Shown: positions 1 to 64,000 of the stretch, one piece after another | Numbering within the stretch: position 1 is the first letter of the stretch | Layout: every line of letters starts with the position of its first letter | Assembly (NCBI GenBank): GCA_963674835.2 | Contig: CAXXKC010000003.1 | Span: 1,736,842 to 1,800,841 of the forward strand | Length of the DNA stretch: 64,000 nucleotides | Direction: 5' to 3' | Source of the DNA: Thermoguttaceae bacterium | Lineage (GTDB): Bacteria; Planctomycetota; Planctomycetia; Pirellulales; Thermoguttaceae | Made by a program: the position numbers and the translations under genes | The notes under the pieces: model-generated | Database searches by the model: none | The model's input: the letters and a program-made list of their open reading frames with translations, nothing else | Told to the model about the DNA's origin: nothing

Positions 1-2055
1 CCCCTTGTACGGGTGCAGGTCGGCCACAACGTCTTCCCAGATGGTCGAGCCGGGGTTGCACAGGCTGCCGATGACGCCGGGCGGGCTGTCGCTTCCAAAG
101 GTCTCGCCTCGGGAATAGGCCGTTAGCTTCGCGGCATCCGGCACTTCGCCCGCCGGCGCAAAGCCGTAGGTCCACGGCCCGCTGGGATTCTTCTCGATGG
201 AAAACTGCTCGGCCGGATTGTCGATTGTACCGTCGGAATGCCGGATCGTGAGCGTCAAGCCTGTGTTGTCGCCGCCATAATTCGCGTTGCCCGGGCCGAC
301 GGCGAAATCGAGTGTCTCGCCCGGATGCATGGCAATGGTCTTCGACCATGCCAACTCTCCGCCCAGATCATTTAAGTTGATATAGCCCTTCCATAACGGT
401 TCGCCGGCGTGCAGGATGTGGACGTCAGTCGTGGCGTGCTCGGCGATGCTGGCGAATTTGACGGAGACCGCGTACTCGCCGGCGGCCGGGGCGGTCCAGC
501 GGAGAACAGAGAACTCGTTCTGCGGACCGGGGTGGAGGGCCAACTGCCCTTGCTCCCAGACGATTCCCAAGGCACGGACGCGCCCCTTCGTGCCGTTGAA
601 GTTGATACAGGGCTCGCGGCCAGCGGGCGGCGTCCAAAACGAGATGCCCGACGGCGCCGAACTACTGTTCATGAGGTCGAAACGGCCGCTGTTGAGCATG
701 ACCAGGCGCGTGTCGTCATGCGCGCGGACTAGCGGCAACGCTTTCACCGCGTGACGAAAAACGGGCACGTCGCCCATTTCGTTAAGCAGGCCCCACATAA
801 TCACACAGGGATGGTTGCGGTCGCGCAGGATCATCTCGGAGATTTCACGGTCGAACCGCTCGGCCATTTTGGGCGAAGGTTCCAGGAACCAGCCGGCGAA
901 CGACTCTTCATAGATCATCAGCCCAATCTCGTCGCACAACTCAAGCTGGTAGCGAGTCGGCACGGAGCAGAAGAAGCGAATGGAGTTGAACCCCATGGCC
1001 TTGGCCAAGAGCAGGTCGCGGCGCGCCAGGTCGCGGTCGTGCGGCCAGTGCAGCCCGATGGGGTAGTGCGTCGAAGTGTGGGAACACTTCAGGAAGATGC
1101 GGCGGCCGTTGAGGCGGAAGTATCCGTCCGCAAAGCGGAAATCGCGAAAACCGCAGCGCGTCGACACTTCATCGAAGGACGCTGCATCGGGGATTGCAAC
1201 GCGGGCCATTACGCGGTAGAGATACGGATCGTTCAACTCCCATAGGTGCGGCTGATCGACGTGGAGCGTCGTGTCGATCGCGGTTGAGCCGGGCGGCACT
1301 TCACGCTCCAGCCGCACCGTTTCCAGGGTTTCGCCGCTGCAGGCCGGGCTGACCGTCAGCTCCAGGTGCCCGGCCGCCGGTTGGTTGAGCGCGTTATGGA
1401 GCGTTGCACGCACGCGGATCGTGCCCGTCGCGAGATCAGGCCGGACCCAGAGATCGGTCAGACGGACCGGCGGGGCCGTCAGCAACTCGACCGTGTCGAC
1501 AATGCCGCCGTCGTTATAGAGCGCACCGGCCCGAAACGGGATGACTTTGCAGCGCCGCGGGATGAACGGCAGGGCGATGCCGTCGATCGGCTCGTTGGTC
1601 GGGTTCAAGACCCGCACGGCCAAGAGGTTCTCCTTGCCCGGCCTGAGGGCGGCCGTCACGTCGAGCACGAATGGCCCTTCACCACCCTCATGGCCACCGA
1701 CGGGCACGCCGTTGAGCCAGACCTCAGCTAGATAGTCCACGGCCCAGAACCGCAGTAAGAAGCGTCCTTGCACATGCGGGTTGACAGGCGGCGTGAGCGT
1801 TCGCCAATACCAGGCCACACCATGATAGCCGGGAAAGGCCTCCTGGATGATCCACGGCACGCGAGTTTGCTTCGCCTCCGGCCGCGGCGCTTGGAACCAC
1901 TGCTGCTGACGGCCAACGTTCTCGGGATCGGTCGACAGGAGCCAGGTTCCGTCCAAGGGGATGACGTGCGTCGTTTGCGTCTTTTCCCTCGCCGCGGCGC
2001 TCGCACTCAGCGCCAAAGTGAGGAGAAGAGCACAGGCTTGTGGATAGAATTGCAT
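1..2055 (-). CDS. Glycoside hydrolase family 2 (beta-galactosidase/glucuronidase-like), secreted; C-terminus runs off the left window edge
   Basis: Absent from the supplied ORF track because it is edge-truncated. My own translation from ATG 2055..2053 gives MQFYPQACALLLTLALSASAAA (signal peptide). It contains FNSIRFFCSVPTRYQLELCDEIGLMIYEE and RNHPCVIMWGLLNE, which are GH2 TIM-barrel blocks. The frame stays open to nt 1 (685 codons). Confidence 0.75.
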   Translation of the reverse strand, partial: MQFYPQACALLLTLALSASAAAREKTQTTHVIPLDGTWLLSTDPENVGRQQQWFQAPRPEAKQTRVPWIIQEAFPGYHGVAWYWRTLTPPVNPHVQGRFLLRFWAVDYLAEVWLNGVPVGGHEGGEGPFVLDVTAALRPGKENLLAVRVLNPTNEPIDGIALPFIPRRCKVIPFRAGALYNDGGIVDTVELLTAPPVRLTDLWVRPDLATGTIRVRATLHNALNQPAAGHLELTVSPACSGETLETVRLEREVPPGSTAIDTTLHVDQPHLWELNDPYLYRVMARVAIPDAASFDEVSTRCGFRDFRFADGYFRLNGRRIFLKCSHTSTHYPIGLHWPHDRDLARRDLLLAKAMGFNSIRFFCSVPTRYQLELCDEIGLMIYEESFAGWFLEPSPKMAERFDREISEMILRDRNHPCVIMWGLLNEMGDVPVFRHAVKALPLVRAHDDTRLVMLNSGRFDLMNSSSAPSGISFWTPPAGREPCINFNGTKGRVRALGIVWEQGQLALHPGPQNEFSVLRWTAPAAGEYAVSVKFASIAEHATTDVHILHAGEPLWKGYINLNDLGGELAWSKTIAMHPGETLDFAVGPGNANYGGDNTGLTLTIRHSDGTIDNPAEQFSIEKNPSGPWTYGFAPAGEVPDAAKLTAYSRGETFGSDSPPGVIGSLCNPGSTIWEDVVADLHPYKG

Positions 2056-2830
2056 GGCGGGGCCCTTGGGGCAACTGGTGGATTCTTGCGTCCTTAGAAT
2101 ATACACTTTACTCCGCCGATTAAACATGGCCCGGATTCGGGTCATTCGTGGCGCGGAGGCAGAGGCTCCAGGCCAGTGCGCGACGAGGCTGTGCTCCGTC
2201 ACGCGGCTTTTGACGGGGTAAACGAACGTTTATCCCGGAGGTGATTGAGACGCTCTTGAGCCTCCCAGATAACGACGTGGGACGATCGAAAGGCTTACAG
2301 ATGGAGTCAGTTGGTGAAATCAGTCGCGGTTGGACTGACTTCAGGGATCGATGTTGTTGCCCTAACGCGGGCGTCGACCATGGCAGCCTTCCAGGGCCCC
2401 CAGCGCGCCAGAAAGAGCGCCGCAGTGACAGACGACCTAAAGCCGTCAACCACAGGATCGCGCCAGCGCTCGCCGTAGGCACCCTGGTGGGTTCTTGGCG
2501 GACGCCGCTACTGACACCGCGGGCAAGTTCTAGGCGTTATCGGCGGTCGCATAAGGTCACCGTCGACCACAGCGCTGCGCCACGGCCTCCAGATGAGCAC
2601 CACAGCCAACCGTCGCGGACACGCGGATTTATGGCACAACGAAGCAGCAGGTGTGCGGGCTGTTTACGACCACATTATTGATAGGGGATGGCGCATGGTG
2701 CCAGACTTTGCACATGGTGATGGCAAAATCCAAATGCAACAGGGCTGAAAAGTGATCTTGGAGAAAGATCGCTGGGTCCGTTGGAACGTCGTGGTTTACC
2801 AGACTACGACGTTCGCACGGAGGCCCAGCG

Positions 2831-3187
2831 ATGGTAGGTCATCTTATTCTCCAAGAGCGTGAACTCCTATACCGGCTGCTGAAGAAAGGGAAATCGAAGA
2901 CGGAGACTGCGGAGGTGATGGGCCGGGACCGCAGCACCATCTATCGCGAACTGAGCCGCAACACGAGGCGGGGCGATTACGAGCCGGAACTGGCCCAACG
3001 CCTGGCAGATCGGCGTCGGTGGGCCTGTCGCCGCCCGCGCAAGCTCGACGATGCCAACACCCATGAGTATGTTCGGGAGAGACTCCAGAAGACTTGGACG
3101 CCGGATCAGATTGCCGGGCGGAGACAGCGCGATTGTCGGCAAAGGCGTTCACACAGCACCTCGCCGACGTGGTATTTCCGCGGCTGA
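2831..3187 (+). pseudogene. IS30-family transposase, N-terminal fragment only (no DDE domain)
   Basis: 118-aa ORF with an HTH (ERELLYRLLKKGKSKTETAEVMGRDRSTIYRELSRN) and a WTPDQIAGR block typical of IS30 transposases. It diverges and stops about 100 aa in, and I saw no catalytic domain in any downstream frame. A perfect 9-bp hairpin GAACGTCGT/ACGACGTTC lies at 2784..2814, just upstream. Confidence 0.6.
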
Positions 3188-3822
3188 AGAGCCGCGGCCC
3201 CATTGAAGCAGTCAAGCAGCCGAACCGCCCGGACGGGTGAAGTCCAGGGTCCGAGAGCAGAAACCCCTCCCCGCCCCAAATTTCCCCCCGCCGCTATTCA
3301 GCGACCTCGAAATCGCTGGAGATTTCAGCCCCACCACACCCAGAAATCCGAGATCGAAATAAAAGAAATTACGACGAACCTCTCTTAGGGGAGTCCCCGG
3401 TCTCCAACGGGCGACAAGTTTCACGCCGAGTTTCTCGATTTCATTTTTTGCGACAGCCTTTGGTTTTTGCCGAGGCGGCTCCGAGGGGCAGTCGGAGTGA
3501 GGTGGGGCTGGTCTCTGACAGGAGTTTCGGGTCTCCCACCCCGCAGCCGTCTACGGCTTGGGTTCTAGGCCGAATGGGACCGACTCCCAAACGAAGACGG
3601 GAGACAAGCACAGAAAACCTACCTGGGCGCTAAACGCGGGGGACACGATGTTGAAATGGCTGGACGAACGAGCCTAGATCGGCTCCAGGCTCAGCGCATA
3701 TCGGAAATGTCGGTTCACGGTACAATCACCCTGGGCGATTGACATGGCCGCGGTCGGCAACAAGACTTGGTTCCGCCAGGCTACCGTTGTTGAGCCCCGG
3801 CGGTAAACGGAAGCACGCCCCC

Positions 3823-6800
3823 ATGAACCGGAACGAATATCATATCATGACCCGGCACCATCCCAAGAACGACGTCCTCGGCATATGCTTGTTTCTATGG
3901 TTAGGCGTTCTTCCCCAACTCGTTCAGGCCGAAAACCCGCAACGGTTCGGAACGATTCGCCCGACGGTCCTTTGCCCTAGAGAATCGGACGATCCAGCGC
4001 CGAAGAGGCTCGTGAATGTCGCGATCGTCAACGACACGGATGCCGTGCCGCTGCGGCTTCGGGTTACTATGGAACATCAAGCTGCGCGGGAGGTGGATCT
4101 GGGCGTGGTCGGACGAGGAACGATCGTCAAGCCCGTGGCCGTGCCGGACCTTGCCGCGACGGTGACGGCTGAGTTCCAACTTCTGCCGGCCAACAGTGAC
4201 ACGGTGTTGGATGTAAGGAAGGAAGTGATTCCAACAGCCCGGAAATGGAAGATCTACTGCGTCTCGTATTCGCACCACGACATGGGCTACGCCGACTTCT
4301 ATCAGAGAATTCAGCGCGACATCCGCCTCGGGGGCATTGAACGAGCGTTTGAGTATTGCCGGCAGACTGACGATTGGGCCATGCCCGACAAGTTCCGGTG
4401 GCTCGTCGAGACCTCTGTACCGATGCCGCAGTTTGTCGAGCATTTTCCGTCGGCGGTTGTTGACGAACTGGTTCGGCGGGTCGCCGAGGGACGGATCGAA
4501 TGGGGTGCGTGCCACAACACCGCCTCGCCCGACATGATGGCCACGGAACTAGTCGCCCGGCTGTTCTATACCCCAAATCGCCACGGCCGCGACATGCTGG
4601 GCATCGACTTTTCGCGTGTGGGAGTCATTAGCGATGTTGTCGGGTTGCCCTGGGGATTTGCAACCTTCACAAAGGAGGCAGATCTGCCGTACTTCTTCTT
4701 CAGCCCCAACCGTCTGGCGCGATGTTTGGAACCGGCCTTCCACACGCCGGTGTTCTACTGGCAATCGCCCGATGGAGATTCTAGTCGCACGCTCTTTCGC
4801 GTGATCCCGTACGACTATCCGCATCCCGGCAGTCTTACCGATTTCACTCCAGAGTCGATTCAAGCCTTTGTTGCCCGTTATGAGGATCATCAGAAGCTGG
4901 GCCTCGATTGCATGGTGTCGGTGGATACGAACGACTTCACGGTCCCGTCGCTCCATTACGCAAGCAATATCCGTCAATGGAACGCACGGTGGCGCTCACC
5001 GCAACTGGTTTGTGCTACGATGAAGATGTTTTTCGACGATGTGGCTGCTCAGATAGGTGATGCCGAGGTTCCCACTTTCGCGAAAGACGCCACCAGCGCC
5101 TGGGCCGATCAAGAACTGAGCGATGCGCGGTTGATCGGACAGGCCCGAATACTGGGACCGCGATTGACTGCCACAGAAACGTTTGCCACGATCGCGTCGG
5201 TCGCAGGCGGAGGGGAGTATCCCTGGGAAGACCTTTGGCAGGCATACAACCGGCTGTTGATGTACCACGAGCACACCAACGGTGCCGACGCCGGGAATCC
5301 AAGAGCGATCGGCACAGGCAAAGACGCCTACCCCGAGTACTACGAGACAGAGCAGACGATGCATCGGGCACTCGTCGAAGAGTCGCAGGAGTATTGCAAC
5401 CGGGCGGCGGAAACGGCCTTCTCCAAACTTCAGCGACTGATTACGAGAGAACATGACGCCACATTGATCGTTTTCAATCCGCTCTGCTGTCGGCGTACCG
5501 ACATCGTACGTGCTAAGTTCAGTTCCCTTCCACAAACACTCCGGGTCGTCGAAACCAGCAGCGGACGGGACGTTGAATACCAGAGACTCGCCGACGGCGA
5601 TCTCATTTTCTTGGCGCGAGATGTTCCAGCCTTGGGCTATAGGACCTACGCAGTTCTTCCCGCGAATTCGCCTCCCGAGTCGCAGCTGGCAGTTACGGTC
5701 CAATCGAACATCCTGGAGAACCGATACTATCGGGTTGTCTTTGACTCGTCGACCGGCGGTATTGCGAGCGTCTGGGACAAAGAGTTGAATGTGGAATTGG
5801 TTGACGGCCAAGCGCCTTACCGGTTCAACGAATATCTCTACCAGAAGAGCGTTCCCGAGCGTGGGAAACTCCAGTGGCAGAACGACAAGTCGGCGAGTCT
5901 GGCAGGCCGGGCCGGGCCGGTTCTGGGTTGGGTGACCGCACAAGTGAAAGCACACGGTTGCCGTAATCTCCGTCAGACGGTGACCCTTTATACGGATGTC
6001 AAACGCATTGATTTTCTTCAGGAGCTCGACAAAACGCCGTCGGGCATCACCTTGCCGGAGTATCAGAACTACGCATGGCACGGTCGCGAGGCGGTCTATT
6101 TCGCGCTACCGCTGAGGATTCCCGATTTCTCGATCCGGCACGACACGCCCGGCGCCGTCATCGAGCCGATTGTGGACCAATTCCCGGGCGCATCGACGGC
6201 ATACTATGCGGTGCAGCGGTTCACCGATCTCTCGAACAAGGATTATGGCGTGACCGTGGCGGCGTGCGAGTCGCCGGTGGTCGAATATGGCCGCCCCCGA
6301 GCGGCAACGTGGCTGATGGATTCCACTGCCAAGTACGAGTCGGAGCTCAAGTACCCCGGCCGGAGTCATCTGTTCTTCTATGTCATGAACAACTTCTTTC
6401 CGGTCAATGCCCGTTGCGATCAGCGCGGCCGGGCCGATTTCCGTTGGTCGATGCGAAGCCATCGCGGTGATTGGAGAAAGGGCAGCGCTTCGGAGTTCGG
6501 CGAAGAGACGTCGCATCCGCTGATTGCCCGATTTGTCCGAGGCACGAACCGGGGTTGCCTTCCAGCCGATGCTCACAGCTTCCTTTCGATCAATCATCGG
6601 AACGTTAGCTGCACCACAGTCAAGATGGCGGAGGCCAATGGCGAGGGCATCGGCATCCGTCTGAACGAACGGGAAGGCTTGGGAGGGCCTGTGACCGTCG
6701 CCTGTCCGTTCATGCCGCGTATCGCCAGAGCAATCGAAACGAACCTGATCGAAGATGACCGAGCCGTGGAGATCCCCATCCACGACGACAATCAGTTCAC

Positions 6801-7575
6801 TGTCGAGATGCGCCCCTTTGGCGTCAAGACAATTCGGCTTCTGGCTGGCGTTCGGACGCCGCTGCCGAGAATCACCGGGATGCGCGGCGAAGCAAAATCA
6901 GACATGCAAGTCGATCTGCATTGGCAAGCCGAATACGGCGACGCCACGCCGGGGCGATATACTATCTATCGTGGTACGATGCCGAGCTTTCCATTGACGA
7001 TGCGCTACTACGTTGGCTCAACGGCCGAGCCCCATTGGACAGACTACCCTCGTCGTTGTGTAGGAGGCTGGATCAGTAACTGCCTTGCTCCGGACACGAC
7101 CTATTACTATCGCATCGTTGCCGTTGATCCCTACAATCGGCGAGGCCCCTCCTCGGCAGCCGTTGCTGTTCACACGCGATCTGCCGAACAAGGCAATCGC
7201 CGGCCGGAGCAAGTCAAGGGGCTGCACGTCGTTCCGGTAAGTCCTCTTCAGTCGTGCAATTTCTTGACCTTGTGGTTCTACTCCAATATCGAGCCTGATG
7301 TGACCGGCTATGAGATTCACCGCGCCGAAACGCCCGATTTTAGTGCTGTCGACGCCACGCGGATTGGTAAGATCGATCTGGCGGTACAGATTCAGTACGA
7401 TACACTCTGGGGCGTCCCCATGCGCAATCCGCTGCGAGAGTATGATCGCCAAATGTTTCGTGATGCGACGGTTCAACCGGGAAAGACCTACTGCTATCGC
7501 GTCTGCGCCGTTGACGCCGCTGGCCAGCGCGGCGGTTATTCGGAATGCGTCTGCGGAAGAACGAAAGAACCTTGA
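3823..7575 (+). CDS. GH38-like glycoside hydrolase (alpha-mannosidase-like) with two C-terminal FN3-like modules
   Basis: ORF 3739..7575, trimmed to ATG 3823 (MNRNEYHIMTRHHPKNDVLGICLFLWLGVLPQLVQA, a signal/anchor). KIYCVSYSHHDMGYADF resembles the GH38 N-terminal HxHxDxGW metal block. C-terminal YYYRIVAVDPYNRRG and YCYRVCAVDAAGQRG are FN3-type strands. Family call is from motif memory only. Confidence 0.55.
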   Translation: MNRNEYHIMTRHHPKNDVLGICLFLWLGVLPQLVQAENPQRFGTIRPTVLCPRESDDPAPKRLVNVAIVNDTDAVPLRLRVTMEHQAAREVDLGVVGRGTIVKPVAVPDLAATVTAEFQLLPANSDTVLDVRKEVIPTARKWKIYCVSYSHHDMGYADFYQRIQRDIRLGGIERAFEYCRQTDDWAMPDKFRWLVETSVPMPQFVEHFPSAVVDELVRRVAEGRIEWGACHNTASPDMMATELVARLFYTPNRHGRDMLGIDFSRVGVISDVVGLPWGFATFTKEADLPYFFFSPNRLARCLEPAFHTPVFYWQSPDGDSSRTLFRVIPYDYPHPGSLTDFTPESIQAFVARYEDHQKLGLDCMVSVDTNDFTVPSLHYASNIRQWNARWRSPQLVCATMKMFFDDVAAQIGDAEVPTFAKDATSAWADQELSDARLIGQARILGPRLTATETFATIASVAGGGEYPWEDLWQAYNRLLMYHEHTNGADAGNPRAIGTGKDAYPEYYETEQTMHRALVEESQEYCNRAAETAFSKLQRLITREHDATLIVFNPLCCRRTDIVRAKFSSLPQTLRVVETSSGRDVEYQRLADGDLIFLARDVPALGYRTYAVLPANSPPESQLAVTVQSNILENRYYRVVFDSSTGGIASVWDKELNVELVDGQAPYRFNEYLYQKSVPERGKLQWQNDKSASLAGRAGPVLGWVTAQVKAHGCRNLRQTVTLYTDVKRIDFLQELDKTPSGITLPEYQNYAWHGREAVYFALPLRIPDFSIRHDTPGAVIEPIVDQFPGASTAYYAVQRFTDLSNKDYGVTVAACESPVVEYGRPRAATWLMDSTAKYESELKYPGRSHLFFYVMNNFFPVNARCDQRGRADFRWSMRSHRGDWRKGSASEFGEETSHPLIARFVRGTNRGCLPADAHSFLSINHRNVSCTTVKMAEANGEGIGIRLNEREGLGGPVTVACPFMPRIARAIETNLIEDDRAVEIPIHDDNQFTVEMRPFGVKTIRLLAGVRTPLPRITGMRGEAKSDMQVDLHWQAEYGDATPGRYTIYRGTMPSFPLTMRYYVGSTAEPHWTDYPRRCVGGWISNCLAPDTTYYYRIVAVDPYNRRGPSSAAVAVHTRSAEQGNRRPEQVKGLHVVPVSPLQSCNFLTLWFYSNIEPDVTGYEIHRAETPDFSAVDATRIGKIDLAVQIQYDTLWGVPMRNPLREYDRQMFRDATVQPGKTYCYRVCAVDAAGQRGGYSECVCGRTKEP

Positions 7576-7933
7576 CACCCTTCGCAAATGAAGCGGACGC
7601 CCATACACAGGTGACACAAAAGAACAGCAAGAAACAGAGGAAACGAACAACAGGCGTATTCTCGGTTGCCACTGTTAAGCCCACCTTGACCGGAAGGTCG
7701 CCTCCCAGGGGCTTCCGTGGCGCTCTGGTGCGACGTCGGGACGAGCGGAAAGTGCCACCTCCCTGCGGTGTCCTGGGGCCTTGAGCGTCCAGGACAGGTC
7801 GGCATCTGAACTGATGGCTGGTGAGCCAACACTCCATAAACACTCCACGAGCCGGCTACGCGGCTGCCCTGTTGCCCTACACCGAGACAGCGAAAAACGC
7901 CTTGTTTTGCAGGGTCTTCTTGAGCGTGCCGAT

Positions 7934-8022
7934 AGCGGACCGTAGTGGGCAGAAGTGGGCTCGGCAGACTTAAAATCCCGTGGGGAGTCCTCCCCGTGCG
8001 GGTTCGAATCCCGCCTCGGCTA
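7934..8022 (+). tRNA. Degenerate type-II tRNA-like sequence, tRNA-Leu(UAA)-like; 3' half intact, 5' half does not fold
   Basis: Perfect T arm GCGGG-TTCGAAT-CCCGC (7998..8014), long variable arm GGGGA-GTCC-TCCCC (7982..7995) and anticodon-loop-like CTTAAAA (7969..7975). The anticodon stem pairs only 2 of 5. I can draw no D arm. The best 5' acceptor (AGCGGAC, 7934..7940) pairs 5 of 7 with CTCGGCT (8015..8021). Confidence 0.35.
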
Positions 8023-8116
8023 GTGAGTTGTGGGAGGGTATTCGGACGTTCGGTGGTGGGTGTTGACGCGGCGTTGGTGTATCGTGGTTGGTGACGGCGA
8101 GCGGGGCGTGGGGGCG

Positions 8117-11100
8117 TTATTTGCGGTTGGCGGTGTTGATGAATTGGCGATCGGCTTCGCTGAGTTTGTCTAGGGGAACGGAGATGACGGAGCCGTCGGG
8201 TTTTTCGAGACGGGCTTGGCCATTTTCGACCTTGAGGAGTCGCGCCTTGGTGTGGTGTTTGCCGGTATCGTCGGTCCATTCGCGCTCCGTTTTGGCGACC
8301 GGCGATGGCTTCTGACTCAGCGCGCCGGTGAGGACCTGGATGAACTGCTGGCTCATGTGTCCGTCGAATTGGATGTAGCCGTCGCGGTCGATGAGGACGT
8401 AGCGGGGAACGCCAGTGACGCCGTAATCGGAGGCGATCTTGGACTGCTGGCCAATGCGGAGCTGTTTCCAAGGGAGTCGGTACCTTGCCACATGCTGTTT
8501 CACGGGAAGGTCGCCGTCGTCGCAACTGAGGGCGATCATCTCGAAGTCGGGGTGTTTGCCGCGGGTGTCGACGTAGTTCTGTTTCAGGACTTCGGTGGAC
8601 GCAACGCATGGTTTGCACCACGTCGCCCAGAAGTAGAGGAGCAGCACCTTTCCTCGGTAGTCGTCGAGCCGGAGCTTTGTGCCATCGAGGGCGGTCGCTT
8701 GGAAGCCGGGGGCCTTCGTTCCCAGTTTGTCGGAGTGATTCGATTTGGCGAGGACGCGCTGGTCGTTGAGGTTGAGCAGACACAGGCTCGGCAGTTCTTT
8801 GTGGAGGATTTCGCCGGTGTTCGGGCTGAGTCTTTCGGTTGACTCGATCCGCAACACCTCGAGTGCCTGGAGTGCCTTCAGGTGAGCCAGTCCCGTATCG
8901 GAGAAGCGGCCTCGCACCCAGAGGTTGTTCACGTTCTTGAGGCCGGTCAGGCTCGCCAAGCCGGCATCGGTCATCTTGGGTCCGCCGATGGTCAAGCGTT
9001 GCAGTGACGTGAGGCGAGAGAGATGGGCAATGCCTTCGTCGCCGATCTGCGAGCGGTAGGTGGTGAGTAGGCATTCGAGGTGTTTGAGGTTGCCGAGGCT
9101 GGCAAGATCGACGTCGCGGGCTCCGTCGAGCGTCAATTCGCGGAGCTCAGCCAGAGTGGAGAGGTCCAGGGGGGGCTCGTCGGAATGAGGCGTGTTCTCA
9201 AGCCGGAGATTGAGGACGCGAAGATCCGATAGACCGTTGAGGTGCCGTGCACCAGGCGTGGAGAACCCGTTCTCACGCGGCAACTCGAGCGATTTGAGCT
9301 TCTTCAACGCGGCCAGCGACGCCAGGCCGGCATCGGTCATTCGGGGCACCATGGCCACGCCGAGCGTGGCGAGGTTCTGCAGCTGTCCGATGTAGGCCAT
9401 TCCGGCGTCGGTAATGCGAGTTCCTCCGATACTGAGACTCTCCAGGTGCTTGAGACGCGCGAGATGCTTCACGCCTTCGTCGGTAATCGGACTGCTGGAA
9501 TAGCATCCGATCCACAGGTGCTTGAGATTGGGCAGCCGCGATACATACTCGCAGCATTCGTCGGTCATGTCGAAGTTCGGCAGGTCGAGATACTCAAGCG
9601 ACGGAATCTCGGCGAGCTGCGCCACGCCTCGGGCGGTCACGAGGGGCTTGCCGGGGGTCGACATCACTCTGACGTTGAGGCGTTTCAGGTTGGGCAACGC
9701 CTTGAGATGAACCAGGCCCGCATCGGAGATTCCGGTATGCCAGAGGTCGACGTATTCGAGCGACTTCATGTCTGTGAGGTGGCGGAGGCCGGCATCGGTC
9801 ACGTTCGCGCCCGGAATGCGAAGGCCTTTGAGCGCCTTGGCGGCTTTGAGGGCAGCCAAGTGTTCGTCGGTGAATTCTCTGCTGCTCCAGATGTACATCA
9901 GGGACGGAAGCTGCGCGATGCGAGCCAACGCGGCCGGCGGGACGGACGGGGCGCCGAATACGAATTCGCGGAGCGACTTCAGGTTCGTCAGATGGGTGAG
10001 GCCGGCAGCGTCGCACTGGCCGGTCACCCCCAGCGACAGTGATTCGAGCGACTTCAGTTGCCCGAGGGATTTCAGACCGTTGGCTCCGATGTTGGGCGTG
10101 TTCAGTTCGAGCACCTTCAGCGATTGCAGGGGTTCGAGCGAGCGCAGACCGCGATCGGTCACCTGAGTAACCCGGAGCCCGAGCTCTTCGAGGCCCGTGA
10201 ATCGGCTGAAATGCTGGATCTGGGCATCGCCGAACGGAGCGCCACCCCATTCTGAGCCGAGGACCTCCACGGTATGCAGAGCGTTGGGGTCAAGCCGGGT
10301 GGTCCAGGACATGTCCTGGGCGCCCGGGGCGTTCAGATTGAGTTTCACCTTGGCGGCGGCGGGAACCTTGACGGTACCACGGGCCTGGCCAAGGCAGATC
10401 CAATCCCAATGCGGATGGTAATCGATGGCACGGCGTGCCGTCATCCAGGACGATTCTTCCGCCGTGGCGATCCAGAGTTTTCCGACGGAGTGGTCCGCGG
10501 GAAACGGAATGACCCGCGAATCTCCTTCGGACGATGCCTGGGTATCGGCAAGGACGACTTGGAATGCGACCAGCCCGACAAGCGCGAAGATCCCGACCAC
10601 GACGGAGCTGCAGACCCGTTTGCGACTCAAGGGAACAAACAGGAGGCCTCGCTTGAGTCGCGCCAATCGCGCGATCACTTCGGGTGAACGGGCCATGGGA
10701 ATGGCGGCAGTGGCGGGCGGGATCCGATAGGCCGAAAGCGCCACGCGGGCCAGGGCGGCGGAGTATTGTTGTGCGTCGCCCACAAGGCGAGCCGCGTTGG
10801 TGTCTGCCACTTCCTCACAAGCCGTCGCGTGGGCTCTGCCGATTCTCCATGCCAGGGGATGCATCCAACATGCGATTCCGGTCCACTGGATGAGCGCCAT
10901 CCAAGCAAGATCCCGCGAGCGGTGATGCGACAACTCGTGTGCGAGGATTCCGGGGAGTTCCCCCGCGTAGGCCGCGCCGCACATCGACGTAGGAAGAACG
11001 ACGACGCGGCGCCAGATGCCTGCCACGAAGGGAACGTCGAGATTGTCGGCCTTGAGCAGGTGGAAGACCCCCGAAACGCCCATCTGGGCCGCGACTTGTT

Positions 11101-11653
11101 TCGCAAGTCTCCGGCAAGAAGCCGGTGCTTTTCGGCAATGGGAAAGCTCTCGTCGGAGGACGGTCTGAGAGAAGACCCAGCGTATCGACAGAACCATCAG
11201 GCCCACGAGCCATCCTGCCAAGAGGATGGCCCAGGGGCCGGGCATCGCCCAGTGTGCGGGTGGCGTCGAAGGTGCGGCGGCGGTATCTGTCGGGGACGGC
11301 TCGGGCAACGAGTCGACCATCCAAAGGAGATTGTCTGCACCGGGAGCGGGATCCGATAGGTCGACTGTCGGCGGGTCGATGGGAAGCAGAGGATCGGCGG
11401 CCGGCGCCAACGCAGCGGTTTGAGTCGTGCTCGCCTGGATCGTGAGCGGGACTCTGGGTATCGAGCATACCAACACGGGAACGAGCGCGACGCCCACGGC
11501 CGTGCATCGCCACAGGAGCACTCGCCAACGCGGATTGCTTCGGACCAGCACCAAGTGGAGAATCCACCCGATTGCCAGGACCAGTGTGACTCGCAACGCG
11601 GTATCGCCCAGCGGGGATAGACCGACGAGCATTTCAGGCCAGTTTGCGTTCAT
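8117..11653 (-). CDS. BlaR1/M56-family signal-transducing metalloprotease fused to LRR array, TlpA-like thioredoxin domain and SHD1-like domain
   Basis: 1178-aa ORF. N-terminal TM helices and a HELSHHRSRD zinc motif (peptidase M56). A long run of about 24-aa leucine-rich repeats follows (for example LKSLESLSLGVT, LKGLRIPGANVTDAGLRHL). Then a redoxin fold with YFWATWCKPC. The C-terminal TDDTGKHHTKARLLKVENGQARLEKPDGSVISVPLDKLSEADRQFI is SHD1-like. Confidence 0.8.
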   Translation of the reverse strand: MNANWPEMLVGLSPLGDTALRVTLVLAIGWILHLVLVRSNPRWRVLLWRCTAVGVALVPVLVCSIPRVPLTIQASTTQTAALAPAADPLLPIDPPTVDLSDPAPGADNLLWMVDSLPEPSPTDTAAAPSTPPAHWAMPGPWAILLAGWLVGLMVLSIRWVFSQTVLRRELSHCRKAPASCRRLAKQVAAQMGVSGVFHLLKADNLDVPFVAGIWRRVVVLPTSMCGAAYAGELPGILAHELSHHRSRDLAWMALIQWTGIACWMHPLAWRIGRAHATACEEVADTNAARLVGDAQQYSAALARVALSAYRIPPATAAIPMARSPEVIARLARLKRGLLFVPLSRKRVCSSVVVGIFALVGLVAFQVVLADTQASSEGDSRVIPFPADHSVGKLWIATAEESSWMTARRAIDYHPHWDWICLGQARGTVKVPAAAKVKLNLNAPGAQDMSWTTRLDPNALHTVEVLGSEWGGAPFGDAQIQHFSRFTGLEELGLRVTQVTDRGLRSLEPLQSLKVLELNTPNIGANGLKSLGQLKSLESLSLGVTGQCDAAGLTHLTNLKSLREFVFGAPSVPPAALARIAQLPSLMYIWSSREFTDEHLAALKAAKALKGLRIPGANVTDAGLRHLTDMKSLEYVDLWHTGISDAGLVHLKALPNLKRLNVRVMSTPGKPLVTARGVAQLAEIPSLEYLDLPNFDMTDECCEYVSRLPNLKHLWIGCYSSSPITDEGVKHLARLKHLESLSIGGTRITDAGMAYIGQLQNLATLGVAMVPRMTDAGLASLAALKKLKSLELPRENGFSTPGARHLNGLSDLRVLNLRLENTPHSDEPPLDLSTLAELRELTLDGARDVDLASLGNLKHLECLLTTYRSQIGDEGIAHLSRLTSLQRLTIGGPKMTDAGLASLTGLKNVNNLWVRGRFSDTGLAHLKALQALEVLRIESTERLSPNTGEILHKELPSLCLLNLNDQRVLAKSNHSDKLGTKAPGFQATALDGTKLRLDDYRGKVLLLYFWATWCKPCVASTEVLKQNYVDTRGKHPDFEMIALSCDDGDLPVKQHVARYRLPWKQLRIGQQSKIASDYGVTGVPRYVLIDRDGYIQFDGHMSQQFIQVLTGALSQKPSPVAKTEREWTDDTGKHHTKARLLKVENGQARLEKPDGSVISVPLDKLSEADRQFINTANRK

Positions 11654-11743
11654 GGCTGTCGCCTCGTTCGAAACCAGTCTTGCGATTTGCGGGTATGACC
11701 GGAACCGGGTGTGTTTGCGGCACGGGAGTCGCGGTCGACCACG

Positions 11744-12136
11744 TCACGAAACGTCGTCGCCTTGGGACTCTTTGGGTTGAGAGGCACGCTGCCCGGCGAG
11801 TTCCTGCAACTGGCGGAGATCCTCGTCGGAGAGCTTTTCGGTTTTGATCAGATGTGCGATGAGCTGATAAGGGGTTCCGCCGCAGAACAGCTCTGCCAGG
11901 CGCTGCGTCATCGATTTCAGGGCAGCGGGGGCGGGCTTCTTGGGACGATAGTAGTAGGCCTTGCCTTTCATTTTTCGCGTGATGTGCCCTTTGTTCATCA
12001 GCACCCGCAAGGTGGATCGCAAGGCCGCATTGGTGAGGGGCCGATCGAGACGCTGCAAGATATCGGCTGGTTTGGCCGGGCCGTGCCGCCACAGCACTTG
12101 CATTACTTCCCATTCACATGGAGTGAAACCGTCCAT
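11744..12136 (-). CDS. blaI: BlaI/MecI/CopY-family transcriptional repressor
   Basis: 130 aa. Winged-helix block CEWEVMQVLWRHGPAKPADILQRL...RSTLRVLMNKGHITRKMKGKAYYY. Lies 90 nt upstream of the BlaR1-like gene on the same strand. Confidence 0.85.
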   Translation of the reverse strand: MDGFTPCEWEVMQVLWRHGPAKPADILQRLDRPLTNAALRSTLRVLMNKGHITRKMKGKAYYYRPKKPAPAALKSMTQRLAELFCGGTPYQLIAHLIKTEKLSDEDLRQLQELAGQRASQPKESQGDDVS

Positions 12137-12327
12137 TGCCGAGGGTCCTTATCCGCTGGCCGCGTACATGAAGATTTTGCAACACGTGTTATGAAGATTT
12201 TCCAACACATGAACCGATCTGTCAAGAAGGAAACTGCGAAGAAGAGCAAGAAATATCCGGTGGCCGCGCGAATACCCATTGGGGGGCAACGAAATCGCCT
12301 CTGGAGCGAATCCAGAGATGATGGCTG

Positions 12328-12420
12328 GTGCGTGTCGCAGTTAGCTGTGGCGTACGTGGCGGCGTGTTTCTGCGGTTTCGAAAGCGAAACACACGCTCCC
12401 GTTGCGTCGCATTCGCTCTA
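12328..12420 (+). repeat. 93-nt intergenic repeat, copy A (partner at 40018..40110)
   Basis: By hand alignment, 79 of 93 positions are identical to copy B with no indels. Internal hairpin GTGTTTC (12364..12370) / GAAACAC (12386..12392). The 3' end overlaps the stop codon of the minus-strand BNR gene. Confidence 0.8.
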
Positions 12421-14871
12421 GCGTGCCTTGCTGTCGGCGACGGTTGGCAGGAGATCGGACGTTTCGACGAGCTTCCAGTTCGACCCGCCGTCGGGCGACA
12501 TCATCAGGGCGCGTCGCCAGAGTTGGTTATCCTTGCGGTAGAACCAGTAGGTCGACCAGTGCTCGTAATTGAGAAACAGCCGGCCGGTCCGATCGATCGT
12601 GAGGCGGTGATAGTAGACGCTGTACTCCGACAGCGGCGGCACGATCAACGCTTGTGGTGCCTCCCACGGTTGGCCCGGCCGCTTGCGTTGGAAGGCAAGT
12701 GCGGCGTAGTAGCTGGTCGGGAACGGCTCTTTGCCCCGATTCCAAAGACGGAAGACCGTGTAGAGCGTGTCGTCGGGACCGCAAACCAGCCCGATGTACG
12801 TTTGCTGCAGGTCTTCGCCGGTTGGCACGGCCTCTGACCAACCGCTGTGTGCATCGTTGGGCTTGAGCGAATGCGTGTAGGGAAACGCGCGGCCGTGGGT
12901 GCCGGCCAGCACGTGGAGATAGCCGCCGCTGTCGATCGTGATGCTGGGGGTGTTGTGGATGTCGTTGGCCGGAGGTCCGTAGGCGACGAGCACCGGGTCG
13001 CCGAACTTGCCGGTCGCTCGGTCGTACGTGGCGACGAACGCGGGTACGCCGGGGACTTCCTTTTCGGGATCGGTCGCTTCACCCCAGACGACATGGACCT
13101 TGTCGCCGCGTGACACGACGCACGACGGGATTCCTGAATGGCTCGATAGTCCGATGGCGCTCTTCGAAAGCAGGACCGGTTCGGGCATGACGATCCGCCC
13201 GTCGACCTTCGTGGGACAGAGGAGTTCCAGGTCGTGGACCGACCGCCAGAATACCTTGGGGTCTTTGGCGGTGCGTGTACAACGCAGGATCGGCGGTGGG
13301 CCGTCTGAGAGGTTGTGGCCCGTGAATACCTCCATGTCCAGCGTCTGCCGCCCGCTTTTGTGCACCGGGATTGGGTAGGCGGTGAACGTCTTTCCCTCGT
13401 CGCGCGAATGAAGGAGAAAGAAGGCTTTTGCTGCCGAGGCAAGGATGTACAGGTCGCCGTCGCGGTCGAAGGCGACTTTGGTCGAGGGAACGCCGATCGT
13501 TCCGATTGCTGACGGCGCAACGTGTGGCGCGATCGCACGGCCCAGATCGGTCGTGGACCAGTTGCCGTCGCGGAGCATCGTCAGTCCGGCGTCCGTTCGG
13601 ATGCAGGGCCGGTTCTTCAGATCGAAGTACATCTGCTTCTCGACCGGGTAGGCAGGCACGTAGCCGAACTGCTCGTTCTCAAGCGTATAGGGCTTGAGAA
13701 CCATCGGGATGGCCAGCGGTTTGGAGGCCGGTGCGGCGCCGGCCTTGACGGTGACGGTCGAGTACGTGGAGAAGCCGGGCCGGGCCTCGGGCCGAGCACG
13801 AAGGTGACAGACGGCCGTTTGGCCTTCGCTCGGAACCGTGTAGCGGAGAACGATCTGCTGGTCTTGACGCGGAGGAATCACGACTTTCGTCGCCGACAGT
13901 TCGGCCGGCCAAGGTGTGTTGGGGAACTCCAGGCTGAGGTCGATGGTCTTTTCGACGAACGACTTGTTCTGGACTTTGAAGCTGATCTCGCCTTGCTGGC
14001 CGGGCTTGCCGTAGACGGTGCGGCTGTACGGAGCCAGAAGCCATCCGTACTCGGCCATGGGAAAGAACGCGGACGGGTCCGGAGTCCAGAGACAGACGTC
14101 GGGGGACAGGTCGTCGCGATTCCATCGCGTGAGACCGTCGATTTGGACGGTCGCGTATTGCCGAGGAAGATGAAGCCGCCAGAAATCGGTATCGCGGCGC
14201 GCGCCGGCGGGAAAGGTGTGCGTGGCCTTACCGTCGGTATTGACGTCGAGGGTTTCAATGAGCTGGTTGCGACCGTCATAGACTTGCAATGCGTCGACGT
14301 CCTTGGGAAGCCGCGTGATTTCCATGGTGAACTGGCCGTTTCGCGGCACGAAGCAAATGTCGCACGGCCGGTCGGGGTTGGCCAGTTCGATGGGCTCCTC
14401 GTGGACCGCGTCGCGATGGCCTCGCGCGGTTTCGATCATGTAGTGGGGGCAGTTCGTGCGGAATCCCCAGTACACGTTCCGGCCGTAGGGATCGCGCGCG
14501 GCAGTGACTGTGAGGACGTAGACGCCTTGGCGTTCGACCTTGGTTACCAAGCGTGCGCGCTGAATGGGGCCGGGCTTGCCCTTTTCGGTGTTTCCGTCGT
14601 CAGCGATGGTAATGTCCTGAAGCAGATGCCGGTCGGGGCCGACGAGGATTGCCCGGAGGGTGAGCGCGGCCGGTTGGCGATTTCGGTCCTGCTTCTCCAG
14701 ATCGATGATCAGCTCTCCAGGCTCGGCGAGGAAGTAGGCGCCGCCGACTCCGCCCAAGGCCAGGCGCGTGGGTGCTTTGTCGTTTGTCGTCGGTTCGGCG
14801 GCAGCCAGGGGAAGCGGATGCACGAACATGACGGCAAGAAGAAGCAACGTTAGACGGTGTGGATGTCTCAT
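12418..14871 (-). CDS. Secreted BNR/Asp-box repeat protein (sialidase-like propeller region), function unknown
   Basis: ORF 12418..14919. The likely start is ATG 14871 (MRHPHRLTLLLLAVMFVHPLPLAAAEP, a signal peptide). Asp-box motifs HSRDEGKTF and SPDGGSNW are present. Confidence 0.55.
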   Translation of the reverse strand: MRHPHRLTLLLLAVMFVHPLPLAAAEPTTNDKAPTRLALGGVGGAYFLAEPGELIIDLEKQDRNRQPAALTLRAILVGPDRHLLQDITIADDGNTEKGKPGPIQRARLVTKVERQGVYVLTVTAARDPYGRNVYWGFRTNCPHYMIETARGHRDAVHEEPIELANPDRPCDICFVPRNGQFTMEITRLPKDVDALQVYDGRNQLIETLDVNTDGKATHTFPAGARRDTDFWRLHLPRQYATVQIDGLTRWNRDDLSPDVCLWTPDPSAFFPMAEYGWLLAPYSRTVYGKPGQQGEISFKVQNKSFVEKTIDLSLEFPNTPWPAELSATKVVIPPRQDQQIVLRYTVPSEGQTAVCHLRARPEARPGFSTYSTVTVKAGAAPASKPLAIPMVLKPYTLENEQFGYVPAYPVEKQMYFDLKNRPCIRTDAGLTMLRDGNWSTTDLGRAIAPHVAPSAIGTIGVPSTKVAFDRDGDLYILASAAKAFFLLHSRDEGKTFTAYPIPVHKSGRQTLDMEVFTGHNLSDGPPPILRCTRTAKDPKVFWRSVHDLELLCPTKVDGRIVMPEPVLLSKSAIGLSSHSGIPSCVVSRGDKVHVVWGEATDPEKEVPGVPAFVATYDRATGKFGDPVLVAYGPPANDIHNTPSITIDSGGYLHVLAGTHGRAFPYTHSLKPNDAHSGWSEAVPTGEDLQQTYIGLVCGPDDTLYTVFRLWNRGKEPFPTSYYAALAFQRKRPGQPWEAPQALIVPPLSEYSVYYHRLTIDRTGRLFLNYEHWSTYWFYRKDNQLWRRALMMSPDGGSNWKLVETSDLLPTVADSKAR

Positions 14872-15174
14872 GAGAAGACCTTGCAGTTTGGTGCGGTGGA
14901 GGTACATCCGTTTGGTCAAGAGCGAGTGGACGGATGGCGGGGTGGTGGGCGTGTCAGGCGCGATTGTGGTGGGACATCATGATGTTTCCACCATGATATC
15001 TGGTAGGCACGAGGGATTCCACCGCCGTGTGGAACGTGCGGGAACGATGATGCGGGGAGGAGTGTGGGCGGGATCGCCGATTTGACGGTCTGTGAGCTCG
15101 CCGACCGTGTTGTGGTCCCATATACGGATGGCGTGGCCGCCCGTGTGGCAGGCGGTTGCGCAGAGCACGACGAA

Positions 15175-16311
15175 TCATGCGCCCGCGGTTTCGTCGGCTG
15201 GGAGGGAGATCGTGAACGTGGTCCCGGCATCCAGGCGGCTTTCGACGTTGACGGTGCCGTGGTAGAGTTGCACGAGCTTCTTGACGAGCGAAAGGCCCAG
15301 TCCGCTGCCGAGGATGTGGTTGGTCCGCTCGTTCTTGATGCGGACGAACTCCTTGAAGATCTGCACCTGCTCTTCGGGCGACATTCCGATCCCGGTATCG
15401 GCGACGGCCACGACGACCTGTGAATTGTCGAATTTCAGGGCCACATCGACGCTGCCGCCGTCGCGGTTGTACTTGACCGCGTTGGAGATCAAGTTGTTCA
15501 GCAACATGGCGATTTCGTCGGCATCGGCCGTCATGGAGACGGGCCCGACGGAATTGATGCGAAGGGCGATGTTTCGGGCCTCGGCCTCGGGCTGGACCGT
15601 TTCCACAGCCGTGTTGGCGACGGCGAGGAGATCGACCTGGGCGAAGTTGCGGCCCTTGTGACCGGATTCGATTTGCGTGAGGTCGAGCAGATCGCGGATC
15701 AGTTTGTACATGCCGTCGACGCGAGCGAGGCTGCGGTCGATCATTTCGTCGTAGGACGCCAGGTCATCGCCCCGCTGTCGCTTCTTCATGAGCTGAAGAT
15801 ATCCGGCGATGGCGTTCAAGGGGGACTTCAGCTCGTGCCCCAGCACGCGGACGAACTCGAAGCGTACGCGTTGTTTTTCCTCGGCCAGTTTGCGTGCGCG
15901 CCGGGCGATGATGAGGCGGGCGGCTGTCTTACGGATCGTGCTCTTCAGCTCGTCAGGCGTGAACGGTTTGGCGAGGAAGTCGTAGGCACCCTGCTTAGTC
16001 GCGGCGACGGCGGTTTCGATCGAGGCGTAGGCCGTGATCATGATGGTGAGCATGTCGGTCTTCGTGCCAGAAAGCTCGTGAAGCACGTCCATCCCGCTGA
16101 TCCCGGGCATCTTGTGGTCGAGGAGCAAGATGTCGGGTGCCTGGCGATGGATCTTCTCGAGGGCTTCCTCGCCGGACTCGGCGTGATCGATGGAGAATCG
16201 CACGTCTTCATCGACGTCGGGGACGTGCACGACAAAGTCGCGCAAGGTGCGGAGCACGCCCATCCGCATACCCATCTCGTCGTCGGTCACCAGCAGGTTG
16301 AGTGTCTCCAT
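15175..16311 (-). CDS. Hybrid receiver-histidine kinase (REC-HisKA-HATPase)
   Basis: Trimmed to METLNLLVTDDE; this ATG 16311 lies 1 nt after the upstream gene's stop. REC motifs DILLLDHKMPGISG and FLAKPF. H-box LGHELKSPLNAIAGY. ATPase blocks NLISNAVKYN, DTGIGM and GSGLGLSL. Confidence 0.85.
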   Translation of the reverse strand: METLNLLVTDDEMGMRMGVLRTLRDFVVHVPDVDEDVRFSIDHAESGEEALEKIHRQAPDILLLDHKMPGISGMDVLHELSGTKTDMLTIMITAYASIETAVAATKQGAYDFLAKPFTPDELKSTIRKTAARLIIARRARKLAEEKQRVRFEFVRVLGHELKSPLNAIAGYLQLMKKRQRGDDLASYDEMIDRSLARVDGMYKLIRDLLDLTQIESGHKGRNFAQVDLLAVANTAVETVQPEAEARNIALRINSVGPVSMTADADEIAMLLNNLISNAVKYNRDGGSVDVALKFDNSQVVVAVADTGIGMSPEEQVQIFKEFVRIKNERTNHILGSGLGLSLVKKLVQLYHGTVNVESRLDAGTTFTISLPADETAGA

Positions 16312-16312
16312 G

Positions 16313-16717
16313 CTACTGCTTCCTTGCGGCCAGCAGGCGTTCGATCTCGCCACGAAGCTGCTCGAAACGAATGGGCTTGGGGAGCAGAGCGTCGGCCTTG
16401 ATCCAGCCGCGATCTGCTTCGGTGGCGATGTCGAAGTCGAGACCCGTTTCGCTATTGACGGAACTGACGACGATCACGGGGATGGAGGGGTCGTGCTTGC
16501 GGATATGATGGCAGAGGACGAAGCCAGCATCGGGGTTTTCCATCATGACGTCGAGGACGGCCACGTCGGGACGGCGCTCGGCAAGAAGCTCTTCGGCGTG
16601 ACGCTGCCCTTGGGCGACAAGGACGTCGAAGCCGGCGTCTTCGAGTTGCATCCGTTGTTGGAAGAGAAAATCTTCGTCGTCGTCGACCAGCAGTATCAGG
16701 GGTCTATCGGGAGTCAT
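16313..16717 (-). CDS. Single-domain response regulator (CheY-like receiver)
   Basis: MTPDRPLILLVDDDEDF..DVAVLDVMMENPDAGF..LPKPI. Start ATG 16717 is preceded by AGGAGA. There is no output domain. Confidence 0.85.
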   Translation of the reverse strand: MTPDRPLILLVDDDEDFLFQQRMQLEDAGFDVLVAQGQRHAEELLAERRPDVAVLDVMMENPDAGFVLCHHIRKHDPSIPVIVVSSVNSETGLDFDIATEADRGWIKADALLPKPIRFEQLRGEIERLLAARKQ

Positions 16718-16765
16718 TGGATTTCTCCTATTGGTTCCTATCAAGGTGAGCAGTCGGCCGTGTCC

Positions 16766-18823
16766 TCATTCTCCCATTCGCGGCAGCACCACGGTGAACG
16801 TCGAGCCGGTTGGTCCGAGGGCCGGATCGGCCTGCGATTCCACGCGGATATCGCCGGAGTGCATTTTGACGATGCCGTAGCTGACGGCGAGCCCCAGTCC
16901 CGTGCCTTTGCCGATCTGCTTGGTCGTGAAGAAGGGGTCGAAGATCTTCTTGATGTTCTCCGGCGGGATGCCGACGCCCGTATCGCTGACCGACACGCGC
17001 ACGCGCGAGTCGTCGCCATCGGTGCGAATGGTCAGCTCGCCACCGTTTTCCATGGCCGCGACGGCGTTGCTCACCAGGTTGGTTAGGACCTGGACGATCT
17101 GGTCTCGATCGACTTCGGCGATGGGATCGTCGGTGGCGTGTTCGACGCGGAGGGTGATGGATTCGGGCACAGTGAGCGCCCGCATGGTGCGCTGGACGAC
17201 CTGGCGAATATCGACGGGCGTGCGGCAGACCTTGTTCTGGCGGGCGAAGTGCAACAGGCCGGCGACGATCTTCTTGCAGCGATCGGCCTGTTCGGCGATC
17301 ATCGAGAGGTCATCGCGGAGCTTGGAATCGTTGTCGCATTCCTCCAGGAGGAGATGGGCGTACATCAGGACGACACCCAGCGGGTTGTTCACTTCGTGGG
17401 CGATGCCCGCGGCGAGTTGGCCCATGCCGGCGAGTTTTTCCGACTGGAGGAGTGCTTCCTGGGCGGCGGCGAGTTGTTTGTGGGATAGCTTGAGGTCGGT
17501 GAGCGCGACTCGGAGCTGGTCGATGGTGTTGGGCAGGCACATTTCGCTCTCGGCCAACTTCTTGTGGATGGCCACGGCGTGTTCGACGCAGGTATCGTAG
17601 CCGCAGGCGCCGCAGTTGAGTTCGTCGGCGAGCGAGAACTTGCCCATCTGATGCATGATGGCTGTTAGTTCGCTGCGGTTCGGCGCGGCGATGCGTTGAT
17701 CGTCGGCATGATAGGTGCGGCACAAATCGAGATCGGCAAGGCGGTCCATGGAATCACGCCACACGTCCTTGTCGAGGTCCTCCATGCGATGGCAGACGTA
17801 GGTGCGGACGTGGCGGCGTCGGTTGAACAACGGTAAATCGCCTTCGATGCCGGGCCCCATGATGCAACCATCGCAGCAGAGGGCTTCGAGGAGCCGGCAA
17901 CTGAGGTCGCCTTCGGCAAACTCCTTGACCGCCTCGAGCATGTGGCGCCGGCCCTGCGAGGCGATGATTTCGCCGGTGAGGAGGTCTTCGTGGATGTCGG
18001 CCGCCTGAAGGATTCCGCGGCTTACGGGGAACAGGCCCCCGATGCCGCCATGGGGCGGATCGAAGTCGCCGGCCTGGACCGATTCGGGGGTGATGCCCGC
18101 GTCGGTGAACATTCGGCGGAGTTCGGGGAACATGAGCACAGCGTCGACCTGACCGGCCATTTCCGCGCTCTGAGCCTCGACCTTCTTGGCGATGCAGGGA
18201 CCGATGAAGACGACTTTCAGGTCATCGCCATAGATGCGTCGAATGGCGCGAGTCATGGCGACCATCGGCGAGACAATCGGCGCGAGACGTTCGACCATGT
18301 CGGGATAGTACCGCTCGATGTAGCAAACGACCGCGGGGCAGGTGGTGGAGATGTAACGGCGCTGCTGGTCGCGGGTCAGCAGGTTGCGGTACTCACGGGC
18401 CACGAGATCGGCTCCGAAAGCGACCTCGACGACGAGCTGGAAACCTAGCGCGCGAATCATGCCGACCAATTGCGTGAAGGCCATTTCGGTGAATTCGGCG
18501 GGAAAGCTGGGCGCCACGCACGCGGCCACGCGGTTGCCGGATTGGAGCAGCGCTTGGACGTCATCAATACTGCTGCGAAGGACTTTGGCGTGCTGTGAAC
18601 ATACGCGGGTGCAGTTGCCACAAGCGATGCAGCGCTCGCCGACGACCTGGGCCTGGCCCTCGTTAATGCGGATCGCCTTGACGGGGCATTCGCGCACGCA
18701 CGTGTAGCACATGCGGCAGCGTTCTTTGACGGTGGTGATGAAGGCCGAACTCACGCGGATGCCTTTCTTTTCGTACCGTAGTGACCTGCGCCTCGGCTCG
18801 TTGACCTTTGCAGAGTCCCACAA
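16766..18823 (-). CDS. HydS-type (putative sensory) [FeFe]-hydrogenase-like domain fused to a histidine kinase
   Basis: Ferredoxin motifs CRMCYTCVRECP and CIACGNCTRVC. H-cluster-domain blocks STTCPAVV (L1-like, first Cys position is Thr), GPCIAKKVE (L2) and CCDGCIMGPG (L3-like). An exact Cx2Cx4Cx16C (CGACGYDTCVEHAVAIHKKLAESEMC). H-box IAHEVNNPL. ATPase blocks NLVSNAV, DTGVGI and GTGLGL. The start is uncertain: TTG 18823 or GTG 18754. Confidence 0.8.
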   Translation of the reverse strand: MWDSAKVNEPRRRSLRYEKKGIRVSSAFITTVKERCRMCYTCVRECPVKAIRINEGQAQVVGERCIACGNCTRVCSQHAKVLRSSIDDVQALLQSGNRVAACVAPSFPAEFTEMAFTQLVGMIRALGFQLVVEVAFGADLVAREYRNLLTRDQQRRYISTTCPAVVCYIERYYPDMVERLAPIVSPMVAMTRAIRRIYGDDLKVVFIGPCIAKKVEAQSAEMAGQVDAVLMFPELRRMFTDAGITPESVQAGDFDPPHGGIGGLFPVSRGILQAADIHEDLLTGEIIASQGRRHMLEAVKEFAEGDLSCRLLEALCCDGCIMGPGIEGDLPLFNRRRHVRTYVCHRMEDLDKDVWRDSMDRLADLDLCRTYHADDQRIAAPNRSELTAIMHQMGKFSLADELNCGACGYDTCVEHAVAIHKKLAESEMCLPNTIDQLRVALTDLKLSHKQLAAAQEALLQSEKLAGMGQLAAGIAHEVNNPLGVVLMYAHLLLEECDNDSKLRDDLSMIAEQADRCKKIVAGLLHFARQNKVCRTPVDIRQVVQRTMRALTVPESITLRVEHATDDPIAEVDRDQIVQVLTNLVSNAVAAMENGGELTIRTDGDDSRVRVSVSDTGVGIPPENIKKIFDPFFTTKQIGKGTGLGLAVSYGIVKMHSGDIRVESQADPALGPTGSTFTVVLPRMGE

Positions 18824-18924
18824 GGGGACACTCTATTGTACTATCTTGTGCCGATTGGCATTACTGTCTTTCGGCGACCGGCTACCTCCCGCTTCGGCGT
18901 AGGTGATCGGCGTTGCGTTCTCGG

Positions 18925-20646
18925 TCAGGTAACCACCCCGCGTTCGGTATAGTGGGTGTGGAGGAGATGGTGGCTCGTTTCCCCCAGTGGTTTGCCGAGG
19001 AATTCGGCATACAGTCGTCGGATCGATTCGTTGTGATGCGAGGTGCGAACCGGCTCGTTGGCGTCGATGGTGTAGAGGCTTTGCATTCGTGCCCGAACGG
19101 CGTCGAGATTGGCACCGATGGGCTGTCCACCGCCGTTGATGCACCCGCCGGGACAGGTCATGACTTCGATGAAATGGAGGTCGTCTCGGCCGGCACGTAC
19201 CTGATCGAGCAGGCGGGCAGCGTTGCCGAGACCGCTGACGACGGCGACGCCGAGCGTGAGATCGCCGATCGGCACGTGGGCCTCTTTGACGCCGTCGAGG
19301 CCGCGGACCGCCTGGACTTCGAGATCGCCCAACTCGCTACCGGTCACGAGGTAATAGGCCGTGCGGATGGCGGCCTCCATGACGCCGCCGCTGGCGCCGA
19401 AGAGTTTGCCGGCGGTGGTACGCTGGCCGAAGGGCGTGTCGGCCGTATCGGGCGGGAGATCGCGGAGATTGAGCCCAGCCATGCGAATGAGCGAGGCCAG
19501 TTCGCGCGTGGTGAGGACGGCGTCGACGTCGGCCACGCCGCCGCGTCCCATTTCCGGGCGCCCGGCTTCGAATTTCTTCGCGGTGCAGGGCATGATGCTG
19601 ACGCTGTAGATACGGGCGGGATCCAATCCCTCGCGTTGGGCAAAGTAGGTCTTGATGATGGCCCCCATCATCTGCTGGGGGCTCTTGCACGTAGAGAGGT
19701 TGCCCATGAAGTCGGGATACTGCGTTTCAACGAACTTGATCCAGCCGGGCGAGCAGCTGGTGAGCATGGGCAGCCGGCCGCCGCTGGTCAGCCGATGGAC
19801 CAGTTCGGAGCCCTCCTCCATGATGGTCAGATCGGCGGTGAAGCCGGTATCGAAGACGCGGTCGAAACCGAGTCGCCGCAGCGCGGCGGTCATGACGCCG
19901 ATTACGTCGGTACCCGGCGCTATGCCGAACTCCTCGCCGAGTGTGACAGAGACGGCGGGGGCGTGCTGTGCGACGACGATCTTGTTCGGATCGTTCAAGG
20001 CATCGAGCACCTCTTTGATCTGACTCTGTTCGGACAAGGCACCGGTGGGGCAGACGGCGATGCACTGTCCGCAGTTGATGCAACTGGAAACGTTGAGGCC
20101 TTCGTCGAAGGCGGTGCCAATTTTAGTTCTGGAGCCGCGGCCGATGAAGTCGATGGCCGCCACCCGCTGGACTTCCTCGCATACGCGGACGCACTTGCCG
20201 CAGAGGATGCACTTGGCGGGATCACGCACGATGGAGGGGCTGGAGGCGTCGATATGGTGGCGAGTGCGGTCACCGGCGAATCGTCGCTGGCGGACGCCCA
20301 GCTCTTCGGCCAGATCCTGCAGGCGGCAGTTGCCGTTGCGGTTGCAGTAGAGGCAATCGTCGGGGTGATTGGCCAGCAGCAGTTCGACGATCGTTTTTCG
20401 CGACTGCACGGCCCGCGGCGAGTGGGTGCGGACCTTCATGCCTTCGGCAACGGGAAAGGCACAGCTCGGCACGAGGCCGCGCTGGCCCTCGATCTCGACG
20501 ACACAGATGCGGCAGGCGCCGGTGGGGCTGAGCCCGTCGACGTGGCACAACGTGGGGACGCGGATTCCGGCCCTTCGCAGCGCGGTAAGGAGCATCTCAC
20601 CCTTTTCGGCGGCGATCGTTTGCCCATTGACTTCGATGTTGATCAT
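18925..20646 (-). CDS. hydA: [FeFe]-hydrogenase catalytic subunit HydA (multi-cluster, NuoG-like N-terminus)
   Basis: N-terminal 2Fe-2S and His-ligated cluster motifs (CRICVVEI, HPDDCLYCNRNGNC). Two ferredoxin motifs (CILCGKCVRVC, CINCGQCIAVCP). H-cluster blocks TSCSPGW (L1 variant), MPCTAKKFE (L2) and EVMTCPGGCINGGGQP (L3). Confidence 0.9.
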   Translation of the reverse strand: MINIEVNGQTIAAEKGEMLLTALRRAGIRVPTLCHVDGLSPTGACRICVVEIEGQRGLVPSCAFPVAEGMKVRTHSPRAVQSRKTIVELLLANHPDDCLYCNRNGNCRLQDLAEELGVRQRRFAGDRTRHHIDASSPSIVRDPAKCILCGKCVRVCEEVQRVAAIDFIGRGSRTKIGTAFDEGLNVSSCINCGQCIAVCPTGALSEQSQIKEVLDALNDPNKIVVAQHAPAVSVTLGEEFGIAPGTDVIGVMTAALRRLGFDRVFDTGFTADLTIMEEGSELVHRLTSGGRLPMLTSCSPGWIKFVETQYPDFMGNLSTCKSPQQMMGAIIKTYFAQREGLDPARIYSVSIMPCTAKKFEAGRPEMGRGGVADVDAVLTTRELASLIRMAGLNLRDLPPDTADTPFGQRTTAGKLFGASGGVMEAAIRTAYYLVTGSELGDLEVQAVRGLDGVKEAHVPIGDLTLGVAVVSGLGNAARLLDQVRAGRDDLHFIEVMTCPGGCINGGGQPIGANLDAVRARMQSLYTIDANEPVRTSHHNESIRRLYAEFLGKPLGETSHHLLHTHYTERGVVT

Positions 20647-20747
20647 GAATGGCTCTCGCTCTGTCGATTATCTTGCTCTTCTGGAAAGGAAGATGCAGGG
20701 TTGGGAAGCATGGTCGCTGGAGCGTCCTCGCTTCGGGCCGGGCCGAT

Positions 20748-22691
20748 CTAGTGTTTGACAACGGCGTCGAAGCGGCAGGCATCGATGCACGAGCCGCAAC
20801 CAATACATTTCTCTACGACGATGTGGTGAGGCGACTTGGCTGCGCCGACGATGGCCTCGGCCGGGCACTTCTTGACGCAGAGCGTGCAGCCGCGACATTT
20901 CTCCGGGTCGATCGAGTAGGTGACCAGTTCGGTGCAGACGGCCGCCGGGCAGGTGCGCTCGTAGATGTGGGATTCGTACTCGTCGCGGAACCACCGCAAC
21001 GTGCTGAGGACGGGATTGGGCGCGGTCTGGCCGAGCCCGCAGAGACTGGTGTCGCGAATGGTCTCGGCCAGGCTTTGCAGATGGAGGACGCTCTTGAATC
21101 GCTCGAGGGCGTCGATGCCTCGTTCCTTCTTCCGGCCCCGCGTAATGCGCTGGAGGATTTCCAGCATTCGTCGAGTGCCTTCGCGACAGGGGATGCACTT
21201 TCCGCAGCTTTCGCGTTGAATGAAGTCCATGAAGAACTTGGCCACGTCGACCATGCAGGTGTCTTCGTCCATGACGACGAGCCCGCCCGAGCCCATGATG
21301 GCGCCGACGGTCTTCAAGGATTCGTAGTCGACGTCGATATCGAGATGCTGGGCGGGGATGCAGCCGCCAGACGGGCCGCCGATTTGCACGGCCTTGTAGG
21401 TCTTGCCATTGGGGATGCCGCCGCCGATGTCGAAGACGATCTTGCGGATGGGCGTGCCCATGGCCACTTCGACGAGACCGGTGTGGGAGACCTTGCCCGA
21501 GAGGGCGAAGACCTTGGTGCCCTTGCTGGTCTTGGTTCCGAGGGCGCTGAAGCCGTCGGCCCCGATGGACATGACAGTGGGCAAGTTGGCCAGGGTTTCG
21601 ACGTTGTTGATGATTGTCGGCTTGCCGAAGAGTCCACTGACGGCGGGAAAGGGCGGGCGGGGGCGCGGCATGCCGCGACGACCTTCAATGCTGTGGATCA
21701 GGGCGGTTTCCTCGCCGCACACGAACGCGCCCGCGCCCATTTTGATGATGACGTGCAGACTGAAGTCGGTACCGAGAATGCTGTCGCCGAGAAGGTGGTT
21801 GGCCTCGGCCTGAGCAATGGCGGCCTTCAGTCGCTTGATGGCCAGCGGGTACTCGGCACGGATGTAGACGTAGGCCTTCGTGGCACCGATACCGTAGGCG
21901 GCAATGGCCATGCCTTCGACCAGCCGATGCGGATCGCTCTCGATCACGGCGCGATCCATGAAGGCGCCGGGATCGCCTTCGTCGGCGTTGCAGATGAGGT
22001 ATTTCTGATCGCCGGGCGACTGGCGGGCGAACTTCCATTTCCTACCGGTGGGAAAGCCGCCGCCACCCCGGCCGCGAAGGCCGCTTCGTTCGACAATGTC
22101 GCAGACGGCATCGGGCGTCGTTCCGTGGAGCGTGGCGACCAGGGCCTTGTAACCGCCGCGAGCAATGTACTCCTCGATTTGCGAGGGATCGATGAGACCG
22201 CAGTTGGCCAGCACCCAACGGGTTTGCGGAGCGAAGAAGGGATGTTCGTCCAAGAAGGGCACATCGGGCCAGGCAGGGACCGTATCGCTGCGATGCTGGC
22301 CGAGAACCAGGTCGTCGGGGGCCGCACTGGAGAGCGCTTCGTCGAGCAGGCGAGCAACCTTATCGGCAGTGATCTGCTTGTAGCACACGCGGGCGTGGCC
22401 GGGGAGTTGCACTTCGACGATCGGCTCGAGCGAACAGATGCCGATGCAGCCGACCATTACGACGTCGGCCTTGATTTCGTGGGTATCGAGGTACTGGTGA
22501 ATGGCGGCGAGGGTGTCGCGGGCGCCGGCGCCGAGTCCGCAGGTGCCGGCGCCGACGAAGATAGCGGGGCGAGGGACGTCGTCGCGGCGCAAATCGGCGA
22601 GCCGGCGGTGGCGTTGCTGGCGGGTGACCTCGTCGGCGGCCTCGCCGTTGACGGTCCAGGAGAGTAGCTCAGGCAGCTTCATCGCTGTCAT
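20748..22691 (-). CDS. hydB: NuoF-like flavoprotein subunit HydB of bifurcating-type hydrogenase
   Basis: GRGGGGFPTGRKWKF (FMN/NADH site) and ESCGKCIPCREG (N3-type cluster). C-terminal CRGCTLCVKKCP and CIGCGSCIDAC. Thioredoxin-like N-terminal domain. Confidence 0.9.
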   Translation of the reverse strand: MTAMKLPELLSWTVNGEAADEVTRQQRHRRLADLRRDDVPRPAIFVGAGTCGLGAGARDTLAAIHQYLDTHEIKADVVMVGCIGICSLEPIVEVQLPGHARVCYKQITADKVARLLDEALSSAAPDDLVLGQHRSDTVPAWPDVPFLDEHPFFAPQTRWVLANCGLIDPSQIEEYIARGGYKALVATLHGTTPDAVCDIVERSGLRGRGGGGFPTGRKWKFARQSPGDQKYLICNADEGDPGAFMDRAVIESDPHRLVEGMAIAAYGIGATKAYVYIRAEYPLAIKRLKAAIAQAEANHLLGDSILGTDFSLHVIIKMGAGAFVCGEETALIHSIEGRRGMPRPRPPFPAVSGLFGKPTIINNVETLANLPTVMSIGADGFSALGTKTSKGTKVFALSGKVSHTGLVEVAMGTPIRKIVFDIGGGIPNGKTYKAVQIGGPSGGCIPAQHLDIDVDYESLKTVGAIMGSGGLVVMDEDTCMVDVAKFFMDFIQRESCGKCIPCREGTRRMLEILQRITRGRKKERGIDALERFKSVLHLQSLAETIRDTSLCGLGQTAPNPVLSTLRWFRDEYESHIYERTCPAAVCTELVTYSIDPEKCRGCTLCVKKCPAEAIVGAAKSPHHIVVEKCIGCGSCIDACRFDAVVKH

Positions 22692-23160
22692 GACGCGAGT
22701 CCTTCTTGCGGTAGGAGTCGATGATTTTGGCCACGGATTTCGTCGTCACGCCGGCGTGGAAGTTGCCGTTGATGGAAATGACCGGCGCCAATCCGCAGGC
22801 GCCGATGCAGGCCACGACCTCCAGGCTGAACTGGCCGTCGCGGGTGGTTTGGCCCGGCTCGATCTTCAATTCCCGCTTGATCGCCTCCAGGATGGCAGCC
22901 GAGCCTTTGACGTGGCAGGCGGTGCCGCGGCAGACCTGGATGTGGTTGCGGCCCTGGGGCTGGAAGCGGAACTGGTTGTAGAAGGTGGCGACGCCGTAGA
23001 TTTTGCTGGCGGGAAGATTCAGGCGTTCTCCGATCCGCACGACGGCGTCTCGGGACAAGTAGCCGAACTCCTGCTGTACGTCCTGCAAGATGGGGATCAG
23101 GGCATCACGCGAAGCGTTGGGATATCGGTCAAGCAGTGTACCTAGTTCGTTTGTTGCCAC
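22669..23160 (-). CDS. hydC: NuoE-like 2Fe-2S subunit HydC
   Basis: ORF 22669..23604, trimmed to GTG 23160, which is preceded by GAGGAG. The upstream extension is Pro/Arg-rich noise. Motifs: VCRGTACHVKG...ACIGACGLAP. Overlaps the hydB start by 23 nt. Confidence 0.85.
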   Translation of the reverse strand: MATNELGTLLDRYPNASRDALIPILQDVQQEFGYLSRDAVVRIGERLNLPASKIYGVATFYNQFRFQPQGRNHIQVCRGTACHVKGSAAILEAIKRELKIEPGQTTRDGQFSLEVVACIGACGLAPVISINGNFHAGVTTKSVAKIIDSYRKKDSRHDSDEAA

Positions 23161-23214
23161 GAATCGTCTCCTCGGTAGACTTGTTGTGCTGAAATGTGGC
23201 TGGACAGGCACAGG

Positions 23215-23229
23215 GCAAACGACGTGCCG
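23215..23229 (-). promoter_or_regulatory. Sigma-54 (-24/-12) promoter for hydCBA
   Basis: The minus strand reads C-GGCACG-TCGT-TTGC-C, matching TGGCACG-N4-TTGC at every position except the first T. The -12 GC lies about 55 nt upstream of the hydC GTG. Confidence 0.65.
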
Positions 23230-23418
23230 TTTGCAGAAGTCAGTTTCGGGCCCAGAAAGTCGCGGCCGTTGCCGACAGGTTGCGAGGAAAAGGAAAGGGT
23301 GACGGGTGGGCAGCTCCTCCGCGTTTCGGCGATGGAGAACGCAGCGGGCAGGCGGAACGGACGGCGTTTTCCCGTCGATCCGGGCCCCGGCTCGGCTTGC
23401 AGGCCGGCGGTGATTGTG

Positions 23419-23444
23419 TGTATGATTTTGGTATACAGTGTATG
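23419..23444 (-). promoter_or_regulatory. Putative enhancer (UAS) site, copy 1
   Basis: The minus strand reads CATACA-c-TGTATA-ccaaaat-CATACA. This is the same 26-nt architecture as 25195..25220. It lies about 190 nt upstream of the hydC sigma-54 promoter and just upstream of the DHp/ntrC-like operon. Confidence 0.5.
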
Positions 23445-23464
23445 GAACGCGAAGGGTTCTGGAG

Positions 23465-23740
23465 ATGCCTACAACTGACGAGAATTCACCGCTGGGTTCG
23501 GAATCGCAGCGGTGCAACGCAGGTAGCGAGCGGCTGCTGGAGATCGGGCGATTCGCCGGCGACGTGGCCCACAAGATCAACAACCACCTGACCACAATTC
23601 TCACGTTCTCTCATCTGATGCGAGAGAAGTCGAACCTGGACGCGCAGGATCGCGAGGATCTGGATCTGATCATCCGGGAGGCGACGAACGCGGCGGCCCT
23701 TGCCCGCAATCTGCAAGACCGGGGTGCCGTGAATGAGTAG
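23465..23740 (+). CDS. Stand-alone histidine-kinase DHp (H-box) domain protein, no sensor or ATPase domain
   Basis: SERLLEIGRFAGDVAHKINNHLTTILTFSHLMREK..REDLDLIIREA aligns along both helices with the DHp of the HydS-kinase ([46 protein letters not shown]). About 91 aa from ATG 23465 (AAGGG 8 nt upstream); GTG 23438 is the alternative start. Its stop overlaps the next gene's ATG (ATGAGTAG). Confidence 0.6.
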   Translation: MPTTDENSPLGSESQRCNAGSERLLEIGRFAGDVAHKINNHLTTILTFSHLMREKSNLDAQDREDLDLIIREATNAAALARNLQDRGAVNE

Positions 23741-25160
23741 AGATGCGGCCAAACGGGAGATCGCGGAAGCGGCTCTGCGGATTCTCGTGATCGACGACGA
23801 TCCGGGAATTGGGCTGAGCTGCCAGAGGACCCTGGAGTCGGAAGGGCACGAGGTTCGGCATTGCCTAGTGCCGGAGGTCGGTCTGCAGGCCGCGTTGACG
23901 GGCGATTTTGACATTATTCTGCTGGACTTGCAGATGCCCGGGCTGAACGGGCTGGAGATTCTGCGCGAGCTGAAGTCGGCGGCTGTGCCTTCGGAAGTGA
24001 TCATGATCACGGGCCATGCGACCGTTGAATCGGCGGTCGAAGCGATGAAGCAAGGTGCGCAGGACTTTGTGAGCAAGCCGTTCTCGCCGGATCAGTTGAA
24101 GATGGCCGTCCGCCGGGCCGCGGAACACTCGCGGCTGATCAGCGAGAATGTGGCGCTGCGGCAGGAGCTGGAGATTCACCAGGGTTTTGAGGGGATCATC
24201 GGCGAAAGCCGGCCGATGGAGCGGGTTTTCGCCCTGGCGCGGCGCGTGGCGCCGACTGAGGGAACGGTGCTGCTGATCGGCGAAAGCGGCACGGGAAAAG
24301 AGGTGTTCGTGCGGGCGATTCACCGGCTGAGCCGGCGCAACGACCACCCGCTTCTGGCGTGCGACTGCAGCGCACTGGCGCCGACGCTGCTGGAGAGCGA
24401 GCTGTTCGGCCATATGAAAGGCTCGTTCAGCGGAGCCATCGTGACGAAGCAGGGGCTGTTCGAGGCGGCGCACGGCGGCACGCTTTTTCTGGATGAAATT
24501 GGCAATTTGAGCATGGAAATCCAGGGGAAACTGCTGCGGGTGCTCGAAACGAAGCGGGTAAAAAAGGTGGGCGACACGGCGGAGCGCGAGGTGGATATCC
24601 GCCTGATCTCGGCCACGAACCGCGACTTGATCGAGATGGTTCGCGAGGGGGATTTTCGAGAGGACCTGTACTATCGACTGAACGTCGTTCCCGTCTATTT
24701 GCCGCCGCTTCGGGAGCGGTCGGGCGATATCCCCCTTCTGGCGATATCCTTCCTCGACCGGTTCTGTAAGAAGAACCACGCGGCCGTGAAGGGTTTTTCG
24801 CCCGATGCGATGAGCTTGATGGAAGGGTACGCGTGGCCGGGCAACGTCCGCGAACTGCGGAACATCGTGGAGCGGCTGGCCATTCTGTGCGATCACGAGC
24901 GGATCGAGCCGCGCCATCTTCCGGCCGAGATTCGCCAAGCCCAGGTGGGCATCACGCCGGGGACGCCGCTGCCGCGCACGTGGGAGGAGTTCAAGCGGTT
25001 GAAGCAACAGATCCGCGAGTCGACCGTACAGCAATTGGAGCGGCGGTTTCTGGTCGCCTCGTTGGAGCGTTGCGAGGGCAACGTGAGCCGCACCGCCGAA
25101 GAGATCGGCATCCAGCGGACCAATCTGCATGCCCTAATGCGGAAACACGGCCTGACCTAG
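23733..25160 (+). CDS. NtrC-family sigma-54-dependent response regulator (REC-AAA+-Fis HTH)
   Basis: REC (ILVIDDDPG..IILLDLQMPGLNG..FVSKPF). AAA+ Walker A GESGTGKE. ESELFGHMKGSFSGA is a GAFTGA-loop variant. GNVRELRN is present. C-terminal HTH SRTAEEIGIQRTNLHALMRKHGL. Confidence 0.9.
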   Translation: MSRDAAKREIAEAALRILVIDDDPGIGLSCQRTLESEGHEVRHCLVPEVGLQAALTGDFDIILLDLQMPGLNGLEILRELKSAAVPSEVIMITGHATVESAVEAMKQGAQDFVSKPFSPDQLKMAVRRAAEHSRLISENVALRQELEIHQGFEGIIGESRPMERVFALARRVAPTEGTVLLIGESGTGKEVFVRAIHRLSRRNDHPLLACDCSALAPTLLESELFGHMKGSFSGAIVTKQGLFEAAHGGTLFLDEIGNLSMEIQGKLLRVLETKRVKKVGDTAEREVDIRLISATNRDLIEMVREGDFREDLYYRLNVVPVYLPPLRERSGDIPLLAISFLDRFCKKNHAAVKGFSPDAMSLMEGYAWPGNVRELRNIVERLAILCDHERIEPRHLPAEIRQAQVGITPGTPLPRTWEEFKRLKQQIRESTVQQLERRFLVASLERCEGNVSRTAEEIGIQRTNLHALMRKHGLT

Positions 25161-25194
25161 TGCGTGTCACCATCGGTCGGCGTTCTACAGGCCG

Positions 25195-25220
25195 CATACA
25201 GTGTATGTTCGCTGCATACA
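25195..25220 (+). promoter_or_regulatory. Putative enhancer (UAS) site, copy 2
   Basis: CATACA-g-TGTATG-ttcgctg-CATACA, with a perfect 13-bp palindrome CATACAgTGTATG. It lies 119 nt upstream of the GG of the 25338 sigma-54 promoter. Confidence 0.5.
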
Positions 25221-25337
25221 CGAGAACGGGCTCGATGTGCGTGGGGCAGCGATGTTGCGCGGGGTGGAAGGCGTGTTTGGGCCGTCGTAGGGCGGGATTG
25301 TTGGGGGCGAGCGGGCGTTGCTGAAGACATCCTTGTT

Positions 25338-25352
25338 TGGCACGCGTGTTGC
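25338..25352 (+). promoter_or_regulatory. Sigma-54 (-24/-12) promoter for the REC-GcvH-like/hdr/flx operon
   Basis: TGGCACG-CGTG-TTGC is a full match to TGGCACG-N4-TTGC. It lies 84 nt upstream of ATG 25436. Confidence 0.75.
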
Positions 25353-25435
25353 GTCAGGTCCGATCGACGCGAGTTGGGACACGCTCGAATGTCTCGATTG
25401 CAGAGTGCCATCTTGCCAAACGAGGGACATTACTC

Positions 25436-27004
25436 ATGCCAAACGAACCAGCACTGTTGGTCGTGGATGACGAAGATGCAATCTGCGAGGGCTGCCGACG
25501 CATCTTCTCCCGCCAGGGCTTCGACGTGCAGAAATGCAGCGACGCGAACCAGGGCTTGAGTCTGGCAGCCCGTGGCGATTACGCCGCGATCTTGTTGGAT
25601 GTGAAGATGCCGGAGATGGATGGCCTCCATTTCCTCGAAGCGCTGCGCAAGGACCAGCCGACGGTGCCGGTGATCTTGATGACCGGTTACCCGAGCATCC
25701 CGAACGCGGCCTCGGCCATTCGATTGGGCGCATCGGACTATGTGACGAAGCCATTTACGCCGGACGAGATCACGCAGGCCGTTCACCGCCTGTTGCACAC
25801 GAGCCAGAACCCGGCGGCGACAGCGACGATCAGCGAGCCGCCCGCGCCGGATGCTCCGCTGCATTTCTTCCGCGACGCCTGGTATCAGACGAACCGCGAA
25901 GGCATCGCGAGAGTGGGCGCGGTCGTGGTACGGCGGGGCGCGGCGAAGATTCAGTCGCTGCGTTTGCCGAAGATCGGCGAAGTCGTGTATCAGGGGCTGC
26001 CGCTGGCGGTGGTAACGATCGCCGGTCAGCCGCCGCGTACGATCTCTGCACCGCTTTCGGGCGTTGTCGTGGCCGTGAACGACGCGTTGGCCAGCGACGC
26101 GGCGCCGGTGCTCGATGAGCCGTGTGGAAAGGGCTGGCTCGCCTGCATCTGTCCGACACGACTCGAGGAGGAATCGACGCGATGCCCGTTGCGGCGCGTC
26201 CTCCTGTTGAGCCAAGACGACGAGGCAGCCCGGCAGCAGACGGAACGTCTGTGTGCGCTGGGGTGCGAGGTGCGCCGGCTCAGCGATCCGAAGGAATTGA
26301 CCGAAGTTCAACGCGGCTTCGACTCGAACCTGCTGCTGGTCGACGCCAAGACTCTGGGAACGGAAGGGCCGGGCATGGTCGGCGCGCTGAACGCGGCCGA
26401 TCCCGCGTTGAAGATCGTCGTACTGGCGTCGGCCGACTCCGTATTGGAGCCCGCCTATCGCACGCGGCGGATCTTCTACTATGCCGTCGAGCCGTTTGCC
26501 GACAACGAGATCGCGGACATCATCGCCGGCGCTTGCCAGGCGCCGCCGAGTACGCAGCCGGGTACGCGCCGAGAGCAGGCGCAGACGCTGGGCTGCATCT
26601 TCATCACCAACCGGAATCGGACACGCGTGCGGCTGATCGCGGCACCGGGGCTGCTGCGACGCGAGGACGGCTTGGGCCTGCTGCTGCGGCAGAGGCTGAT
26701 GGAGCGACGTTTTCCGCTGGAGAGCTCACCGAGCGAAACGCCGATCACGCCCATGCACTTGCTCCGCGAAGCGTCTCACTGCGACCGGGTGATCGTGCTG
26801 TTGGCACAGGATCACGGTCGGCTGCCGGGGAGCCTGTCGCGCGACACGAAGGCGGAGTACATCGCGATGGTGGGTGCGGGCGCCGACAAGGTGACGACAT
26901 TCCTGCTGCAGCCGAGCGACGTGCCGGACGAGCCGATGGCGTTGGATCCACAGATTCTCGAGGCGCTGGCGGATCAGTTGTCGCACGAGATGGCATCCTG
27001 TTAG
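25436..27004 (+). CDS. Response-regulator receiver fused to a GcvH-like domain (no lipoyl lysine), a pseudo-receiver and an unknown C-terminal region
   Basis: ORF 25337..27004, trimmed to ATG 25436 (GAGGGA upstream). REC: LLVVDDEDA..AILLDVKMPEMDG..VILMTGY..YVTKPF. GcvH-like: SAPLSGVVVAVNDALASDAAPVLDEPCGKGW, compare E. coli GcvH [30 protein letters not shown]. The ESVK lysine position reads TIAGQ here. The second REC-like block (LLLVDAK..KIVVLASAD..YYAVEPF) lacks the conserved Lys. Confidence 0.7.
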   Translation: MPNEPALLVVDDEDAICEGCRRIFSRQGFDVQKCSDANQGLSLAARGDYAAILLDVKMPEMDGLHFLEALRKDQPTVPVILMTGYPSIPNAASAIRLGASDYVTKPFTPDEITQAVHRLLHTSQNPAATATISEPPAPDAPLHFFRDAWYQTNREGIARVGAVVVRRGAAKIQSLRLPKIGEVVYQGLPLAVVTIAGQPPRTISAPLSGVVVAVNDALASDAAPVLDEPCGKGWLACICPTRLEEESTRCPLRRVLLLSQDDEAARQQTERLCALGCEVRRLSDPKELTEVQRGFDSNLLLVDAKTLGTEGPGMVGALNAADPALKIVVLASADSVLEPAYRTRRIFYYAVEPFADNEIADIIAGACQAPPSTQPGTRREQAQTLGCIFITNRNRTRVRLIAAPGLLRREDGLGLLLRQRLMERRFPLESSPSETPITPMHLLREASHCDRVIVLLAQDHGRLPGSLSRDTKAEYIAMVGAGADKVTTFLLQPSDVPDEPMALDPQILEALADQLSHEMASC

Positions 27005-27023
27005 CAGACTGTCGAGGTCGCCC

Positions 27024-27575
27024 GTGTCCACTACCACCGCTAGCATGCCCAAGGGCTTCGAACGCCTGAAGGTGACCGACTGTTACCAATGCGGCAAGTG
27101 TTCGGCCGGCTGTCCGATGTCGGAACACATGGACTTGCTGCCGAACCAGTTGGTTCGCCTGGTTCAGCTTGGCCGCCTGGAGCGAGCGATGATGTGTGAG
27201 GCGATCTGGAAATGCGTGTCGTGCATGACCTGCACGACGCGGTGCCCGAAGTCGGTCGATTGCGCCGGTGTGATGGACGCCCTGCGACAGGCGGCGGTTC
27301 AGCAGGGGAAGGTTCCGGAGGAACGGCGGCGAACCGTCTGCTTCCAACAGGCCTTTCTGGACAACATCCGCCGCAACGGCCGGCTTTGCGAGCTGGAGCT
27401 GATCGGTGTGTTCAAGACGAGGGCGTTCTTCAGGGACCACAGCGTTTCGCTGTTACTGAAGGACGCGATGTTGGCACCGCAGTTGATCCTGCGCCGGAAG
27501 TTCCACATCCGTGGTGAGCGAGCGAAAGACCGCGGAGTCGTGCAACGGATCTTTGAGAGGTGCGAGCGACGATGA
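27024..27575 (+). CDS. hdrC: Heterodisulfide reductase subunit C
   Basis: CYQCGKCSAGCP and CVSCMTCTTRCP motifs, about 183 aa. Start is GTG 27024, with ATG 27045 as the alternative. Confidence 0.85.
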   Translation: MSTTTASMPKGFERLKVTDCYQCGKCSAGCPMSEHMDLLPNQLVRLVQLGRLERAMMCEAIWKCVSCMTCTTRCPKSVDCAGVMDALRQAAVQQGKVPEERRRTVCFQQAFLDNIRRNGRLCELELIGVFKTRAFFRDHSVSLLLKDAMLAPQLILRRKFHIRGERAKDRGVVQRIFERCERR

Positions 27576-27648
27576 AACGGCGACCGCCGGTCGCGTTGTG
27601 CGCGGCGCGAGTGCCGGCCGTGGCATTGCAACGAGGAGACCTTCCACC

Positions 27649-28491
27649 GTGGATTTCGGCTACTACCCTGGTTGCGCGTTGCATGGATCGTCGAACGACT
27701 ATGGACAGTCGGTACGTGCCTGTCTGGCAGCACTGGGCGTCGGGCTGCACGAGCTGGACGACTGGATCTGCTGCGGGGCGACGGCGGCCCACTCGCTGAA
27801 CCATACCTTGGCCGTGGCATTGCCGGCGAGAAACCTGGCCATCGCCGAGCGTGACGGGCTGACGGACCTGCTGGCGCCGTGCCCGATGTGTTCGATGGAG
27901 CTGCTGAAGGCGCAGGGCGTGCTGGCGGCTTCGGAGGATGCCCGGCGGCAGATGTCGGAGATCGTCGAACTGCCAGTTCGCGGCAGCACGCGGGTGCTCA
28001 ACCTGATTCAGGTGTTGCAGCAGGTGGGCGTGGAGGCGATCCAGGAGAAGGCGACCCGCCGGCTCGAAGAGTTCCGCGCGGCATGCTACTACGGATGCCT
28101 TCTGACGCGTCCGCCGGAAACGCTGCGGTTCGACGACTGCGAGCAGCCCGATTCGATGGAGACCATTCTGCGGGCCCTGGGGGCAGAGCCAGTGGAATGG
28201 AACTACAAGACAGAGTGCTGCGGGGCCGGCATGACGATCGCCGATGAGGAGGTCGTGCTGGAGCTGTCGCACAAGATCCTGAGCAACGCACGTCAGCACG
28301 ACGCCAATTGCATGGTGGTGGCGTGCCCGATGTGTCACGCGAACCTCGACATGAAGCAGGCCGACATCGAGCGACGCTACGGATGCCGCCACGAGATGCC
28401 GGTGTATTATCTGTCGGACCTGGTTGGGCTAGCGGTGGGATTGGACGAGCGCTCGCTAGGAATCCATCGGCATTTTGTCGTGAAACGGTGA
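27649..28491 (+). CDS. hdrB: Heterodisulfide reductase subunit B (two CCG domains)
   Basis: ORF 27511..28491, trimmed to GTG 27649 (AGGAGA 9 nt upstream), giving MDFGYYPGCALHG. CCG motifs WICCGATAAH and TECCGAGMT. Confidence 0.85.
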   Translation: MDFGYYPGCALHGSSNDYGQSVRACLAALGVGLHELDDWICCGATAAHSLNHTLAVALPARNLAIAERDGLTDLLAPCPMCSMELLKAQGVLAASEDARRQMSEIVELPVRGSTRVLNLIQVLQQVGVEAIQEKATRRLEEFRAACYYGCLLTRPPETLRFDDCEQPDSMETILRALGAEPVEWNYKTECCGAGMTIADEEVVLELSHKILSNARQHDANCMVVACPMCHANLDMKQADIERRYGCRHEMPVYYLSDLVGLAVGLDERSLGIHRHFVVKR

Positions 28492-28498
28492 TCAGAGC

Positions 28499-30499
28499 AT
28501 GGCACGAATCGGCGTATTCATCTGTTGGTGTGGCGAGAACATCGCCCGCAACGTCGACGTGGAACGGGCGGCGGTGGCAGCGGGAGAGCTGCCGGGCGTC
28601 GTCAGCGCGACCGCGTACAAGTACATGTGCTCTGACCCGGGGCAGTCGCTGATGCGTCGCGCGATCGCGTCGGAGCGATTGACGGGCGTGGTGGTGGCGT
28701 CGTGCTCGCCGCACATGCATCTGCGCACGTTCCGAAAGGCGGCGGCCTTGGAGGGGCTGAATCCTTACCTGGTCGAGATGGCCAACATCCGCGAGCATTG
28801 TTCCTGGGTGCACCACGATCGGCAGGAGGCGACCGAGAAGGCCATCGAACTGATTCGGATGGCAGTGGCCAAGGTGCGCTGCAACCATGCTCTGGAGCCG
28901 ATCGCCATACCCGTGACGCCGAGAGTGCTGGTAATCGGCGGAGGTGTGGCGGGGATTCAGGCGGCGTTGGACGTGGCAGACGCCGGGCACCAGGTGGTGC
29001 TGGTCGAGCGCGAACCGTCGATCGGCGGGAAGATGGCGGGGCTGTCGGAGACGTTTCCGACGCTGGACTGCTCGCAGTGCATTCTGACGCCGCGGATGGT
29101 CGACGTCGGCCAGCATCCGAACATCACGCTGCACACCTATAGCGAAGTGGAATCGGTCGAGGGCTATGTCGGCAATTTTCGGGTGACGATTCGAAAGAAG
29201 GCCCGTTACGTCGACATCGACAAGTGCACGGGCTGCGGACAGTGCATGACGTCGTGCCCCTCGAAGAAGACCCCGAGCGAGTTCGATTACCGGATGGGGA
29301 CGCGGACGGCGATCTACATCCCCTTCCCGCAAGCCGTACCCGCCCGTCCGGTCATCGACCGTGACGCGTGTCTGCACTTTCTCAAGGGCAAGTGCGGCAT
29401 CTGCGTCAAGAAGTGTCAGGCCGGGGCCATCAACTATGACGACCAGGATCGGCTCGTGACCGAGGAGGTCGGGGCGGTCATTGTCGCGACCGGCTTCCAA
29501 CTCTACCAGATCGGCAAGACGCAAGACGGCAACAAGACCGCCGGATACGGCGAGTACGGATACGGCCAGCACGCCGACGTGATCGACTCGCTGCAGTTCG
29601 AGCGGCTGGTTTCGGCGTCGGGTCCGACCGGCGGCGAGATCCGGCGTCCTTCCGACGGCACTGTGCCCAAAACGGTCGTCTTCATCAGTTGCGTCGGTTC
29701 TCGCGACAATGCCAAGGGGCTCTCGTACTGCTCGAAGATCTGCTGCATGTACACGGCCAAACACACGATGCTCTACAAGCACAAGGTGCATGACGGCACA
29801 GCGCACGTGTTCTATATGGACATCCGCGCGGGCGGCAAGAACTACGACGAGTTTGTGCGGCGGGCGATCGAGCAGGACGGGGCGCAGTATCATCGGGGCC
29901 GGGTTTCGAAGATCACCGCGGAGCGAGGAAAGCTGATTGTCCGCGGAGTCGACACGCTAATGAATGAGTCGCTGACGGTCGAGGCCGACCTGGTCGTGCT
30001 GGCTGCGGCCATGCGGCCGGCCCACGAGGTCGAGCGTTTGGCCCAGAAGCTGAGCGTGGGCTATGACGAGAACGGTTTTCTGTCGGAATCGCACCCGAAG
30101 CTGCGGCCGGTGGAGACGAGTTCGGCCGGGGTGTTCGTATGCGGGGCCTGCCAAGGGCCGAAAGACATTCCCGAATCGGTGGCACAGGCCAGCGCGGCCG
30201 CCGGCAAGGTGTTGGTGATGTTCGGCCACCGGCAACTCACTCGCGAGCCGGAAATCGCGAAGGTGAACGAAACGAACTGCGCGGCGTGTTTTGCGTGTGC
30301 GCGGGCGTGCCCGTACAACGCAATCGAGCGAGCGGAGATCGTGGATCGTAAGGGCAACCCGCTGAAGCGTACGGCCCGGGTCAACCAGGGGTTGTGCATG
30401 GGTTGCGGGACGTGCGTGGCGATGTGCCCTTCGAAGAGCATCGACCTGGACGGCTTTAGCGAGGAACAGGTATACGCGATGCTGGAGAGTCTGGAATGA
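28499..30499 (+). CDS. hdrA: Heterodisulfide reductase subunit A (FAD, multiple 4Fe-4S)
   Basis: MvhD-like N-domain (IGVFICWCGENIA..VVVASCSPHMH). FAD fold VLVIGGGVAGIQAALD. Ferredoxin motifs CTGCGQCMTSCP, CGICVKKCQ, CAACFACARACP and CMGCGTCVAMCP. Confidence 0.9.
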   Translation: MARIGVFICWCGENIARNVDVERAAVAAGELPGVVSATAYKYMCSDPGQSLMRRAIASERLTGVVVASCSPHMHLRTFRKAAALEGLNPYLVEMANIREHCSWVHHDRQEATEKAIELIRMAVAKVRCNHALEPIAIPVTPRVLVIGGGVAGIQAALDVADAGHQVVLVEREPSIGGKMAGLSETFPTLDCSQCILTPRMVDVGQHPNITLHTYSEVESVEGYVGNFRVTIRKKARYVDIDKCTGCGQCMTSCPSKKTPSEFDYRMGTRTAIYIPFPQAVPARPVIDRDACLHFLKGKCGICVKKCQAGAINYDDQDRLVTEEVGAVIVATGFQLYQIGKTQDGNKTAGYGEYGYGQHADVIDSLQFERLVSASGPTGGEIRRPSDGTVPKTVVFISCVGSRDNAKGLSYCSKICCMYTAKHTMLYKHKVHDGTAHVFYMDIRAGGKNYDEFVRRAIEQDGAQYHRGRVSKITAERGKLIVRGVDTLMNESLTVEADLVVLAAAMRPAHEVERLAQKLSVGYDENGFLSESHPKLRPVETSSAGVFVCGACQGPKDIPESVAQASAAAGKVLVMFGHRQLTREPEIAKVNETNCAACFACARACPYNAIERAEIVDRKGNPLKRTARVNQGLCMGCGTCVAMCPSKSIDLDGFSEEQVYAMLESLE

Positions 30500-30584
30500 A
30501 CGGTGGCGACGGAGAGCCTGGTCGAGGCAGGCCCCTGATGGGTCGTAGCTCGGGAAAAGGACGAGGTGACGAGGAGAGACCGCG

Positions 30585-31016
30585 ATGAGCGAGAGCCACG
30601 AGTTTGAGCCGAAAATCGTCGCCTATGTGTGCAACTGGTGCACGTACCTGGGAGCGGACTTGGCCGGGACCAACCGGTTGGAGTATCCGGCGAACGTGCG
30701 GATCATTCGATTGCCTTGCACGGGGCGCATCGATTTCAACCTGATCGTCAAGGCGTTCGAACGCGGTGCCGACGCGGTGCTGGTCTCCGGATGCCATCCG
30801 GGCGATTGTCACTACACGGCGGGCAACTATCACGCGCGGCGCCGCTGGATCCTGTTTTGGCAGTTGTTGGAGACGCTGGGAATCGACTGCCGGCGCGTGC
30901 ATTTCACGTGGATTTCGGCCGCCGAAGGGAAGAAGTGGCAGCAGATCGTTACGGAGATCACGGAGACGACCCGCAAGCTCGGACCTTACAAGGCCTATCG
31001 GGCCATTTGTCAGTAG
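30585..31016 (+). CDS. flxD: MvhD/FlxD-type 2Fe-2S protein
   Basis: IVAYVCNWCTYLGADLAG..IRLPCTGR..VSGCHPGDCHY, 143 aa. Confidence 0.85.
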   Translation: MSESHEFEPKIVAYVCNWCTYLGADLAGTNRLEYPANVRIIRLPCTGRIDFNLIVKAFERGADAVLVSGCHPGDCHYTAGNYHARRRWILFWQLLETLGIDCRRVHFTWISAAEGKKWQQIVTEITETTRKLGPYKAYRAICQ

Positions 31017-31042
31017 CGTTAGAAACGTCAGGTGCGTGAAGC

Positions 31043-31891
31043 ATGCAAGAGGAACTTCGACAAACCTGTCGGCGATTGCTGGAGGACGGTACGGTCCAGG
31101 TCGTGATCGGCTACGGCCGGCTCACGGCAGACAGCCCGGTCGGACCGGTATTCGTCACGAGGCCCGAGGATGTCGAGCAGTTGGTGTGGGACGATCAGTG
31201 CTTCGCCAACCTGACCAAGTACCTGTCGCGCAAGGAGGTGGTTTCGCTGGGGCGGATCGGAATCTGCGTGAAGGGATGCGACGAACGGGCGCTGTTGGTT
31301 TTGGAGAAGGAATCGCAAATCGACCGCTCGGCGATCACGGTAATCGGCCTGGCTTGCGACGGTGTGGGGCGGCCGCTGCTGCCGAAATGCGAAGCGTGCG
31401 ACGTGCACCTGCCGCGCCGGGCCGACATCACGATCGGCGAAGCGACGGTGGCCGACGATCCGGCGGCTGCCGGGCGGCGCTACGAGGAGCTCGATGCTTT
31501 CCTGCAGAAGTCGCCTGACGAGCGCATGGCTTACTGGCAGAGCGAGTTGAGCCGGTGCGTCAAGTGCTATGCGTGCCGGCAGGTGTGTCCGATGTGCTAC
31601 TGCAAGCAGTGCATCGTCGACAAGAATCGTCCGGTTTCGATCAGCACGTCGGCGACCCTGATGGGCAACTTCGCCTGGCACATTACGCGGGCCTTCCACC
31701 TGGCGGGGCGCTGCGTGGGGTGCGACGAGTGTACGCGGGCCTGCCCTGCGGGTATCGACCTGCGGCTGCTGAACCTATCGCTGGCAAAGGCGGCGGAGGA
31801 GAGCTTCGCTTTTCGAGCGGGAGTAAACCCTGACGCCGAACCGATCGCCGGCACCTATTCGCAACAAGACCATGAGGAGTTCATCCGATGA
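31043..31891 (+). CDS. flxC: Fe-S subunit, FlxC-like (4Fe-4S dicluster)
   Basis: CVKCYACRQVCPMCYC and CVGCDECTRACPAG. The name is assigned from position between flxD and flxB. Confidence 0.65.
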   Translation: MQEELRQTCRRLLEDGTVQVVIGYGRLTADSPVGPVFVTRPEDVEQLVWDDQCFANLTKYLSRKEVVSLGRIGICVKGCDERALLVLEKESQIDRSAITVIGLACDGVGRPLLPKCEACDVHLPRRADITIGEATVADDPAAAGRRYEELDAFLQKSPDERMAYWQSELSRCVKCYACRQVCPMCYCKQCIVDKNRPVSISTSATLMGNFAWHITRAFHLAGRCVGCDECTRACPAGIDLRLLNLSLAKAAEESFAFRAGVNPDAEPIAGTYSQQDHEEFIR

Positions 31892-32907
31892 GCGAGCTTC
31901 TCGCGAAAAACGAACTTGTGCGGATGGTGGGCCGGTGGATTTTCGAAGGCCGGCGCGTGGCGGGTCCGCAATGCGTCAATGCGCACGACGACCGGCGCCG
32001 GGGGGAAGTGATCCAATACGGCTGGCTGGCGGAGGCCGAGGCGCTGCGATTGGACGGTTACGTCCGGCCGAGCAATTCGATCAAGGAGTTCGCTTTCCCG
32101 CGGCATGAGGTCCTTTACGGCTACCAGATCCAAGGCAAGCAGGTCGAGTTGGTGCCGGCGGAACCGGACATCGTGGAACAGATTATCGTCGGCGCGCGCC
32201 CCTGCGATGCGGCCGCGCTGGCCGTTTTGGACGCTGTATTCAATTGGGACACGAAGGACGTGTTCTATAACCGGCGCCGCGAGATGACGACCGTGGTGAG
32301 CGTGGCGTGCGGAACTTACGACGACGCGTGCTTCTGTACGTCGGTCGGTTCGAGCCCATGCGACGAGCGCGGCTCGGATGTTCTGCTGGTGCCGCTCGAC
32401 GGCGATCGTTACGAAGTTCGCTGTTTGACGGAAAAGGGGAAGCGACTGCTGGCGGGGAATACCACGACATCGACGGAAAGCGCGCCGCAGGTTGCGGGCC
32501 CGCCCGTGCGGTTCGATGTGGAGAGCTTGGGCGAGTTTCTCGCCGACGGTTACGAGCGACCTGAGTGGGCGGCGGTGACGCGCGGTTGCCTGGGCTGCGG
32601 GGCGTGCGCCTATACGTGTCCGACGTGTCATTGCTTTGACATCGTCGATGAAGGCAGTGCGTCGGGAGGGGTTCGCGTGAGGAATTGGGACGCGTGCCAA
32701 TTCGCGATGTTCACGGTGCACGCATCGGGCCACAATCCGCGCGTGGACCAGTCGCAGCGGCAGCGGCAGCGCATTCACCACAAGTTTCAGATATATCCGG
32801 AGAAGTTCGGCAACTTCCTGTGCACGGGCTGCGGCAATTGCTCACGGAACTGTCCGGTGGGGATGGGGGTTCTGCCCGTGCTGAAAGTGATTGGGGCCAA
32901 GAAATGA
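31888..32907 (+). CDS. flxB: Fe-S subunit, FlxB / AsrA / sulfhydrogenase-beta-like
   Basis: CLGCGACAYTCPTCHCFD and CTGCGNCSRNCPVG. There are 4-nt overlaps with both neighbours. Confidence 0.7.
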   Translation: MSELLAKNELVRMVGRWIFEGRRVAGPQCVNAHDDRRRGEVIQYGWLAEAEALRLDGYVRPSNSIKEFAFPRHEVLYGYQIQGKQVELVPAEPDIVEQIIVGARPCDAAALAVLDAVFNWDTKDVFYNRRREMTTVVSVACGTYDDACFCTSVGSSPCDERGSDVLLVPLDGDRYEVRCLTEKGKRLLAGNTTTSTESAPQVAGPPVRFDVESLGEFLADGYERPEWAAVTRGCLGCGACAYTCPTCHCFDIVDEGSASGGVRVRNWDACQFAMFTVHASGHNPRVDQSQRQRQRIHHKFQIYPEKFGNFLCTGCGNCSRNCPVGMGVLPVLKVIGAKK

Positions 32908-33740
32908 TCGACAACATCTACCAACCCGACCTGATGGAAGTGCTTCAAGTCCGGCAGCAGACGCCCGACGTGAAGGCCGTGCGGATTGGTTTCCGCGACG
33001 CGGATCGCGCGCGGAGTTTTTCGTTCCGCGTGGGGCAGTTCGGCATCTTTTCGGTGTTCGGTTCGGGCGAGTCGACGTTCAATATCTGCTCGAGCTCGGA
33101 TTGGACCGACTTCGTGGAATTCTGCTTTCGCCGGACGGGGCGCGTGACCGACGCTTTCTGGAACGTCGAGGAGGGGGACACGGTCGGCTTTCGCGGCCCC
33201 TATGGCAACGGATACCCGCTGGAAAAATGGAAGGGTAAGAATCTGATCTTCATCGGCGGTGGGATCGCCATGCCGCCGATTCGGTGCGCCATTTGGTATG
33301 CCTTGGAGAACCGCGAGCAGTTTGGCGATGTGACGATCGTGTACGGCGCCCGAACGGTCGGGGACCTGGTATTTGCCAACGAATTGGACCGGTGGGCGGA
33401 GTTTGATCGCGTGCGGGTGGTGCGGTGCGTCGATCCGGGCGGAGAAACGTCCGACTGGAACGGCGAGGTCGGCTTCGTGCCAGCGGTTGTGGAGCGGGCA
33501 CAAATCGCAGCCGAGAACAGCGTGGCGTTGGTGGTGGGCCCGCCAATCATGATTCAGTTCACGTTGCCGGTGCTGGAGAAGATGGGCTTGGCCGATGGCG
33601 ACATCTATACGAGCCTGGAAAACCGGATGAAGTGCGGTGTGGGAAAGTGCGGCCGGTGCAATTGCGGTCCGGTGTACGTTTGCAAGGAAGGTCCCGTCTT
33701 CACGCTCGAGGAACTGAAGCGGATGCCGAAGGACTATTGA
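32904..33740 (+). CDS. flxA: FAD/NAD(P)-binding 2Fe-2S oxidoreductase, FlxA / AsrB / sulfhydrogenase-gamma-like
   Basis: Start ATG 32904 sits in an ATGA overlap with flxB. Flavin-reductase fold (FRVGQFGIF, LIFIGGGIAMPPI). C-terminal CGVGKCGRCNCG. Confidence 0.75.
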   Translation: MIDNIYQPDLMEVLQVRQQTPDVKAVRIGFRDADRARSFSFRVGQFGIFSVFGSGESTFNICSSSDWTDFVEFCFRRTGRVTDAFWNVEEGDTVGFRGPYGNGYPLEKWKGKNLIFIGGGIAMPPIRCAIWYALENREQFGDVTIVYGARTVGDLVFANELDRWAEFDRVRVVRCVDPGGETSDWNGEVGFVPAVVERAQIAAENSVALVVGPPIMIQFTLPVLEKMGLADGDIYTSLENRMKCGVGKCGRCNCGPVYVCKEGPVFTLEELKRMPKDY

Positions 33741-33886
33741 GTGTGCGGAGGCGTGGGCATAGGGGCGGTGGTGAAGGCGATGCTTGTGGTGGCCCCGCCG
33801 AAGGGGGCGTCGGTGTGGATGAAATGGGGGCGCGACGCGGGAGTAGGAATTGCCGTGAGCGGCACAATTGACTACCATGCGGTCCC

Positions 33887-35122
33887 ATGCAGGTACTACT
33901 TTTCGAAGACCACTTGGTGGACCGCCTCTACCCGATTACGATCGGCAAACCGGCATTTTCGATTGGCTGCGGAGGCAGTCGCCTGATCGAACTGGTTGGG
34001 CGATTCGAGCAGACAACCTACCTGGAGTGCCGGCAGCACTTGCAGCAAGTCGTGCGGGCCGATTTGCCCGATGCTATTGTCGGTCTGCCGAAGGCGGGCG
34101 ATGGTGTGCTGGCGATCAACGCACGGCTCGTGCCGACCGTATCGGCGATCGGGCGTTTGCAGGACTGGCTTTCGGAGGGGCGGCCGGGCATCGTCCAGAA
34201 CGACGAGGCGATTGCGGCGGCTCTCGTCGGTCCCAAAACGCCGCCGTTTCGGGGCGCCGATGGCCTCCATCTGACGCAGTGGTTGGATGGGTTGGGGCTG
34301 CCGCAGCAAGAGATTGAGTTGCCGCTGCTGGACTATCCCCATGACGTGATTCGTTATCACGCGGAGGCGCTGAGGGAGAACCTGCAGGACCGGATTGCCC
34401 ATGGCAGTTTCCGGGAGGTTGCCGACGGGGTGTTTCTCGGCCCCGGAGCGGCGATTGGGGAGCACGTGGTCGCGGAAACGAGCCACGGACCGATCGTGCT
34501 GGAGGCGGGGGCGAAGGTCGGGCCGTTCTGTTATCTGAGCGGGCCGGCACATCTGGGGGCCGGATGCCGTGTGCTGGAGCACGCAGCGATCAAGGACGCC
34601 GTGGCGCTGGGGCATACGAGCAAGGTTGGCGGCGAGGTGGAATGCTCGTCGGTCGAGCCCTACACGAACAAGCAGCACCATGGATTCCTGGGGCACAGCT
34701 ACGTGGGCAGTTGGGTGAACCTGGGGGCCGGCACGTGCAATAGTGACTTGAAGAATACGTACGGCCAGGTCACCATGGAGTATAACGGTCTGCGGGTGTC
34801 GACCGACATGCAGTTCGTCGGCTCGATCATCGGCGACTACGCCAAGACGGCGATCAACACGAGCATCTTCACGGGCAAGACGATCGGCGCCTGCAGCATG
34901 GCCTACGGTTTCGTGACGACGAACGTTCCCAGCTTCGTCAACTACGCGCGGTCGTTCGGCCAGGTGACTGAAGCGCCGGTCGAGGTGATGGTTGCCACAC
35001 AGGCGCGGATGTTCAAGCGTCGCAACGTGGACCAGCGGCCCTGCGACATTCAGTTGCTTCACGACATGTACGAGTTGACGCGGCACGAACGACAAATCGC
35101 CGACCGGCCGCTGTATCTGTGA
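33887..35122 (+). CDS. GlmU-like sugar nucleotidyltransferase with left-handed beta-helix (hexapeptide) domain
   Basis: MQVLLFEDHLVDRLYPIT..GKPAFSIGCG at the N-terminus. Hexapeptide-repeat region GHSYVGSWVNLGAGTCNSDLKN. Confidence 0.55.
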   Translation: MQVLLFEDHLVDRLYPITIGKPAFSIGCGGSRLIELVGRFEQTTYLECRQHLQQVVRADLPDAIVGLPKAGDGVLAINARLVPTVSAIGRLQDWLSEGRPGIVQNDEAIAAALVGPKTPPFRGADGLHLTQWLDGLGLPQQEIELPLLDYPHDVIRYHAEALRENLQDRIAHGSFREVADGVFLGPGAAIGEHVVAETSHGPIVLEAGAKVGPFCYLSGPAHLGAGCRVLEHAAIKDAVALGHTSKVGGEVECSSVEPYTNKQHHGFLGHSYVGSWVNLGAGTCNSDLKNTYGQVTMEYNGLRVSTDMQFVGSIIGDYAKTAINTSIFTGKTIGACSMAYGFVTTNVPSFVNYARSFGQVTEAPVEVMVATQARMFKRRNVDQRPCDIQLLHDMYELTRHERQIADRPLYL

Positions 35123-35197
35123 GGAATTGAGAATCGTCGGATTGTAGCGCCTTCGATCTACGAGCAGACACCATCGCACCCCTTGAGGAGACCCGCC

Positions 35198-36076
35198 ATG
35201 TTGGACTCGCACCGATACACCCGACGCCGGTTCTTGCACGAAGTGACGATCGCGGGCGGGGCCGCGGCGGCGGCTGGGTTGTTACCGTCACTGGCCGTTG
35301 CCGCGAAGAAGGGCGGGCCGAAGGGGCTTCGCATCGGCTCGTGCATGCTGGACTTGCCTGCGGCCAAAGAGGTGGGCCTCGATGGGATTGAAGCTCGTAC
35401 GAGCATCGTGGGGGACAACCTGGATTTGGTGGATCCAGCCGTACGAGAACGATACAAGGAACAGATGAAGGCCACGGGGCTGCCGATCGCGTCGTTGATG
35501 CTGGGGTTCTTCAACTCCTATCCACTGGCCAGCGACCCGCGCGGGCCGAAATGGATCGAGCAGGCGATCGAGGCAGGAAAGGACCTGGGGGCGCGCGTCT
35601 TGTTGGTGGCGTTCTTCGGCAAGGGCGATCTGCGGGACAGCGAGAAGCGGCTCAAGAAGTCGGACGTTGACGTCGTGGTGAAACATCTCCAATCGCTCGC
35701 ACCGAAGGCAGAACAGTGCGGTGTGATCCTGGCGGTGGAGAACTGGCTTTCGGCCGAGCAGAATATGGAGCTCCTCGACCGTGTCGGCAGCAAGGCCGTG
35801 CAGTTGTATTACGATGTTGGCAACTCCACGGTCCAGGGTTATGACGTGCCGAGCGAGATCCGGCGGCTGAAGGAGCGCATCGTCTCGATCCATTTCAAGG
35901 ACAACGGGCACTACTTGGGCGAGGGAAAGGTCCGCTTCGCACCGATCGCCGAAGCCATTGAGGACATCGGCTATCGGGGTTGGATTATTATGGAGACGGC
36001 CAATCCGTCGGGCAAACCGGTGGACGACTCGCGGCGGAACGCGGCTTATATCCGGAAGTTGTTCGGAATGAGCTGA
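35198..36076 (+). CDS. Tat-exported sugar-phosphate isomerase/epimerase (xylose-isomerase-like TIM barrel)
   Basis: ATG 35198 follows GAGGAG. Twin-arginine signal YTRRRFLHEV. Blocks VLLVAFFG, ILAVENW and IHFKDN are typical of the fold. Confidence 0.65.
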   Translation: MLDSHRYTRRRFLHEVTIAGGAAAAAGLLPSLAVAAKKGGPKGLRIGSCMLDLPAAKEVGLDGIEARTSIVGDNLDLVDPAVRERYKEQMKATGLPIASLMLGFFNSYPLASDPRGPKWIEQAIEAGKDLGARVLLVAFFGKGDLRDSEKRLKKSDVDVVVKHLQSLAPKAEQCGVILAVENWLSAEQNMELLDRVGSKAVQLYYDVGNSTVQGYDVPSEIRRLKERIVSIHFKDNGHYLGEGKVRFAPIAEAIEDIGYRGWIIMETANPSGKPVDDSRRNAAYIRKLFGMS

Positions 36077-36086
36077 CGCTGGCGGA

Positions 36087-36935
36087 TCACTTGGAGTCTG
36101 CCAGCCGAATCGCCCGCAACGTATCGAGAACCCGTGTGAAATAGAGGCGGGTTCGTTCGATATCGTGGTTTTGTTCGGCAACCTTCTTCTGCCGCAAGAG
36201 CCAATCTTTGGGTGGGATCTTGAGTTTGCCGGCCTTGTACTTGATGGCTTCGCGCCGCAGATCTTCCTGGCGTTGGGAGGCCTGGGCGTTGAATTGGACG
36301 TACATGCCCTCGATCATCTCGAAGGCCTTCTGATATCGCCCGTCGTAGACCTCGCGATCGCAGACGGCCATAATCATATCAGGATTGGGCACGAGGATAC
36401 AGCGCCGGGCAGCAACGAAGAGCTGGTGGAAGACCCGACGTTCGAGGAGCGGCTTGAGGTAGTCCTTGGTCTGTTGGCGCGAATCGTTCGCGGTATCGCG
36501 GCCAGGGGCATTGCGACCGGACTTGCCGGCAGTGCGCCGGCGAGTGCCGGCGGGCTCCGCCTGGCCGTCGGCTCCTTTTTGATTTGCGGTTTGCTTCTGG
36601 TGCCAGTCGCTGAGCGGTCGGAGCAACCGTAGCATCGTGTTGAAGCCCGACAGGACCTCGACGGTGACGGCAACGCCGCCCCAGGGGATGGCCGACTTGC
36701 GTCGCCCGGCCGGCACGATCGGCATGCATCGACGACTGGTGGCCTCGATCAACTGCATGGCTTTGCCGTAGTCGCGGGCTCGGAGGCTGACCTTGGCCTG
36801 TATGAGGGCGTCGGCGAACTGATGTTCGCCGAGAGCCTCGTAGAGGTCGTCGAGAGTCCTCTCGATATAAGGAATGGCGGCCAACGAAGGGGGTTCCGCA
36901 TCGCCTGCCGGCCGCGAACGATCCTCACCGCTCAT
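36087..36935 (-). CDS. Hypothetical protein (no recognised domain)
   Basis: ORF 36087..37019, trimmed to ATG 36935 (GGAGAGG upstream). Basic, low-complexity middle region. Two loosely similar helical segments (DYGKAMQLIEA and RYQKAFEMIEG). Confidence 0.45.
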   Translation of the reverse strand: MSGEDRSRPAGDAEPPSLAAIPYIERTLDDLYEALGEHQFADALIQAKVSLRARDYGKAMQLIEATSRRCMPIVPAGRRKSAIPWGGVAVTVEVLSGFNTMLRLLRPLSDWHQKQTANQKGADGQAEPAGTRRRTAGKSGRNAPGRDTANDSRQQTKDYLKPLLERRVFHQLFVAARRCILVPNPDMIMAVCDREVYDGRYQKAFEMIEGMYVQFNAQASQRQEDLRREAIKYKAGKLKIPPKDWLLRQKKVAEQNHDIERTRLYFTRVLDTLRAIRLADSK

Positions 36936-37388
36936 GAGAAGAGCCTCTCCTGGGAAGGATGCGTCGTTCCGACTTCGCATGACGTTGGCCCACCGGAGCG
37001 GGGCGGGGCCGCGGAGCACAGATCACGTCGCAGCGAGGAGAAGAATTGCGACCACAGCCCTGAGGCGACCAACGCTAGGTTCATGCTACCCCCGACTGCC
37101 GGCGGAGGCAAGCCCGCCCGACTGCCCCCCAACACCTGGGTCTTGGTGGCCGATGCTCTGGGTTCGTTGAAGACCGACGACGAAACGCTGGATGGCTGAG
37201 GGAGCTTGCGAAGTGAGGTCACGCGGTGGTGGTTGCCAGCCATTATTGGAAAAAATCGGCGTGGTCTGTTGACTCGGGCGATTCTGCCAGTGAGACTATC
37301 GGATATCGTGCTTTGCAGCCAATTCGGGTGGGGTTGCGCGCGAATCGACGGAGTAGACAAACGCGGTCCATCCTCAGGAGAGTGTTTC

Positions 37389-38348
37389 ATGAGTAAATGT
37401 TCCAGGCGGGACTTCTTGGTCCAGGCGGCAGCAGCGAGCGCGGTGGCTTTGCAGGCGGAGCATCTTCTAGCAGCAGACAAAGCGGCCGACGGTCCGGTCG
37501 ACATGACGATCGCGCGATGGAAGGGTTCAGAGCCGAAGGACACCAGCGATCCGGCGCTTGCGGACATTGCGAGCAAGCTGACCCAGCAGGCCATTGAAGG
37601 TCTGGGGGGCATGCAGCGGTTCGTCAAGCGGGGCGACGTCGTGTGGATCAAGGCGAATATTGGCTGGGACCGCACACCCGAACAGGCTGGCAACACCAAT
37701 CCGCAGGTTGTGGCCGCGTTGGTGAAGATGTGCCAGGACGCGGGCGCCAAGACGGTGAAGATCGGCGACAACCCGGTCCACGCCGCGGCGAAGACGTACA
37801 TCGCCAGCGGGATCACCGCGGCCGCGGAACCGCTGAACGGGCAGATGGTGTATCTGGACAAGCGCCGGTTCAAAGAGACTGCCATCAACGGCGAGCGCGT
37901 GAAGTCGCTGCTGCTTTATCCGGACATTATCGAGTGTGACCTGGTGATCAACGTTCCGATCGTCAAACACCACGTGTTGGCCAACGCAACGCTGTGCATG
38001 AAGAACTACATGGGCGTGATGGACAATCGCCAGCCGATTCACCAGGATTTTGCCACTTGCCTGGCCGATTTGACGCGGTTCATGAAGCCGCGGCTGTGCG
38101 TGCTGGATGCGGTGCGCGTCCTGAAGGACCACGGCCCCAGTGGCGGGAAGCTGGAAGACGTCGTGGTGAAGAACACGGTGGCGGCGGGGGTGGACATCGT
38201 GGCCCTGGACGCCCTGGGAGTGGAACTGCTGGGTAAGGAGCGCAGCGAGACGATGAAGGCCCGTGCCATTATCAAGTACGCGGAGGAGGTTGGGCTGGGC
38301 AAGAGCGATTATCATAGCCTAGCCCTTAAGGAAATGGCCGTGTCATGA
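37389..38348 (+). CDS. Tat-signal DUF362-family protein
   Basis: ATG 37389 follows AGGAGAG. Signal MSKCSRRDFLVQAAAASA. VWIKANIGWDRTPEQAGNTNPQVVAALVKMC resembles DUF362 as I recall it. Confidence 0.55.
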   Translation: MSKCSRRDFLVQAAAASAVALQAEHLLAADKAADGPVDMTIARWKGSEPKDTSDPALADIASKLTQQAIEGLGGMQRFVKRGDVVWIKANIGWDRTPEQAGNTNPQVVAALVKMCQDAGAKTVKIGDNPVHAAAKTYIASGITAAAEPLNGQMVYLDKRRFKETAINGERVKSLLLYPDIIECDLVINVPIVKHHVLANATLCMKNYMGVMDNRQPIHQDFATCLADLTRFMKPRLCVLDAVRVLKDHGPSGGKLEDVVVKNTVAAGVDIVALDALGVELLGKERSETMKARAIIKYAEEVGLGKSDYHSLALKEMAVS

Positions 38349-40018
38349 AAGAAGGGCGACGGGCGTTGAACGGAACCGTTTTGCGGCGAATCGTTCAAAC
38401 AGGGGCACTGCTGGCGTTTTTTGGCTTGTTCCTGTTGGCGCGCCGTCACGGCGATACCGGGCCCAGCGTTTGGCTGCAGGGATTCTTCCTGCTGGATCCG
38501 CTGATCCTGGTGTTGACGTGGTTGGCCGGGCATGCGGTGCCTGCGGCCCTGCTGCTGTCGCTGGTAACGGTGGTTGTGACGGTGCTGTTCGGCCGCGTTT
38601 TCTGCGGATGGTTCTGCCCTCTGGGGACGATTAACGCCATCGCCGGACGCGTGCTGAACTTTTGCTGGCCCAGCCGGCGGCAGCCGCAGCACTGGTCGCA
38701 GTGGCAGATGGGGAAATACTATCTGCTGGTAGCGATCCTGGTGATGGCGGCCTGCGGGGTTCATGCGGGCGCCGTGCTTGACCCGTTGGTGCTGCTGTAT
38801 CGGACGACGGTTGTGGCGTTGTTGCCCGGGATGCAGTGGGCCGTCGAGGATGGGTCGGCCGTGTTGGGGTTGAGCGAGCCGGCGAGGCAACTGCTTCGCG
38901 AGCACATCACTGAGGTCGAGCGTCAGGCGTTCCTGGGCGGTGGCTTGATCCTGGTGCTGTTTGTGGCGATCTTGGCGCTGAATCGGTACCGGCCGCGGTT
39001 CTGGTGCCGATACGTGTGCCCGCTGGGTGCTTTGCTGGGAGTGCTGTCCGTACGGCCGTTCTTGCGGCGGCACGTTGCGCAGGAGAGTTGCAACCAGTGT
39101 GACCTGTGCGGGCTGGAGTGTCACGGTGCCGCGACGGCCTCGGCGGGCGGCAATTTGGTAGCGGCCGAGTGTTTCGGCTGCTTGAACTGCACACCGGCAT
39201 GCCGGCGCGAGAGTGTGTCGTTCCGATGGATGTGGCCGTGGCAAACAGACCGCGTTCCGGTGGCGGGAAGGCGGGTCGACGGCTCGCGGCGCAGGTTCTT
39301 GCGCGGGACGGTGGGCGGCGCGCTGGGTGGAGTCGCCGGAATGTTCCTTCTGCGAAGCACTCCGCAAGCGCGGGGGGCATTTGGGCATGAGGATCTCGTT
39401 CGTCCGCCCGGGTCGCTTCCGGAGCGTGATTTCTTGAGCCGGTGCACCGCGTGTGGCATGTGTATGCGGATTTGCCCGACGGGTTGCCTACAGCCGGCGC
39501 TGGGCGAGGCGGGCCTGGAGGGTTTGTGGACGCCGCGAGTGGTGCCGCGGATCGGCCGGTGCGAGTACGACTGCACGCTGTGCGGCCACGTGTGCCCGAC
39601 GGGGGCGATCCGGCCGCTGACGGTGGAAGAGAAGCACGCGGTGAAGATCGGCATTGCGATGCTGGATCACTCGCGATGTATCCCGTATGCTTACGGGCGC
39701 GATTGCGGGACGTGCGTGGAGGCGTGCCCCTTCCCGGAGAAGGCGATCCGCCTGGTTGATGTGGAAGTGCAAGTGCACGACGGCAAGAAGCAGCGTACGA
39801 AGATCGTCAGCCAGCCGGTGGTGGATCCGGACCGGTGCACGGGCTGCGGCGGCTGTGTGAAGGAGTGTACATTCAAGGACGAGCCTGCAATTCACGTGAT
39901 CAGCGCCAACGAAACACGGGCGTTCGAGATTCGGCCGTTTCTGGATCTTCGGCAGAATCCGGCGGGCAAACCGCCCGAGGCCTCCGGAGCGGCCGAAGCC
40001 AATCCCTACGGTGGCTAG
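38345..40018 (+). CDS. Membrane polyferredoxin (NapH/MauN/NosR-like 4Fe-4S protein)
   Basis: TM helices with GRVFCGWFCPLG and RFWCRYVCPLG. C-terminal ferredoxin motifs CNQCDLCGLEC, CTACGMCMRICP, CTLCGHVCP, CGTCVEACP and CTGCGGCVKEC. A 4-nt overlap with the DUF362 gene. Confidence 0.75.
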   Translation: MKEGRRALNGTVLRRIVQTGALLAFFGLFLLARRHGDTGPSVWLQGFFLLDPLILVLTWLAGHAVPAALLLSLVTVVVTVLFGRVFCGWFCPLGTINAIAGRVLNFCWPSRRQPQHWSQWQMGKYYLLVAILVMAACGVHAGAVLDPLVLLYRTTVVALLPGMQWAVEDGSAVLGLSEPARQLLREHITEVERQAFLGGGLILVLFVAILALNRYRPRFWCRYVCPLGALLGVLSVRPFLRRHVAQESCNQCDLCGLECHGAATASAGGNLVAAECFGCLNCTPACRRESVSFRWMWPWQTDRVPVAGRRVDGSRRRFLRGTVGGALGGVAGMFLLRSTPQARGAFGHEDLVRPPGSLPERDFLSRCTACGMCMRICPTGCLQPALGEAGLEGLWTPRVVPRIGRCEYDCTLCGHVCPTGAIRPLTVEEKHAVKIGIAMLDHSRCIPYAYGRDCGTCVEACPFPEKAIRLVDVEVQVHDGKKQRTKIVSQPVVDPDRCTGCGGCVKECTFKDEPAIHVISANETRAFEIRPFLDLRQNPAGKPPEASGAAEANPYGG

Positions 40019-40110
40019 TGCGTGTCGCACTTAGCTGTAGCGTGCTTGGCGGCGTGTTTCTGCGGTTTTGACAGCGAAACATACGCTACCTATACGCCGA
40101 ACTCGCTCTA
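40018..40110 (+). repeat. 93-nt intergenic repeat, copy B (partner at 12328..12420)
   Basis: Starts on the last base of the polyferredoxin stop codon. The hairpin is retained as GTGTTTC/GAAACAT, where the change creates a G-U wobble rather than a mismatch. Confidence 0.8.
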
Positions 40111-40128
40111 AGATGGGAGGGCGTGGCA

Positions 40129-41100
40129 ATGTCAGTTGGAGAAGACAGATCGCCGCATGTTGCGCGTGCGGTGGCTTCGCGTCGGCGGTTTCTTGCGGGG
40201 GTTACGTCTGCTGCGGCGGCCGCGTGGATCGGTCTGGACGGCGATGGTCGCGCTGCGGAGCGCGAGGGTGCTAACGCGACGGTGCTGCCGGCCATTTCGT
40301 TGGGCCCCCAGCGCGTCGGCCGCTTGTTGGCGGGGTCGAACCCGATTCTTGGCTACTCGTATATGGGTTCGCACGCCGATCAGCACATGAAGGAATACTT
40401 CACGACGGAGCGGACCGTGGAGTTTCTTCAGGATTGCGAGCGGGCCGGGATCACGGCCCACCAGTTGGCCATTCCCGAGCGGTCGGCCCCCTATGTTCGC
40501 TTGCTTCGGCAGCGCGGCTGCAAGCTGCAGTTGCTTTGCCTGGATGCGGACCGCAGCAAGATAGCGAAGGCGATCGAGTCGGTCGAGCCGATGGCCATTG
40601 TACATCATGGCGGGGCCACCGATCGGCTTTTCGCCGAGGGGAAGTCGGGCGAGGTGCACGACTATGTGAAGGCGGTGCACGACCGCGGGCTGCTAGCGGG
40701 GGTTTCCGCCCACAATCCGGACTGCATCAAGCGCGCGGCGGACGAGGGTTGGGAAGTCGATTTCTTCATGACGTGTTTCTACTTCCTCACGCGCAAGATG
40801 TTCGAGAAGGGCTTTGACGTTCCCACGCTGGAAACGGGCTATCCGTTCTTCAAGGAAGACCCGAAAGTGATGACCGGAGTGATCCGGCAGGTGCAAAAGC
40901 CGTGCCTGGCATTCAAGATACTGGGCGCAGGCCGGCTGTGCGCCAACCAGGACATGGTTCGCAAAGCGTTTCAGTTCGCCTTTGAGAACATCAAGCCGAC
41001 CGACGGGGTGATTGTCGGGATGTTCCCCTGGCACTTTGATGAGATCGGTGCCAACACGGGATATACCCGGCAACTGGCTCAGGTCGCGGCGGCGAAATAG
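40129..41100 (+). CDS. Tat-signal hypothetical protein
   Basis: ATG 40129 lies 7-8 nt after GGGAGGG. Twin-arginine signal SRRRFLAGVTSAAAAAW. I recognise no family. Confidence 0.5.
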   Translation: MSVGEDRSPHVARAVASRRRFLAGVTSAAAAAWIGLDGDGRAAEREGANATVLPAISLGPQRVGRLLAGSNPILGYSYMGSHADQHMKEYFTTERTVEFLQDCERAGITAHQLAIPERSAPYVRLLRQRGCKLQLLCLDADRSKIAKAIESVEPMAIVHHGGATDRLFAEGKSGEVHDYVKAVHDRGLLAGVSAHNPDCIKRAADEGWEVDFFMTCFYFLTRKMFEKGFDVPTLETGYPFFKEDPKVMTGVIRQVQKPCLAFKILGAGRLCANQDMVRKAFQFAFENIKPTDGVIVGMFPWHFDEIGANTGYTRQLAQVAAAK

Positions 41101-41172
41101 CGGTCGGCGCGCCGGTTGCCTGCGCCAGAAGCCGGTAGCTGGTGAATGGGCCGGTCACGAACTGACGCGGTC

Positions 41173-42048
41173 TTACTCGCGGATGACGGGCTTGTCGGCA
41201 CCGGGGAAGTCTTTGGGGACCTCTTGGGTGACCTTGCCGCTGGCGGCCCATTCGACGCCACGTTGGAAGGTGGTGATGAATGCCACGCTCTTTAGTTCGT
41301 TGGCGGTGTGTCCGAGGGCGTTCTGAAAGACGCGGCCCTTGCCGTACTGGATGGTGAACAGGAGCGGCTCGTGCTCGCCGGCGCCGCCTTTGTCGGCCGG
41401 GGCGAAGGCAGTGGCCAGAACGGTCAGGTTCTTGGCCGGTCCGCGGAGCCAACCGTAGAGCTCGTCGGGAACGTGGGCAAAGACGGGCGGCAGTCCCTTC
41501 ATGATGGGATGGTCCGGGTCACGAACGACCAGTTCAAAGGGCTGCATGGGGCCGTGGCTGCCAGTCTTGCCGGGGATTTGCTGACGGACGATCTTGCCGT
41601 CCTTCCAACGAACGTAGGGGCCGTCGGCCTCGGTTCGGCCACCCCATCCGCCCAGACCGATCATCTCGTTGTACTCTTTCCACTTGGGAAACGACGCCAG
41701 AGCGAAGTGATAGATGACCAGTCCGCCACCGTCTTTGACGTACTTGACGAGGGCCTTCTGGGTCTCTTCGGGCCAGTCGGCTCCCTGGTAGTTGCTGATC
41801 ACGACGTCGTAGGCGGCAAAGTCGGGCTTGAAGCTGCTCATGTCCTGCCCTTTGGGCGGAGCCGTGGCCACGTCGACAACGAAGAGGTCGGTGTCTTCGA
41901 GGATCTTCCACAACGCCGGAGTTGTGCCTTTCCAGTTGTGGCCGTTCTGCCCGGTGACGATCAGGGCTTTGTACGGGGGCGCAGCCACGGCAACCGCCGC
42001 GGACAACAACCAGACAGCCAAAAGGACCAGGAGTTGCTTGCATCGCAT
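41173..42048 (-). CDS. ThuA-domain protein (secreted)
   Basis: Trimmed to ATG 42048 (MRCKQLLVLLAVWLLSAAVAVA). KALIVTGQNGHNW..YDVVISNY..GGGLVIYHFA..GHT are typical ThuA blocks. Confidence 0.7.
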   Translation of the reverse strand: MRCKQLLVLLAVWLLSAAVAVAAPPYKALIVTGQNGHNWKGTTPALWKILEDTDLFVVDVATAPPKGQDMSSFKPDFAAYDVVISNYQGADWPEETQKALVKYVKDGGGLVIYHFALASFPKWKEYNEMIGLGGWGGRTEADGPYVRWKDGKIVRQQIPGKTGSHGPMQPFELVVRDPDHPIMKGLPPVFAHVPDELYGWLRGPAKNLTVLATAFAPADKGGAGEHEPLLFTIQYGKGRVFQNALGHTANELKSVAFITTFQRGVEWAASGKVTQEVPKDFPGADKPVIRE

Positions 42049-42296
42049 GAGAGTTCTTCCTTTCCCACGAAGATGACGATCATGGAACGTGATGTCGTTG
42101 GTCCGGCGCCGGCTCGCGGTGAGCCGCCGCGACGGTCGCCCTATTCTAGCTGGCCGCCACGTGGGATGCACGGGCCCACGGCGATCACCCCCCCACAGCG
42201 TGTTCAAGTAGCCCGCTCTTGCCCAGGTATTGCGTTTCTGCGGTGCCGGTCAGCGGAGTCTCGTCAGGCGTTGTGGGATCGGCTGGCTGAACACGG

Positions 42297-43949
42297 TCAC
42301 GGGTTCGATTGGATACGAATCCGTTTCTCGGCGCGCGCTCCGCGGCCGGCGTCGTCCCAGACGATCAGCGTCACGCGATAATCGCCGGGCTGGGAGTAAA
42401 CGTGAGTTGCGGTGGGCTCGACGGAGGGCGGCCCGTCGCCGAAGTCCCAGAGGAGAGCCGCGATTGCGCCGCGGGCTGCGCGGGAGGTGCTCGCCAGTCG
42501 GACAGGTTTACCAACGGGGGCGGTGACGGGCACATCGAATGCAGCAGTCGGCAGGGGCGAGGCGAACGGTTTCACAGGCGGTGTTTTGTTCGAGCCGTTG
42601 TGCTCGACACGGCAGTCGGTCCATTCCAATCGCGAGTAGTCGCGCGGGCCAGCTGGGCCGGGGTGGTACTCGCCCGGTCCCACGATGCCGGCACCCTTGT
42701 TGCCAGTGATCGTCGAGCGGAGGAAGTCGAGGCGGTCGGCGCGTGGACCGAGTTGCAGGCCGTAGCGGGCGTTGTCGCAGAACCGGCACTCTTCGAACAC
42801 GATATCCTTGACGTTGAAGTGTGCACGAAGGCCACAGCCAGCGTCGGAGGGATATTGCGGCTGGCCGCGATCGAGTGAAGTTCCGGCGAACGTACAGCGG
42901 TAGAAGTAGTGGCGGGCCATGCCGTTAGCTTCACCCTGCAACTGGGCGCCCCATTGGATACAGCTCTTGATCGTGTTGTAGCCCCAGTAGACGCGGTCCT
43001 TTGCACAAGTACTGGATACGGACAAGCCGATGGCTTGGCCGTCGTCGACGAGGTTGTCGGTATAGATGCAGTCGCTGCCGATACCTTCGATGCCGTACGC
43101 TTTGAACCGGCCTGACTTATCGCTGATGACGTTGCGGCGGACGGCGCAGAAGTGGCTGCCGCCGATGCTCAGCCAATGGTCGACGACGTTGTCTTCGATC
43201 ACGGCACGGTTGCAGTCGACCCAGACCTCGATGCCGAGGCCTTCTCCGCCAGAGCTGGAGATGCGATTGTCCTGGATGGTGAGGTCGGTGGAGCCGTTGT
43301 CGCCGAAGATACCACCGCGGCCCGTGTTGCGGATGACGTTGCGGAGAATGCGATTGTTCGATGAACCCCATGCCATGCGGATGCCGCCGCCGAACGCAGC
43401 GTCCGTGCCGATGTTCTCGATCAGACAGTCGCTGATTTCGCTGTGGCGGACGCCGGCTGTCCGCGTGGGATTGATGCCAGAGAAGAGGATGCCGTGCGGG
43501 CCGTAGGACTGCCCTTTGACGAGGTTTCGGATGGTGACGTGGTGAATGTACACGTGGTGCGAGTTACCGCCGGAGATACCTTGTATGGCATTGGTGTTGC
43601 GTTGGCCGTCGAGCGTGAGATGCGCGATTTCGAGGTTCTCGCACTGGTTGATTGCAATCATCGCGCCGGGCTTGTGGCCGGTGTATCGCAGGATGGTTTT
43701 GGCCTGTCCATCACCGATCAGCCGCACACCTGAGCGGGGTCGGATCGATCCGGTGATCTCGTACTCACCGCCGGGGAGTCGCACGATATCGCCCGGCGAA
43801 GCGGCCGCAAGTGCGGCGTTGATCGACGCGGAGTCGAAGGTGCCGACGGTTGTCTCCCCCGCCACGGTGAGAGTGGCGGCCTGAAACGCCAACGCAACCG
43901 CCGCGAGCAAGGGCATCGCCACCCGGCCACCGAGGGTTCTTGGGTTCAT
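42297..43949 (-). CDS. Secreted right-handed beta-helix protein with C-terminal PKD domain
   Basis: ORF 42297..45713, trimmed to ATG 43949 (MNPRTLGGRVAMPLLAAVALA). Parallel beta-helix repeats (NLEIAHLTLDG, HHVTIRN, ISDCLIEN, ILRNVIRN). PKD block WDFGDG...HVYSQPGDYRVTL. Confidence 0.65.
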   Translation of the reverse strand: MNPRTLGGRVAMPLLAAVALAFQAATLTVAGETTVGTFDSASINAALAAASPGDIVRLPGGEYEITGSIRPRSGVRLIGDGQAKTILRYTGHKPGAMIAINQCENLEIAHLTLDGQRNTNAIQGISGGNSHHVYIHHVTIRNLVKGQSYGPHGILFSGINPTRTAGVRHSEISDCLIENIGTDAAFGGGIRMAWGSSNNRILRNVIRNTGRGGIFGDNGSTDLTIQDNRISSSGGEGLGIEVWVDCNRAVIEDNVVDHWLSIGGSHFCAVRRNVISDKSGRFKAYGIEGIGSDCIYTDNLVDDGQAIGLSVSSTCAKDRVYWGYNTIKSCIQWGAQLQGEANGMARHYFYRCTFAGTSLDRGQPQYPSDAGCGLRAHFNVKDIVFEECRFCDNARYGLQLGPRADRLDFLRSTITGNKGAGIVGPGEYHPGPAGPRDYSRLEWTDCRVEHNGSNKTPPVKPFASPLPTAAFDVPVTAPVGKPVRLASTSRAARGAIAALLWDFGDGPPSVEPTATHVYSQPGDYRVTLIVWDDAGRGARAEKRIRIQSNP

Positions 43950-44243
43950 TTGTCGCCCACTTTGCGGCTGTGTGTGGAAGAACCGACCATGATTCAATTT
44001 AGCGCGGTGGTGGCGGTGAATCAAGTGTGCTGCCGACTGTGTCGTGCAGCCTACCCTGGCCGAGCGGGGCCGTTGTGGAAAGCCGCGGGAATACGTCTGG
44101 TTGCTCGGGGTGATGGAAGCTTGCGAGCGGCACTTGTCGTATCGATAATATGTCGTACGTTGCGACGACTTGCTACAAGAGTACCGACTGCTGATCCATC
44201 CGTGATCGGCAGTCGAGACGTCTTTCTCATGCAGGAGTATCGG

Positions 44244-46223
44244 ATGAGCACTCGGGGTATTGGATACGTCGCGATATTGTTGCTGGGCAGCCTGGCGATG
44301 AGTGCTCTGGGAGAACCGGCGGTTGCCGCAGAGTCTTTCGAGAAGGTCATTCTCAATGGGGCGACGATTGTGGTCGATCCCGATGAGCCATCGTACGTGA
44401 GGTTTGCGGCTGACGAGTTGACCGCTTATCTCAAGGAGTCGACTAGCGGGAATGTGGCGACGGAGGGATCTTCGCCGGCACGCATCGTGGTGGGTGCCAA
44501 GATGGTGGGAGAAGTGGATCCCCAAGCCCTTCCGGAGGCGAAGCTCGGATTGGAAGGATATCGACTGAAGTGCGTGATTCGGGATGGCGTTGCACAGGTG
44601 TTTGTGACGGGGAGAGAGCCCCGGGGAACGAAGGCGGCGCTGGCAGCACTGATGAAGGCCGTTCGGATCGATGGGCGGGCGGCGGTCGTGCCGGCATCGC
44701 TTGATGTGCAAGGCAAGCCGGCGTTTGCGAGGCGGGGCATGCATCTGAACGGCTGGCCGCTGAACTACCCCTATTCGTTCCGCAACTGGCGAGAAGAGGA
44801 TTGGCAGCGTTATGTGGATCTTCTCTCTTGCCAGGGGGTCAATCTGTTCTATCTGTGGCCCTTCATGGAGATCATGCCGGTTCCATTGTCGTCGGAGGAT
44901 CGAGCGTATCTGGAGGAAAGCCGCCGGTTGGTGGAGTATGCGCAGAAGAAGCACGGCATGGAGGTCTGGATCATGCAGTGCACGAACCGCGTTGCGCGAG
45001 ATCGGTGTGGGGTGGCAGATCCGCGGCTGCGTCCCTACTGGCGCCCTTCGCAGGTGGATCTGAACCCGGGGAAGCCGGAGGATCTGCGGGCGATCCTGGA
45101 GTCGCGCGAGACGATGTATCGCATTCTGGACAACGTGGACGGAGTGTGCAACATCGATTCGGACCCGGGGTTCTTTCCCGGCAGCCCTATGAGCGACTAC
45201 GTGAAGGTGCTTCAGGAGTGCCGCACGCTGTTGGATCGGTATAACCTGCACGGGAAGCAGGCCAAGCTGGTTCACTGGATGCTTTGGGGTTGGGGACGGG
45301 CTGAGAAGATCCAGCGTGAAGGCCTGGCCGAACACGAGTTGGCGGAGTTGCGGGCGGTGAAGCAGGGGCTGTCGGAGAGGTTCTGGCTCATTTCGGGTCA
45401 GTTCCCGGAGTACCTGCCGATGTGTCGCGACGAGGGGCTGATTTCGCGAACGATCCATCTGCCGTACGGGGCGATCGAGGGCGAGCCGGCGTATCCGCAA
45501 ACGCAAGTACGGATCGATCCGATCCGCGCGATGTTCGACGGCCCGGACGCCCAGATGCCGGAATTGGCGGGCATTATGGGGAATGTGCAGACTCCTCTGT
45601 TGCAGTTCCCGAACTGGTTCTTTTTCACGTCGGTCATGAGCGACTTCGATTATCGGAAGCGTTCGGAATCGGAGGTCCTGCTGGATCTGGCCGAGTGTCT
45701 GTATCCCGAGCACAAGGAACTGATCGCCGACAGTTTCTCGGCACTGAAGGCGTCCGATCCCGGTCGGATCGAATCGCTGGCCGGTCGACTGGAGGACGTT
45801 TTGCGGAAGGGCGGCCTAAAACGGTTGGGGGTTCTGGGGCGGAAACTGTTTCCGGATCCGGGGATCGTGGCGACGAGTCTTTGTTTGCAGTTGAGGCTGC
45901 GAGCGGCCCATCAGCGGCTCATGGGAGGCACGGCAACTGCCGCCACGAAGGAGGAGTGTGCGCGGCTGTTGGGTGACTATTTCGACGCGTACATCGCTTG
46001 GGATCTGGCCCACGGTTGGCACAAGCTTTGGGGCTGGGACACGTGGCCGCTACCAGACTTGCCAGTGGCGACGCTGGCGGAGAACTTACGGAAGAGCTTG
46101 CACAACGGGGAGGATGTGGATGCCTGTTTGGACGCCGTGGCGCGTCGATTGTCGGGAAAGCACGATGCTGCGATCGTCCAGGGCGGTTGCATCACTCCTC
46201 TAAGAAGTGCCCTGGGGCGCTGA
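44244..46223 (+). CDS. Secreted putative glycoside hydrolase (family not recognised)
   Basis: ATG 44244 follows GGAG (MSTRGIGYVAILLLGSLAMSA). An N-terminal alpha/beta module is followed by a TIM-barrel-like region (RGMHLNGW..VNLFYLWPF..GMEVWIMQ). Confidence 0.45.
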   Translation: MSTRGIGYVAILLLGSLAMSALGEPAVAAESFEKVILNGATIVVDPDEPSYVRFAADELTAYLKESTSGNVATEGSSPARIVVGAKMVGEVDPQALPEAKLGLEGYRLKCVIRDGVAQVFVTGREPRGTKAALAALMKAVRIDGRAAVVPASLDVQGKPAFARRGMHLNGWPLNYPYSFRNWREEDWQRYVDLLSCQGVNLFYLWPFMEIMPVPLSSEDRAYLEESRRLVEYAQKKHGMEVWIMQCTNRVARDRCGVADPRLRPYWRPSQVDLNPGKPEDLRAILESRETMYRILDNVDGVCNIDSDPGFFPGSPMSDYVKVLQECRTLLDRYNLHGKQAKLVHWMLWGWGRAEKIQREGLAEHELAELRAVKQGLSERFWLISGQFPEYLPMCRDEGLISRTIHLPYGAIEGEPAYPQTQVRIDPIRAMFDGPDAQMPELAGIMGNVQTPLLQFPNWFFFTSVMSDFDYRKRSESEVLLDLAECLYPEHKELIADSFSALKASDPGRIESLAGRLEDVLRKGGLKRLGVLGRKLFPDPGIVATSLCLQLRLRAAHQRLMGGTATAATKEECARLLGDYFDAYIAWDLAHGWHKLWGWDTWPLPDLPVATLAENLRKSLHNGEDVDACLDAVARRLSGKHDAAIVQGGCITPLRSALGR

Positions 46224-46259
46224 CGTTTCTTTCTTCTTGACCGTTACAGGAACAACTCG

Positions 46260-48308
46260 ATGTACTGTCGCGCACTTATCGTGATCGTTGGGGTCAGTAT
46301 GGTCTCGTCGGCAACGGCTGCGGAGGGTGCGGACCGTAGCGTGATGGATCGCTCGCGAGCGTTCGTCGAGTCGCACTTCGCGTCGGGCAAGCAGACGATT
46401 CGGCCGTTCTCGTTTGTCTACGATGGTCGGCCATCGGCAGAGCTATTGCCGACGTGGGATACGCAGTTAGCCGTGGAGAGGCTGGACGAGCATCGCACGC
46501 AGCGCACGCTGATCTTCGCCGATCCCAAGACGGGCCTGCGCGTTCGATGCACGGTCACAGAATACGCGGACTTTCCGGCGCTTGAATGGGTGCTGCACTT
46601 GAGAAACGATGGGGCCGCGGACACTCCTATCGTCGAGAACATTCAGGCTCTCGACACGGCGATGAGTGTGGAGCCCGGCGGTGTATGCCGGCTTCATTAT
46701 GCTGAGGGAAGCCATGCAATCATTACCGATTTTCGACCCTTGGAGAAGACGCTGGCGGTCGATGATCGGGTGTCGTTGGCGTCCTTTGGCGGGCGTTCGT
46801 CGGACGGTTTTCTTCCGTTTTTCAACCTGACTCTTTCGGAGGGCGGCGGGGTGATCTCGGCCATTGGCTGGACGGGGCAATGGGCCGCCGAGTTCGCCCG
46901 GCCGAGTGACGCATCGGCTCGTCTGCGGGCCGGCATGGAGCGGACGCATTTCGTGTTGCATGCGGGAGAGGAGGTTCGCACGCCGGCGGTTCTGCTGATG
47001 TTCTGGTCGGATGCGAACTGGATGGAAGGCCAGAACCAGTTCCGGCGGTTGTTGCTGAGTCACTACACGCCGCAAGCCGGCGGCAAGCCGGTCGATCCGC
47101 CGGTGGCGTTCTCGCCGCATGCCGAGGTGTCTTTTGCGGGGACCACGGAACAGAACATGCTCGACATATTGGGTCGGGTGGCGGCGCACCAGTTGCCGGT
47201 CGACTATTGGTGGATTGACGCGGGCTGGTACGACTGCCGGGGAAGCTGGGCTCGCTGGGTCGGCAACTGGCAGCCGGATCCGGGCCGATTTCCCCACGGT
47301 TTGAAGCCGGTGGCAGACGCGGCCCACGGCAAGGGGTTGAAGTTCCTGCTGTGGTTCGAGCCGGAGCGGGTGATGCCGGACACTTGGCTTCAGAAGAACC
47401 ATGCCGAGTGGCTGTTGGCGCCCCCGCCGGCCGCCGATCTTCCGGCGGAGTTGCGTTACATGGCCAACGACGGGTTTCACTTGCTGAATCTTGGCGACCC
47501 GGCCGCCCTGGCGTGGGCCAAGCAGACGTTCGGCCGCGCGATCCGCGAGTGGGGCGTGGACGCGTACCGCAACGACTTCAACATGTATCCGCTCTACTAC
47601 TGGCGTCACGGCGAAGCGCCCGACCGGCAAGGAATCCGCGAGATTCGCTACATCACCGGTCTGTACGACTACTTTGACAGCCTGGTGCGGGAACATCCCG
47701 GGCTTCTGCTGGATGATTGCGCCAGCGGGGGTCGGCGGATCGATTTTGAGATGCTTCGTCGGTGCCTGGTCCTTACGCGCAGCGATTATCTGTGGGATCC
47801 TGTGGGCCAACAGTGCCATACGTTTGGACTGTCGCAGTGGATTCCGGTAACCGGGATTGGCGCGGCTTCGTGGGCGTCGTACGAGTGTCGGAGCGGCATG
47901 GGCTCGCATTACGTGCTGGCGATCAATACCACGGCGGCCACTCCCGCCGATTGGAAGGGACTGCAAGGGTTCTTGGAGCGATACCGAGCGATTCGGCATT
48001 TGTTCCAAGGCGATTTCTATCCCTTAAGCCCGTACAGCACGAGCCAAGATGCGTGGCTGGCCATGCAGTTTGACCGGCCGGATCTAGGCGAAGGTGTCGT
48101 GCAGGTTTTCCGGCGGAACGAGTGCACGGAGGACGCTTGGAGCGGGCGCTTGAGCGGTCTTGATCCGCAGGCGACGTATATCCTCACGGATTGGGACGGC
48201 GGCCAGCCTCAGCAGCGAACGGGCCGAGAGTTGCGGGAGGCAGGACTGAGCATCCAGGTGAGAACAAAGCCTGGTGCTGGCGTTGTGGTGTACCGGAAGG
48301 CACAATAG
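46260..48308 (+). CDS. GH36-like alpha-galactosidase
   Basis: DYWWIDAGWY, KFLLWFEPERV, YRNDFN and LLDDCASGGRRIDFE match the GH36 catalytic blocks. A signal peptide is present. Confidence 0.7.
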   Translation: MYCRALIVIVGVSMVSSATAAEGADRSVMDRSRAFVESHFASGKQTIRPFSFVYDGRPSAELLPTWDTQLAVERLDEHRTQRTLIFADPKTGLRVRCTVTEYADFPALEWVLHLRNDGAADTPIVENIQALDTAMSVEPGGVCRLHYAEGSHAIITDFRPLEKTLAVDDRVSLASFGGRSSDGFLPFFNLTLSEGGGVISAIGWTGQWAAEFARPSDASARLRAGMERTHFVLHAGEEVRTPAVLLMFWSDANWMEGQNQFRRLLLSHYTPQAGGKPVDPPVAFSPHAEVSFAGTTEQNMLDILGRVAAHQLPVDYWWIDAGWYDCRGSWARWVGNWQPDPGRFPHGLKPVADAAHGKGLKFLLWFEPERVMPDTWLQKNHAEWLLAPPPAADLPAELRYMANDGFHLLNLGDPAALAWAKQTFGRAIREWGVDAYRNDFNMYPLYYWRHGEAPDRQGIREIRYITGLYDYFDSLVREHPGLLLDDCASGGRRIDFEMLRRCLVLTRSDYLWDPVGQQCHTFGLSQWIPVTGIGAASWASYECRSGMGSHYVLAINTTAATPADWKGLQGFLERYRAIRHLFQGDFYPLSPYSTSQDAWLAMQFDRPDLGEGVVQVFRRNECTEDAWSGRLSGLDPQATYILTDWDGGQPQQRTGRELREAGLSIQVRTKPGAGVVVYRKAQ

Positions 48309-48371
48309 GTGAGAAGGCTGTTTGGGGATAAATCTCGGGGACACGATCGCATCTGACAAGGGGAACATCGC

Positions 48372-49580
48372 ATGGAAAGAACGACGCGGGGAAAACTGGC
48401 GATCGCGTGTGTCGGTGCGTATCGGAGTTGCAGCAGCCGGAAGATCCTGGGTTGTATCGCGGGGATGATCGTATGTGCGGGCGCCATGGCGCCGTCGGCG
48501 GCGTTCGCCGAGGAAAAGGGGCCAATCGGAAAGCAGACGCTGATCGACGTGTTGACGAAGGCCGGAAAGCCGGTCGAGATAGTGCGCAGCCATGACGGGT
48601 CGGAGATCATGATCCTCCCGTACGGCGGCCGGCTGCTTGGGTTGTTTTCGCCGGGGAGTGACGAGAACTTCTATTGGACGAATTCGGCGCTGGCAAGCGT
48701 TGAGACGGCCAAGGCTTTCTATGCCGGCCCGCAATGGCAGAACTCGGGCGGCGACCGCACGTGGTTGGCGCCGGAGGCGGACATCTTCTTTCCCGATTTT
48801 CCGAGCCTAGACAAGTACGTGCAGCCACGGCAACTCGACCCGGGGCAATACGAGGTGGTGAGGGCGGACGGAACGGTTCGATTGGTGAACCACCTGAGCC
48901 TGACGCTTTCGCGCACGCACGAGAAAGTGGAGCTGGAGATGGTCAAGTCGTTCGGGCCGGCTCCCAATCCGTTGCGGTACGAGCATGGCTTGCAGGGAGT
49001 GAAGGAGCTGGAGTACGCCGGCTATACGCAGTCGACCACTCTGGCCATCGAGGGGAGCGACGCAGCCCAGCGCGGTCCGGTCGGGTTGTGGAACCTAGTG
49101 CAGATGCCGCACGGGGGTGAACTGCTGATTGCGACGTATTCCCGGAGCCAACCGCGAATCGTCATGGGCAAGATCGGTTCGGATGATCTGGTGGTCGGCG
49201 ATCACCTGATTCGTTATCGCATGCGGGCGACTGGCGAGCACAAACTGTCGATCCGGGCGGTGGCAACGACGGGCCGGGTGGGATATCTCTACCAGGAGGG
49301 CGACCGCTGGGCATTGATCGTGCGCAACTTCTTCGTGAATCCGTCGGGTGAGTACGTGGACGTGCCGTGGAACGACGCCGGCAACCTGGGTTTCGGCGTT
49401 CAGGCGTGCAATGTCAACAGCGGCCTGGGGATGTTCAGCGAGCTGGAGTATCACATTCCGGCGATCGGCAAGGGCACGGGGCGCACTCGGTGCGCAGACA
49501 CGTCGGTAGTGTGGGCGTTCCGGGGACCGAAGGAGAGTATACTCCGTGTGGCGAAGCTGCTGCTCGGGCCGGAGGCGTAG
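48372..49580 (+). CDS. Secreted hypothetical protein
   Basis: A 402-aa ORF with coding-like composition and a signal-like N-terminus. NSGGDRTWLAPE is the only block that looks familiar, and I cannot name a family. Confidence 0.45.
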   Translation: MERTTRGKLAIACVGAYRSCSSRKILGCIAGMIVCAGAMAPSAAFAEEKGPIGKQTLIDVLTKAGKPVEIVRSHDGSEIMILPYGGRLLGLFSPGSDENFYWTNSALASVETAKAFYAGPQWQNSGGDRTWLAPEADIFFPDFPSLDKYVQPRQLDPGQYEVVRADGTVRLVNHLSLTLSRTHEKVELEMVKSFGPAPNPLRYEHGLQGVKELEYAGYTQSTTLAIEGSDAAQRGPVGLWNLVQMPHGGELLIATYSRSQPRIVMGKIGSDDLVVGDHLIRYRMRATGEHKLSIRAVATTGRVGYLYQEGDRWALIVRNFFVNPSGEYVDVPWNDAGNLGFGVQACNVNSGLGMFSELEYHIPAIGKGTGRTRCADTSVVWAFRGPKESILRVAKLLLGPEA

Positions 49581-49705
49581 GAATACTGCACGTTGTGCAG
49601 GTTCAACACGGGCACGAGACGGAAAGCGACTCACCCTTGCCCGTTCTTCCGCAAGCGGGCGAGGGGAGTTGGTTGCAGGAGGCGTCCTTCGCCGAAGGGA
49701 ACCGG

Positions 49706-50542
49706 CTACTGGAGGTACTTCTCGCCGAAGCGGGCGGAAGATTCGGTGCGGAAATCGGGCATCAGCGACATCAGAGAGGTGGTGCCGCCGTCAGCGACGA
49801 TGGTTTGGCCGATGATGTACCTCGCGTCGTCGGAGCAAAGGAAGACGGCGATATTGGCGATGTCCTGGGGCAGGCCGTAGTGGGCCACGGGAACCTTCTC
49901 GAAAGCCGCCTGCTGGGCCTCCTTCTCGTTGAAACCTGGTATGGCCACATGGTGGTTTTCGACGGCGACCCAGCCGGGTGCGATCGCGTTGACACGGATG
50001 CCGCGCCAGGCCAGCTCGATGGCGAGGACGCGTGTGTAGGCGATGATGGCGCCCTTGGTGCCCGCGTAGATCGTGTGTTCAGGTGCCGCTTGGAGGCCGT
50101 GAATGCTGGTCAGATTGCAGATGGCACCCTTGCCGCGGGTGAGCATATCTTCGACGACTTTCTGCGTGAGGAAATACTGCGCCCGGATGTTGACGTGGAA
50201 GAGCTTGTCGAACTGCTCGGGGGTGCACTTGAGGAACGGTTTGTTCAGCGTGATGCCGGCGTTGTTCACCAGGAGGTCGATGCCGCCGAGAAAGTCGATC
50301 GCCTTGCCGGCAAGATCCTGGACTTGGGAGACATCGTCGAAATCGGCCTGGATCATTTCGGCGCGGACGCCGAACTGGCGAGCCTGTTGGACGGCTTCTT
50401 CAGCCCCGCCGGCACTTCGGCCATAGTGGAAAACCACGTCGGCTCCCTGTCGAGCGAACTCGATGGCAATACCTTTTCCGATACCGGTACCAGCGCCGGT
50501 GACGAGGGCTCGCTTGCCCTGCAATTTTCCACTGTCGGCCAC
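49706..50542 (-). CDS. Short-chain dehydrogenase/reductase (SDR)
   Basis: Trimmed to GTG 50542 (GGGAGAA upstream). Contains TGAGTGIGKG, NNAG and YAGTKGA (the YxxxK catalytic motif). Confidence 0.85.
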   Translation of the reverse strand: MADSGKLQGKRALVTGAGTGIGKGIAIEFARQGADVVFHYGRSAGGAEEAVQQARQFGVRAEMIQADFDDVSQVQDLAGKAIDFLGGIDLLVNNAGITLNKPFLKCTPEQFDKLFHVNIRAQYFLTQKVVEDMLTRGKGAICNLTSIHGLQAAPEHTIYAGTKGAIIAYTRVLAIELAWRGIRVNAIAPGWVAVENHHVAIPGFNEKEAQQAAFEKVPVAHYGLPQDIANIAVFLCSDDARYIIGQTIVADGGTTSLMSLMPDFRTESSARFGEKYLQ

Positions 50543-50729
50543 GATCGTTTCTCCCAGAAGCGGCGAATAGGATCTCTGTGCGAGATCACCATGCACGGTG
50601 CAAACAGAAGGTAATGTACCGTGGCGTTGCCCCGTGTCAACAAGGGGGGGCATGGAGCCACCGGAATGTTGACGGGGTGGTGGTGGCGTGGTAACGTGTC
50701 GAGCTACCTTGAGCGAAGGAGGTTTTGCC

Positions 50730-52067
50730 ATGCGCCATTTTATTTTGTTGTCATTGATTGTCGTCGGTGTTGTGCTGAGTTGGCCTATTGCCGGCGCTGT
50801 GCAGGCGTCGGGGGAGATCGCTCCGGGGATTGTCGGCGACGGCGTTCACGACGATACAGCCGGATTGCAGGCCCTTCTGGATTCGGGGGAGCACGAGATT
50901 CGCGTTCCGGCGGCCAAGGTGTGCCTGTTGATTAGCAAGACCCTGAAGGTTCATTCAAATCAGAGCGTTGTGTTCGACCGCTACACGGTCATACGCATGA
51001 AGGCCGGGTCCGACCAGATCATGATCGCCAACGACGACCACGAGAAGGGAAATGAGAACATCTCACTTGTCGGCGGCATCTGGGACATGAACAACCTGGA
51101 GCAATCGCTCACCGAATACCAGGAGTGCCGGCAGAAAGGAACGAAGTTCGCTGACCGTGCCTACGATCCGGCATACTACATAGGCGTGCTCATGCGATTC
51201 AACCGGGTGAAGAACCTCAGCATTTGTGGTCTGACGCTGAAGGACCCCGTGACTTTCGGTATGCAGTTGGGGCATCTGCGGCAGTTCACCATCGCCGATA
51301 TCGTGTTCGACTACAACCTGCGAAGGACGAACATGGACGGGGTGCACTTGAACGGGGATTGCCGTTGGGGACGGATCGCCAACCTGAAGGGTACAACGAA
51401 CGACGACCTGGTGGCGCTGAACGCGGACGATGGCAGGTGGGGCGAGATGAGTCGGGGGGCGATCGAGGATGTCTCGGTGGACGGGATCTTCGCCGAGAAC
51501 GGTTACACGGCCGTACGGCTTCTCTCGGCCGGCTCGCCTATCCGGAGAATCCAATTGGCGAATATCTTCGGCACGTATCGATACAACGTCGTTTCGCTGA
51601 CCAATCACCGCGTGCACCCCGGTGCCGCGAGCACGTTCGAGGACATTTCCATCCGCGGCGTGTTTTGCTCGAAATCGGCTGTGGGAATGCAGGCCGATCC
51701 GGACAGGCCGGGTCCGTCGTTGCTTGGGTTGATTTGGATCGATGCCCCGGCGGTTGTGTCGTCGTTGACGATCTCCGATTTCCACCGCACGGAGACGGCC
51801 TGGGCTTGCGAGAATGTGTACATCGAGCGCGGGGTGACGGTCGGGTCGCTGCAGATGAGCGATGTGTCGGTCATCAACCGGTTGGCAGTGCCGCTAAACG
51901 TTTTGACGAATGAGGGGACGATCGAGCGGCTGTGCATGACTAACATCTATGCCAAGGCGGAGGGCGGTGCGGAGCGAGGGGCCATCTTGCGCAATGCGGG
52001 CACGATTCAGCAGCAGGCGCTCGGCCAGATTGTGACCGACAACGTGGCCACGGACATTGCCAAGTGA
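50730..52067 (+). CDS. Secreted pectate-lyase-fold / GH28-related beta-helix protein
   Basis: ATG 50730 follows GAAGGAGG. There is a signal peptide. GDGVHDDTAGLQALLDSG is the N-terminal signature of Pectate_lyase_3-type beta-helix proteins. Confidence 0.6.
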   Translation: MRHFILLSLIVVGVVLSWPIAGAVQASGEIAPGIVGDGVHDDTAGLQALLDSGEHEIRVPAAKVCLLISKTLKVHSNQSVVFDRYTVIRMKAGSDQIMIANDDHEKGNENISLVGGIWDMNNLEQSLTEYQECRQKGTKFADRAYDPAYYIGVLMRFNRVKNLSICGLTLKDPVTFGMQLGHLRQFTIADIVFDYNLRRTNMDGVHLNGDCRWGRIANLKGTTNDDLVALNADDGRWGEMSRGAIEDVSVDGIFAENGYTAVRLLSAGSPIRRIQLANIFGTYRYNVVSLTNHRVHPGAASTFEDISIRGVFCSKSAVGMQADPDRPGPSLLGLIWIDAPAVVSSLTISDFHRTETAWACENVYIERGVTVGSLQMSDVSVINRLAVPLNVLTNEGTIERLCMTNIYAKAEGGAERGAILRNAGTIQQQALGQIVTDNVATDIAK

Positions 52068-52266
52068 GAAGGATTGGCAGGGTCGGGTTTGCTGCGGGCT
52101 GGTTCGGCAAGACCGGGATTCAGCCAATGGGTTAGTGGAGACTGCCCGGAATCGGGGAGTTTACGCACGGGGTTCCGTTGTAGCGGCGGTGGCCGGCACG
52201 TGAGATAATGGCGGATGTGTAGGAGATGTCCACAACGACCGTCTGCTGAAAACAAGGAGACATGCC

Positions 52267-53622
52267 TTGAGTCGCCGCAAGTTCTTGAAGAGTGTGCTGG
52301 CCGCGGGTGCCTGCAGCACTGTGCCTTTTGCAGCGCCGGTCGTGTCGCTTCGGCAGGCGACGGCGGCCGAGTCGGTCGCGCCGCCGGCACGCTGGACGCC
52401 GAGCGAGGGGCCAAATCGTCCGATCGGTGAGGGCAAGGGGATCCGCCCGGGGCGCGTGGTTTGGGTTCACGATCCGAGCGTGGCGCGGTGGGACGGCGAC
52501 CCGGGCAGCGGCGGCTGGTATGAGGACAAGGCGACCGATCCGGCGGTGGCGGAGCGCATGCTTAGCCAGACGCTCCGATTGCTGACGGAGGCAGAGACGG
52601 ATGCGGCCGCGTGGGCGGGGCTCTTCCGGCATTTCAACCGTACGCACGGGCGTGGGGACGTCGGTTATCAACCCGGCGAGAAGATCGCGATCAAGCTCAA
52701 CCTGAACTGCTGCAAACGAGAGGCGGATCCCAAGCAGGGGGTCTTCAACACGCCGCAGTTGACGCTGGCGTTGTTCCGGCAATTGGTCCGGCATGCCGGG
52801 GTCCGCGACGCCGACATCGTCGTGTATGACGCCTCGCGTTTCGCGAGCGATGCACTCATTCTGCCGACGCGTGCGGAGTTGCCGGGCATTCGGTTCGGGG
52901 ATCGCGATGGGGGCGACGGTCGGTTTCGGGTCGAGCCGAACCTTGGGGTGGCCCTTCACTTCGGTGATCCGACGACGCCAGACAACGGCAAGACGTACCT
53001 GCCGGCATGCGTGACAGAGGCCACGTACCTGATCAACGGGGCGCTTTTGAAGGGGCACACGTTGGCGGGTGTGACGCTTCTGGCGAAGAACCATTTTGGG
53101 TCGGTCTATCGGCAGATCACGAAATCGAAAGACCCTCACAAGGGTTGGAACCCAAGCAACATGCACGACGCGATCCTCACGCCGAATCGACCGATGGGTA
53201 GCTACAACCCAATGGTGGACCTGATGGGCCACAAGGACCTCGGAGGCAAGACGGTGCTCTATCTGATCGACGCGATCTATGCGGCGCATAACCAGGGTGG
53301 GGTTCCGGAGAAGTGGCAGTCTGCGCCGTTTAACGGCCACTGGACGGCCAGCGTGTTTGCCTCGCAGGATCCGGTTGCGATCGAATCGGTCGCGGTGGAC
53401 TTTTTTGCGGCCGAGGCAAATGCGAAGTACATGATCGGCGCCGTGGACAACTATCTGCATGAGGCGGCGTTGGCCCACCGGCCGCCCTCGAAAACCCGCT
53501 ATGCGCCTGAAGGTCGCGACGCGATTTCGGAGAGTCTGGGCGTTCACGAGCACTGGAACAATGCCCAGAAGAAGCAGTACTCGCGGAATCTGGGGACGGG
53601 CCAAGGAATTGAGTTGGTCTGA
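52267..53622 (+). CDS. Tat-signal DUF362-family protein (second paralogue)
   Basis: TTG 52267 lies after AAGGAGA. Signal SRRKFLKSVLAAGA. KIAIKLNLN...NTPQLTLALFRQL is similar to the 37389 gene. Confidence 0.5.
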   Translation: MSRRKFLKSVLAAGACSTVPFAAPVVSLRQATAAESVAPPARWTPSEGPNRPIGEGKGIRPGRVVWVHDPSVARWDGDPGSGGWYEDKATDPAVAERMLSQTLRLLTEAETDAAAWAGLFRHFNRTHGRGDVGYQPGEKIAIKLNLNCCKREADPKQGVFNTPQLTLALFRQLVRHAGVRDADIVVYDASRFASDALILPTRAELPGIRFGDRDGGDGRFRVEPNLGVALHFGDPTTPDNGKTYLPACVTEATYLINGALLKGHTLAGVTLLAKNHFGSVYRQITKSKDPHKGWNPSNMHDAILTPNRPMGSYNPMVDLMGHKDLGGKTVLYLIDAIYAAHNQGGVPEKWQSAPFNGHWTASVFASQDPVAIESVAVDFFAAEANAKYMIGAVDNYLHEAALAHRPPSKTRYAPEGRDAISESLGVHEHWNNAQKKQYSRNLGTGQGIELV

Positions 53623-53753
53623 GCTTCGGGGCAATAGCCAAGCGGGCGATCCGGTGCTACGATAACCGGCATACTTGGTGCCAATCTCGAAATGGGGTAC
53701 GGTGGTCCTCAGTGGTCGAGATGATTGGCACGGTCGCTGGGAGGTAAGATGCG

Positions 53754-54617
53754 ATGGGTTACGGAACCAAGCTACGGGGTCTGTTGGACGGAACGGACTT
53801 GGTGATGGCGCCGGGTGCACCGGACGCGCTGACGGCGAGGTTGGTCGAGCAAGCCGGCTTTCCGGCAGTGTACATGACGGGCTTCGGTGCGACGGCAACG
53901 CTTATCGGCCGGCCGGACGTGGGCCTGCTGACGCAGACCGAGATGGCAATCCACGCGGGCAACATGGCTCGGGCGGTGGATTTGCCCGTAGTGGCCGACG
54001 CCGATACGGGCTATGGCGGGCCGGCGAACATCGAGCGAACGGTTCGGCAGTACGAGCAGACGGGCGTGGCGGCGATCCATCTGGAAGACCAGGCATCGCC
54101 CAAGCGATGCGGTCACATGGCCGGGGTGAAGCTGGTATCGCCGGAAGAGATGGAGCACCGGCTTCGGTGCGCCGTGGCGTCACGCGACAGTGACATGCTG
54201 ATTATCGGTCGCACCGATGCGGTGGCGGCCGTGGGGCTTCACGAGGCGTTGGAGCGAGCCCGTCGTTACCGTGACACGGGCGTGGATATCGTGTTCGTCG
54301 ATGCCGTGAAGTGGATCAAAGACGCGGAGGAGATCGGTCGGACCATCGAAGGACCACTAATCATCAGCATTGTCGAAGGGCATGAGACGGCCAAGTTGAA
54401 GCCGGAGGAGCTGAAGCAGATGGGCTTCTCGCTGGCGCTCTACCCGCTATCAACGCTGCTGATCGCCACGCGCGCCATCCAGGACGTGCTGGGTGAATTG
54501 CGCAACAGCGGTACTACGCATGGCCGCGTGGATCGCATGGCAAGCTACGGCGAGTTCTCGACGGTCGTCGATTTGGATCATTTTCGCAGTCTGGACGACC
54601 AGTTTGGCACGGGCTAG
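53754..54617 (+). CDS. Isocitrate lyase / PEP mutase superfamily enzyme
   Basis: APGAPDALTARLVEQAGF..YMTG and DADTGYG..IHLEDQ..KRCGH are present. 287 aa. Confidence 0.8.
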   Translation: MGYGTKLRGLLDGTDLVMAPGAPDALTARLVEQAGFPAVYMTGFGATATLIGRPDVGLLTQTEMAIHAGNMARAVDLPVVADADTGYGGPANIERTVRQYEQTGVAAIHLEDQASPKRCGHMAGVKLVSPEEMEHRLRCAVASRDSDMLIIGRTDAVAAVGLHEALERARRYRDTGVDIVFVDAVKWIKDAEEIGRTIEGPLIISIVEGHETAKLKPEELKQMGFSLALYPLSTLLIATRAIQDVLGELRNSGTTHGRVDRMASYGEFSTVVDLDHFRSLDDQFGTG

Positions 54618-54652
54618 GAATGAGGCGGGAGACAACGCGAAGGAGTTGACAC

Positions 54653-55687
54653 GTGAAAGCGGTCGTGAAGACGCGTCTTGAACCGGGAAACGTCGAGCTG
54701 ATCGACATGCCGGAGCCCACCGCAGGGCCGGGCCAGGTTGTGATCGAGGTGGCCAACGCGGGAATTTGCGGGACCGATATCCACATCTTCAAGAGCGAGT
54801 ATGTGATCAAGCCGCCGGTGATCCTCGGCCACGAGTTTTGCGGGACGGTCGTGGAGGTGGGCCCGGGTGTAACGCGGTTCCAACCGGGCGAGCGGGTGAC
54901 CGTGAATCCGTCGGCGGGAAGGCTATGCGGCAACTGCCGGTACTGCCAGATCGGAGCTCCGTTCTTCTGCATCGATCGGGCGGCGTTGGGCAGCGGTATG
55001 CACGGAGGGTTCGCCAAGTACTGCTGCGTGCGGCAGGAAGTCGTCTTCCGGTTGCCTGAGAACCTCGATTTCGAGACCGGTGCGCTGTGCGAACCGTTTG
55101 CGTGCGCCTTGCAGGCCGTCGTCGAACTCACAGTGATCAAGCCGGGGGACGTGGTGGTCGTGTCGGGGCCGGGCCCGATCGGGTTGATGTGCGCCGTGCT
55201 GGCTAAGACACACGGTGCCCGTGTGGTCATGCTGGGCACATCGGCGGACGCAGGCCGCATGGCAATCGCCCAGGGGCTTGGGATGGATTACACGGTCGAC
55301 GTTCAAACGGCAAACGCCAAGGCGCTATTGGATGATCTCACGCAAGGCTACGGGGCCGATGTAGTGATTGAATGTGCGGGGGTGGATGCTTCGGCGGCGC
55401 AGTGTCTGGAACTGGTGCGGAAGATGGGGCGGTACACGCAAGTGGGATTGTTTGGAAAGCCGCTCAGCCTGGACTTGGACAAGGTCGTTGTGAAGCAAGT
55501 GCACCTTCAGGGATCGATGTGCCACACCTGGGAGACGTGGGAGCGTACGATGCGATTCCTGAGGCAGGACATGATCGACCTGCACCCTTTCATCTCGCGG
55601 CGACTCCCTTTGAGCCAGTGGGAAGAGGGATTTCAGGGCGTGCTGGCGAAGAAAGACTTGAAAGTGTTACTGTATCCTGAGGAATGA
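54653..55687 (+). CDS. Zinc-dependent medium-chain alcohol/polyol dehydrogenase
   Basis: GTG start after AAGGAG. GICGTDIH..GHEFCGTVVEVG and VVVSGPGPIG (Rossmann fold). Confidence 0.85.
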   Translation: MKAVVKTRLEPGNVELIDMPEPTAGPGQVVIEVANAGICGTDIHIFKSEYVIKPPVILGHEFCGTVVEVGPGVTRFQPGERVTVNPSAGRLCGNCRYCQIGAPFFCIDRAALGSGMHGGFAKYCCVRQEVVFRLPENLDFETGALCEPFACALQAVVELTVIKPGDVVVVSGPGPIGLMCAVLAKTHGARVVMLGTSADAGRMAIAQGLGMDYTVDVQTANAKALLDDLTQGYGADVVIECAGVDASAAQCLELVRKMGRYTQVGLFGKPLSLDLDKVVVKQVHLQGSMCHTWETWERTMRFLRQDMIDLHPFISRRLPLSQWEEGFQGVLAKKDLKVLLYPEE

Positions 55688-55690
55688 GCG

Positions 55691-56446
55691 ATGGACTTGA
55701 AAGCCAAGATGCGCGAGGGCGGGTTCTGTGTCGGCCCGTTTATGAAGTCGGCCAGCGCGGCGATTGTCGAGGTCTCGGGCTACGCCGGGTTGGACTTCGT
55801 GCTGTTGGACATGGAACACGGCCCGGTGTCGTACGAGACGTTGGAACATCATATCCTGGCTGCCGAGCGGGTCGGCACTGCTCCGATCGTGCGGGTAGGA
55901 GCGATCACCGAGTCGGCGATTATCCGGCCGTTGGACAAGGGGGCGGCAGGCGTGTTGGTGCCCCACGTCGATTCGAAATCCATGGCCGCGGACGTCATTC
56001 GCTTTTCGCGATTCGCGCCGCAGGGCGAGCGCGGCATGGATATCTACTCCCGGGCCGCCCAGTACGGCCATGTGCCGAGGCAGGAGTATCTGCGACGGGC
56101 CAACGAAGGTACTTTGCTGGCAATCCAGATCGAAGGGGCGGAAGGGCTGCACAACCTGGACGAGATTCTGGCCGTGCCGGGGAGCGACGTGGTCTTCATC
56201 GGTCCTTATGACCTTTCTCAGTCGCTGGGTCTTCCCGGTCAGATCGACCATCCGGAAGTGGTTCGGACGGTGGAACAGATCGTCGAACGGGTGAGGAAGA
56301 GCGGACGGTATGCGGGCATGTACGTCGACGACATACCGGCCGCGCAGAAGTGGATCGGTCTCGGGGTTCAGTTCATCGCCCTATCGGTCGACACGGTCAT
56401 CTATTACCAGGCGTGCAAGAGGCTTGTGGCCGCCTTGCGCGGGTGA
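55691..56446 (+). CDS. HpcH/HpaI-family 2-keto-3-deoxy-acid aldolase
   Basis: GLDFVLLDMEHG..PIVRV..GVLVPHV..IQIEG..FIGPYDLS. Confidence 0.8.
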   Translation: MDLKAKMREGGFCVGPFMKSASAAIVEVSGYAGLDFVLLDMEHGPVSYETLEHHILAAERVGTAPIVRVGAITESAIIRPLDKGAAGVLVPHVDSKSMAADVIRFSRFAPQGERGMDIYSRAAQYGHVPRQEYLRRANEGTLLAIQIEGAEGLHNLDEILAVPGSDVVFIGPYDLSQSLGLPGQIDHPEVVRTVEQIVERVRKSGRYAGMYVDDIPAAQKWIGLGVQFIALSVDTVIYYQACKRLVAALRG

Positions 56447-56540
56447 GGGGGCGCTTGATTTGTTCGGCGGACCCGTTCACGATATGCTTGATAGCGTAGT
56501 GCGTCTGTTGAATCCTCCTTTGGCCGACGAGCATCCTGCC

Positions 56541-57851
56541 ATGCGTAATGCGCTTCCGCGACGTACCTTCCTGAAGACGTCAGCCGCCGTGCTGGCCACA
56601 GCGCCTTTCGTCCACGCGGCTGAAGGCCAGCCGAGTGCCCAAGGCGGCAAGGGCGTGGGGCCCAACGAGGCGATTCGTACGGCAATCCTGGGCGTTCATG
56701 GCCAGGGGAAGAACCACATCGTCTACCACCAAGCGGTCCCCGGCGTGCGGGTTGCGACGCTTTGCGATCCGGACGAAGGTCTGCTGGCCGAGCGGGCAAC
56801 GCTGGTTCCCGGCGTGAAGACCGAGACCGATCTGCGCCGCGTGCTCGATGACAAGGACATCGATTGCGTTTTGATCGCCATGCCCAATTTCTGGCATGCT
56901 TTGGCGACTGTCTGGGCATGCCAGGCCGGCAAGGACGTTTACGTTGAGAAGCCGGCCACGTATTGCATCGCCGAAGGAAGCAAGATGATCGAGGCCGGTC
57001 GGAAGTACGATCGGGTCGTGCAGAACGGCACGCACATGCGGGCCCAGACCGGCCGCGCGGAGGCGGTCAAGCTAATGCGGGAAGGACTGCTGGGCGACCT
57101 GTACATGGTACGGGCTTTCATCTACAACCCACGGGATGGTATCGGCCGCCAAGACGATTGCGCCGTGCCCCAAGGGGTCCATTACGATTTGTGGATGGGC
57201 CCCAGCGCCGAGCAGTCGTTCAATCCGAATCGCTTCCACTACAACTGGCATTGGTTCTGGGAGACGGGCAACGGTGAGATCGGCAACAATGGTCCCCATA
57301 TCGCCGACATGGTGATTCAGGGCATCGACCGACAGGAGACGCTGCCGAAGAAGATCGCCAGCCAGGGTGGACGCTATGCGTGGAGCGACCAGGGACAGAC
57401 GCCGAATACGCAAGTGACCACCTACACGTATGACGACGGTCTTCTGCTCACACTGGACATTCGCAATTTGCCATCGAACAAGGAAGCAGACATCGCCGAG
57501 GGTGCGATCTTCTATGGTCCCAAGGGCTACCTGGTGTTGCACGCCGACGGCACGTACGAGTCGGTGATCGACAAGAAGCCCGGCCCGAACGGCAAGGGCG
57601 GCGGTGCGCATCGAGAGTTGCTGCGCAACTTCTACGACGTGGTGCGCAGCCGTAGGACCTCGGATCTTCTGGCCCCCGTGAAGTACGGCCGCACGGCGGC
57701 GGCGCTGTGCCACTTGGGCAACATCGCCTATAGGCTGGGGCGTACGGTCGAGTTCGATCCCAAGACCGAGACGTTTCCGGGCGATGAAAAGGCCAACGCC
57801 CTGTTGACCCGCACATACCGTGCCGGGTTCGTCATGCCTGAGAAGGTGTGA
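56541..57851 (+). CDS. Tat-signal Gfo/Idh/MocA-family oxidoreductase
   Basis: Trimmed to ATG 56541 (MRNALPRRTFLKTSAAVLA). IRTAILGVHGQGKNH (Rossmann fold) and VYVEKP. Confidence 0.8.
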   Translation: MRNALPRRTFLKTSAAVLATAPFVHAAEGQPSAQGGKGVGPNEAIRTAILGVHGQGKNHIVYHQAVPGVRVATLCDPDEGLLAERATLVPGVKTETDLRRVLDDKDIDCVLIAMPNFWHALATVWACQAGKDVYVEKPATYCIAEGSKMIEAGRKYDRVVQNGTHMRAQTGRAEAVKLMREGLLGDLYMVRAFIYNPRDGIGRQDDCAVPQGVHYDLWMGPSAEQSFNPNRFHYNWHWFWETGNGEIGNNGPHIADMVIQGIDRQETLPKKIASQGGRYAWSDQGQTPNTQVTTYTYDDGLLLTLDIRNLPSNKEADIAEGAIFYGPKGYLVLHADGTYESVIDKKPGPNGKGGGAHRELLRNFYDVVRSRRTSDLLAPVKYGRTAAALCHLGNIAYRLGRTVEFDPKTETFPGDEKANALLTRTYRAGFVMPEKV

Positions 57852-58122
57852 CGGTCTGCGCTCACGAGCCTGCGCGGCATTTCGGAGGATGGCCACGTCG
57901 CATGGCAGCCGTGCTGTCGGCCCGGGCGGCGCGACGAACTCCGAGGGTGAGAAGACTCGCAAAGGTGCGAGCGATAGACTAGACTAGTCACCGTTTGGAG
58001 TCGGGGGTGGGTCTTGCGTGGCCGATTGGCATAGCCGGGCGAGCAGCAGTGGTGTCGCAAGCGCAGGTTTGACGGAGTCCCGGGGTTGATTCGGCACGGA
58101 CAACGGGCGCATTGCACTTTGA

Positions 58123-60045
58123 ATGAGGATCAAGCCGATGGAGTCTGTCTTTTGCCGCGTTTCCGGCTGGTATCTCTGCGTGTTCTGGATGGTGGGCGTG
58201 GCGTGTGTTGCAGCGCCGACCCGGCTGTACGCTGATGAGGTACGTTCGCCAGACGGCAAGCTCGTCGTTTCGTTCGAGGTGGTGTCGGTCGACCAACACG
58301 ACGGGTGCTTGGTGTATCGCATGGCGTACGACGGAAAGCCGGTACTGGCGGATAGCCGCCTGGGACTGGTGGCCGACGGTGGAGCGGCGTGGGACCGGGG
58401 CTGGCGCGTGACGGGCGTCACAACGGCCAGCGGCGACCAGACGTGGACGCCCGTTTGCGGCGAGCGCAGTCGCATTCGCGACCACTACAACGAAATGACG
58501 GTCAGTCTGCAAAACGACGCGACTCCGCAGGGGCAGCTTCGTTTGATCTTCCGTGCTTACGACGAGGGTGCGGCGTTCTGCTACGAGTTGCCGAAGCAGG
58601 AGGGGCCGCAGCCGCTGAAGTTCGCAGCGGAGCGAAGCGAGTTTTCGTTCACGGGCAATTGGATGTGCTGGCCGGTGTATTCGGCGCAGGGCGTGTACAC
58701 GACGGTCCTGCTGGACCAAGTGAAGCCAAATTGCGAGCGGCCGCTGGTGGTCGAGATTGCCGGGGGTCCGTATGTGGCGGTCGGCGAGGCGCGGCTGGTC
58801 GATTACGCTCGGATGCGTCTGGAGCCAGCAGGGAAACCGCACACCATCCGGAGCATGCTGGCGGGCCCCGTGGTAATGGAGCTTCCGTATCGGACGCCAT
58901 GGCGTGTCGTGATGGTCGGGCAGACGCCCGGTGAGTTGTTGGAGCACAACGATCTGATCCTCAATTTGAACGCTCCCTGCGCGCTGGCGGACACATCGTG
59001 GATACGGCCGGGGAAAGTGATCCGCGAGGTGACGCTGACCACCGCGGGCGGCAAGGCCTGCATCGACTTCGCGGTGAAGCGCGGCTTGCAGTTCGTCGAG
59101 TATGACGCGGGCTGGTACGGCCATGAGTATGACGATGCGTCGAATGCGACGACCGTTTCGCCGGACCGTAAGAAGTCAAATGCTGCGGGGGGCCTCGACC
59201 TTCAGGAGGTCATCCGCTACGGCAACGAGCGGGGCATCGGCATTGTGCTTTACGTGAATCGTCGGGAGTTGGAACACCGGCTCGACGAGATTCTTCCGCT
59301 GTACGAGCAATGGGGCGTGAAGGGCGTGAAGTACGGCTTCGTGAACGTCGGCAGCCAGCATTGGACGACGTGGCTCCATGAGGCGGTGCGTAAGGCGGCA
59401 CGCCACCGGTTGATGGTCGACGTTCATGACGAGTATCGCCCGACGGGATACGAGCGCACGTATCCTAACCTGATGACGCAAGAGGGTATCCGGGGCAACG
59501 AATGCATGCCGCCGGCGGAGCACAACCTGATACTGCCGTTTACTCGGATGCTCTGCGGCCCGGCCGACTACACGGTTTGCTGGTATGCCAGCCGTATCCA
59601 GACCAGCCACGCGCACCAGTTGGCTTGCCCGGTGGTGTACTACAGCCCCTGGCAGTTCCTGCACTGGTATGATCGGCCGGCGCAATACCGTGGCGAGCCT
59701 GAGCTGGATTTCTTCAAGGTCGTGCCAGCCGTTTGGGATGACACGCGAGTGATCCAGGGCGAGATCGGACAGTACATCACGGTCGCGCGGCGCACCGGTG
59801 AGCAGTGGTTTGTGGGGACCATGAATGCCCAGAAGCGGCGCCAGTTGCAGATCCCGCTGGGCTTTCTGCCGGAGGGGCGCCGCTGCACGGCCACGATCTA
59901 TGGCGACGCGTTTCCCAACGGCGAAGACTCGAAGGCGGTGAAGATTGAGGAGCGCCCGGTCGATGCTCGCACTGTTTTGACGGCCGACCTGGCGGCCAAC
60001 GGCGGCCAAGCGATCCACCTTGTGCCGGCAGACTCAGCCCGGTGA
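58123..60045 (+). CDS. GH97-like glycoside hydrolase
   Basis: Signal peptide. GVKGVKYGFVN, HRLMVDVHDEYRPTGYERTYPNLMTQEGIRGNE and WQFLHWYD are typical GH97 blocks as I recall them. Confidence 0.7.
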   Translation: MRIKPMESVFCRVSGWYLCVFWMVGVACVAAPTRLYADEVRSPDGKLVVSFEVVSVDQHDGCLVYRMAYDGKPVLADSRLGLVADGGAAWDRGWRVTGVTTASGDQTWTPVCGERSRIRDHYNEMTVSLQNDATPQGQLRLIFRAYDEGAAFCYELPKQEGPQPLKFAAERSEFSFTGNWMCWPVYSAQGVYTTVLLDQVKPNCERPLVVEIAGGPYVAVGEARLVDYARMRLEPAGKPHTIRSMLAGPVVMELPYRTPWRVVMVGQTPGELLEHNDLILNLNAPCALADTSWIRPGKVIREVTLTTAGGKACIDFAVKRGLQFVEYDAGWYGHEYDDASNATTVSPDRKKSNAAGGLDLQEVIRYGNERGIGIVLYVNRRELEHRLDEILPLYEQWGVKGVKYGFVNVGSQHWTTWLHEAVRKAARHRLMVDVHDEYRPTGYERTYPNLMTQEGIRGNECMPPAEHNLILPFTRMLCGPADYTVCWYASRIQTSHAHQLACPVVYYSPWQFLHWYDRPAQYRGEPELDFFKVVPAVWDDTRVIQGEIGQYITVARRTGEQWFVGTMNAQKRRQLQIPLGFLPEGRRCTATIYGDAFPNGEDSKAVKIEERPVDARTVLTADLAANGGQAIHLVPADSAR

Positions 60046-60329
60046 TGAAGCTCGATCTGAGCCGTGGCTGATGGTTCTCCAATCTGGAAGGACGGTTGGA
60101 CGCGACCGCATGTGCCGCGGCGTTGGACCGCTGATGCCGTCACTTGCCGGCTTGCGGAGAGCGATGGAAGGTCGGTATGTTCGTAAGGGGGGGCACTGCG
60201 TGGCGTTCGGCCATCCCCTCACCTTTGCCCGCTTCCCTACCTTTCCGCTCTTGCCGCGATCCCGTGCCTGACCGTGTACTTGCCACCACGCTGGGGCAAC
60301 CTGCCCTAGGACCGGTTTGCGGGCTTTTC

Positions 60330-60335
60330 TATAAT
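60330..60335 (+). promoter_or_regulatory. Possible -10 box (TATAAT) upstream of parA
   Basis: A perfect TATAAT in otherwise GC-rich DNA, 57 nt upstream of ATG 60392. The -35 at 17-nt spacing is only TAGGAC. Confidence 0.25.
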
Positions 60336-60391
60336 CGGCGTCTTGGGCCTGGTAAGCGTTTTGGTGGATGGCCTATGTGGAGAAGGATCTC

Positions 60392-61195
60392 ATGCGACGC
60401 ATCGCGATCATGAATCAGAAGGGTGGCGTCGGCAAGACGACGACCGCGGTGAACGTGTCGGCGGCGTTGGCAGCGACGGGACAGCGGGTATGCCTGATCG
60501 ATCTGGATCCCCAGGCCCACGCGACGCTGCACTTCGGGATCGAACCGCGGCCGCAGAGCACATCGATCTACGACGTGCTGGTTTCGAAGACGAAGCTGGC
60601 CGAGGTCCGGCGACACGTGGACGAGCATCTCTGGGTGGTGGGATCGCATCTGGACCTGGCAGCCGCGGAGTTGGAACTGTCCGGCGTGGTGGGGCGCGAA
60701 CAGATCCTACGGGACAAGCTGGCCGAAGACACGGAGGAGTTCGACTACCTGTTTATCGACTGCCCTCCGTCGCTGGGCGTGCTCACGCTGAACGCGTTGA
60801 CGGCGGCCGATGAGGTATTCATTCCACTGCAGCCGCACTTTCTGGCTTTGCACGGCTTGAGCAAGTTGCTGGAGACCATCGACCTGGTGGCGCGGCGGCT
60901 TAACCACCGGCTGAAGCTCAGTGGAGTGATCCTGTGCATGTTCGACGGCACGACCAGGCTAGCCGGCGAGGTCAGTCAGGACGTCGACCGTTTCTTCAAC
61001 GACAGCCGACACGAAAAGACACCCTGGGCGGACGCTCATACGTTTCAAACCCGGATCCGGCGGAACGTCCGGTTGGCGGAAGCTCCCAGTTTCGGCCAAT
61101 CGATTTTCCAGTACGCACCGACGTCGAACGGCGCTGAAGACTACCGGCTGTTGGCCGAAGAGATACTGACGTTGGCGCCGGCGGCTTCAACGTAG
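60392..61195 (+). CDS. parA: ParA/Soj-family ATPase
   Basis: Trimmed to ATG 60392 (GGAGAAGGA upstream). Deviant Walker A NQKGGVGKTT. DLDPQ and IDCPPSLG are present. Confidence 0.9.
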   Translation: MRRIAIMNQKGGVGKTTTAVNVSAALAATGQRVCLIDLDPQAHATLHFGIEPRPQSTSIYDVLVSKTKLAEVRRHVDEHLWVVGSHLDLAAAELELSGVVGREQILRDKLAEDTEEFDYLFIDCPPSLGVLTLNALTAADEVFIPLQPHFLALHGLSKLLETIDLVARRLNHRLKLSGVILCMFDGTTRLAGEVSQDVDRFFNDSRHEKTPWADAHTFQTRIRRNVRLAEAPSFGQSIFQYAPTSNGAEDYRLLAEEILTLAPAAST

Positions 61196-61235
61196 TCCGG
61201 AGACAGGCGGCGGCGACCGGTGACGGTGGAGTGCC

Positions 61236-61287
61236 GGCAAAGAAAGGCACAAGGACGCGGAACCGAGCTTGCGGCACCACGTCCTTG
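61236..61287 (-). terminator. Putative intrinsic terminator downstream of rplU
   Basis: The minus strand forms CAAGGACG...CGTCCTTG (8-bp outer stem at 61250..61257 / 61280..61287, with further pairing in the loop). It is followed by UGCCUUUCUUUGCC. Confidence 0.4.
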
Positions 61288-61321
61288 AGGGTCTCGTTCC
61301 TACCGATGGTTCGAATGAGTC

Positions 61322-61633
61322 TCAGGCTTCGATCTTGCTGATCTTCACTCGGGTATGGATTTGCCGGTGGCCGGTCTTGCGGCGGTAGGTCTTGCGGCGA
61401 CGAAGCTTCTGGACGGTGATCTTCGGGCCGCGTGCCACGCTGAGCACCTCGGCTGTGACCGTGGCTCCCGCCAGGGTGGGCTGGCCGACCTTGAGGCCGT
61501 CGTCGTCGCGGTAGGCCAGAACTCGCTCGAAGGTGATCTCCTCGCCGCTGGGGACCTCGCGGTAGTCGATATCCAACTCCTGGTCCTGCTCGACCTTAAA
61601 CTGCCGGCCGCCGTCTTCGATAATCGCGTACAT
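61322..61633 (-). CDS. rplU: 50S ribosomal protein L21
   Basis: MYAIIEDGGRQFKVEQDQ...GPKITVQKLRRRKTYRRKTGHRQ, 103 aa. Confidence 0.95.
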   Translation of the reverse strand: MYAIIEDGGRQFKVEQDQELDIDYREVPSGEEITFERVLAYRDDDGLKVGQPTLAGATVTAEVLSVARGPKITVQKLRRRKTYRRKTGHRQIHTRVKISKIEA

Positions 61634-61705
61634 CGGGAATCCTGACTGTGTTAGCTTTACAGATAGCCCCTTAGTTTACCGCAGGGGTGGGCGAGTGTTC
61701 AAGGG

Positions 61706-63328
61706 CTACGTCCAGGAGAATTTGACGTCTCGGTGCTCGCTGTCGCGGCACTGCACAATGAGATGTTCGGGCGAAACATCTTCTATACCAATCACTTGCA
61801 CCGTCATACCGCCCATGTCTTCGAGCCGGGTCAGCTCGCGTCGCTTGCGGTTGTTCAGGTACTCGGCGACGTCTTCGGCGACGGTGATCGTCACTTCCTT
61901 GATGTCGCCGCATTGGCCGGCAAGGATGAGCAGGCGAATCACCTCGATGGCCATGCTCTCGGCCGTCTTGATCTGGCCGGTCCCCCGGCAGGCGGGGCAA
62001 TCGCGGAAGACGCTCCGCTTGAGGCTCGGGCGAATCCTCTGGCGAGTCATTTCGACCAGCCCAAATGGACTAGTGCGGAGAATCTTGGTGCGGGCACGGT
62101 CGCGTTTGACGGCGTCGCGCAACGCCCGCTCGACGCCGCGACGGTGCTTCTCCTTGCGCATGTCGATGAAGTCGTTGACGATCACGCCACCGAGGTCGCG
62201 TAGGCGGATCTGACGGGCGATTTCCTTGGCCGCCAGGAGGTTCATCTGGTAGGCGGTCTCCTCGGCGGAATCGTCGGCGCGGAAGTTGCCGCTGTTGACA
62301 TCGATGGCCACCAGGGCTTCGGTCTGGTCGATGACGATCGAGCCGCCTTGCTTCAAGGGGACCTCGCGACGGTGGATCTTGGCGATCTCTTCGTCCATGT
62401 GGTACTTGTGGAAGAGGGGCTCCTTGCCTTCGTACAGTTGCAGCCGGCTGACGTGGCGGGGCATGACGAGTTGAAGGAATTCCCGGGCGCGCTCGTAGGC
62501 CGAGGGACCGTCTATATAGATCGTGTCGATCTCGGCGGTGAAGATATCGCGGATGGTCCGGATGATCATGTCGCTTTCTTCGTAGATGTCGACAGGTGCC
62601 GACAGCTTCTTGATCCGGCGCACAATAACCTTCCAGAGGCGAAGAAGATAGGCCAAGTCGCGCGAGAGCTCTTTGCGGGTGCGGTCAGAGCCGGCCGTGC
62701 GGACGATGAACCCCAGTCCCTTGGGCGGATTCAAGTCGAGCATGATGTCGCGGAGGCGGCGTCGCGTGTCTTCGTCTTCGATCTTGCGAGAGACTCCGAC
62801 GCGTCCCAGCGCCGGCATGAGGACGAGATATCGACCGGGGATGCTGATATAGGTGGAGAGCGTCGGTCCTTTGGTGCCGATTCCCTCCTTGATCACCTGC
62901 ACCACGACTTCGTCGCCGCGACGGAGGATTTCCTGGATGGGAGGCTTGATCCGGGGGCGCCCGCCGGTGCGAAAGTTGCGGTTGCGTCCGCGGGGAGCGT
63001 TTTCGTCCTCGGTGCTGGACTCCTCACGGTCGCTGGGCCTTCGCCGTCCGCCGGGCTCGATGGGCCGTTCGGGATCATAGCCGCCCTGGCGGAAGTATTG
63101 CGGCTCGATATCGCTGATGTGCAGGAAGCCGTTGCGCCCGACGCCAAAATCGACGAATGCGGCCTGGATGCTCGGCTCCAGGTTGACGACAACGCCTTTG
63201 TAGATGTTGCCTACGTAGCTATCCTGTCCGGTGCGTTCGACATAGAGTTCTTCGAGGAGTCCATCCTCAACGATCGCAATACGGCATTCCTCCGGCTGCG
63301 ACACGTTGATCAACATTTCCTGTTTCAT
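61706..63328 (-). CDS. rng: Ribonuclease E/G family protein
   Basis: Trimmed to ATG 63328 (MKQEMLINV). S1 domain GNIYKGVVVNLEPSIQAAFVDFG. Catalytic region ...IVIDQTEALVAIDVNSG... and the zinc-link CPACRGTG. Confidence 0.9.
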   Translation of the reverse strand: MKQEMLINVSQPEECRIAIVEDGLLEELYVERTGQDSYVGNIYKGVVVNLEPSIQAAFVDFGVGRNGFLHISDIEPQYFRQGGYDPERPIEPGGRRRPSDREESSTEDENAPRGRNRNFRTGGRPRIKPPIQEILRRGDEVVVQVIKEGIGTKGPTLSTYISIPGRYLVLMPALGRVGVSRKIEDEDTRRRLRDIMLDLNPPKGLGFIVRTAGSDRTRKELSRDLAYLLRLWKVIVRRIKKLSAPVDIYEESDMIIRTIRDIFTAEIDTIYIDGPSAYERAREFLQLVMPRHVSRLQLYEGKEPLFHKYHMDEEIAKIHRREVPLKQGGSIVIDQTEALVAIDVNSGNFRADDSAEETAYQMNLLAAKEIARQIRLRDLGGVIVNDFIDMRKEKHRRGVERALRDAVKRDRARTKILRTSPFGLVEMTRQRIRPSLKRSVFRDCPACRGTGQIKTAESMAIEVIRLLILAGQCGDIKEVTITVAEDVAEYLNNRKRRELTRLEDMGGMTVQVIGIEDVSPEHLIVQCRDSEHRDVKFSWT

Positions 63329-63418
63329 GGGTGTTTTTCTTATCCGGCAAGGTCGGCGAGTACGCACGGCCGTGGCACGCGGAGAGGCGGTTGTCGGAGT
63401 TCGCATCGTAGGTTGGCA

Positions 63419-64000
63419 TTATTGCAGCTCCACTTGAGTGCGGGTCAGGTACGAACCCTGCAGTTCAAGATCGGCCAGTTCCAGGGCCGCCAGCACATCG
63501 CGCGGTCCGGCTCCACCTTCTCGGCTTGACAGCCGCATCTTCAACAGCCCTCCTTGGAGAGTGAGTTCTTCCAGGGCCTCGCGAAGATCGACGAAGGTGT
63601 TCTTTCCGACGCGTTGCATCGGCCAGCTCGCGGCGGCCATGAGCCGCCCAGCGCAGTCGGCGACGTCGGCCCGGCGCGGTCCGGGAACGGGGATCTGATA
63701 GGAGAAACTGCGAACCTGCGCTTTTTTGGCGGCAGGTGGAAGCACTTGGACGATAGAGAGAACCAGGCCGGGCAGGCTGTGAAGCGCAAGCCGTCGCTCG
63801 ATTTCTTCGGCGGTATACGACTGGGCCAGTTCCAGTTCCATTACTTCGTCCCATCCCTCGATGCCGACGGCCAACGCCGCCGGGAAACTCATCCGCGGTT
63901 TTGGATGGAACCCTTGGCTCATCCCCAACCGCAGACCGGCGCGCCGGAACCACCGCTCCATGGAGCGGGCCAGGTCCCGGTGCCCGATCAGACGCAACTC
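63419..64000 (-). CDS. DUF2344 / TIGR03936-type radical-SAM-associated protein; N-terminus beyond the right window edge
   Basis: HRDLARSMERWFRRAGLRLGMSQGFHPKPRMSFPAAL is typical of this family. The frame is still open at nt 64000, so the TTG at 63997 is probably not the true start. Confidence 0.65.
   Translation of the reverse strand, partial: ELRLIGHRDLARSMERWFRRAGLRLGMSQGFHPKPRMSFPAALAVGIEGWDEVMELELAQSYTAEEIERRLALHSLPGLVLSIVQVLPPAAKKAQVRSFSYQIPVPGPRRADVADCAGRLMAAASWPMQRVGKNTFVDLREALEELTLQGGLLKMRLSSREGGAGPRDVLAALELADLELQGSYLTRTQVELQ

Follow-up and report, generated by a model that had tools for sequence, protein, structure and literature searches.

Genes and Features of the Locus

The analyzed window is a 64-kb stretch of planctomycete DNA in which the neighborhood under study covers positions 15175-25160, with flanking genes followed up to 32907. 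The first-pass annotation had named five signaling parts: a receiver-kinase hybrid (REC-HK), a single-domain response regulator (SDRR), a HydS-type kinase (HydS-HK), a DHp-only protein and an NtrC-type activator. All five are present, as judged by Pfam and by gene calls on a second, near-identical contig of the locus. The features are:

15175-16311, minus strand: REC-HK, 378 aa, with REC, HisKA and HATPase_c domains and H-box HELKSPL (Pfam, gene call)
16313-16717, minus strand: SDRR, 134 aa (Pfam Response_reg, 62 bits)
16766-18823, minus strand: HydS-HK, with Fer4, Fe_hyd_lg_C (170 bits), FeS, HisKA and HATPase_c domains (Pfam)
18925-20646, minus strand: hydA (Pfam)
20748-22691, minus strand: hydB (Pfam)
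22669-23160, minus strand: hydC, GTG start (Pfam)
23215-23229, minus strand: sigma-54 -24/-12 promoter CGGCACGTCGTTTGC, 55 nt upstream of the hydC GTG start
23419-23443, minus strand: predicted upstream activator site, ATACACTGTAT-N9-ATACA in minus-strand reading
23465-23740, plus strand: DHp-only ORF, 91 aa, helical hairpin, H-box AHKINNHLT (HisKA match, gene call)
23733-25160, plus strand: NtrC/AtoC-type sigma-54 activator, with REC, Sigma54_activat, AAA_lid_14 and HTH_8 domains and a GSFSGA loop in AAA+ (Pfam)
25196-25220, plus strand: predicted second copy of the upstream activator site, ATACAGTGTAT-N9-ATACA
25338-25352, plus strand: perfect sigma-54 promoter TGGCACGCGTGTTGC, 84 nt upstream of the REC-GcvH start
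25436-27004, plus strand: REC-GcvH, the fourth receiver, with REC, a GcvH-like domain and an uncharacterised C-terminal region
27024-32907, plus strand: HdrC-like, HdrB-like (CCG), HdrA, MvhD/FlxD, FlxC-like and FlxB-like genes (Hdr-Flx)

The hdr-flx operon begins with REC-GcvH, whose receiver had previously been overlooked. The acidic pair, the phospho-Asp, the Thr/Ser and the Lys are kept in all four receivers of the neighborhood, as read from the translations, and the H-box His is present in HydS-HK, REC-HK and the DHp-only protein. The hydABC genes encode a HydABC-type NADH-dependent, bifurcating-type [FeFe] hydrogenase (NCBIfam NF040763, 847 bits, cut-off 765). Among solved structures, those of bifurcating HydA1 (8a6t and 7q4v) match it best.

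The HydS-HK Cassette

The sensor domain of HydS-HK, the true start of which likely lies near 18757, is a sensory-type [FeFe]-hydrogenase of HydDB group C1, a group listed by HydDB as “histidine kinase-linked (putative)” (PMC5037454). The H-cluster ligands C300, C355, C499, and C503 are retained, the sensory-type substitutions of C299 by Thr, M353 by Gly and M497 by Leu are found, and a Cx2Cx4Cx16C motif is present. The HisKA-HATPase_c transmitter is AtoS/ZraS-like, with an H-box (AHEVNNPL) that is invariant among 16 homologues. The activator is most like AtoC, in keeping with the earlier pairing of this H-box type with NtrC-family regulators. REC-HK carries an N-terminal receiver with a canonical Thr/Phe switch, a combination that marks a regulatory receiver controlling the kinase and not a phosphoryl shuttle (PMC9981736). 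On these features REC-HK appears to be a regulated kinase and not the relay step that had been suggested for the hybrid.

A survey of 69 genome loci with more than 10 phylum-level labels places REC-HK directly downstream of HydS-HK in 67 loci and SDRR next to HydS-HK in 57, the complete three-gene cassette being found in 55; hydA lies upstream in 56 of 67 loci. The SDRR stop codon is one base from the REC-HK start, and the SDRR protein has a long conserved beta4-alpha4 insert. Across the survey, SDRR tracks the presence of hydCBA, and where the hyd structural genes and HydS-HK separate, it stays with the former. HydS-HK, SDRR and REC-HK are an old signaling cassette of many phyla, in which it occurs without NtrC or sigma-54 promoters. 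Since it is conserved where neither an NtrC gene nor a sigma-54 promoter at hydC exists, its generic output would be something other than NtrC. The five parts are accordingly not one ancestral relay, because NtrC and the DHp-only protein are add-ons of one clade.

The full gene set recurs with identical synteny in six contexts on other contigs, besides the near-identical copy of the locus. This recurrence and the frequency of the three-gene cassette put the gene arrangement far beyond chance, and the co-conservation outside the source genome on which the relay proposal depended is borne out.

The NtrC-Type Activator and Its Predicted Sites

A sigma-54 site orthologous to the hydC promoter is found in 8 of 51 loci, against a background of 1.25%; seven of these have an adjacent divergent NtrC gene, and no NtrC gene was detected in the eighth (L004). 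On one side, the predicted upstream site precedes the hydC promoter by ~200 nt and the DHp-only start by ~20 nt; on the other, it precedes the hdr-flx promoter by 142 nt. These two copies are the only perfect matches to the 25-bp site in the window, where three matches with at most one mismatch compare with 0.22 expected. The site is conserved in 16 locus records, corresponding to 14 distinct loci (L001 is the second contig of the studied locus and L083 duplicates L082), and wherever the sequence allows, a sigma-54 promoter follows 123-305 nt downstream. NtrC, sigma-54 promoters and the ATACAGTGTAT-N9-ATACA site flanking hydCBA and hdr-flx are found together in only one planctomycete clade. 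At both hydCBA and hdr-flx, a -24/-12 promoter has the conserved 25-bp site ahead of it, which makes the NtrC-type protein the very likely sigma-54 activator of the two operons, as the first-pass annotation had proposed.

Pairs of a Cache kinase and NtrC adjoin HydS-HK in three phylum-level groups, namely Planctomycetota, Hydrogenedentota (L066) and Myxococcota (L079). Where the Cache kinase has been lost, no kinases other than those of the cassette lie within 10 kb. Their DHp specificity positions differ from those of NtrC’s ancestral kinase (T, G/T, T, F), being G, V, M, Y in HydS-HK and likewise deviating in REC-HK, which speaks against NtrC being an efficient direct substrate of either kinase. 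In the NtrC receiver, alpha1 is unchanged.

The DHp-Only Protein

The DHp-only ORF matches HisKA with 33.8 bits (gathering cut-off 26.9), contains no HATPase, and overlaps the ntrC start by 8 nt at its stop. It was annotated by the gene caller on the second contig and belongs to a family of ~27 metagenomic clusters (57-76% identity), across which its length, start and stop positions are conserved. The alignment contains 30 invariant columns, derived residues included; H36, K37, and N40 are invariant, with Lys at H+1 and His at H+5 fixed throughout. With dN/dS at 0.06-0.13 for a near-saturated dS of 0.6-1.5, the ORF is a genuine protein-coding gene under purifying selection, which upholds its listing in the first-pass annotation. 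An AlphaFold2 model yields a hairpin (mean pLDDT 82). In structure comparison it is closest to the DHp domains of ERS1, GacS, CpxA, and ZraS, and the RetS-GacS DHp co-complex 7n0e is also among the top matches.

The protein shares 54-57% identity with the DHp of the kinase encoded beside orthologous NtrC genes, as opposed to 33% with the DHp of HydS-HK. A reduction series leads from Cache-HAMP-HK through HAMP-HK and a 196-aa form to the DHp-only protein and finally to nothing, the 196-aa intermediate already having HK..KH and a degenerate CA domain. By this sequence evidence, the DHp-only protein is a remnant of NtrC’s own Cache-HAMP kinase that has lost the sensor and ATPase domains, and does not go back to a Spo0B homologue drawn into the cassette, as the earlier comparison with sporulation implied. 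The alpha1 and alpha2 docking residues are unchanged; the His, the NtrC-docking residues and the phosphatase Asn are kept, while Lys replaces the kinase-essential Glu. In HisKA kinases, kinase activity alone depends on the acidic residue at H+1, and phosphatase activity alone on the Asn/Thr at H+4 (PMC3510030). In all contexts examined, the gene is translationally linked to ntrC and never to a kinase gene. The close relative L002 has lost the DHp core, yet NtrC, the upstream site, the two promoters and the cassette are all in place; the core is thus dispensable for activation. Most probably, the DHp-only protein is a kinase-dead modulator specific to NtrC. The invariant His and the Lys at H+1, needless in a pure phosphatase, could point to phosphotransfer instead.

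Proposed Mechanism and Alternatives

The favored overall reading, to which a probability of roughly 45% is assigned, is a sigma-54 redox/H2 regulon in which the cassette feeds NtrC and the DHp-only protein modulates it. The conserved cis-elements suggest that the activator binds the 25-bp site in both flanking intergenic regions and would switch on two operons, one comprising hydCBA, HydS-HK, SDRR and REC-HK, the other REC-GcvH-hdrCBA-flx. The H-cluster domain of HydS-HK would sense H2 or redox state and control the AtoS-like transmitter, which may in turn phosphorylate the N-terminal regulatory receiver of REC-HK in what would be a kinase cascade and not a phosphoryl shuttle. SDRR may serve as a second acceptor, be it a sink, a competitor or an output tied to the hydrogenase operon. 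As NtrC has lost its own Cache-HAMP kinase in the source lineage, the cassette kinases are its most likely phosphodonors there. The DHp-only protein, as a dimeric helical hairpin, presumably still docks the NtrC receiver; it has the signature of a DHp that is kinase-dead but competent as a phosphatase (Lys at H+1, Asn at H+4) and would most likely dephosphorylate or sequester NtrC, thereby setting a threshold and insulating the H2 response. Against this regulon stands the observation that NtrC has its own input in relatives with a full Cache kinase, so that the cassette could be merely a co-transcribed NtrC target. It also counts against this reading that neither SDRR nor REC-HK shows lineage-specific changes alongside the loss of NtrC’s kinase.

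The best surviving alternative, still an unlikely one, is a four-step His-Asp-His-Asp relay from HydS-HK through SDRR and H36 of the DHp-only protein to NtrC. The DHp-only protein would then be a minimal phosphotransferase like Spo0B, ChpT or PhyT, and NtrC would have been rewired from its lost Cache kinase to an H2 sensor. The invariant His with its fixed Lys and His neighbors suits such a role, as do the absence of an adjacent kinase for NtrC in DHp-only genomes and the 196-aa intermediate, whose HK..KH and degenerate CA-like domain recall the Spo0B/ChpT architecture. SDRR has, like the Rec-only protein Sma0114, no aromatic switch residue on beta5 (PMC9981736), and the Pak-SdrG-PhyT-PhyR system offers a precedent, in which PhyT, a histidine-kinase-like protein, was initially regarded as a phosphatase (PMC5898713). 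However, L002 retains the rest of the system without the DHp core, a FATGUY-like motif was not found in the SDRR sequence, and the DHp docking residues remain of the NtrC-kinase type with no adaptation to a second receiver seen. Moreover, the SDRR sequence is unchanged across genomes with the full kinase, the DHp-only protein or neither.

Next and likewise improbable are two independent circuits in one neighborhood, the cassette being only a transcriptional target of NtrC. NtrC would be fed by an unlinked kinase or acetyl phosphate, with the DHp-only protein as its phosphatase, and the cassette output would lie elsewhere, or SDRR would act post-translationally on HydABC. The cassette’s conservation across many phyla without NtrC or sigma-54 promoters, the Cache kinase of NtrC in relatives, the tendency of SDRR to stay with the hyd structural genes and the divergent specificity residues of the cassette kinases all agree with this separation. 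It is harder to reconcile with an AtoS/ZraS-like transmitter beside an AtoC-like activator, with Cache-HK and NtrC pairs next to HydS-HK in three phylum-level groups, and with cassette kinases as the sole kinases nearby after the Cache kinase loss.

A very improbable role is that of a poison subunit, in which the DHp-only protein would form heterodimers or hetero-oligomers with the DHp of HydS-HK or of another kinase and block its autophosphorylation in the manner of RetS on GacS. The structural match to 7n0e and the 33% identity to the HydS-HK DHp invite this comparison, but the residues retained are the receiver-docking set of NtrC’s kinase and the translational link is always to ntrC. Finally, a functionless decaying relic of a deleted kinase gene, as the origin from a larger ancestral gene and the absence from some relatives might suggest, is effectively refuted by the selection analysis, along with the conserved ORF boundaries, the invariant derived residues and the gene call.

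Comparison With Known Systems

HydS-HK resembles group C [FeFe] “sensory” hydrogenases of the Thermotoga maritima HydS type in the four retained cluster Cys ligands, the loss of the proton-relay Cys299, Gly in place of M353, the C-terminal Cx2Cx4Cx16C and the association with a HydABC (A3-type) hydrogenase (PMC8163306, PMC5037454, PMC11406978). Unlike in that type, a HisKA-HATPase transmitter, not a PAS domain, is joined directly to the H-domain, and SDRR and REC-HK almost invariably follow. No description of these two partners was found in the literature examined.

In Ralstonia, the HoxBC-HoxJ-HoxA system also couples a hydrogenase-like H2 sensor (PMC5665086) to a histidine kinase, and HoxA is an NtrC-family sigma-54 activator over hydrogenase genes. 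The [NiFe] regulatory hydrogenase has an unrelated metal site, however, the HoxBC sensor and the HoxJ kinase are separate proteins, and the system has no SDRR, REC-HK or DHp-only component.

Pak-SdrG-PhyT-PhyR of Sphingomonas (and MrrA/LovK-PhyK of Caulobacter) has its components in the matching order of kinase, single-domain receiver, kinase-inactive HK-derived protein and output regulator. Besides sequestering or dephosphorylating PhyR, PhyT passes phosphoryl groups on to it (PMC5898713). As a membrane protein with a full-size kinase-like core, PhyT differs from the DHp-only protein, a soluble hairpin of 90 residues in which nothing of the CA domain remains. The output here is a sigma-54 activator, and phosphotransfer is a putative step.

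Spo0B (Bacillus) and ChpT (Caulobacter) descend from histidine-kinase DHp domains and form dimeric four-helix bundles with a phosphorylatable His and no ATP-dependent autophosphorylation (PMC3433190). The DHp-only protein shares this descent and the missing autophosphorylation machinery but, unlike both, has no C-terminal CA-like domain, derives from the terminal regulator’s own kinase and is dispensable in one relative. Spo0B and ChpT both keep the acidic residue after the His, in contrast to the Lys of the DHp-only family.

The isolated EnvZ domain A (DHp), as Park in 1998 and Zhu in 2000 are said to have reported, dimerises, dephosphorylates its regulator and is phosphorylated in trans. The DHp-only protein is similarly an isolated DHp and, measured against the HisKA E/DxxN/T phosphatase motif, keeps the Asn at H+4 with the acid at H+1 gone. 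Unlike the engineered fragments and point mutants of those studies, it is encoded by a naturally fixed, free-standing gene.

Gene Order and Parts of the Locus

The neighbourhood is a composite of an old cassette and a younger module. The cassette comprises a HydS-like [FeFe] group C1 sensor fused to a histidine kinase (HydS-HK), a receiver-kinase hybrid (REC-HK) and, in part of its range, a single-domain receiver (SDRR); the younger part is an NtrC module whose kinase has been reduced to a DHp hairpin (DHp-only). Gene order was established from Pfam and gene calls on a near-identical second contig of the locus. The GC content of the window is 62%, the names of its closest homologues point to a planctomycete, probably one of the Thermoguttaceae, and codon-position GC singles out one coding ORF per stretch.

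Genes of the locus in window positions, from Pfam and gene calls
15175-16311, minus strand: REC-HK (REC-HisKA-HATPase_c)
16313-16717, minus strand: SDRR, 134 aa
16766-18823, minus strand: HydS-HK (Fe_hyd_lg_C, FeS, HisKA and HATPase_c)
18925-20646, minus strand: hydA
20748-22691, minus strand: hydB
22669-23160, minus strand: hydC
23465-23740, plus strand: DHp-only, 91 aa, with HisKA as its sole domain; divergent from hydCBA
23733-25160, plus strand: NtrC-type activator; its start overlaps the DHp-only stop by 8 nt
25436-27004, plus strand: REC-GcvH-like gene (Pfam GCV_H, 39 bits)
3' of REC-GcvH, plus strand: hdrCBA and flx genes

Every part named in the first-pass annotation is present, with His and Asp sites intact according to translations and Pfam, and all four phosphorelay component types carry intact H-boxes and receiver active-site residues. 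A fourth receiver, the REC-GcvH-like protein at 25436-27004, had been overlooked. No signalling protein of the locus was named by NCBIfam above its cut-offs. The textbook HydA motif is TSCCPxW, instead of which the catalytic HydA carries TSCSPGW (19700-19760). Since the solved bifurcating HydA1 of A. woodii (7q4v) has the identical motif, TSCSPGW is probably normal for this HydA subgroup.

The N-terminal half of HydS-HK was aligned to solved HydA structures (7p5h, 8a6t). All H-cluster cysteine ligands (C300, C355, C499 and C503) are retained, the proton-relay Cys299 is replaced by Thr, Met353 by Gly and Met497 by Leu, and a Cx2Cx4Cx16C motif lies C-terminal to the H-domain. Such H-domain features are known from putative sensory group C/D enzymes (PMC8163306). 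By sequence, HydS-HK falls in HydDB [FeFe] group C1, with an H-domain that keeps its ligands and has lost the proton-relay Cys, and it is a putative H2 sensor acting via its H-cluster. The sensor is fused to HisKA-HATPase_c and linked to a group A3 HydABC operon; a HATPase domain and frequent A3 hydrogenase adjacency have been recorded in a survey of Hydrogenedentota (PMC11406978). The DHp alpha1 helix is invariant across HydS-HK homologues. The transmitter resembles AtoS/ZraS most and the activator AtoC, in keeping with the earlier remark that this H-box type is usually partnered with NtrC-family regulators. HydDB lists group C1 as having an "undetermined role," and HydS papers ask how the signal gets transduced; for the question of signal output from putative sensory group C [FeFe] hydrogenases, the locus supplies a concrete and testable parts list.

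Conservation of the Sensor Cassette

HydS-HK homologues number more than 7,800. When a profile built from 16 homologues was run against species-representative genomes, it picked up 80 loci under more than 10 phylum-level labels, whose domains were classified over all six-frame ORFs. Among the 69 loci having at least 2 kb of sequence 3' of HydS-HK, REC-HK lies directly 3' of HydS-HK in 67, SDRR is adjacent in 57 (after HydS-HK in 50, between hydA and HydS-HK in 10), and an adjacent SDRR and REC-HK occur together in 55. Immediately 5' of HydS-HK, hydA is found in 56/67 loci. These counts therefore identify HydS-HK, SDRR and REC-HK as an old cassette of wide distribution, in which the link between HydS-HK and REC-HK is tightest. 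HydS-HK with its almost obligatory REC-HK and frequent SDRR spans many anaerobic phyla.

Almost all loci without an adjacent SDRR have HydS-HK away from hydCBA. In several loci of this arrangement, SDRR remains with the hyd genes, next to a 6TM (PilS-like)-GAF-HisKA-HATPase kinase, and REC-HK is the sole partner that HydS-HK has kept.

SDRR with hydrogenase genes, apart from HydS-HK (locus records from other genomes)
L031, 1410-5548
L036, 4026-8095
L044, 1813-6055
L006, 3945-6695
L011, 13199-15453

Because SDRR stays with the hyd genes when HydS-HK is separated, it may belong functionally to the hydrogenase operon.

The co-occurrence check proposed in the first-pass annotation gave a divided answer. 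The five genes do recur outside this genome, in six contexts from other contigs that share the synteny of hydCBA, HydS-HK, SDRR, REC-HK, DHp-only, NtrC, REC-GcvH and hdr-flx. As a set, they are confined to one clade; it is the cassette alone that is present in many phyla, there without NtrC or DHp.

A pair of Cache-HAMP kinase and NtrC genes orthologous to the planctomycete pair also neighbours HydS-HK/REC-HK in two MAGs, one of Myxococcota (L079:4469-7835) and one of Hydrogenedentota (L066:83-3056); these two cases hint that the larger module moves between phyla.

A Sigma-54 Regulon of hydCBA and hdr-flx

The NtrC-type activator consists of a receiver, a sigma-54 AAA+ domain (Pfam Sigma54_activat, 224 bits) and HTH_8. 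Its predicted targets carry sigma-54 promoters and copies of a conserved 25-bp upstream site (UAS), and these features together class it as an NtrC-family sigma-54 enhancer-binding protein.

Promoter elements and upstream sites in window positions
23229-23215, minus strand: sigma-54 -24/-12 element before hydC, one mismatch
23419-23443, core 23433-23443: UAS copy 1, ATACA-S-TGTAT-N9-ATACA (ATACAGTGTAT-N9-ATACA), oriented towards the hydC promoter
25196-25220, core 25196-25206: UAS copy 2, ATACA-S-TGTAT-N9-ATACA, oriented towards the REC-GcvH promoter
25338-25352, plus strand: sigma-54 -24/-12 element before the REC-GcvH gene, perfect

Of the 51 loci whose sequence upstream of hydC could be used, 8 have a sigma-54 element there (background rate 1.25%); seven of the eight have a divergent NtrC gene, and in the eighth (L004) no NtrC gene was detected. 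The UAS was spotted by reading both intergenic regions and then confirmed by pattern search. Its perfect core occurs at just two places in 64 kb, and allowing at most one mismatch gives three matches vs. 0.22 expected. Conservation of the core extends to 16 locus records, which correspond to 14 distinct loci (L001 is the second contig of the window locus and L083 duplicates L082), and in every case with enough sequence a sigma-54 promoter follows it at a distance of 123-305 nt. The third UAS-like match, with one mismatch and an abutting sigma-54-like element that also has one mismatch (43576-43600, plus strand), lies inside an opposite-strand beta-helix/PKD gene (42297-45713) and is probably due to chance. 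An inverted-repeat search of both intergenic regions reported nothing, and neither the sigma-70 promoter scan nor the terminator scan rose above shuffled controls.

Sigma-54 control of both operons, as first proposed, is borne out by the promoter and oriented UAS copy at each, and it is well supported that hydCBA and hdr-flx form one regulon; NtrC is the candidate protein for binding the UAS. Since copy 1 sits ~20 nt from the DHp-only start, the DHp-ntrC operon may also be autoregulated. One planctomycete clade thus offers a complete cis-regulatory readout, with an NtrC-type activator, a UAS and sigma-54 promoters on bifurcating hydrogenase and Hdr-Flx operons.

The gene for REC-GcvH opens the sigma-54-driven hdrCBA-flx operon and is kept in every DHp-only context. 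Its lipoyl-lysine position appears to be replaced (VTIAGQ in place of VESVKA), and ~250 more residues, uncharacterised, extend beyond the receiver and GcvH-like domain. The protein may be a post-translational regulator of Hdr-Flx or a further phospho-acceptor.

Origin of the DHp-Only Protein

The DHp-only protein shares 54-57% identity with the DHp of the full-length kinase encoded directly 5' of orthologous NtrC genes; the HydS-HK DHp reaches only 33%. That full-length kinase is a dCache/sCache-HAMP-HisKA-HATPase_c protein of 640-720 aa; in other relatives the form is HAMP-HisKA-HATPase_c with a length of 352-393 aa, and some have none. The likeness to a kinase DHp first suggested a relic or pseudogene, a hypothesis overturned by family conservation and dN/dS. 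A protein search yielded 27 DHp-only clusters, mostly of 71-107 aa and 57-76% identity, all of which carry AHKINNHLT except one truncated canonical fragment; compared with the canonical H-box, position H+1 holds Lys instead of Glu and H+5 holds His instead of Pro. Sequence pairs compared over the core give dN/dS values of 0.06-0.13, with dS between 0.6 and 1.5.

The HisKA match scores 33.8 bits vs. a curated threshold of 26.9, and the AlphaFold2 model is a helical hairpin (helices 11-53 and 60-89, mean pLDDT 82) that Foldseek matches best to DHp domains; the E-values are weak (none better than 0.016), which is usual for a two-helix query, and only TM-scores and target identities were relied on. 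Profile match, hairpin fold and invariant H36 together mark it as a HisKA DHp domain. When 1.84 billion representatives were searched exhaustively with a profile, only five clusters of the family came up before scores fell to those of ordinary kinases. Short matches with canonical HE..NP in that search appear to be pieces of kinases, truncated or frameshifted, rather than family members. One 196-aa protein (P0153) combines an AHKVNKHL DHp, in which HK..KH is already present, with a degenerate truncated CA-like region, an architecture that resembles Spo0B/ChpT; it is a plausible evolutionary link from the short HAMP kinase to DHp-only. For two-component evolution the family constitutes a natural experiment: step by step, a kinase was trimmed until the helices that dock the receiver were left, with substitution of the residue needed for kinase activity and retention of the one needed for phosphatase activity.

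Predicted Function of the DHp-Only Protein

Kinase activity of HisKA kinases depends on the acidic residue at H+1, which their phosphatase activity does not need, and the reverse holds for the Asn/Thr at H+4 (PMC3510030). The DHp-only protein has neither an acidic H+1 nor a CA (HATPase_c) domain, the latter because ntrC begins 8 nt upstream of the DHp-only stop, and is thus no bifunctional kinase. H36 and the H+1 Lys are invariant, as is N40 (the H+4 Asn; 24/24 sequences), so that the E/DxxN/T signature at H+4 appears phosphatase-competent. Docking to NtrC should persist, since the alpha1 and alpha2 residues of the cognate kinase (LTxxLTFSHL, EDLDLII) are retained and alpha1 of the NtrC receiver is unchanged.

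A close relative, the Thermoguttaceae MAG JBDKUC010000426.1 (L002:5380-5740), lacks the DHp core and retains NtrC, the upstream sites, both promoters and the cassette. Because its NtrC begins with a stretch (MPRDSIQSEKQRPADE...) similar to the variable tail at the N-terminus of DHp-only proteins, fused in frame, this locus suggests an in-frame deletion, a natural DHp-only knockout with the rest of the regulon intact. With NtrC, sites, promoters and cassette all kept, it further suggests that DHp-only is dispensable for NtrC activation. The docking residues, the H+1 Lys/H+4 Asn pattern and this deletion together favour a negative, NtrC-specific role, in which DHp-only would act as a phosphatase or sequestering factor. 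Once worked out, its function would show how signalling specificity modules get recycled.

A role as a phosphotransferase stays live, at roughly one chance in four, because the His is invariant and because PhyT, long regarded as a phosphatase, turned out to pass on phosphoryl groups that it receives from a single-domain receiver (PMC5898713). On balance unlikely too is the boldest form of this reading, in which no natural histidine phosphotransferase would be smaller than DHp-only: with nothing left of the kinase but the four-helix bundle, it would pass phosphoryl groups to NtrC from SDRR or from another kinase's ATPase domain in trans. If true, a sigma-54 activator would have been re-plugged from an extracellular Cache sensor to an intracellular [FeFe] H2 sensor, and pathway rewiring through domain loss would have been caught at several evolutionary stages.

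Relay Models and the Phosphodonor of NtrC

The first-pass annotation had raised the possibility of a Spo0-like His-Asp-His-Asp relay from HydS-HK to the activator of hydCBA and hdr-flx. What holds of this is that the neighbourhood encodes a genuine signalling unit of several components, conserved together and connected with a sigma-54 regulon; the strict relay stays in play among several models, but another is more likely. SDRR, its candidate shuttle, is by sequence an atypical receiver: its family has a beta5 without the aromatic switch residue (LLPKP), a long conserved beta4-alpha4 insert (NSETGLDFDxxTExxRxWIKAD) and DVMME where DxxMP is usual. The missing switch residue would suit a shuttle, yet the FATGUY shuttle-receiver motif was sought in SDRR and is absent, and the REC-HK receiver is regulator-like. 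The latter, once cast as a relay checkpoint, is N-terminal, with a highly conserved alpha1 helix and a canonical Thr/Phe switch, and N-terminal receivers of kinases cluster with regulator-type rather than shuttle receivers (PMC9981736). On these grounds REC-HK is read as a phosphorylation-regulated kinase rather than a relay step. A screen of SDRR and REC-HK for changes tracking the state of NtrC's kinase found none beyond phylogeny.

With the Cache kinase lost, HydS-HK and REC-HK are the only kinases within 10 kb of NtrC, and the transmitter class of HydS-HK (AtoS/ZraS type) is right for it. The DHp specificity positions of both kinases differ from those of NtrC's ancestral kinase. The cassette is also widespread without NtrC, and a link from cassette to NtrC, though plausible, would be specific to this lineage.

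Follow-up and report, generated by a model that had tools for sequence, protein, structure and literature searches.

The gene at 16766..18754 (-) of the window, the 64,000-nucleotide stretch of Thermoguttaceae DNA analyzed here, encodes a histidine kinase with a sensory-type [FeFe]-hydrogenase fused to it (hydS-HK). On balance and with moderate confidence, we favor the explanation that HydS-HK is a cytoplasmic, dimeric sensor kinase with a HydS-type (group C) [FeFe]-hydrogenase as its input. A hydrogenase-kinase of low activity would probably let the bacterium measure H2 and adjust its H2-handling enzymes; H2 or redox sensing itself is what we infer.

The initial annotation had placed the gene at 16766-18823. 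The ORF is indeed open over this span on the (-) strand (685 codons, back to TTG 18823), but its proposed start is probably not the real one. Homologues of HydS-HK are 647-663 aa long and share the consensus N-terminus MxxAFITT; hence, the start is most likely GTG 18754, 69 nt downstream, which gives a protein of 662 aa. The first 23 codons after TTG 18823 are not conserved among homologues. From N- to C-terminus, the protein consists of a 2x[4Fe-4S] ferredoxin domain and an H-cluster domain, followed by a Cx2Cx4Cx16C cluster, a helical linker of 47 residues, and the HisKA and HATPase_c domains. Pfam assigned Fer4 to aa 32-78, Fe_hyd_lg_C to 98-324, FeS (PF04060) to 402-431, HisKA to 468-529, and HATPase_c to 572-682, with E-values far beyond chance (8.6e-50 for Fe_hyd_lg_C, 2e-14 for HisKA, and 5.4e-27 for HATPase_c). 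All sequence features listed in the initial annotation were recovered by translation and Pfam, and each of its strings (STTCPAV, GPCIAKKVE, CCDGCIMGPG, CGACGYDTCVEHAVAIHKKLAESEMC, and IAHEVNNPL) is found in the HydS-HK sequence.

The N-terminal ferredoxin domain (18587..18727, (-)) contains the two [4Fe-4S] motifs that had been claimed, CRMCYTCVRECP and CIACGNCTRVCS, and matches the Pfam families Fer4/Fer4_10. Conservation of its eight Cys is at least 90%. The H-cluster domain (17852..18532, (-)) is supported by Pfam, PDB alignments, column statistics, and AF2, which models an [FeFe]-hydrogenase fold with pLDDT > 80. Residues were mapped in CpI numbering by HMMER alignments of HydS-HK to T. 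maritima HydA (TmHydA), T. kivui HydA1 (TkHydA1), and CpI. These alignments gave Thr299, Cys300, Gly353, Cys355, Lys358, Glu361, Leu497, Cys499, and Cys503. In L1 (STTCP), Cys299 is replaced by Thr and Cys300 is kept; L2 (GPCIAKKVE) carries Gly for Met353; and L3 (LCCDGC) carries Leu for Met497 and keeps Cys499 and Cys503. All four H-cluster ligands (Cys300, Cys355, Cys499, and Cys503) are thus present, and the alignments to all three enzymes bear out the earlier claim that the relay Cys is Thr and the cluster-ligand Cys is retained. The C-terminal accessory cluster motif CGACGYDTCVEHAVAIHKKLAESEMC (17537..17614, (-)) fits Cx2Cx4Cx16C exactly, as had been stated, and is matched by PF04060.

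Group C [FeFe]-hydrogenases are characterized by the loss of the relay Cys299, a change of Met353, an N-terminal 2x[4Fe-4S] domain, and a C-terminal Cx2Cx4Cx16C motif (PMC8163306; PMC10055695). HydS-HK combines Cys299 loss and Met353 to Gly with both accessory elements, which supports the proposed assignment of its sensor module to group C (HydS-type, putative sensory). Column statistics were computed over 150 cluster representatives of the HydS-HK sensor family, and the same group C residue pattern runs throughout. The H-cluster ligands are retained in 142-148 of the 150 representatives, Lys358 in 127/150, Glu361 in 141/150, and the APS motif in 121-140/150. Position 299 is A, P, S, or T across the family and Cys in just 10 of 150, in line with HydDB statistics cited by PMC10055695. 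Gly occupies position 353 in 140/150, and Leu at position 497, found in 101/150, is the family norm. The Cx2Cx4Cx16C motif was found in 130 representatives; the other 20, mostly fragments of < 490 aa, gave no regex match.

The same sensor module is also joined to GGDEF, sigma54-EBP, MCP, and PAS outputs, as would be expected of a signaling input domain. The kinase-fused architecture is abundant and already catalogued, not rare. It is common to the best 120 homologues of HydS-HK, and relatives are encoded in 291 species-level genomes of more than 10 phyla. HydS-HK, a planctomycete orthologue, shares 48-76% identity with members from other genomes, and its nearest species-level relative, at 76% identity, is encoded in a Thermoguttaceae MAG. 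A literature search found no biochemistry on any kinase-fused member; the sole explicit description found is genomic (PMC11406978), which agrees with the earlier statement that this form is predicted from genomes but not characterized.

The linker (17399..17536, (-)) comprises 47 residues between the last cluster Cys and the phospho-acceptor His and is predicted to be a helical coiled coil. The length of 47 aa recurs in 120/120 close homologues and in 74 of 79 linkers measured in related loci; other direct fusions have linkers of 33, 40, 54, and 68 aa, together with a few off-register lengths. Its hydrophobic periodicity is 3.3-3.5 residues. AF2 models the linker as a helix with pLDDT < 50 at residues 424-465, so the monomer has no usable linker/DHp geometry. 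The variation of linker length mostly in steps of seven suggests coiled-coil signaling from the C-terminal cluster domain to the kinase. Pfam gave no match to a PAS domain in HydS-HK, and 47 residues between the last cluster Cys and the phospho-acceptor leave no room for one.

The HisKA/DHp domain (17237..17422, (-)) carries the H-box IAHEVNNPL with the phospho-acceptor His476 (685-aa numbering; codon 17396-17398). The HATPase_c catalytic domain (16778..17110, (-)) is modeled confidently by AF2 and contains the N box (NLVSNA), the G1 box (DTGVGI), the F box (FDPFFTTK), and the G2 box (GTGLGL). The coiled coil, H-box, and complete ATPase domain described initially are thus present, with Pfam scores of HisKA and HATPase_c above cutoffs, and the view that a kinase, with no intervening PAS domain, is the output of the hydrogenase domain holds. 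The best PDB match of the kinase core is ZraS, and its best NCBIfam matches are AtoS and ZraS.

Among characterized proteins, TmHydS (T. maritima HydS; group C, M2f) shares with HydS-HK the N-terminal 2x[4Fe-4S] domain, the H-domain, the C-terminal Cx2Cx4Cx16C motif, the loss of Cys299, and Gly at position 353. M2f genes, like hydS-HK, often share an operon with a group A hydrogenase (PMC8163306; PMC10055695). However, TmHydS ends in PAS and has no kinase, whereas in HydS-HK the 47-aa coiled coil leads straight into HisKA/HATPase; position 299 is Ala in TmHydS and Thr in HydS-HK, and position 497 is Ser and Leu, respectively. In a rough NJ tree, PAS-type representatives grouped in a clade of their own, at about 37% identity to the HydS-HK sensor module. 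The Thermoanaerobacter type (T. mathranii HydS and T. wiegelii WP_014062652; M2e; 'group D' of Land et al.; HydDB 'C1 histidine kinase-linked') has a sensory-type H-domain and Cx2Cx4Cx16C and is encoded beside kinase-like genes and a bifurcating hydrogenase, all as for HydS-HK. In this type, unlike in HydS-HK, the kinase is a separate gene and position 353 is Ser instead of Gly, Ser or Thr at this position being typical of the M2e type. The T. wiegelii C1 entry is 26% identical to the HydS-HK sensor module and branches outside all 117 relatives; this identity, the outside branching, Gly353, and the fused kinase argue that HydS-HK is not of the HydDB C1 type. The C1 label 'histidine kinase-linked' was thus rejected for HydS-HK, as the visible C1 entry is the unfused M2e form and kinase-bearing forms are placed in C3 in PMC11406978.

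The closest described counterpart is 'BfuT' with a His-kinase domain, reported in a 2024 paper from 'sub-type V' bfuCBA-T clusters of Hydrogenedentota, Caldithrix abyssi, and Bacteroidota (PMC11406978). There, kinase-bearing BfuT is encoded downstream of bfuA and assigned to HydDB group C3, with WP_006928132.1 as the best match. BfuT has the same architecture as HydS-HK and is likewise encoded downstream of the A subunit of the hydrogenase, and the kinase-bearing C3 members indicate that PAS does not define the whole of group C. Calditrichota and Bacteroidota loci, including the second divergent Bacteroidota paralogue, are also among the related loci here. PMC11406978 is purely genomic and contains zero mentions of response regulators; the REC and REC-HK co-conservation described below is absent from it, and neither linker periodicity nor sigma54 wiring was found in its accessible passages.

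Two further families resemble HydS-HK in part. The [NiFe] group 2b systems (HoxBC-HoxJ-HoxA of Cupriavidus necator; HupUV-HupT-HupR) follow the same logic of a crippled hydrogenase gauge, a histidine kinase, and an NtrC-family regulator; however, their metal center and fold are unrelated and their sensor and kinase are separate instead of fused, so the likeness is functional only. HoxA is a sigma54 activator. HydDB describes [NiFe] 2b as an H2 sensor activating a two-component system. The NtrB/AtoS/ZraS-family kinases share the H-box HE(V/I)NNPL, and the DHp and CA core of HydS-HK shares 33% identity with the cytoplasmic domain of ZraS; in contrast, their sensor is a PAS or periplasmic domain and that of HydS-HK is a metallo-enzyme, and all scores are below equivalog cutoffs.

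The gene lies in a conserved cassette. Upstream on the same strand are hydC (NuoE-like; 22669-23160, (-)), hydB (NuoF-like; 20748-22691, (-)), and hydA (18925-20646, (-)), all identified by Pfam; HydA also scored above the cutoff of NCBIfam NF040763 'group A6' and carries an unusual TSCSP L1 motif. Together, hydCBA (18925..23160) is predicted to encode a trimeric NADH-linked or bifurcating [FeFe]-hydrogenase. The initial annotation had placed the kinase gene immediately downstream of hydCBA, and the same arrangement, hydCBA upstream on the same strand, was found in 60 of 64 related loci with enough upstream flank. A single-domain response regulator of 134 aa (REC only; Pfam Response_reg; 16313..16717, (-)) begins 48 nt after hydS-HK and has the canonical DD...D...S...K residues. 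One nucleotide after it starts a second kinase of 378 aa, REC-HisKA-HATPase_c by Pfam (15175..16311, (-)). The REC and REC-HK pair is found downstream of hydS-HK in 67/72 loci, and the six-gene cassette hydC-hydB-hydA-hydS/HK-REC-REC/HK is conserved over more than 10 phyla. A Pfam search of essentially all credible ORFs in the 64-kb window found neither hydEFG maturases nor rpoN. Rfam and tRNA scans gave no matches, and scans for sigma70 promoters and terminators gave background levels.

In this lineage, the cassette appears to be wired to a sigma54 circuit. A sigma54-type promoter core, GGCAC-N5-TTGC, lies at 23215..23228 (-), about 55 nt upstream of the hydC start, and a second at 25339..25352 (+), upstream of a REC-GcvH gene (ATG 25436) that heads an hdrCBA-mvhD-like operon divergent from the hyd operon. 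The strict core has four exact matches in the window against 0.87 expected, two of them at promoter positions. The hydC element recurs at -53 and -56 before hydC in two related loci, L002 and L004, and the second element has equivalents in L002, L004, and L018. When the regions upstream of hydC were searched in 56 loci, the sigma54 promoter turned up in L002 and L004 only and in none of the other phyla; hence, this wiring is lineage-specific. A loose consensus with 2 mismatches showed no enrichment (30 matches against 28.5 expected), and the sigma54 calls rest on the strict core, its position, and its conservation.

Between the two operons, which both flank it, lies a gene for an AtoC/NtrC-type sigma54 activator (REC-AAA+-HTH_8 by Pfam; NCBIfam best match AtoC; 23733..25160, (+)). 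It is divergent from the hyd operon and occupies the same position in L002, L004, and L018. A candidate activator binding site, the palindrome ATACAGTGTAT, is found at 23433..23443, about 205 bp upstream of the hydC sigma54 promoter, and again at 25196..25206, about 135 bp upstream of the second. These two matches, against 0.15 expected, are the only ones in 64 kb, both at the sigma54 promoters, and the palindrome also occurs in L002 (twice) and L004.

A small ORF at 23438..23740 (+) encodes a HisKA/DHp domain only (Pfam HisKA 33.8 bits, cutoff 26.9) with the H-box AHKINNHL, and its stop overlaps the start codon of the activator gene. In L004, the activator is preceded by a histidine kinase of 641 aa with an N-terminal sensor region, and the small ORF aligns to the DHp of this kinase; the window keeps no more of it than this DHp remnant. 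At H+7, +8, +11, and +12 of the DHp, which we take to be partner-specificity positions, HydS-HK has G, V, M, and Y and the L004 641-aa kinase has T, G, T, and F. Direct phosphorylation of the AtoC-like activator by HydS-HK was considered and downgraded, since the L004 activator has its own kinase with a differing DHp; such a transfer is uncertain.

In the favored mechanism, maturases encoded elsewhere in the genome would install the H-cluster, with the four conserved Cys as its ligands. TmHydS and TamHydS bind the H-cluster and show low activity and a stabilized reduced state (PMC8163306; PMC10055695); by analogy, H2 would be bound and split slowly at the relay-less site, making it a gauge instead of a catalyst; the absence of the proton relay (Cys299 to Thr, Met353 to Gly, and Met497 to Leu) points to slow H2 splitting and this role. 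A redox or conformational change would then reach the C-terminal Cx2Cx4Cx16C domain, which the 47-residue coiled coil joins to the phospho-acceptor helix. In TamHydS, 1 atm H2 does not reduce the C-terminal cluster, which also has little effect on catalysis (PMC13104023); this casts doubt on a simple model with the reduction of that cluster as the signal. The heptad phase of the coiled coil is fixed, and the signal may therefore shift the balance between kinase and phosphatase. Phosphoryl groups would pass to the single-domain receiver and the receiver-kinase, co-inherited in almost every genome, in a putative multi-step relay. The regulated genes in this planctomycete lineage are probably the hydCBA-hydS operon and the divergent REC-GcvH/hdrCBA/mvhD operon, both presumably driven by the sigma54 promoters with the shared palindrome that flank the AtoC-like activator; promoters and motif are conserved.

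The conservation of the active site also bears on what else HydS-HK might detect. It is rather unlikely that HydS-HK senses cellular redox, with the N-terminal [4Fe-4S] pair exchanging electrons with ferredoxin or HydABC and the H-cluster acting as a slow valve or reference electrode. The fully conserved N-terminal 2x[4Fe-4S] domain would fit this idea, as would the nearby regulon of redox enzymes (HydABC and Hdr/MvhD-like) and the finding that in TamHydS the N-terminal clusters are those important for its activity and its reduction under H2 (PMC13104023). However, the four H-cluster ligands, Lys358, Glu361, and the APS motif are kept family-wide, a pattern that would be difficult to account for without a functional [2Fe] site; moreover, HydABC links H2 to the ferredoxin/NADH pool, which makes the two readings overlapping rather than mutually exclusive. 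The same conservation weighs on the idea that the H-domain lacks the [2Fe] subcluster, like Nar1/Narf, and serves as a generic Fe-S sensor of O2, NO, or iron, which we regard as very improbable. The window has no maturase genes, and Met497 is Leu, a change that impaired [2Fe] incorporation in CpI (cited in PMC10055695). Yet TamHydS carries Leu at 497 and matures, both TmHydS and TamHydS take up the H-cluster despite such substitutions (PMC8163306; PMC10055695), the residues contacting CN/CO (Lys358 and the APS motif) are conserved, and the adjoining catalytic HydA needs HydEFG anyway.

It is also quite unlikely that HydS-HK is a fourth structural subunit ('BfuT') of HydABC, whose kinase and RECs tune enzyme activity post-translationally instead of transcription. 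In the 60/64 loci noted above, the gene directly follows hydA in the same orientation, which agrees with such a role, as does the name T subunit in PMC11406978, and outside the Thermoguttaceae-like loci the cassette has no conserved DNA-binding regulator. However, solved HydABC complexes match the H-domain only, with no T-like subunit among the matches, and the presence of all catalytic boxes together with co-inherited receivers is typical of a signaling pathway.

A sensor kinase of this kind bears on whether group C/D [FeFe]-hydrogenases sense H2 and by which route the signal exits. [quoted passage not shown] The heptad-locked linker offers a specific, mutable prediction on signal transmission, and the conserved REC and REC-HK and, in this lineage, the sigma54 promoters and palindrome are concrete downstream targets. 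Nothing here is unique to this locus; many orthologues are equally suitable, including that of the cultured Caldithrix abyssi. A kinase that responds to H2 would also be of use in building synthetic H2 biosensors. More tentatively, and with less than even confidence, we suggest that the six-gene unit is a self-contained, horizontally mobile 'H2-stat' found across more than 10 bacterial phyla. A phase-locked coiled coil, extending from the C-terminal [4Fe-4S] domain and without PAS, would turn H2 occupancy of the crippled H-cluster directly into phosphorylation, and a two-kinase, two-receiver relay would process the signal. In Thermoguttaceae-like planctomycetes, the AtoC-like sigma54 activator would connect this relay to the hydrogenase and to an Hdr/MvhD/GcvH electron-sink operon, and the DHp-only remnant might be a phosphotransferase in this wiring. 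Should this hold, it would be the first two-component pathway of H2 signaling based on [FeFe] to be defined with its regulon identified.

The gene hydS-HK encodes a sensory-type [FeFe]-hydrogenase module fused to a histidine kinase. The initial annotation placed it at 16766-18823 (-), an ORF with 685 open codons counted from TTG. The open frame holds, and the start was revised. HydS-HK homologues are 647-663 aa long and share the consensus N-terminus MxxAFITT; hence, GTG 18754, which is preceded by GAAAGG, is most likely the true start codon, giving a predicted product of 662 aa. A later ATG would cost the first Cys of the first ferredoxin motif. Every sequence string cited for the gene in the initial annotation was found in the ORF, and the exact protein is already deposited in NCBI/ENA. 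Pfam assigned a 2x[4Fe-4S] ferredoxin domain (aa 32-78), the [FeFe]-hydrogenase H-cluster domain Fe_hyd_lg_C (aa 98-324, E = 8.6e-50), a small Fe-S domain PF04060 (aa 402-431), HisKA (aa 468-529), and HATPase_c (aa 572-682).

Active-site positions were read from HMMER alignments to the solved group A enzymes T. maritima HydA, T. kivui HydA1, and CpI, the last of which provides the residue numbers. The proton-relay residue Cys299 is replaced by Thr in HydS-HK, Met353 by Gly, and Met497 by Leu. Cys300, Cys355, Lys358, Glu361, Cys499, and Cys503 are retained, and so are Ser319 and the APS motif; neither Glu279 nor Glu282 is. Family column statistics were obtained from 150 sequences, each representing a 50%-identity cluster. 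Of these, 142-148 keep the four H-cluster ligand cysteines, 140 have Gly353, and just 10 have Cys at position 299. The frequencies match the sensory-hydrogenase statistics quoted in PMC10055695 and fit the definition of the sensory subclasses M2f and M2e in PMC8163306. Residues and frequencies together bear out the earlier classification as a HydS-type sensory [FeFe]-hydrogenase. The AlphaFold2 model has a mean pLDDT of 80.7 and is confident at residues 1-410 and in the ATPase domain. Foldseek matched the sensor part to group A [FeFe]-hydrogenases only and the kinase part to ZraS; no group C or D structure was among the PDB matches.

The kinase carries the H-box IAHEVNNPL and all of the N, G1, F, and G2 boxes, and these motifs and the Pfam HisKA/HATPase_c matches confirm the kinase output with a complete ATPase domain described initially. 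ZraS is the closest PDB entry, and the top NCBIfam matches, AtoS and ZraS, all score below the equivalog cutoffs. Between the last Cys of the Cx2Cx4Cx16C motif and the phospho-acceptor His lie 47 residues, which leave no room for a PAS domain. The same length was found in all close homologues (120/120). Of 79 linkers measured in the related loci, 74 have it too and the other five are 40 residues long. Distant direct fusions mostly have linkers of 33, 40, 47, 54, or 68 residues, i.e. steps of seven; a few members whose linkers are more divergent have off-register lengths (27, 34, 38, 48, and 49). AlphaFold2 models the segment as a helix, and its column-averaged hydropathy has a period of 3.3-3.5 residues (shuffle p ~0.03). 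Because of the heptad-step lengths, the modelled helix, and this period, the linker is read anatomically as a continuous coiled coil that rigidly couples the C-terminal cluster domain to the DHp helix. The coiled coil would carry the signal from the cluster domain to the DHp.

Gene neighbourhoods were compared by tblastn of the window proteins against the related loci in other species-representative genomes. As the initial annotation had it, the gene directly follows hydCBA: hydC-hydB-hydA precede it on the same strand in 60 of the 64 loci with enough flank. Downstream, a single-domain receiver (REC; 16313-16717, 48 nt from hydS-HK) and then a REC-HisKA-HATPase kinase (REC-HK; 15175-16311, 1 nt from the REC gene) were found in 67/72 loci. 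Both have canonical receiver residues, and the latter also canonical kinase residues. Since they are co-inherited with hydS-HK, REC and REC-HK are most likely its phosphotransfer partners. Across phyla, the related loci share no DNA-binding regulator within the cassette. In the Myxococcota loci L044 and L047, REC-HK directly follows hydS-HK without a single-domain REC, hydCBA lies ~4 kb off on the opposite strand, and a kinase and NtrC-type pair is upstream. Bacteroidota loci (L050, L056, L057, L064-L067, and others) have, besides the downstream kinase-fused copy, a second HydS-like paralogue divergent upstream of hydC (34-44% identity over ~350-500 aa; ~3.6-5.6 kb in locus coordinates, minus strand).

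The window HydA (18925-20646, -) is labelled 'NADH-dependent [FeFe] hydrogenase, group A6' by NCBIfam. Its L1 motif reads TSCSPGW in place of TSCCPxW; Ser replaces the [4Fe-4S]H ligand Cys300, and the relay Cys299 is retained. Of the 69 cassette HydAs (related loci L002-L081), 41 share this variant across phyla, and it is also present in a Spirochaeta thermophila A3 entry of HydDB. It was noted once, in Melainabacteria (PMC3787301).

Proteins of the HydS-HK kind are known from genomes and abundant in public data. The 120 best homologues (65-81% identity) come mostly from Planctomycetota MAGs and all have the HydS-HK architecture; many carry the JGI label 'iron only hydrogenase large subunit-like protein / signal transduction histidine kinase'. 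Relatives are encoded in 291 species-representative genomes, and the best 80 loci fall in Planctomycetota, Marinimicrobia, KSB1, Calditrichota, Fermentibacterota, Bacteroidota, Elusimicrobiota, Myxococcota, Lentisphaerae, Verrucomicrobiota, and Spirochaetes. A search with only the sensor module gave 966 relatives at E <= 1e-30 in a set of 50%-identity representatives. In the best 150 of these, a kinase is fused directly in 40, a HydS-type PAS tail is present in ~39, a sigma54 AAA+ activator domain in 16, a GGDEF domain in 4, and an MCP signalling domain in at least 2; PAS-HK or GAF-HK are further outputs. The module (ferredoxin, H-domain, and Cx2Cx4Cx16C; window 17504-18754) is a promiscuous input domain (relatives P0121-P0270). 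Beyond PAS and HisKA kinases, it is fused directly to GGDEF diguanylate cyclases, MCP signalling domains, GAF-GAF-HK, HisKA_3 kinases, and sigma54 AAA+/HTH activators with or without PAS. The HydDB scheme has names for just three output classes.

In the literature, characterised sensory-type enzymes were found only from Thermotoga maritima (TmHydS) and Thermoanaerobacter mathranii (TamHydS) (PMC8163306 among the sources). TmHydS has a PAS output and TamHydS has no output domain, whereas HydS-HK has a fused kinase. The HydDB classes, all putative, are C1 'histidine kinase-linked', C2 'chemotactic', and C3 'phosphatase-linked'. Assignment of HydS-HK to C1 was rejected, because the one C1 entry examined in the HydDB dataset, a Thermoanaerobacter M2e protein, is unfused, has Ser353, shares 26% identity with the HydS-HK sensor module, and branches off outside all of the relatives. 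In a 2024 genomic study, Hydrogenedentota are described as having a group C3 protein, 'BfuT', with a His-kinase domain encoded downstream of bfuA, also in Caldithrix abyssi and Bacteroidota, the latter with a second bfuT upstream (PMC11406978). Architecture and synteny are the same as in the HydS-HK loci, including the second divergent Bacteroidota paralogue, and the term 'response regulator' is never used in that paper. The literature search found no paper on the biochemistry of a kinase-fused member; with the genomic description in PMC11406978, this matches the earlier view that the form is predicted from genomes and uncharacterised. Names are not used uniformly: the HydDB example of C1 'histidine kinase-linked' belongs to the unfused M2e type, which Land et al. 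call 'group D', and kinase-fused proteins are reported as C3 'phosphatase-linked'. The [NiFe] regulatory hydrogenase with HoxJ and HoxA would be the closest functional analogue; this comparison draws on the HydDB description.

An AtoC/NtrC-type sigma54 activator gene (23733-25160) is divergent from hydC. It is followed by a sigma54-dependent operon (25436-32907, +) encoding REC-GcvH, HdrC-, HdrB-, and HdrA-like proteins, MvhD (FlpD), and two Fe-S proteins, which appears to be co-regulated with the hydrogenase operon. REC-GcvH joins a response-regulator receiver to a glycine-cleavage-H-like (lipoyl-carrier) domain. Four copies of the strict sigma54 core GGCAC-N5-TTGC are present in the window (0.87 expected), one of them ~55 nt upstream of the probable start of hydC (GTG 23160, RBS GAGGAG) and another ~85 nt upstream of the REC-GcvH ATG. 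The two closest loci, L002 and L004, each have only two matches to the relaxed core GGCA[CT]-N5-TTGC, at the same two promoter places. An 11-bp palindrome, ATACAGTGTAT, has only two copies in the 64 kb (0.15 expected), each 135-205 bp upstream of one of the two promoters, and recurs in L002 and L004. The two conserved cores and the shared palindrome are good sequence evidence that the AtoC-like activator controls both the hyd and the REC-GcvH/Hdr operons, and hence the sensor's own operon. Among 56 loci searched upstream of hydC, only L002 and L004 had a sigma54 promoter; none was found in the other phyla. The other two exact core matches, 40893-40906 (-) and 42690-42703 (+), lie inside ORFs, not at obvious promoter positions, and are probably due to chance. 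Elsewhere in the window, 8117-11653 (-) encodes a 1178-aa protein with a BlaR1-type M56 peptidase/sensor, leucine-rich repeats, thioredoxin/redoxin, and SHD1 domains.

The L004 activator has a kinase of its own, encoded ahead of it and 641 aa long, with an N-terminal sensor region; in L002, this kinase is wholly lost. The window has a 91-100-aa DHp-only ORF (23438-23740, +; H-box AHKINNHL) that aligns to the DHp of the L004 kinase and whose stop overlaps the activator start. It is a remnant in decay or, alternatively, a phosphotransferase or inhibitor made of the DHp alone. At H+7, +8, +11, and +12, which we take to be the partner-specificity positions of the DHp, HydS-HK has G, V, M, and Y versus T, G, T, and F in the L004 kinase. 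Given these differences and the activator's own kinase in L004, direct phosphotransfer from HydS-HK to the activator should not be assumed.

An H2-responsive sensor kinase is the best-supported reading of HydS-HK, and we consider it fairly probable. That the protein senses a redox pool instead is unlikely, and a role as a structural T subunit of HydABC, whose genes it follows, is less likely still. An H-domain without a [2Fe] site is the most improbable of these readings and is disfavoured by the conserved ligand-contacting residues. The main caveat to the H2-responsive reading is from TamHydS, in which the C-terminal cluster stays unreduced under H2 (PMC13104023); the signal may therefore lie in a conformational change and not in the redox state of that cluster. 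HydS-HK is a tractable test system for [FeFe]-based H2 sensing in which the kinase is a built-in read-out, and the conserved cassette, the heptad-locked linker, and the sigma54 circuit sharpen that test.

What the first reader, a model, noticed from the sequence alone, without database searches (positions are those of the whole stretch)
23215..25352. Two divergent sigma-54 promoters sharing one 26-nt upstream site architecture
Seen in the sequence:
- The minus strand at 23229..23215 reads CGGCACG-TCGT-TTGC, upstream of hydC.
- The plus strand at 25338..25352 reads TGGCACG-CGTG-TTGC, upstream of the REC-GcvH-like/hdr/flx genes.
- Read in the sense of each promoter, both have the same element upstream. 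At 23444..23419 it is CATACA-c-TGTATA-ccaaaat-CATACA. At 25195..25220 it is CATACA-g-TGTATG-ttcgctg-CATACA.
- The distances to the promoters are about 190 nt and 119 nt.

Established knowledge: bacterial enhancer-binding proteins bind dyad sites 80-200 nt upstream of -24/-12 promoters.

Inference: the NtrC-type protein encoded between the two promoters co-activates the hydrogenase and Flx-Hdr operons. Copy 1 also overlaps its own operon's upstream region, which could allow autoregulation.
Basis: partly seen in the sequence, partly recalled or inferred. Interest (0 to 1): 0.62.

Follow-up and report, generated by a model that had tools for sequence, protein, structure and literature searches.

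The report
Shared enhancer site at two sigma-54 promoters
Two sigma-54 promoters in an anaerobic planctomycete, one for a hydrogenase operon and one for a Flx-Hdr redox operon, carry the same conserved activator site, so one neighbouring NtrC-type regulator probably switches both on; the design is textbook, but the motif and its link to a hydrogen-sensor kinase are undescribed.

Summary
The -24/-12 boxes CGGCACGTCGTTTGC (23229..23215, minus) and TGGCACGCGTGTTGC (25338..25352, plus) lie 44-73 nt upstream of hydC and of the REC-GcvH/hdr/flx leader gene. Each is preceded by CATACA-N-TGTATR-N7-CATACA in the same orientation.

The 26-nt motif occurs exactly twice in the 7.65-Mb genome. A matrix built only from relatives' sites ranks these two copies first, at 36 and 35 bits against 23 for the next hit. 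rpoN is present and full length.

In 12 related genera of the same family, the motif always sits 77-290 nt upstream of a TGGCAC-N5-TTGC box, always in this orientation. The downstream gene is hydC, REC-GcvH, a hydrogenase-like sensor kinase or a flxB-like gene. The motif co-occurs with orthologs of the local activator (11 of 12 genomes).

Autoregulation is only possible. The site lies next to the regulator operon only where hydCBA is divergent from it.

New context:
- The hydrogenase operon also encodes an [FeFe]-hydrogenase-like histidine kinase, suggesting an H2-sensing feedback loop.
- The regulator's ancestral Cache kinase has decayed to a 91-aa stub.

No transcript or binding data exist.

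The parts
23419..23444 (-). Upstream activator site, copy 1 (hyd side): CATACA-c-TGTATA-ccaaaat-CATACA. It lies 189 nt upstream of the hydC -24/-12 box and 20 nt upstream of the stub ORF's ATG on the other strand.
   Evidence: It scores 34.9 bits with a matrix built from relatives only. Orthologous sites stand before hydC in G033, G031, G009, G029 and G021.
23215..23229 (-). Sigma-54 type -24/-12 box of the hyd operon, CGGCACGTCGTTTGC. The predicted start is near 23204, giving a 5' UTR of about 44 nt.
   Evidence: TGGCAC-N5-TTGC is conserved at the same place in 5 other genera. The transcription start is inferred, not measured.
15175..23160 (-). Target operon 1:
- hydC, NuoE-like (23160..22669)
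- hydB, NuoF-like (22691..20748)
- hydA, [FeFe] hydrogenase (20646..18925)
- [FeFe]-hydrogenase-like sensor histidine kinase (18823..16766; start uncertain)
- lone receiver (16744..16313)
- receiver-HisKA-HATPase kinase (16353..15175)
   Evidence: Pfam and ORFs. No terminator-like site was found on the minus strand between hydA and the kinase. The order UAS, box, hydC, hydB, hydA, kinase is the same in G021 and G033. Co-transcription is inferred.
23465..23740 (+). A 91-aa HisKA-only ORF. It is the remnant of the Cache-HAMP-HisKA-HATPase kinase that precedes the regulator in relatives. Its stop overlaps the regulator's start.
   Evidence: Pfam HisKA only. Relatives carry 641-648 aa kinases, or 340 aa in G009. 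Both junctions are seen in contigs of independent runs.
23733..25160 (+). NtrC-type enhancer-binding response regulator: REC, AAA+ sigma-54 interaction domain with a GSFSGA loop, and a Fis-type HTH. It is the proposed binder of both sites.
   Evidence: Pfam, NCBIfam with no equivalog reached, PDB relatives NtrC1, NtrX and ZraR. The loop and recognition helix are conserved in orthologs.
25195..25220 (+). Upstream activator site, copy 2 (flx side): CATACA-g-TGTATG-ttcgctg-CATACA. It lies 35 nt after the regulator's stop and 117 nt upstream of the box.
   Evidence: It scores 36.1 bits, the top hit in the genome. Orthologous sites are listed.
25338..25352 (+). Sigma-54 type -24/-12 box of the hdr-flx operon, TGGCACGCGTGTTGC. 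The predicted start is near 25364, giving a 5' UTR of about 72 nt.
   Evidence: It is conserved before REC-GcvH in 11 related loci. The transcription start is inferred.
25436..33740 (+). Target operon 2:
- REC-GcvH-like leader (25436..27004)
- hdrC (27024..27575)
- hdrB (about 27511..28491)
- hdrA (28499..30499)
- mvhD/flxD (30585..31016)
- flxC (31043..31891)
- flxB (31888..32907)
- flxA (32904..33740)
   Evidence: Pfam and translations. Synteny of regulator, REC-GcvH and hdrCBA holds in relatives.

Best explanation
These are two sigma-54-dependent promoters that share one enhancer design.

Proposed mechanism:
- The NtrC-type response regulator encoded between them (23733..25160) binds the site CATACA-N-TGTATR-N7-CATACA as dimers. 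This site is best read as one full TGTATG-N7-CATACA dyad plus the proximal half of a second dyad 20 bp upstream.
- When phosphorylated, the regulator assembles into an AAA+ ring.
- By DNA looping over about 120-190 bp, it opens the sigma-54 holoenzyme complex at both promoters.
- This co-induces a NuoEF-type (probably electron-bifurcating) [FeFe] hydrogenase operon and the REC-GcvH/HdrCBA/FlxDCBA operon.

The first operon also encodes an [FeFe]-hydrogenase-like histidine kinase, a lone receiver and a receiver-kinase. The circuit therefore probably senses H2 or redox state and feeds back on its own sensor.

Shown here:
- the sequence elements
- their uniqueness in the genome
- their conservation and fixed orientation across genera
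- their co-occurrence with the regulator
- the presence of rpoN

Inferred:
- binding by this protein
- the transcription starts
- the signal
- the phosphodonor
For: - **Elements and genes.** The elements are present and correctly placed, and the genes are identified.
- **Uniqueness.** The motif has two copies in 7.65 Mb. A matrix trained on 18 sites from other genomes scores the two window sites 36.1 and 34.9 bits; the next hits score 23.4 and 19.2 over 15.3 million positions.
- **Sigma factor.** rpoN is full length.
- **Orthologous loci.** In loci of 8 genera, the intergenic region between the regulator and REC-GcvH keeps the motif and a TGGCAC-N5-TTGC box. In 4 genera with divergent hydCBA, the hyd side keeps both too.
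- **Whole-genome pattern search.** The motif (up to 2 mismatches) is in 13 of 61 genomes. All 13 are in one family, with 0 of 24 in other families of the order. The reversed control gives 2 hits.
- **Copies away from the regulator.** Every such copy also has a sigma-54 box 77-290 nt downstream in the same orientation. The gene behind it is hydC-hydB, REC-GcvH, the hydrogenase-like kinase or a flxB/A-like pair.
- **Unbiased word count.** Over 12 intergenic regions, CATACA/TGTATG, ACAsTGT and TGGCAC are the most shared 6-mers: 10-11 of 12 regions against 1.4-2.4 expected.
- **Co-occurrence with regulator orthologs.** The counts are 11/4/1/44, Fisher p = 4e-8, uncorrected for phylogeny.
- **Regulator features.** REC, Sigma54_activat and HTH_8 are present, and the recognition helix is conserved in orthologs.
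- **Precedent.** The D. vulgaris sigma-54 response regulator DVU2394 (GSFTGA loop) controls adh-flx-hdr (PMC3333781, PMC4641369).
Against: - There is no transcript, 5'-end or binding data. The runs that hold the locus are kept only as assembled contigs of unknown library type, so no 5' ends can be read.
- The -24/-12 pattern is not enriched genome-wide.
- The activator's sigma-54 contact loop is GSFSGA, not the canonical GAFTGA.
- A 54%-identical paralog with a nearly identical recognition helix and related half-sites exists at C1:318006-319364, so cross-talk cannot be excluded.
- No IHF consensus site lies between the sites and the boxes.
- Three half-sites is an odd number for dimers.
- Four genomes have a regulator ortholog but no motif at 2 mismatches or fewer.
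Confidence: 0.78

Rival explanations
1. The sites are real enhancers, but they are bound mainly or also by the paralogous NtrC-type regulator at C1:318006-319364 rather than by the local one. The two operons would then be under cross-regulation.
For: The paralog is 54% identical. Its recognition helix is almost the same (QRPNFHALLR against QRTNLHALMR), and its own target site uses the same TGTATG/CATAC half-sites.
Against: The paralog group's sites have N6 rather than N7 spacing and lack the CATACA-N-TGTATG core. The N7-type motif tracks orthologs of the local regulator, in most cases physically next to them.
Confidence: 0.1
2. The motif is the operator of a different, non-EBP transcription factor, for example a redox repressor. 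It merely accompanies sigma-54 promoters whose activator binds another, unrecognised sequence.
For: No binding data exist. The 13-bp perfect palindrome CATACA-S-TGTATG would suit any dimeric helix-turn-helix protein.
Against: The site is 77-290 nt upstream of the box, not over it. That position suits an enhancer and suits a repressor of a sigma-54 promoter poorly. No other shared word emerges from the 12 intergenic regions that could serve as the activator's site. The motif co-occurs with the regulator and does not resemble the Rex, Crp/Fnr or NifA consensus sites as I know them.
Confidence: 0.07
3. Copy 1 acts mainly as an autoregulatory operator of the stub-regulator operon, for example by occluding its promoter, and only secondarily or not at all as the hydC enhancer.
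For: Copy 1 ends 20 nt before the stub ORF's ATG. In all four loci with divergent hydCBA, the site lies 27-62 nt before the kinase start. On the kinase strand, H4 plus 2 nt reads TATGAT or TATAGT, a -10-like hexamer, at all six hyd-side sites but not at flx-side sites. From my own knowledge, NtrC sites at glnAp2 also repress glnAp1.
Against: Relatives whose kinase-regulator operon is not next to hydCBA have no site before it. The TATGAT is also present in G021:C2, where no kinase gene is divergent. The sigma-70 scan finds no promoter there. The orientation and distance to the hydC box match the flx-side design.
Confidence: 0.3
4. The similarity is a chance coincidence of AT-rich hexamers and has no function.
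For: None beyond the lack of experiments.
Against: 0 of 100 shuffles give a match. The genome holds two copies, both here. The motif is conserved in 12 other genera with fixed orientation.
Confidence: 0.01

Closest known systems
NtrB/NtrC at glnAp2 of enteric bacteria, the textbook two-component sigma-54 enhancer (from my own knowledge)
   Same: A REC-AAA+-Fis-HTH response regulator. Tandem dyad sites about 100-150 bp upstream of a GG-N10-GC promoter. The sites lie near the regulator's own operon, so enhancer and autoregulatory roles can coincide.
   Different: The half-site word is different: CATACA/TGTATG with N7 and N1 spacing, against TGCACC-N5-GGTGCA. The targets are redox and hydrogen enzymes, not nitrogen assimilation. 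The loop is GSFSGA. The phylum is different (Planctomycetota-like; the best named relative is a Planctomycetaceae MAG).
DVU2394 of Desulfovibrio vulgaris Hildenborough, a sigma-54 response regulator of the adh-flxABCD-hdrABC operon DVU2405-2397 (PMC3333781; PMC4641369)
   Same: A two-component sigma-54 activator with a non-canonical GSFTGA-type loop that controls a Flx-Hdr operon.
   Different: Its validated site is reported as a direct repeat, found only in D. vulgaris strains. Here the site is a three- or four-half-site inverted-repeat array. Here a hydrogenase operon is co-regulated and no adh gene is present. Orthology was not tested.
HoxBC-HoxJ-HoxA of Cupriavidus necator and HupUV-HupT-HupR of Rhodobacter capsulatus, the H2-sensing cascades (from my own knowledge)
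   Same: A hydrogenase-like H2 sensor signals through a histidine kinase to an NtrC-family regulator. That regulator controls hydrogenase structural genes.
   Different: There the sensor is a separate [NiFe] regulatory hydrogenase and the targets are [NiFe] uptake hydrogenases. Here an [FeFe]-hydrogenase-like domain is fused to the kinase and encoded inside the target operon. The targets are an [FeFe] NuoEF-type hydrogenase and Flx-Hdr. The phosphodonor of the regulator is unknown.
Group C (C1/C3) putative sensory [FeFe] hydrogenases next to group A3 bifurcating hydrogenases (PMC11406978)
   Same: A sensor-type [FeFe] hydrogenase gene with a kinase domain lies next to hydABC-type genes. A regulatory role is assumed from gene neighbourhood.
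   Different: That paper defines no response regulator, promoter or cis-element. Here a candidate output path (activator, site, promoters) is delineated.

Membership tests
Sigma-54 (-24/-12) promoter | GG and GC doublets exactly 10 nt apart within TGGCAC-N5-TTGC, upstream of and on the strand of the gene | tested here: met
   The boxes are 44-73 nt before the start codons of hydC and REC-GcvH.
Sigma-54 (-24/-12) promoter | The genome encodes sigma-54 (rpoN) | tested here: met
   PF04552 scores 215 bits at C2:939659-940132. The 514-aa ORF has region I and the RpoN box ARRTVTKYR.
Sigma-54 (-24/-12) promoter | The box is conserved at orthologous positions while the surrounding intergenic sequence diverges | tested here: met
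   about 20 promoters in 13 genomes.
Sigma-54 (-24/-12) promoter | The transcript starts about 11-12 nt downstream of the -12 GC, and transcription depends on rpoN | not testable with these tools
   Only contig-level runs of unknown type were found.
Bacterial enhancer-binding protein, NtrC-type response regulator | REC, AAA+ sigma-54 interaction domain and Fis-type HTH | tested here: met
   Pfam Response_reg 93 bits, Sigma54_activat 224 bits, HTH_8 32 bits. The closest solved structures are NtrC1, NtrX and ZraR.
Bacterial enhancer-binding protein, NtrC-type response regulator | GAFTGA loop that contacts sigma-54 | tested here: inconclusive
   The loop reads GSFSGA in the window protein and in 19 of the 20 aligned relatives; one paralog-group member (L121) reads GAFSGA. 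The Phe is kept. Natural variants such as GSFTGA and GAFSGA are listed for functional Desulfovibrio activators.
Bacterial enhancer-binding protein, NtrC-type response regulator | Membership in a named equivalog (AtoC, NtrC, ZraR, NtrX and others) | tested here: not met
   The best NCBIfam hit is AtoC at 411 bits, against a cut-off of 714. No model is reached.
Enhancer (UAS) of a sigma-54 promoter | Repeated dyad sites roughly 80-200 nt upstream of the -24 element | tested here: met
   The distance from the first base of the 26-nt motif to the box is 143 and 215 nt here and 77-290 nt in relatives. The orientation is always the same.
Enhancer (UAS) of a sigma-54 promoter | The cognate activator binds the site and is needed for open-complex formation | not testable with these tools
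   Only the association can be shown: co-occurrence of 11/4/1/44 and physical adjacency.
DVU2394-type Flx-Hdr regulators | A sigma-54 two-component regulator whose target is a flx-hdr operon | tested here: met
   (functional analogy).
DVU2394-type Flx-Hdr regulators | Orthology to DVU2394 and the same binding motif | not tested
   The DVU2394 sequence and motif letters were not retrieved. The paper describes a direct repeat, which differs from the inverted array here.
HoxJ/HoxA-type H2-sensing cascade | A separate [NiFe] regulatory hydrogenase complexed with the kinase | tested here: not met
   The sensor candidate is an Fe_hyd_lg_C domain fused to HisKA and HATPase_c.

The most novel reading that the evidence does not exclude
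The two promoters are the output of an H2-sensing [FeFe]-hydrogenase-like histidine kinase that is itself encoded in the hydrogenase operon. Signal would pass through a lone receiver, a receiver-kinase and possibly the DHp stub to the NtrC-type activator. This would form a positive feedback loop that couples H2 level to joint expression of an electron-bifurcating hydrogenase and Flx-Hdr.

This would be the first defined signalling output (regulator, DNA site, promoters, regulon) for kinase-linked sensory [FeFe] hydrogenases. In this lineage the hydrogenase sensor would have replaced the ancestral Cache kinase.
Probability: 0.4. Interest if true: 0.65.

Novelty: new member of a known kind. Interest (0 to 1): 0.45.

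Why it matters
Kinase-linked 'sensory' [FeFe] hydrogenases are common in anaerobe genomes, but what they control is unknown (PMC11406978). This locus offers a compact, testable circuit:
- one activator
- one 26-nt site with a clear consensus
- two promoters
- two operons that together handle H2, NADH, ferredoxin and a heterodisulfide-type acceptor

It also gives the first cis-regulatory word for a clade of planctomycete NtrC-type regulators. A natural series shows the ancestral Cache kinase shrinking from 641 to 340 to 91 aa where the hydrogenase-like kinase is present.

The promoter and enhancer design itself is textbook, and similar hydrogenase/hdr sigma-54 regulons with other motifs have been noted in other phyla in this scan.

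Tried and rejected
- **RNA evidence for transcription starts.** Both run searches returned only Logan contigs of unknown library type, and one contig spans the whole locus, so no 5' ends can be read.
- **Genome-wide enrichment of the -24/-12 box.** It is not enriched (29 against 24 for the control). The box alone was therefore not used as evidence.
- **IHF consensus WATCAANNNNTTR.** It has no match anywhere in the window.
- **Sigma-70 promoter over copy 1.** The scan finds none. My hand-read TTGCAG-N18-TATGAT fails the -35 criterion. The -10-like TATGAT is conserved at hyd-side sites, but also in G021, where no divergent kinase gene exists. It was therefore dropped as evidence for autoregulation.
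- **Extended repeat or duplicated segment around the two sites.** None was found.
- **Named orthology of the activator.** No NCBIfam equivalog is reached.
- **The search for related loci in genome contigs.** It returned mostly 40-47% identical paralogs from many phyla. The useful orthologs came from the genome search.
- **A canonical sigma-54 box behind the third near-site at C1:93648.** None was found by eye.
- **Strain SNPs.** There are 5 SNPs in the flx-side intergenic region and none in the motif or box, but about 0.75 would be expected there by chance, so this is not informative.
Full report
**1. Observation**

Reading 22900-25700 confirms every letter of the finding.
- The minus strand at 23229..23215 is CGGCACGTCGTTTGC.
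- The plus strand at 25338..25352 is TGGCACGCGTGTTGC.
- The minus strand at 23444..23419 is CATACA-c-TGTATA-ccaaaat-CATACA.
- The plus strand at 25195..25220 is CATACA-g-TGTATG-ttcgctg-CATACA.
- The gaps to the boxes are 189 and 117 nt.

CATACA and TGTATG are reverse complements. The element is therefore an array of three half-sites, H2-N1-H3-N7-H4.

The pattern finds only these two places in the window, even with 3 mismatches, and none in 100 shuffles. In the whole genome it has exactly two exact matches, both here. The genome has 3 contigs, 7.65 Mb and 62% G+C, and the window is C3:1736842-1800841. The similarity between the two regions stops at the 26 nt.

The -24/-12 box alone is weak evidence. 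TGGCAC-N5-TTGC occurs 29 times in the genome, against 24 for the reversed control.

**2. Genes**

Pfam and the ORF lists give the following.

Minus strand:
- hydC, NuoE-like
- hydB, NuoF-like
- hydA, [FeFe] hydrogenase
- a protein with Fe_hyd_lg_C, FeS, HisKA and HATPase_c, that is, a hydrogenase-like sensor kinase
- a lone receiver
- a receiver-HisKA-HATPase kinase

No terminator-like site lies on that strand between hydA and the kinase.

Plus strand:
- a 91-aa HisKA-only ORF
- the NtrC-type activator (REC, Sigma54_activat, HTH_8)
- REC-GcvH
- hdrC, hdrB, hdrA, mvhD/flxD, flxC, flxB, flxA

rpoN is present as a 514-aa ORF with region I and the RpoN box.

**3. Comparative evidence**

*Orthologs.* A search of 60 related genomes finds orthologs of the activator at 65-78% identity in 15 genera of the same family. 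I fetched 20 loci.

*Synteny.* The order kinase, activator, REC-GcvH, hdrCBA is conserved. hydCBA is divergent upstream in G033, G031 and G009.

*Flx side.* In the intergenic region after the activator, G033, G017, G031 and G029 keep CATACA-N-TGTATG-N7-CATACA. G028, G034 and G008 carry a fourth half-site, giving TGTATG-N7-CATACA-N-TGTATG-N7-CATACA. That is two 19-bp dyads with centres 20 bp apart. Each site is followed by TGGCAC-N5-TTGC.

*Hyd side.* G033, G031 and G009 keep the three-half-site array in the hydC sense and a sigma-54 box 170-205 nt downstream.

*Whole-genome pattern search.* Allowing 2 mismatches, the motif is in 13 of 61 genomes. All 13 are in one family, and none of the 24 genomes from other families of the order has it. 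The reversed control gives 2 hits.

*Copies away from the activator gene.* Each of these also stands upstream of a sigma-54 box, in the same orientation. The downstream genes are:
- hydC-hydB (G029, G021)
- REC-GcvH (G003, G005, G021)
- the hydrogenase-like kinase (G023)
- a flxB/flxA-like pair (G034)

*Unbiased word count.* Counting 6-mers over 12 intergenic regions puts CATACA/TGTATG, ACAsTGT and TGGCAC at the top.

*Matrix scan.* A matrix built from 18 sites of other genomes only, scanned over 15.3 million positions of the own genome, ranks the two window sites first at 36.1 and 34.9 bits. The next hits score 23.4 and 19.2.

*Co-occurrence.* Motif presence and activator orthologs co-occur with counts of 11/4/1/44, Fisher p = 4e-8, and p = 2e-5 within the family. 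Neither value is corrected for phylogeny.

**4. Mechanism**

The simplest reading is a classical enhancer-dependent regulon. The local NtrC-type regulator binds the array, oligomerises on phosphorylation and activates sigma-54 holoenzyme at both promoters by looping.

The four-half-site versions favour TGTATG-N7-CATACA as the dimer site. So does the paralog group, which uses TGTATG-N6-CATACG (L118, L121). Against that, the most conserved part is the 13-bp palindrome CATACA-S-TGTATG, whose centre is a C:G pair in 20 of the 21 distinct sites listed. The binding register therefore remains open.

The activator's sigma-54 contact loop is GSFSGA in the window protein and in 19 of the 20 aligned relatives; one paralog-group member (L121) reads GAFSGA. 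Comparable variants, such as GSFTGA in DVU2394 and GAFSGA in DVU2827, are listed for Desulfovibrio activators.

**5. Signal input**

In relatives, the gene before the activator is a Cache-HAMP-HisKA-HATPase kinase of 641-648 aa.
- In G009 it is 340 aa.
- In the window only a 91-aa DHp stub is left. Its H-box is altered from HEINNPL to HKINNHL.
- Its junctions stand in contigs from independent samples.

Orthologs of the hydrogenase-like kinase occur in G009, G021, G023, G029, G031, G032 and G033. With the exception of G032, these are the genomes that have a hyd-side or kinase-side UAS. In G021 the operon order is again UAS, box, hydC, hydB, hydA, kinase.

The kinase core of the hydrogenase-like protein is most similar (45%) to the Cache-kinase family that partners this activator family.

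I infer that the hydrogenase-like kinase, directly or through the downstream receiver and receiver-kinase, feeds the activator. Because it is encoded in a target operon, it would form a positive feedback loop. This step is inference only.

**6. Autoregulation**

Copy 1 ends 20 nt before the stub's ATG. In all four loci with divergent hydCBA, the site lies 27-62 nt before the kinase start. Binding there could therefore interfere with transcription of the regulator operon.

Several observations weaken this.
- Loci without hydCBA next door have no site before the kinase.
- The sigma-70 scan finds nothing at the site.
- The -10-like TATGAT on the opposite strand is also present in G021, where no kinase gene is divergent.

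I rate autoregulation as possible, at about 0.3.

**7. Comparison with what is known**

The design equals NtrC at glnAp2 (my own knowledge).

The closest functional precedent is DVU2394 of D. vulgaris. It is a sigma-54 response regulator of the adh-flx-hdr operon, and its site was reported as a direct repeat (PMC3333781, PMC4641369).

The closest logical analogue is the HoxBC-HoxJ-HoxA and HupUV-HupT-HupR H2-sensing cascade (my own knowledge), which uses a [NiFe] sensor.

Two papers were checked.
- A 2025 survey of sigma-54 regulons mentions Planctomycetia but reports no hydrogenase or Hdr targets for that class, and the word 'heterodisulfide' does not occur in it (PMC12316311).
- A 2024 paper notes kinase-bearing group C [FeFe] hydrogenases next to bifurcating hydrogenases, but it defines no output pathway (PMC11406978).

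Earlier notes of this scan report analogous sigma-54 regulons of hydrogenase and hdr operons with other motifs in Aminicenantes. This agrees that the kind is ordinary.

**8. Verdict**

- Novelty: a new member of a known kind, with an undescribed motif and regulon.
- The wider interest lies in the probable link to a sensory [FeFe] hydrogenase kinase.
- Confidence that these are sigma-54 promoters with a functional shared enhancer bound by the local activator is 0.78.
- Interest is 0.45.

Noticed in passing
window 23465-23740 (+); L102, L107, L117: The 91-aa HisKA-only ORF is the remnant of a Cache-HAMP-HisKA-HATPase kinase. That kinase is 641-648 aa in G033 and G031 and 340 aa (no Cache domain) in G009. 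The H-box is altered from HEINNPL to HKINNHL. Contigs from independent runs confirm both deletion junctions.
   Followed up: partly
window 15175-16744 (-): After the hydrogenase-like kinase, the same strand carries a lone receiver (16744..16313) and a receiver-HisKA-HATPase kinase (16353..15175). A receiver gene also follows the kinase in G021 and G023. This suggests a multi-step relay whose last donor to the activator is unknown.
   Followed up: partly
genome C1:93648-93673 (-), outside the window: The third-best matrix hit in the genome (23.4 bits) is CATACAGGATATAGTTGGCCCATACA. It lies about 230 nt upstream of a paralogous hdrCBA-mvhD-flxCBA operon (C1:93363..86800, 56-83% identical proteins) that lacks the REC-GcvH leader. 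No canonical -24/-12 box lies between. It may be a decayed or weak site.
   Followed up: partly
genome C1:316050-321000 (L119), outside the window: The same genome holds a paralogous module of Cache kinase, NtrC-type activator (54% identical) and REC-GcvH (49%). It has its own sigma-54 box, TGGCACGCCAATTGC. Its upstream site has related half-sites but N6 spacing.
   Followed up: partly
L115 (G035) 8490-8530: The most distant ortholog (65%) has no inverted array. Instead it has a direct repeat, ATGTATAC-N12-ATGTATAC, with a 20-bp period, upstream of CGGCACACGCTTTGC and REC-GcvH.
   Followed up: no
whole genome: The genome has at least six NuoE/NuoF/[FeFe]-hydrogenase gene sets and several hdrA/mvhD sets. 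Only the set in this window carries the activator site. A second hydrogenase-like sensor (39%) lies at C3:1153080-1154276 next to another hydABC set.
   Followed up: no
whole genome: The canonical TGGCAC-N5-TTGC pattern is barely more frequent than its reversed control (29 against 24), although the genome encodes many NtrC-type proteins. Either the sigma-54 regulon is small or its boxes are looser than the consensus.
   Followed up: no
L137 (G034:C283:15907) 1501-2763: In G034, a further motif plus sigma-54 box precedes a flxB-like (Fer4_22-type) gene and a flxA-like gene. The regulon content therefore varies between genera but stays within H2 and redox modules.
   Followed up: partly
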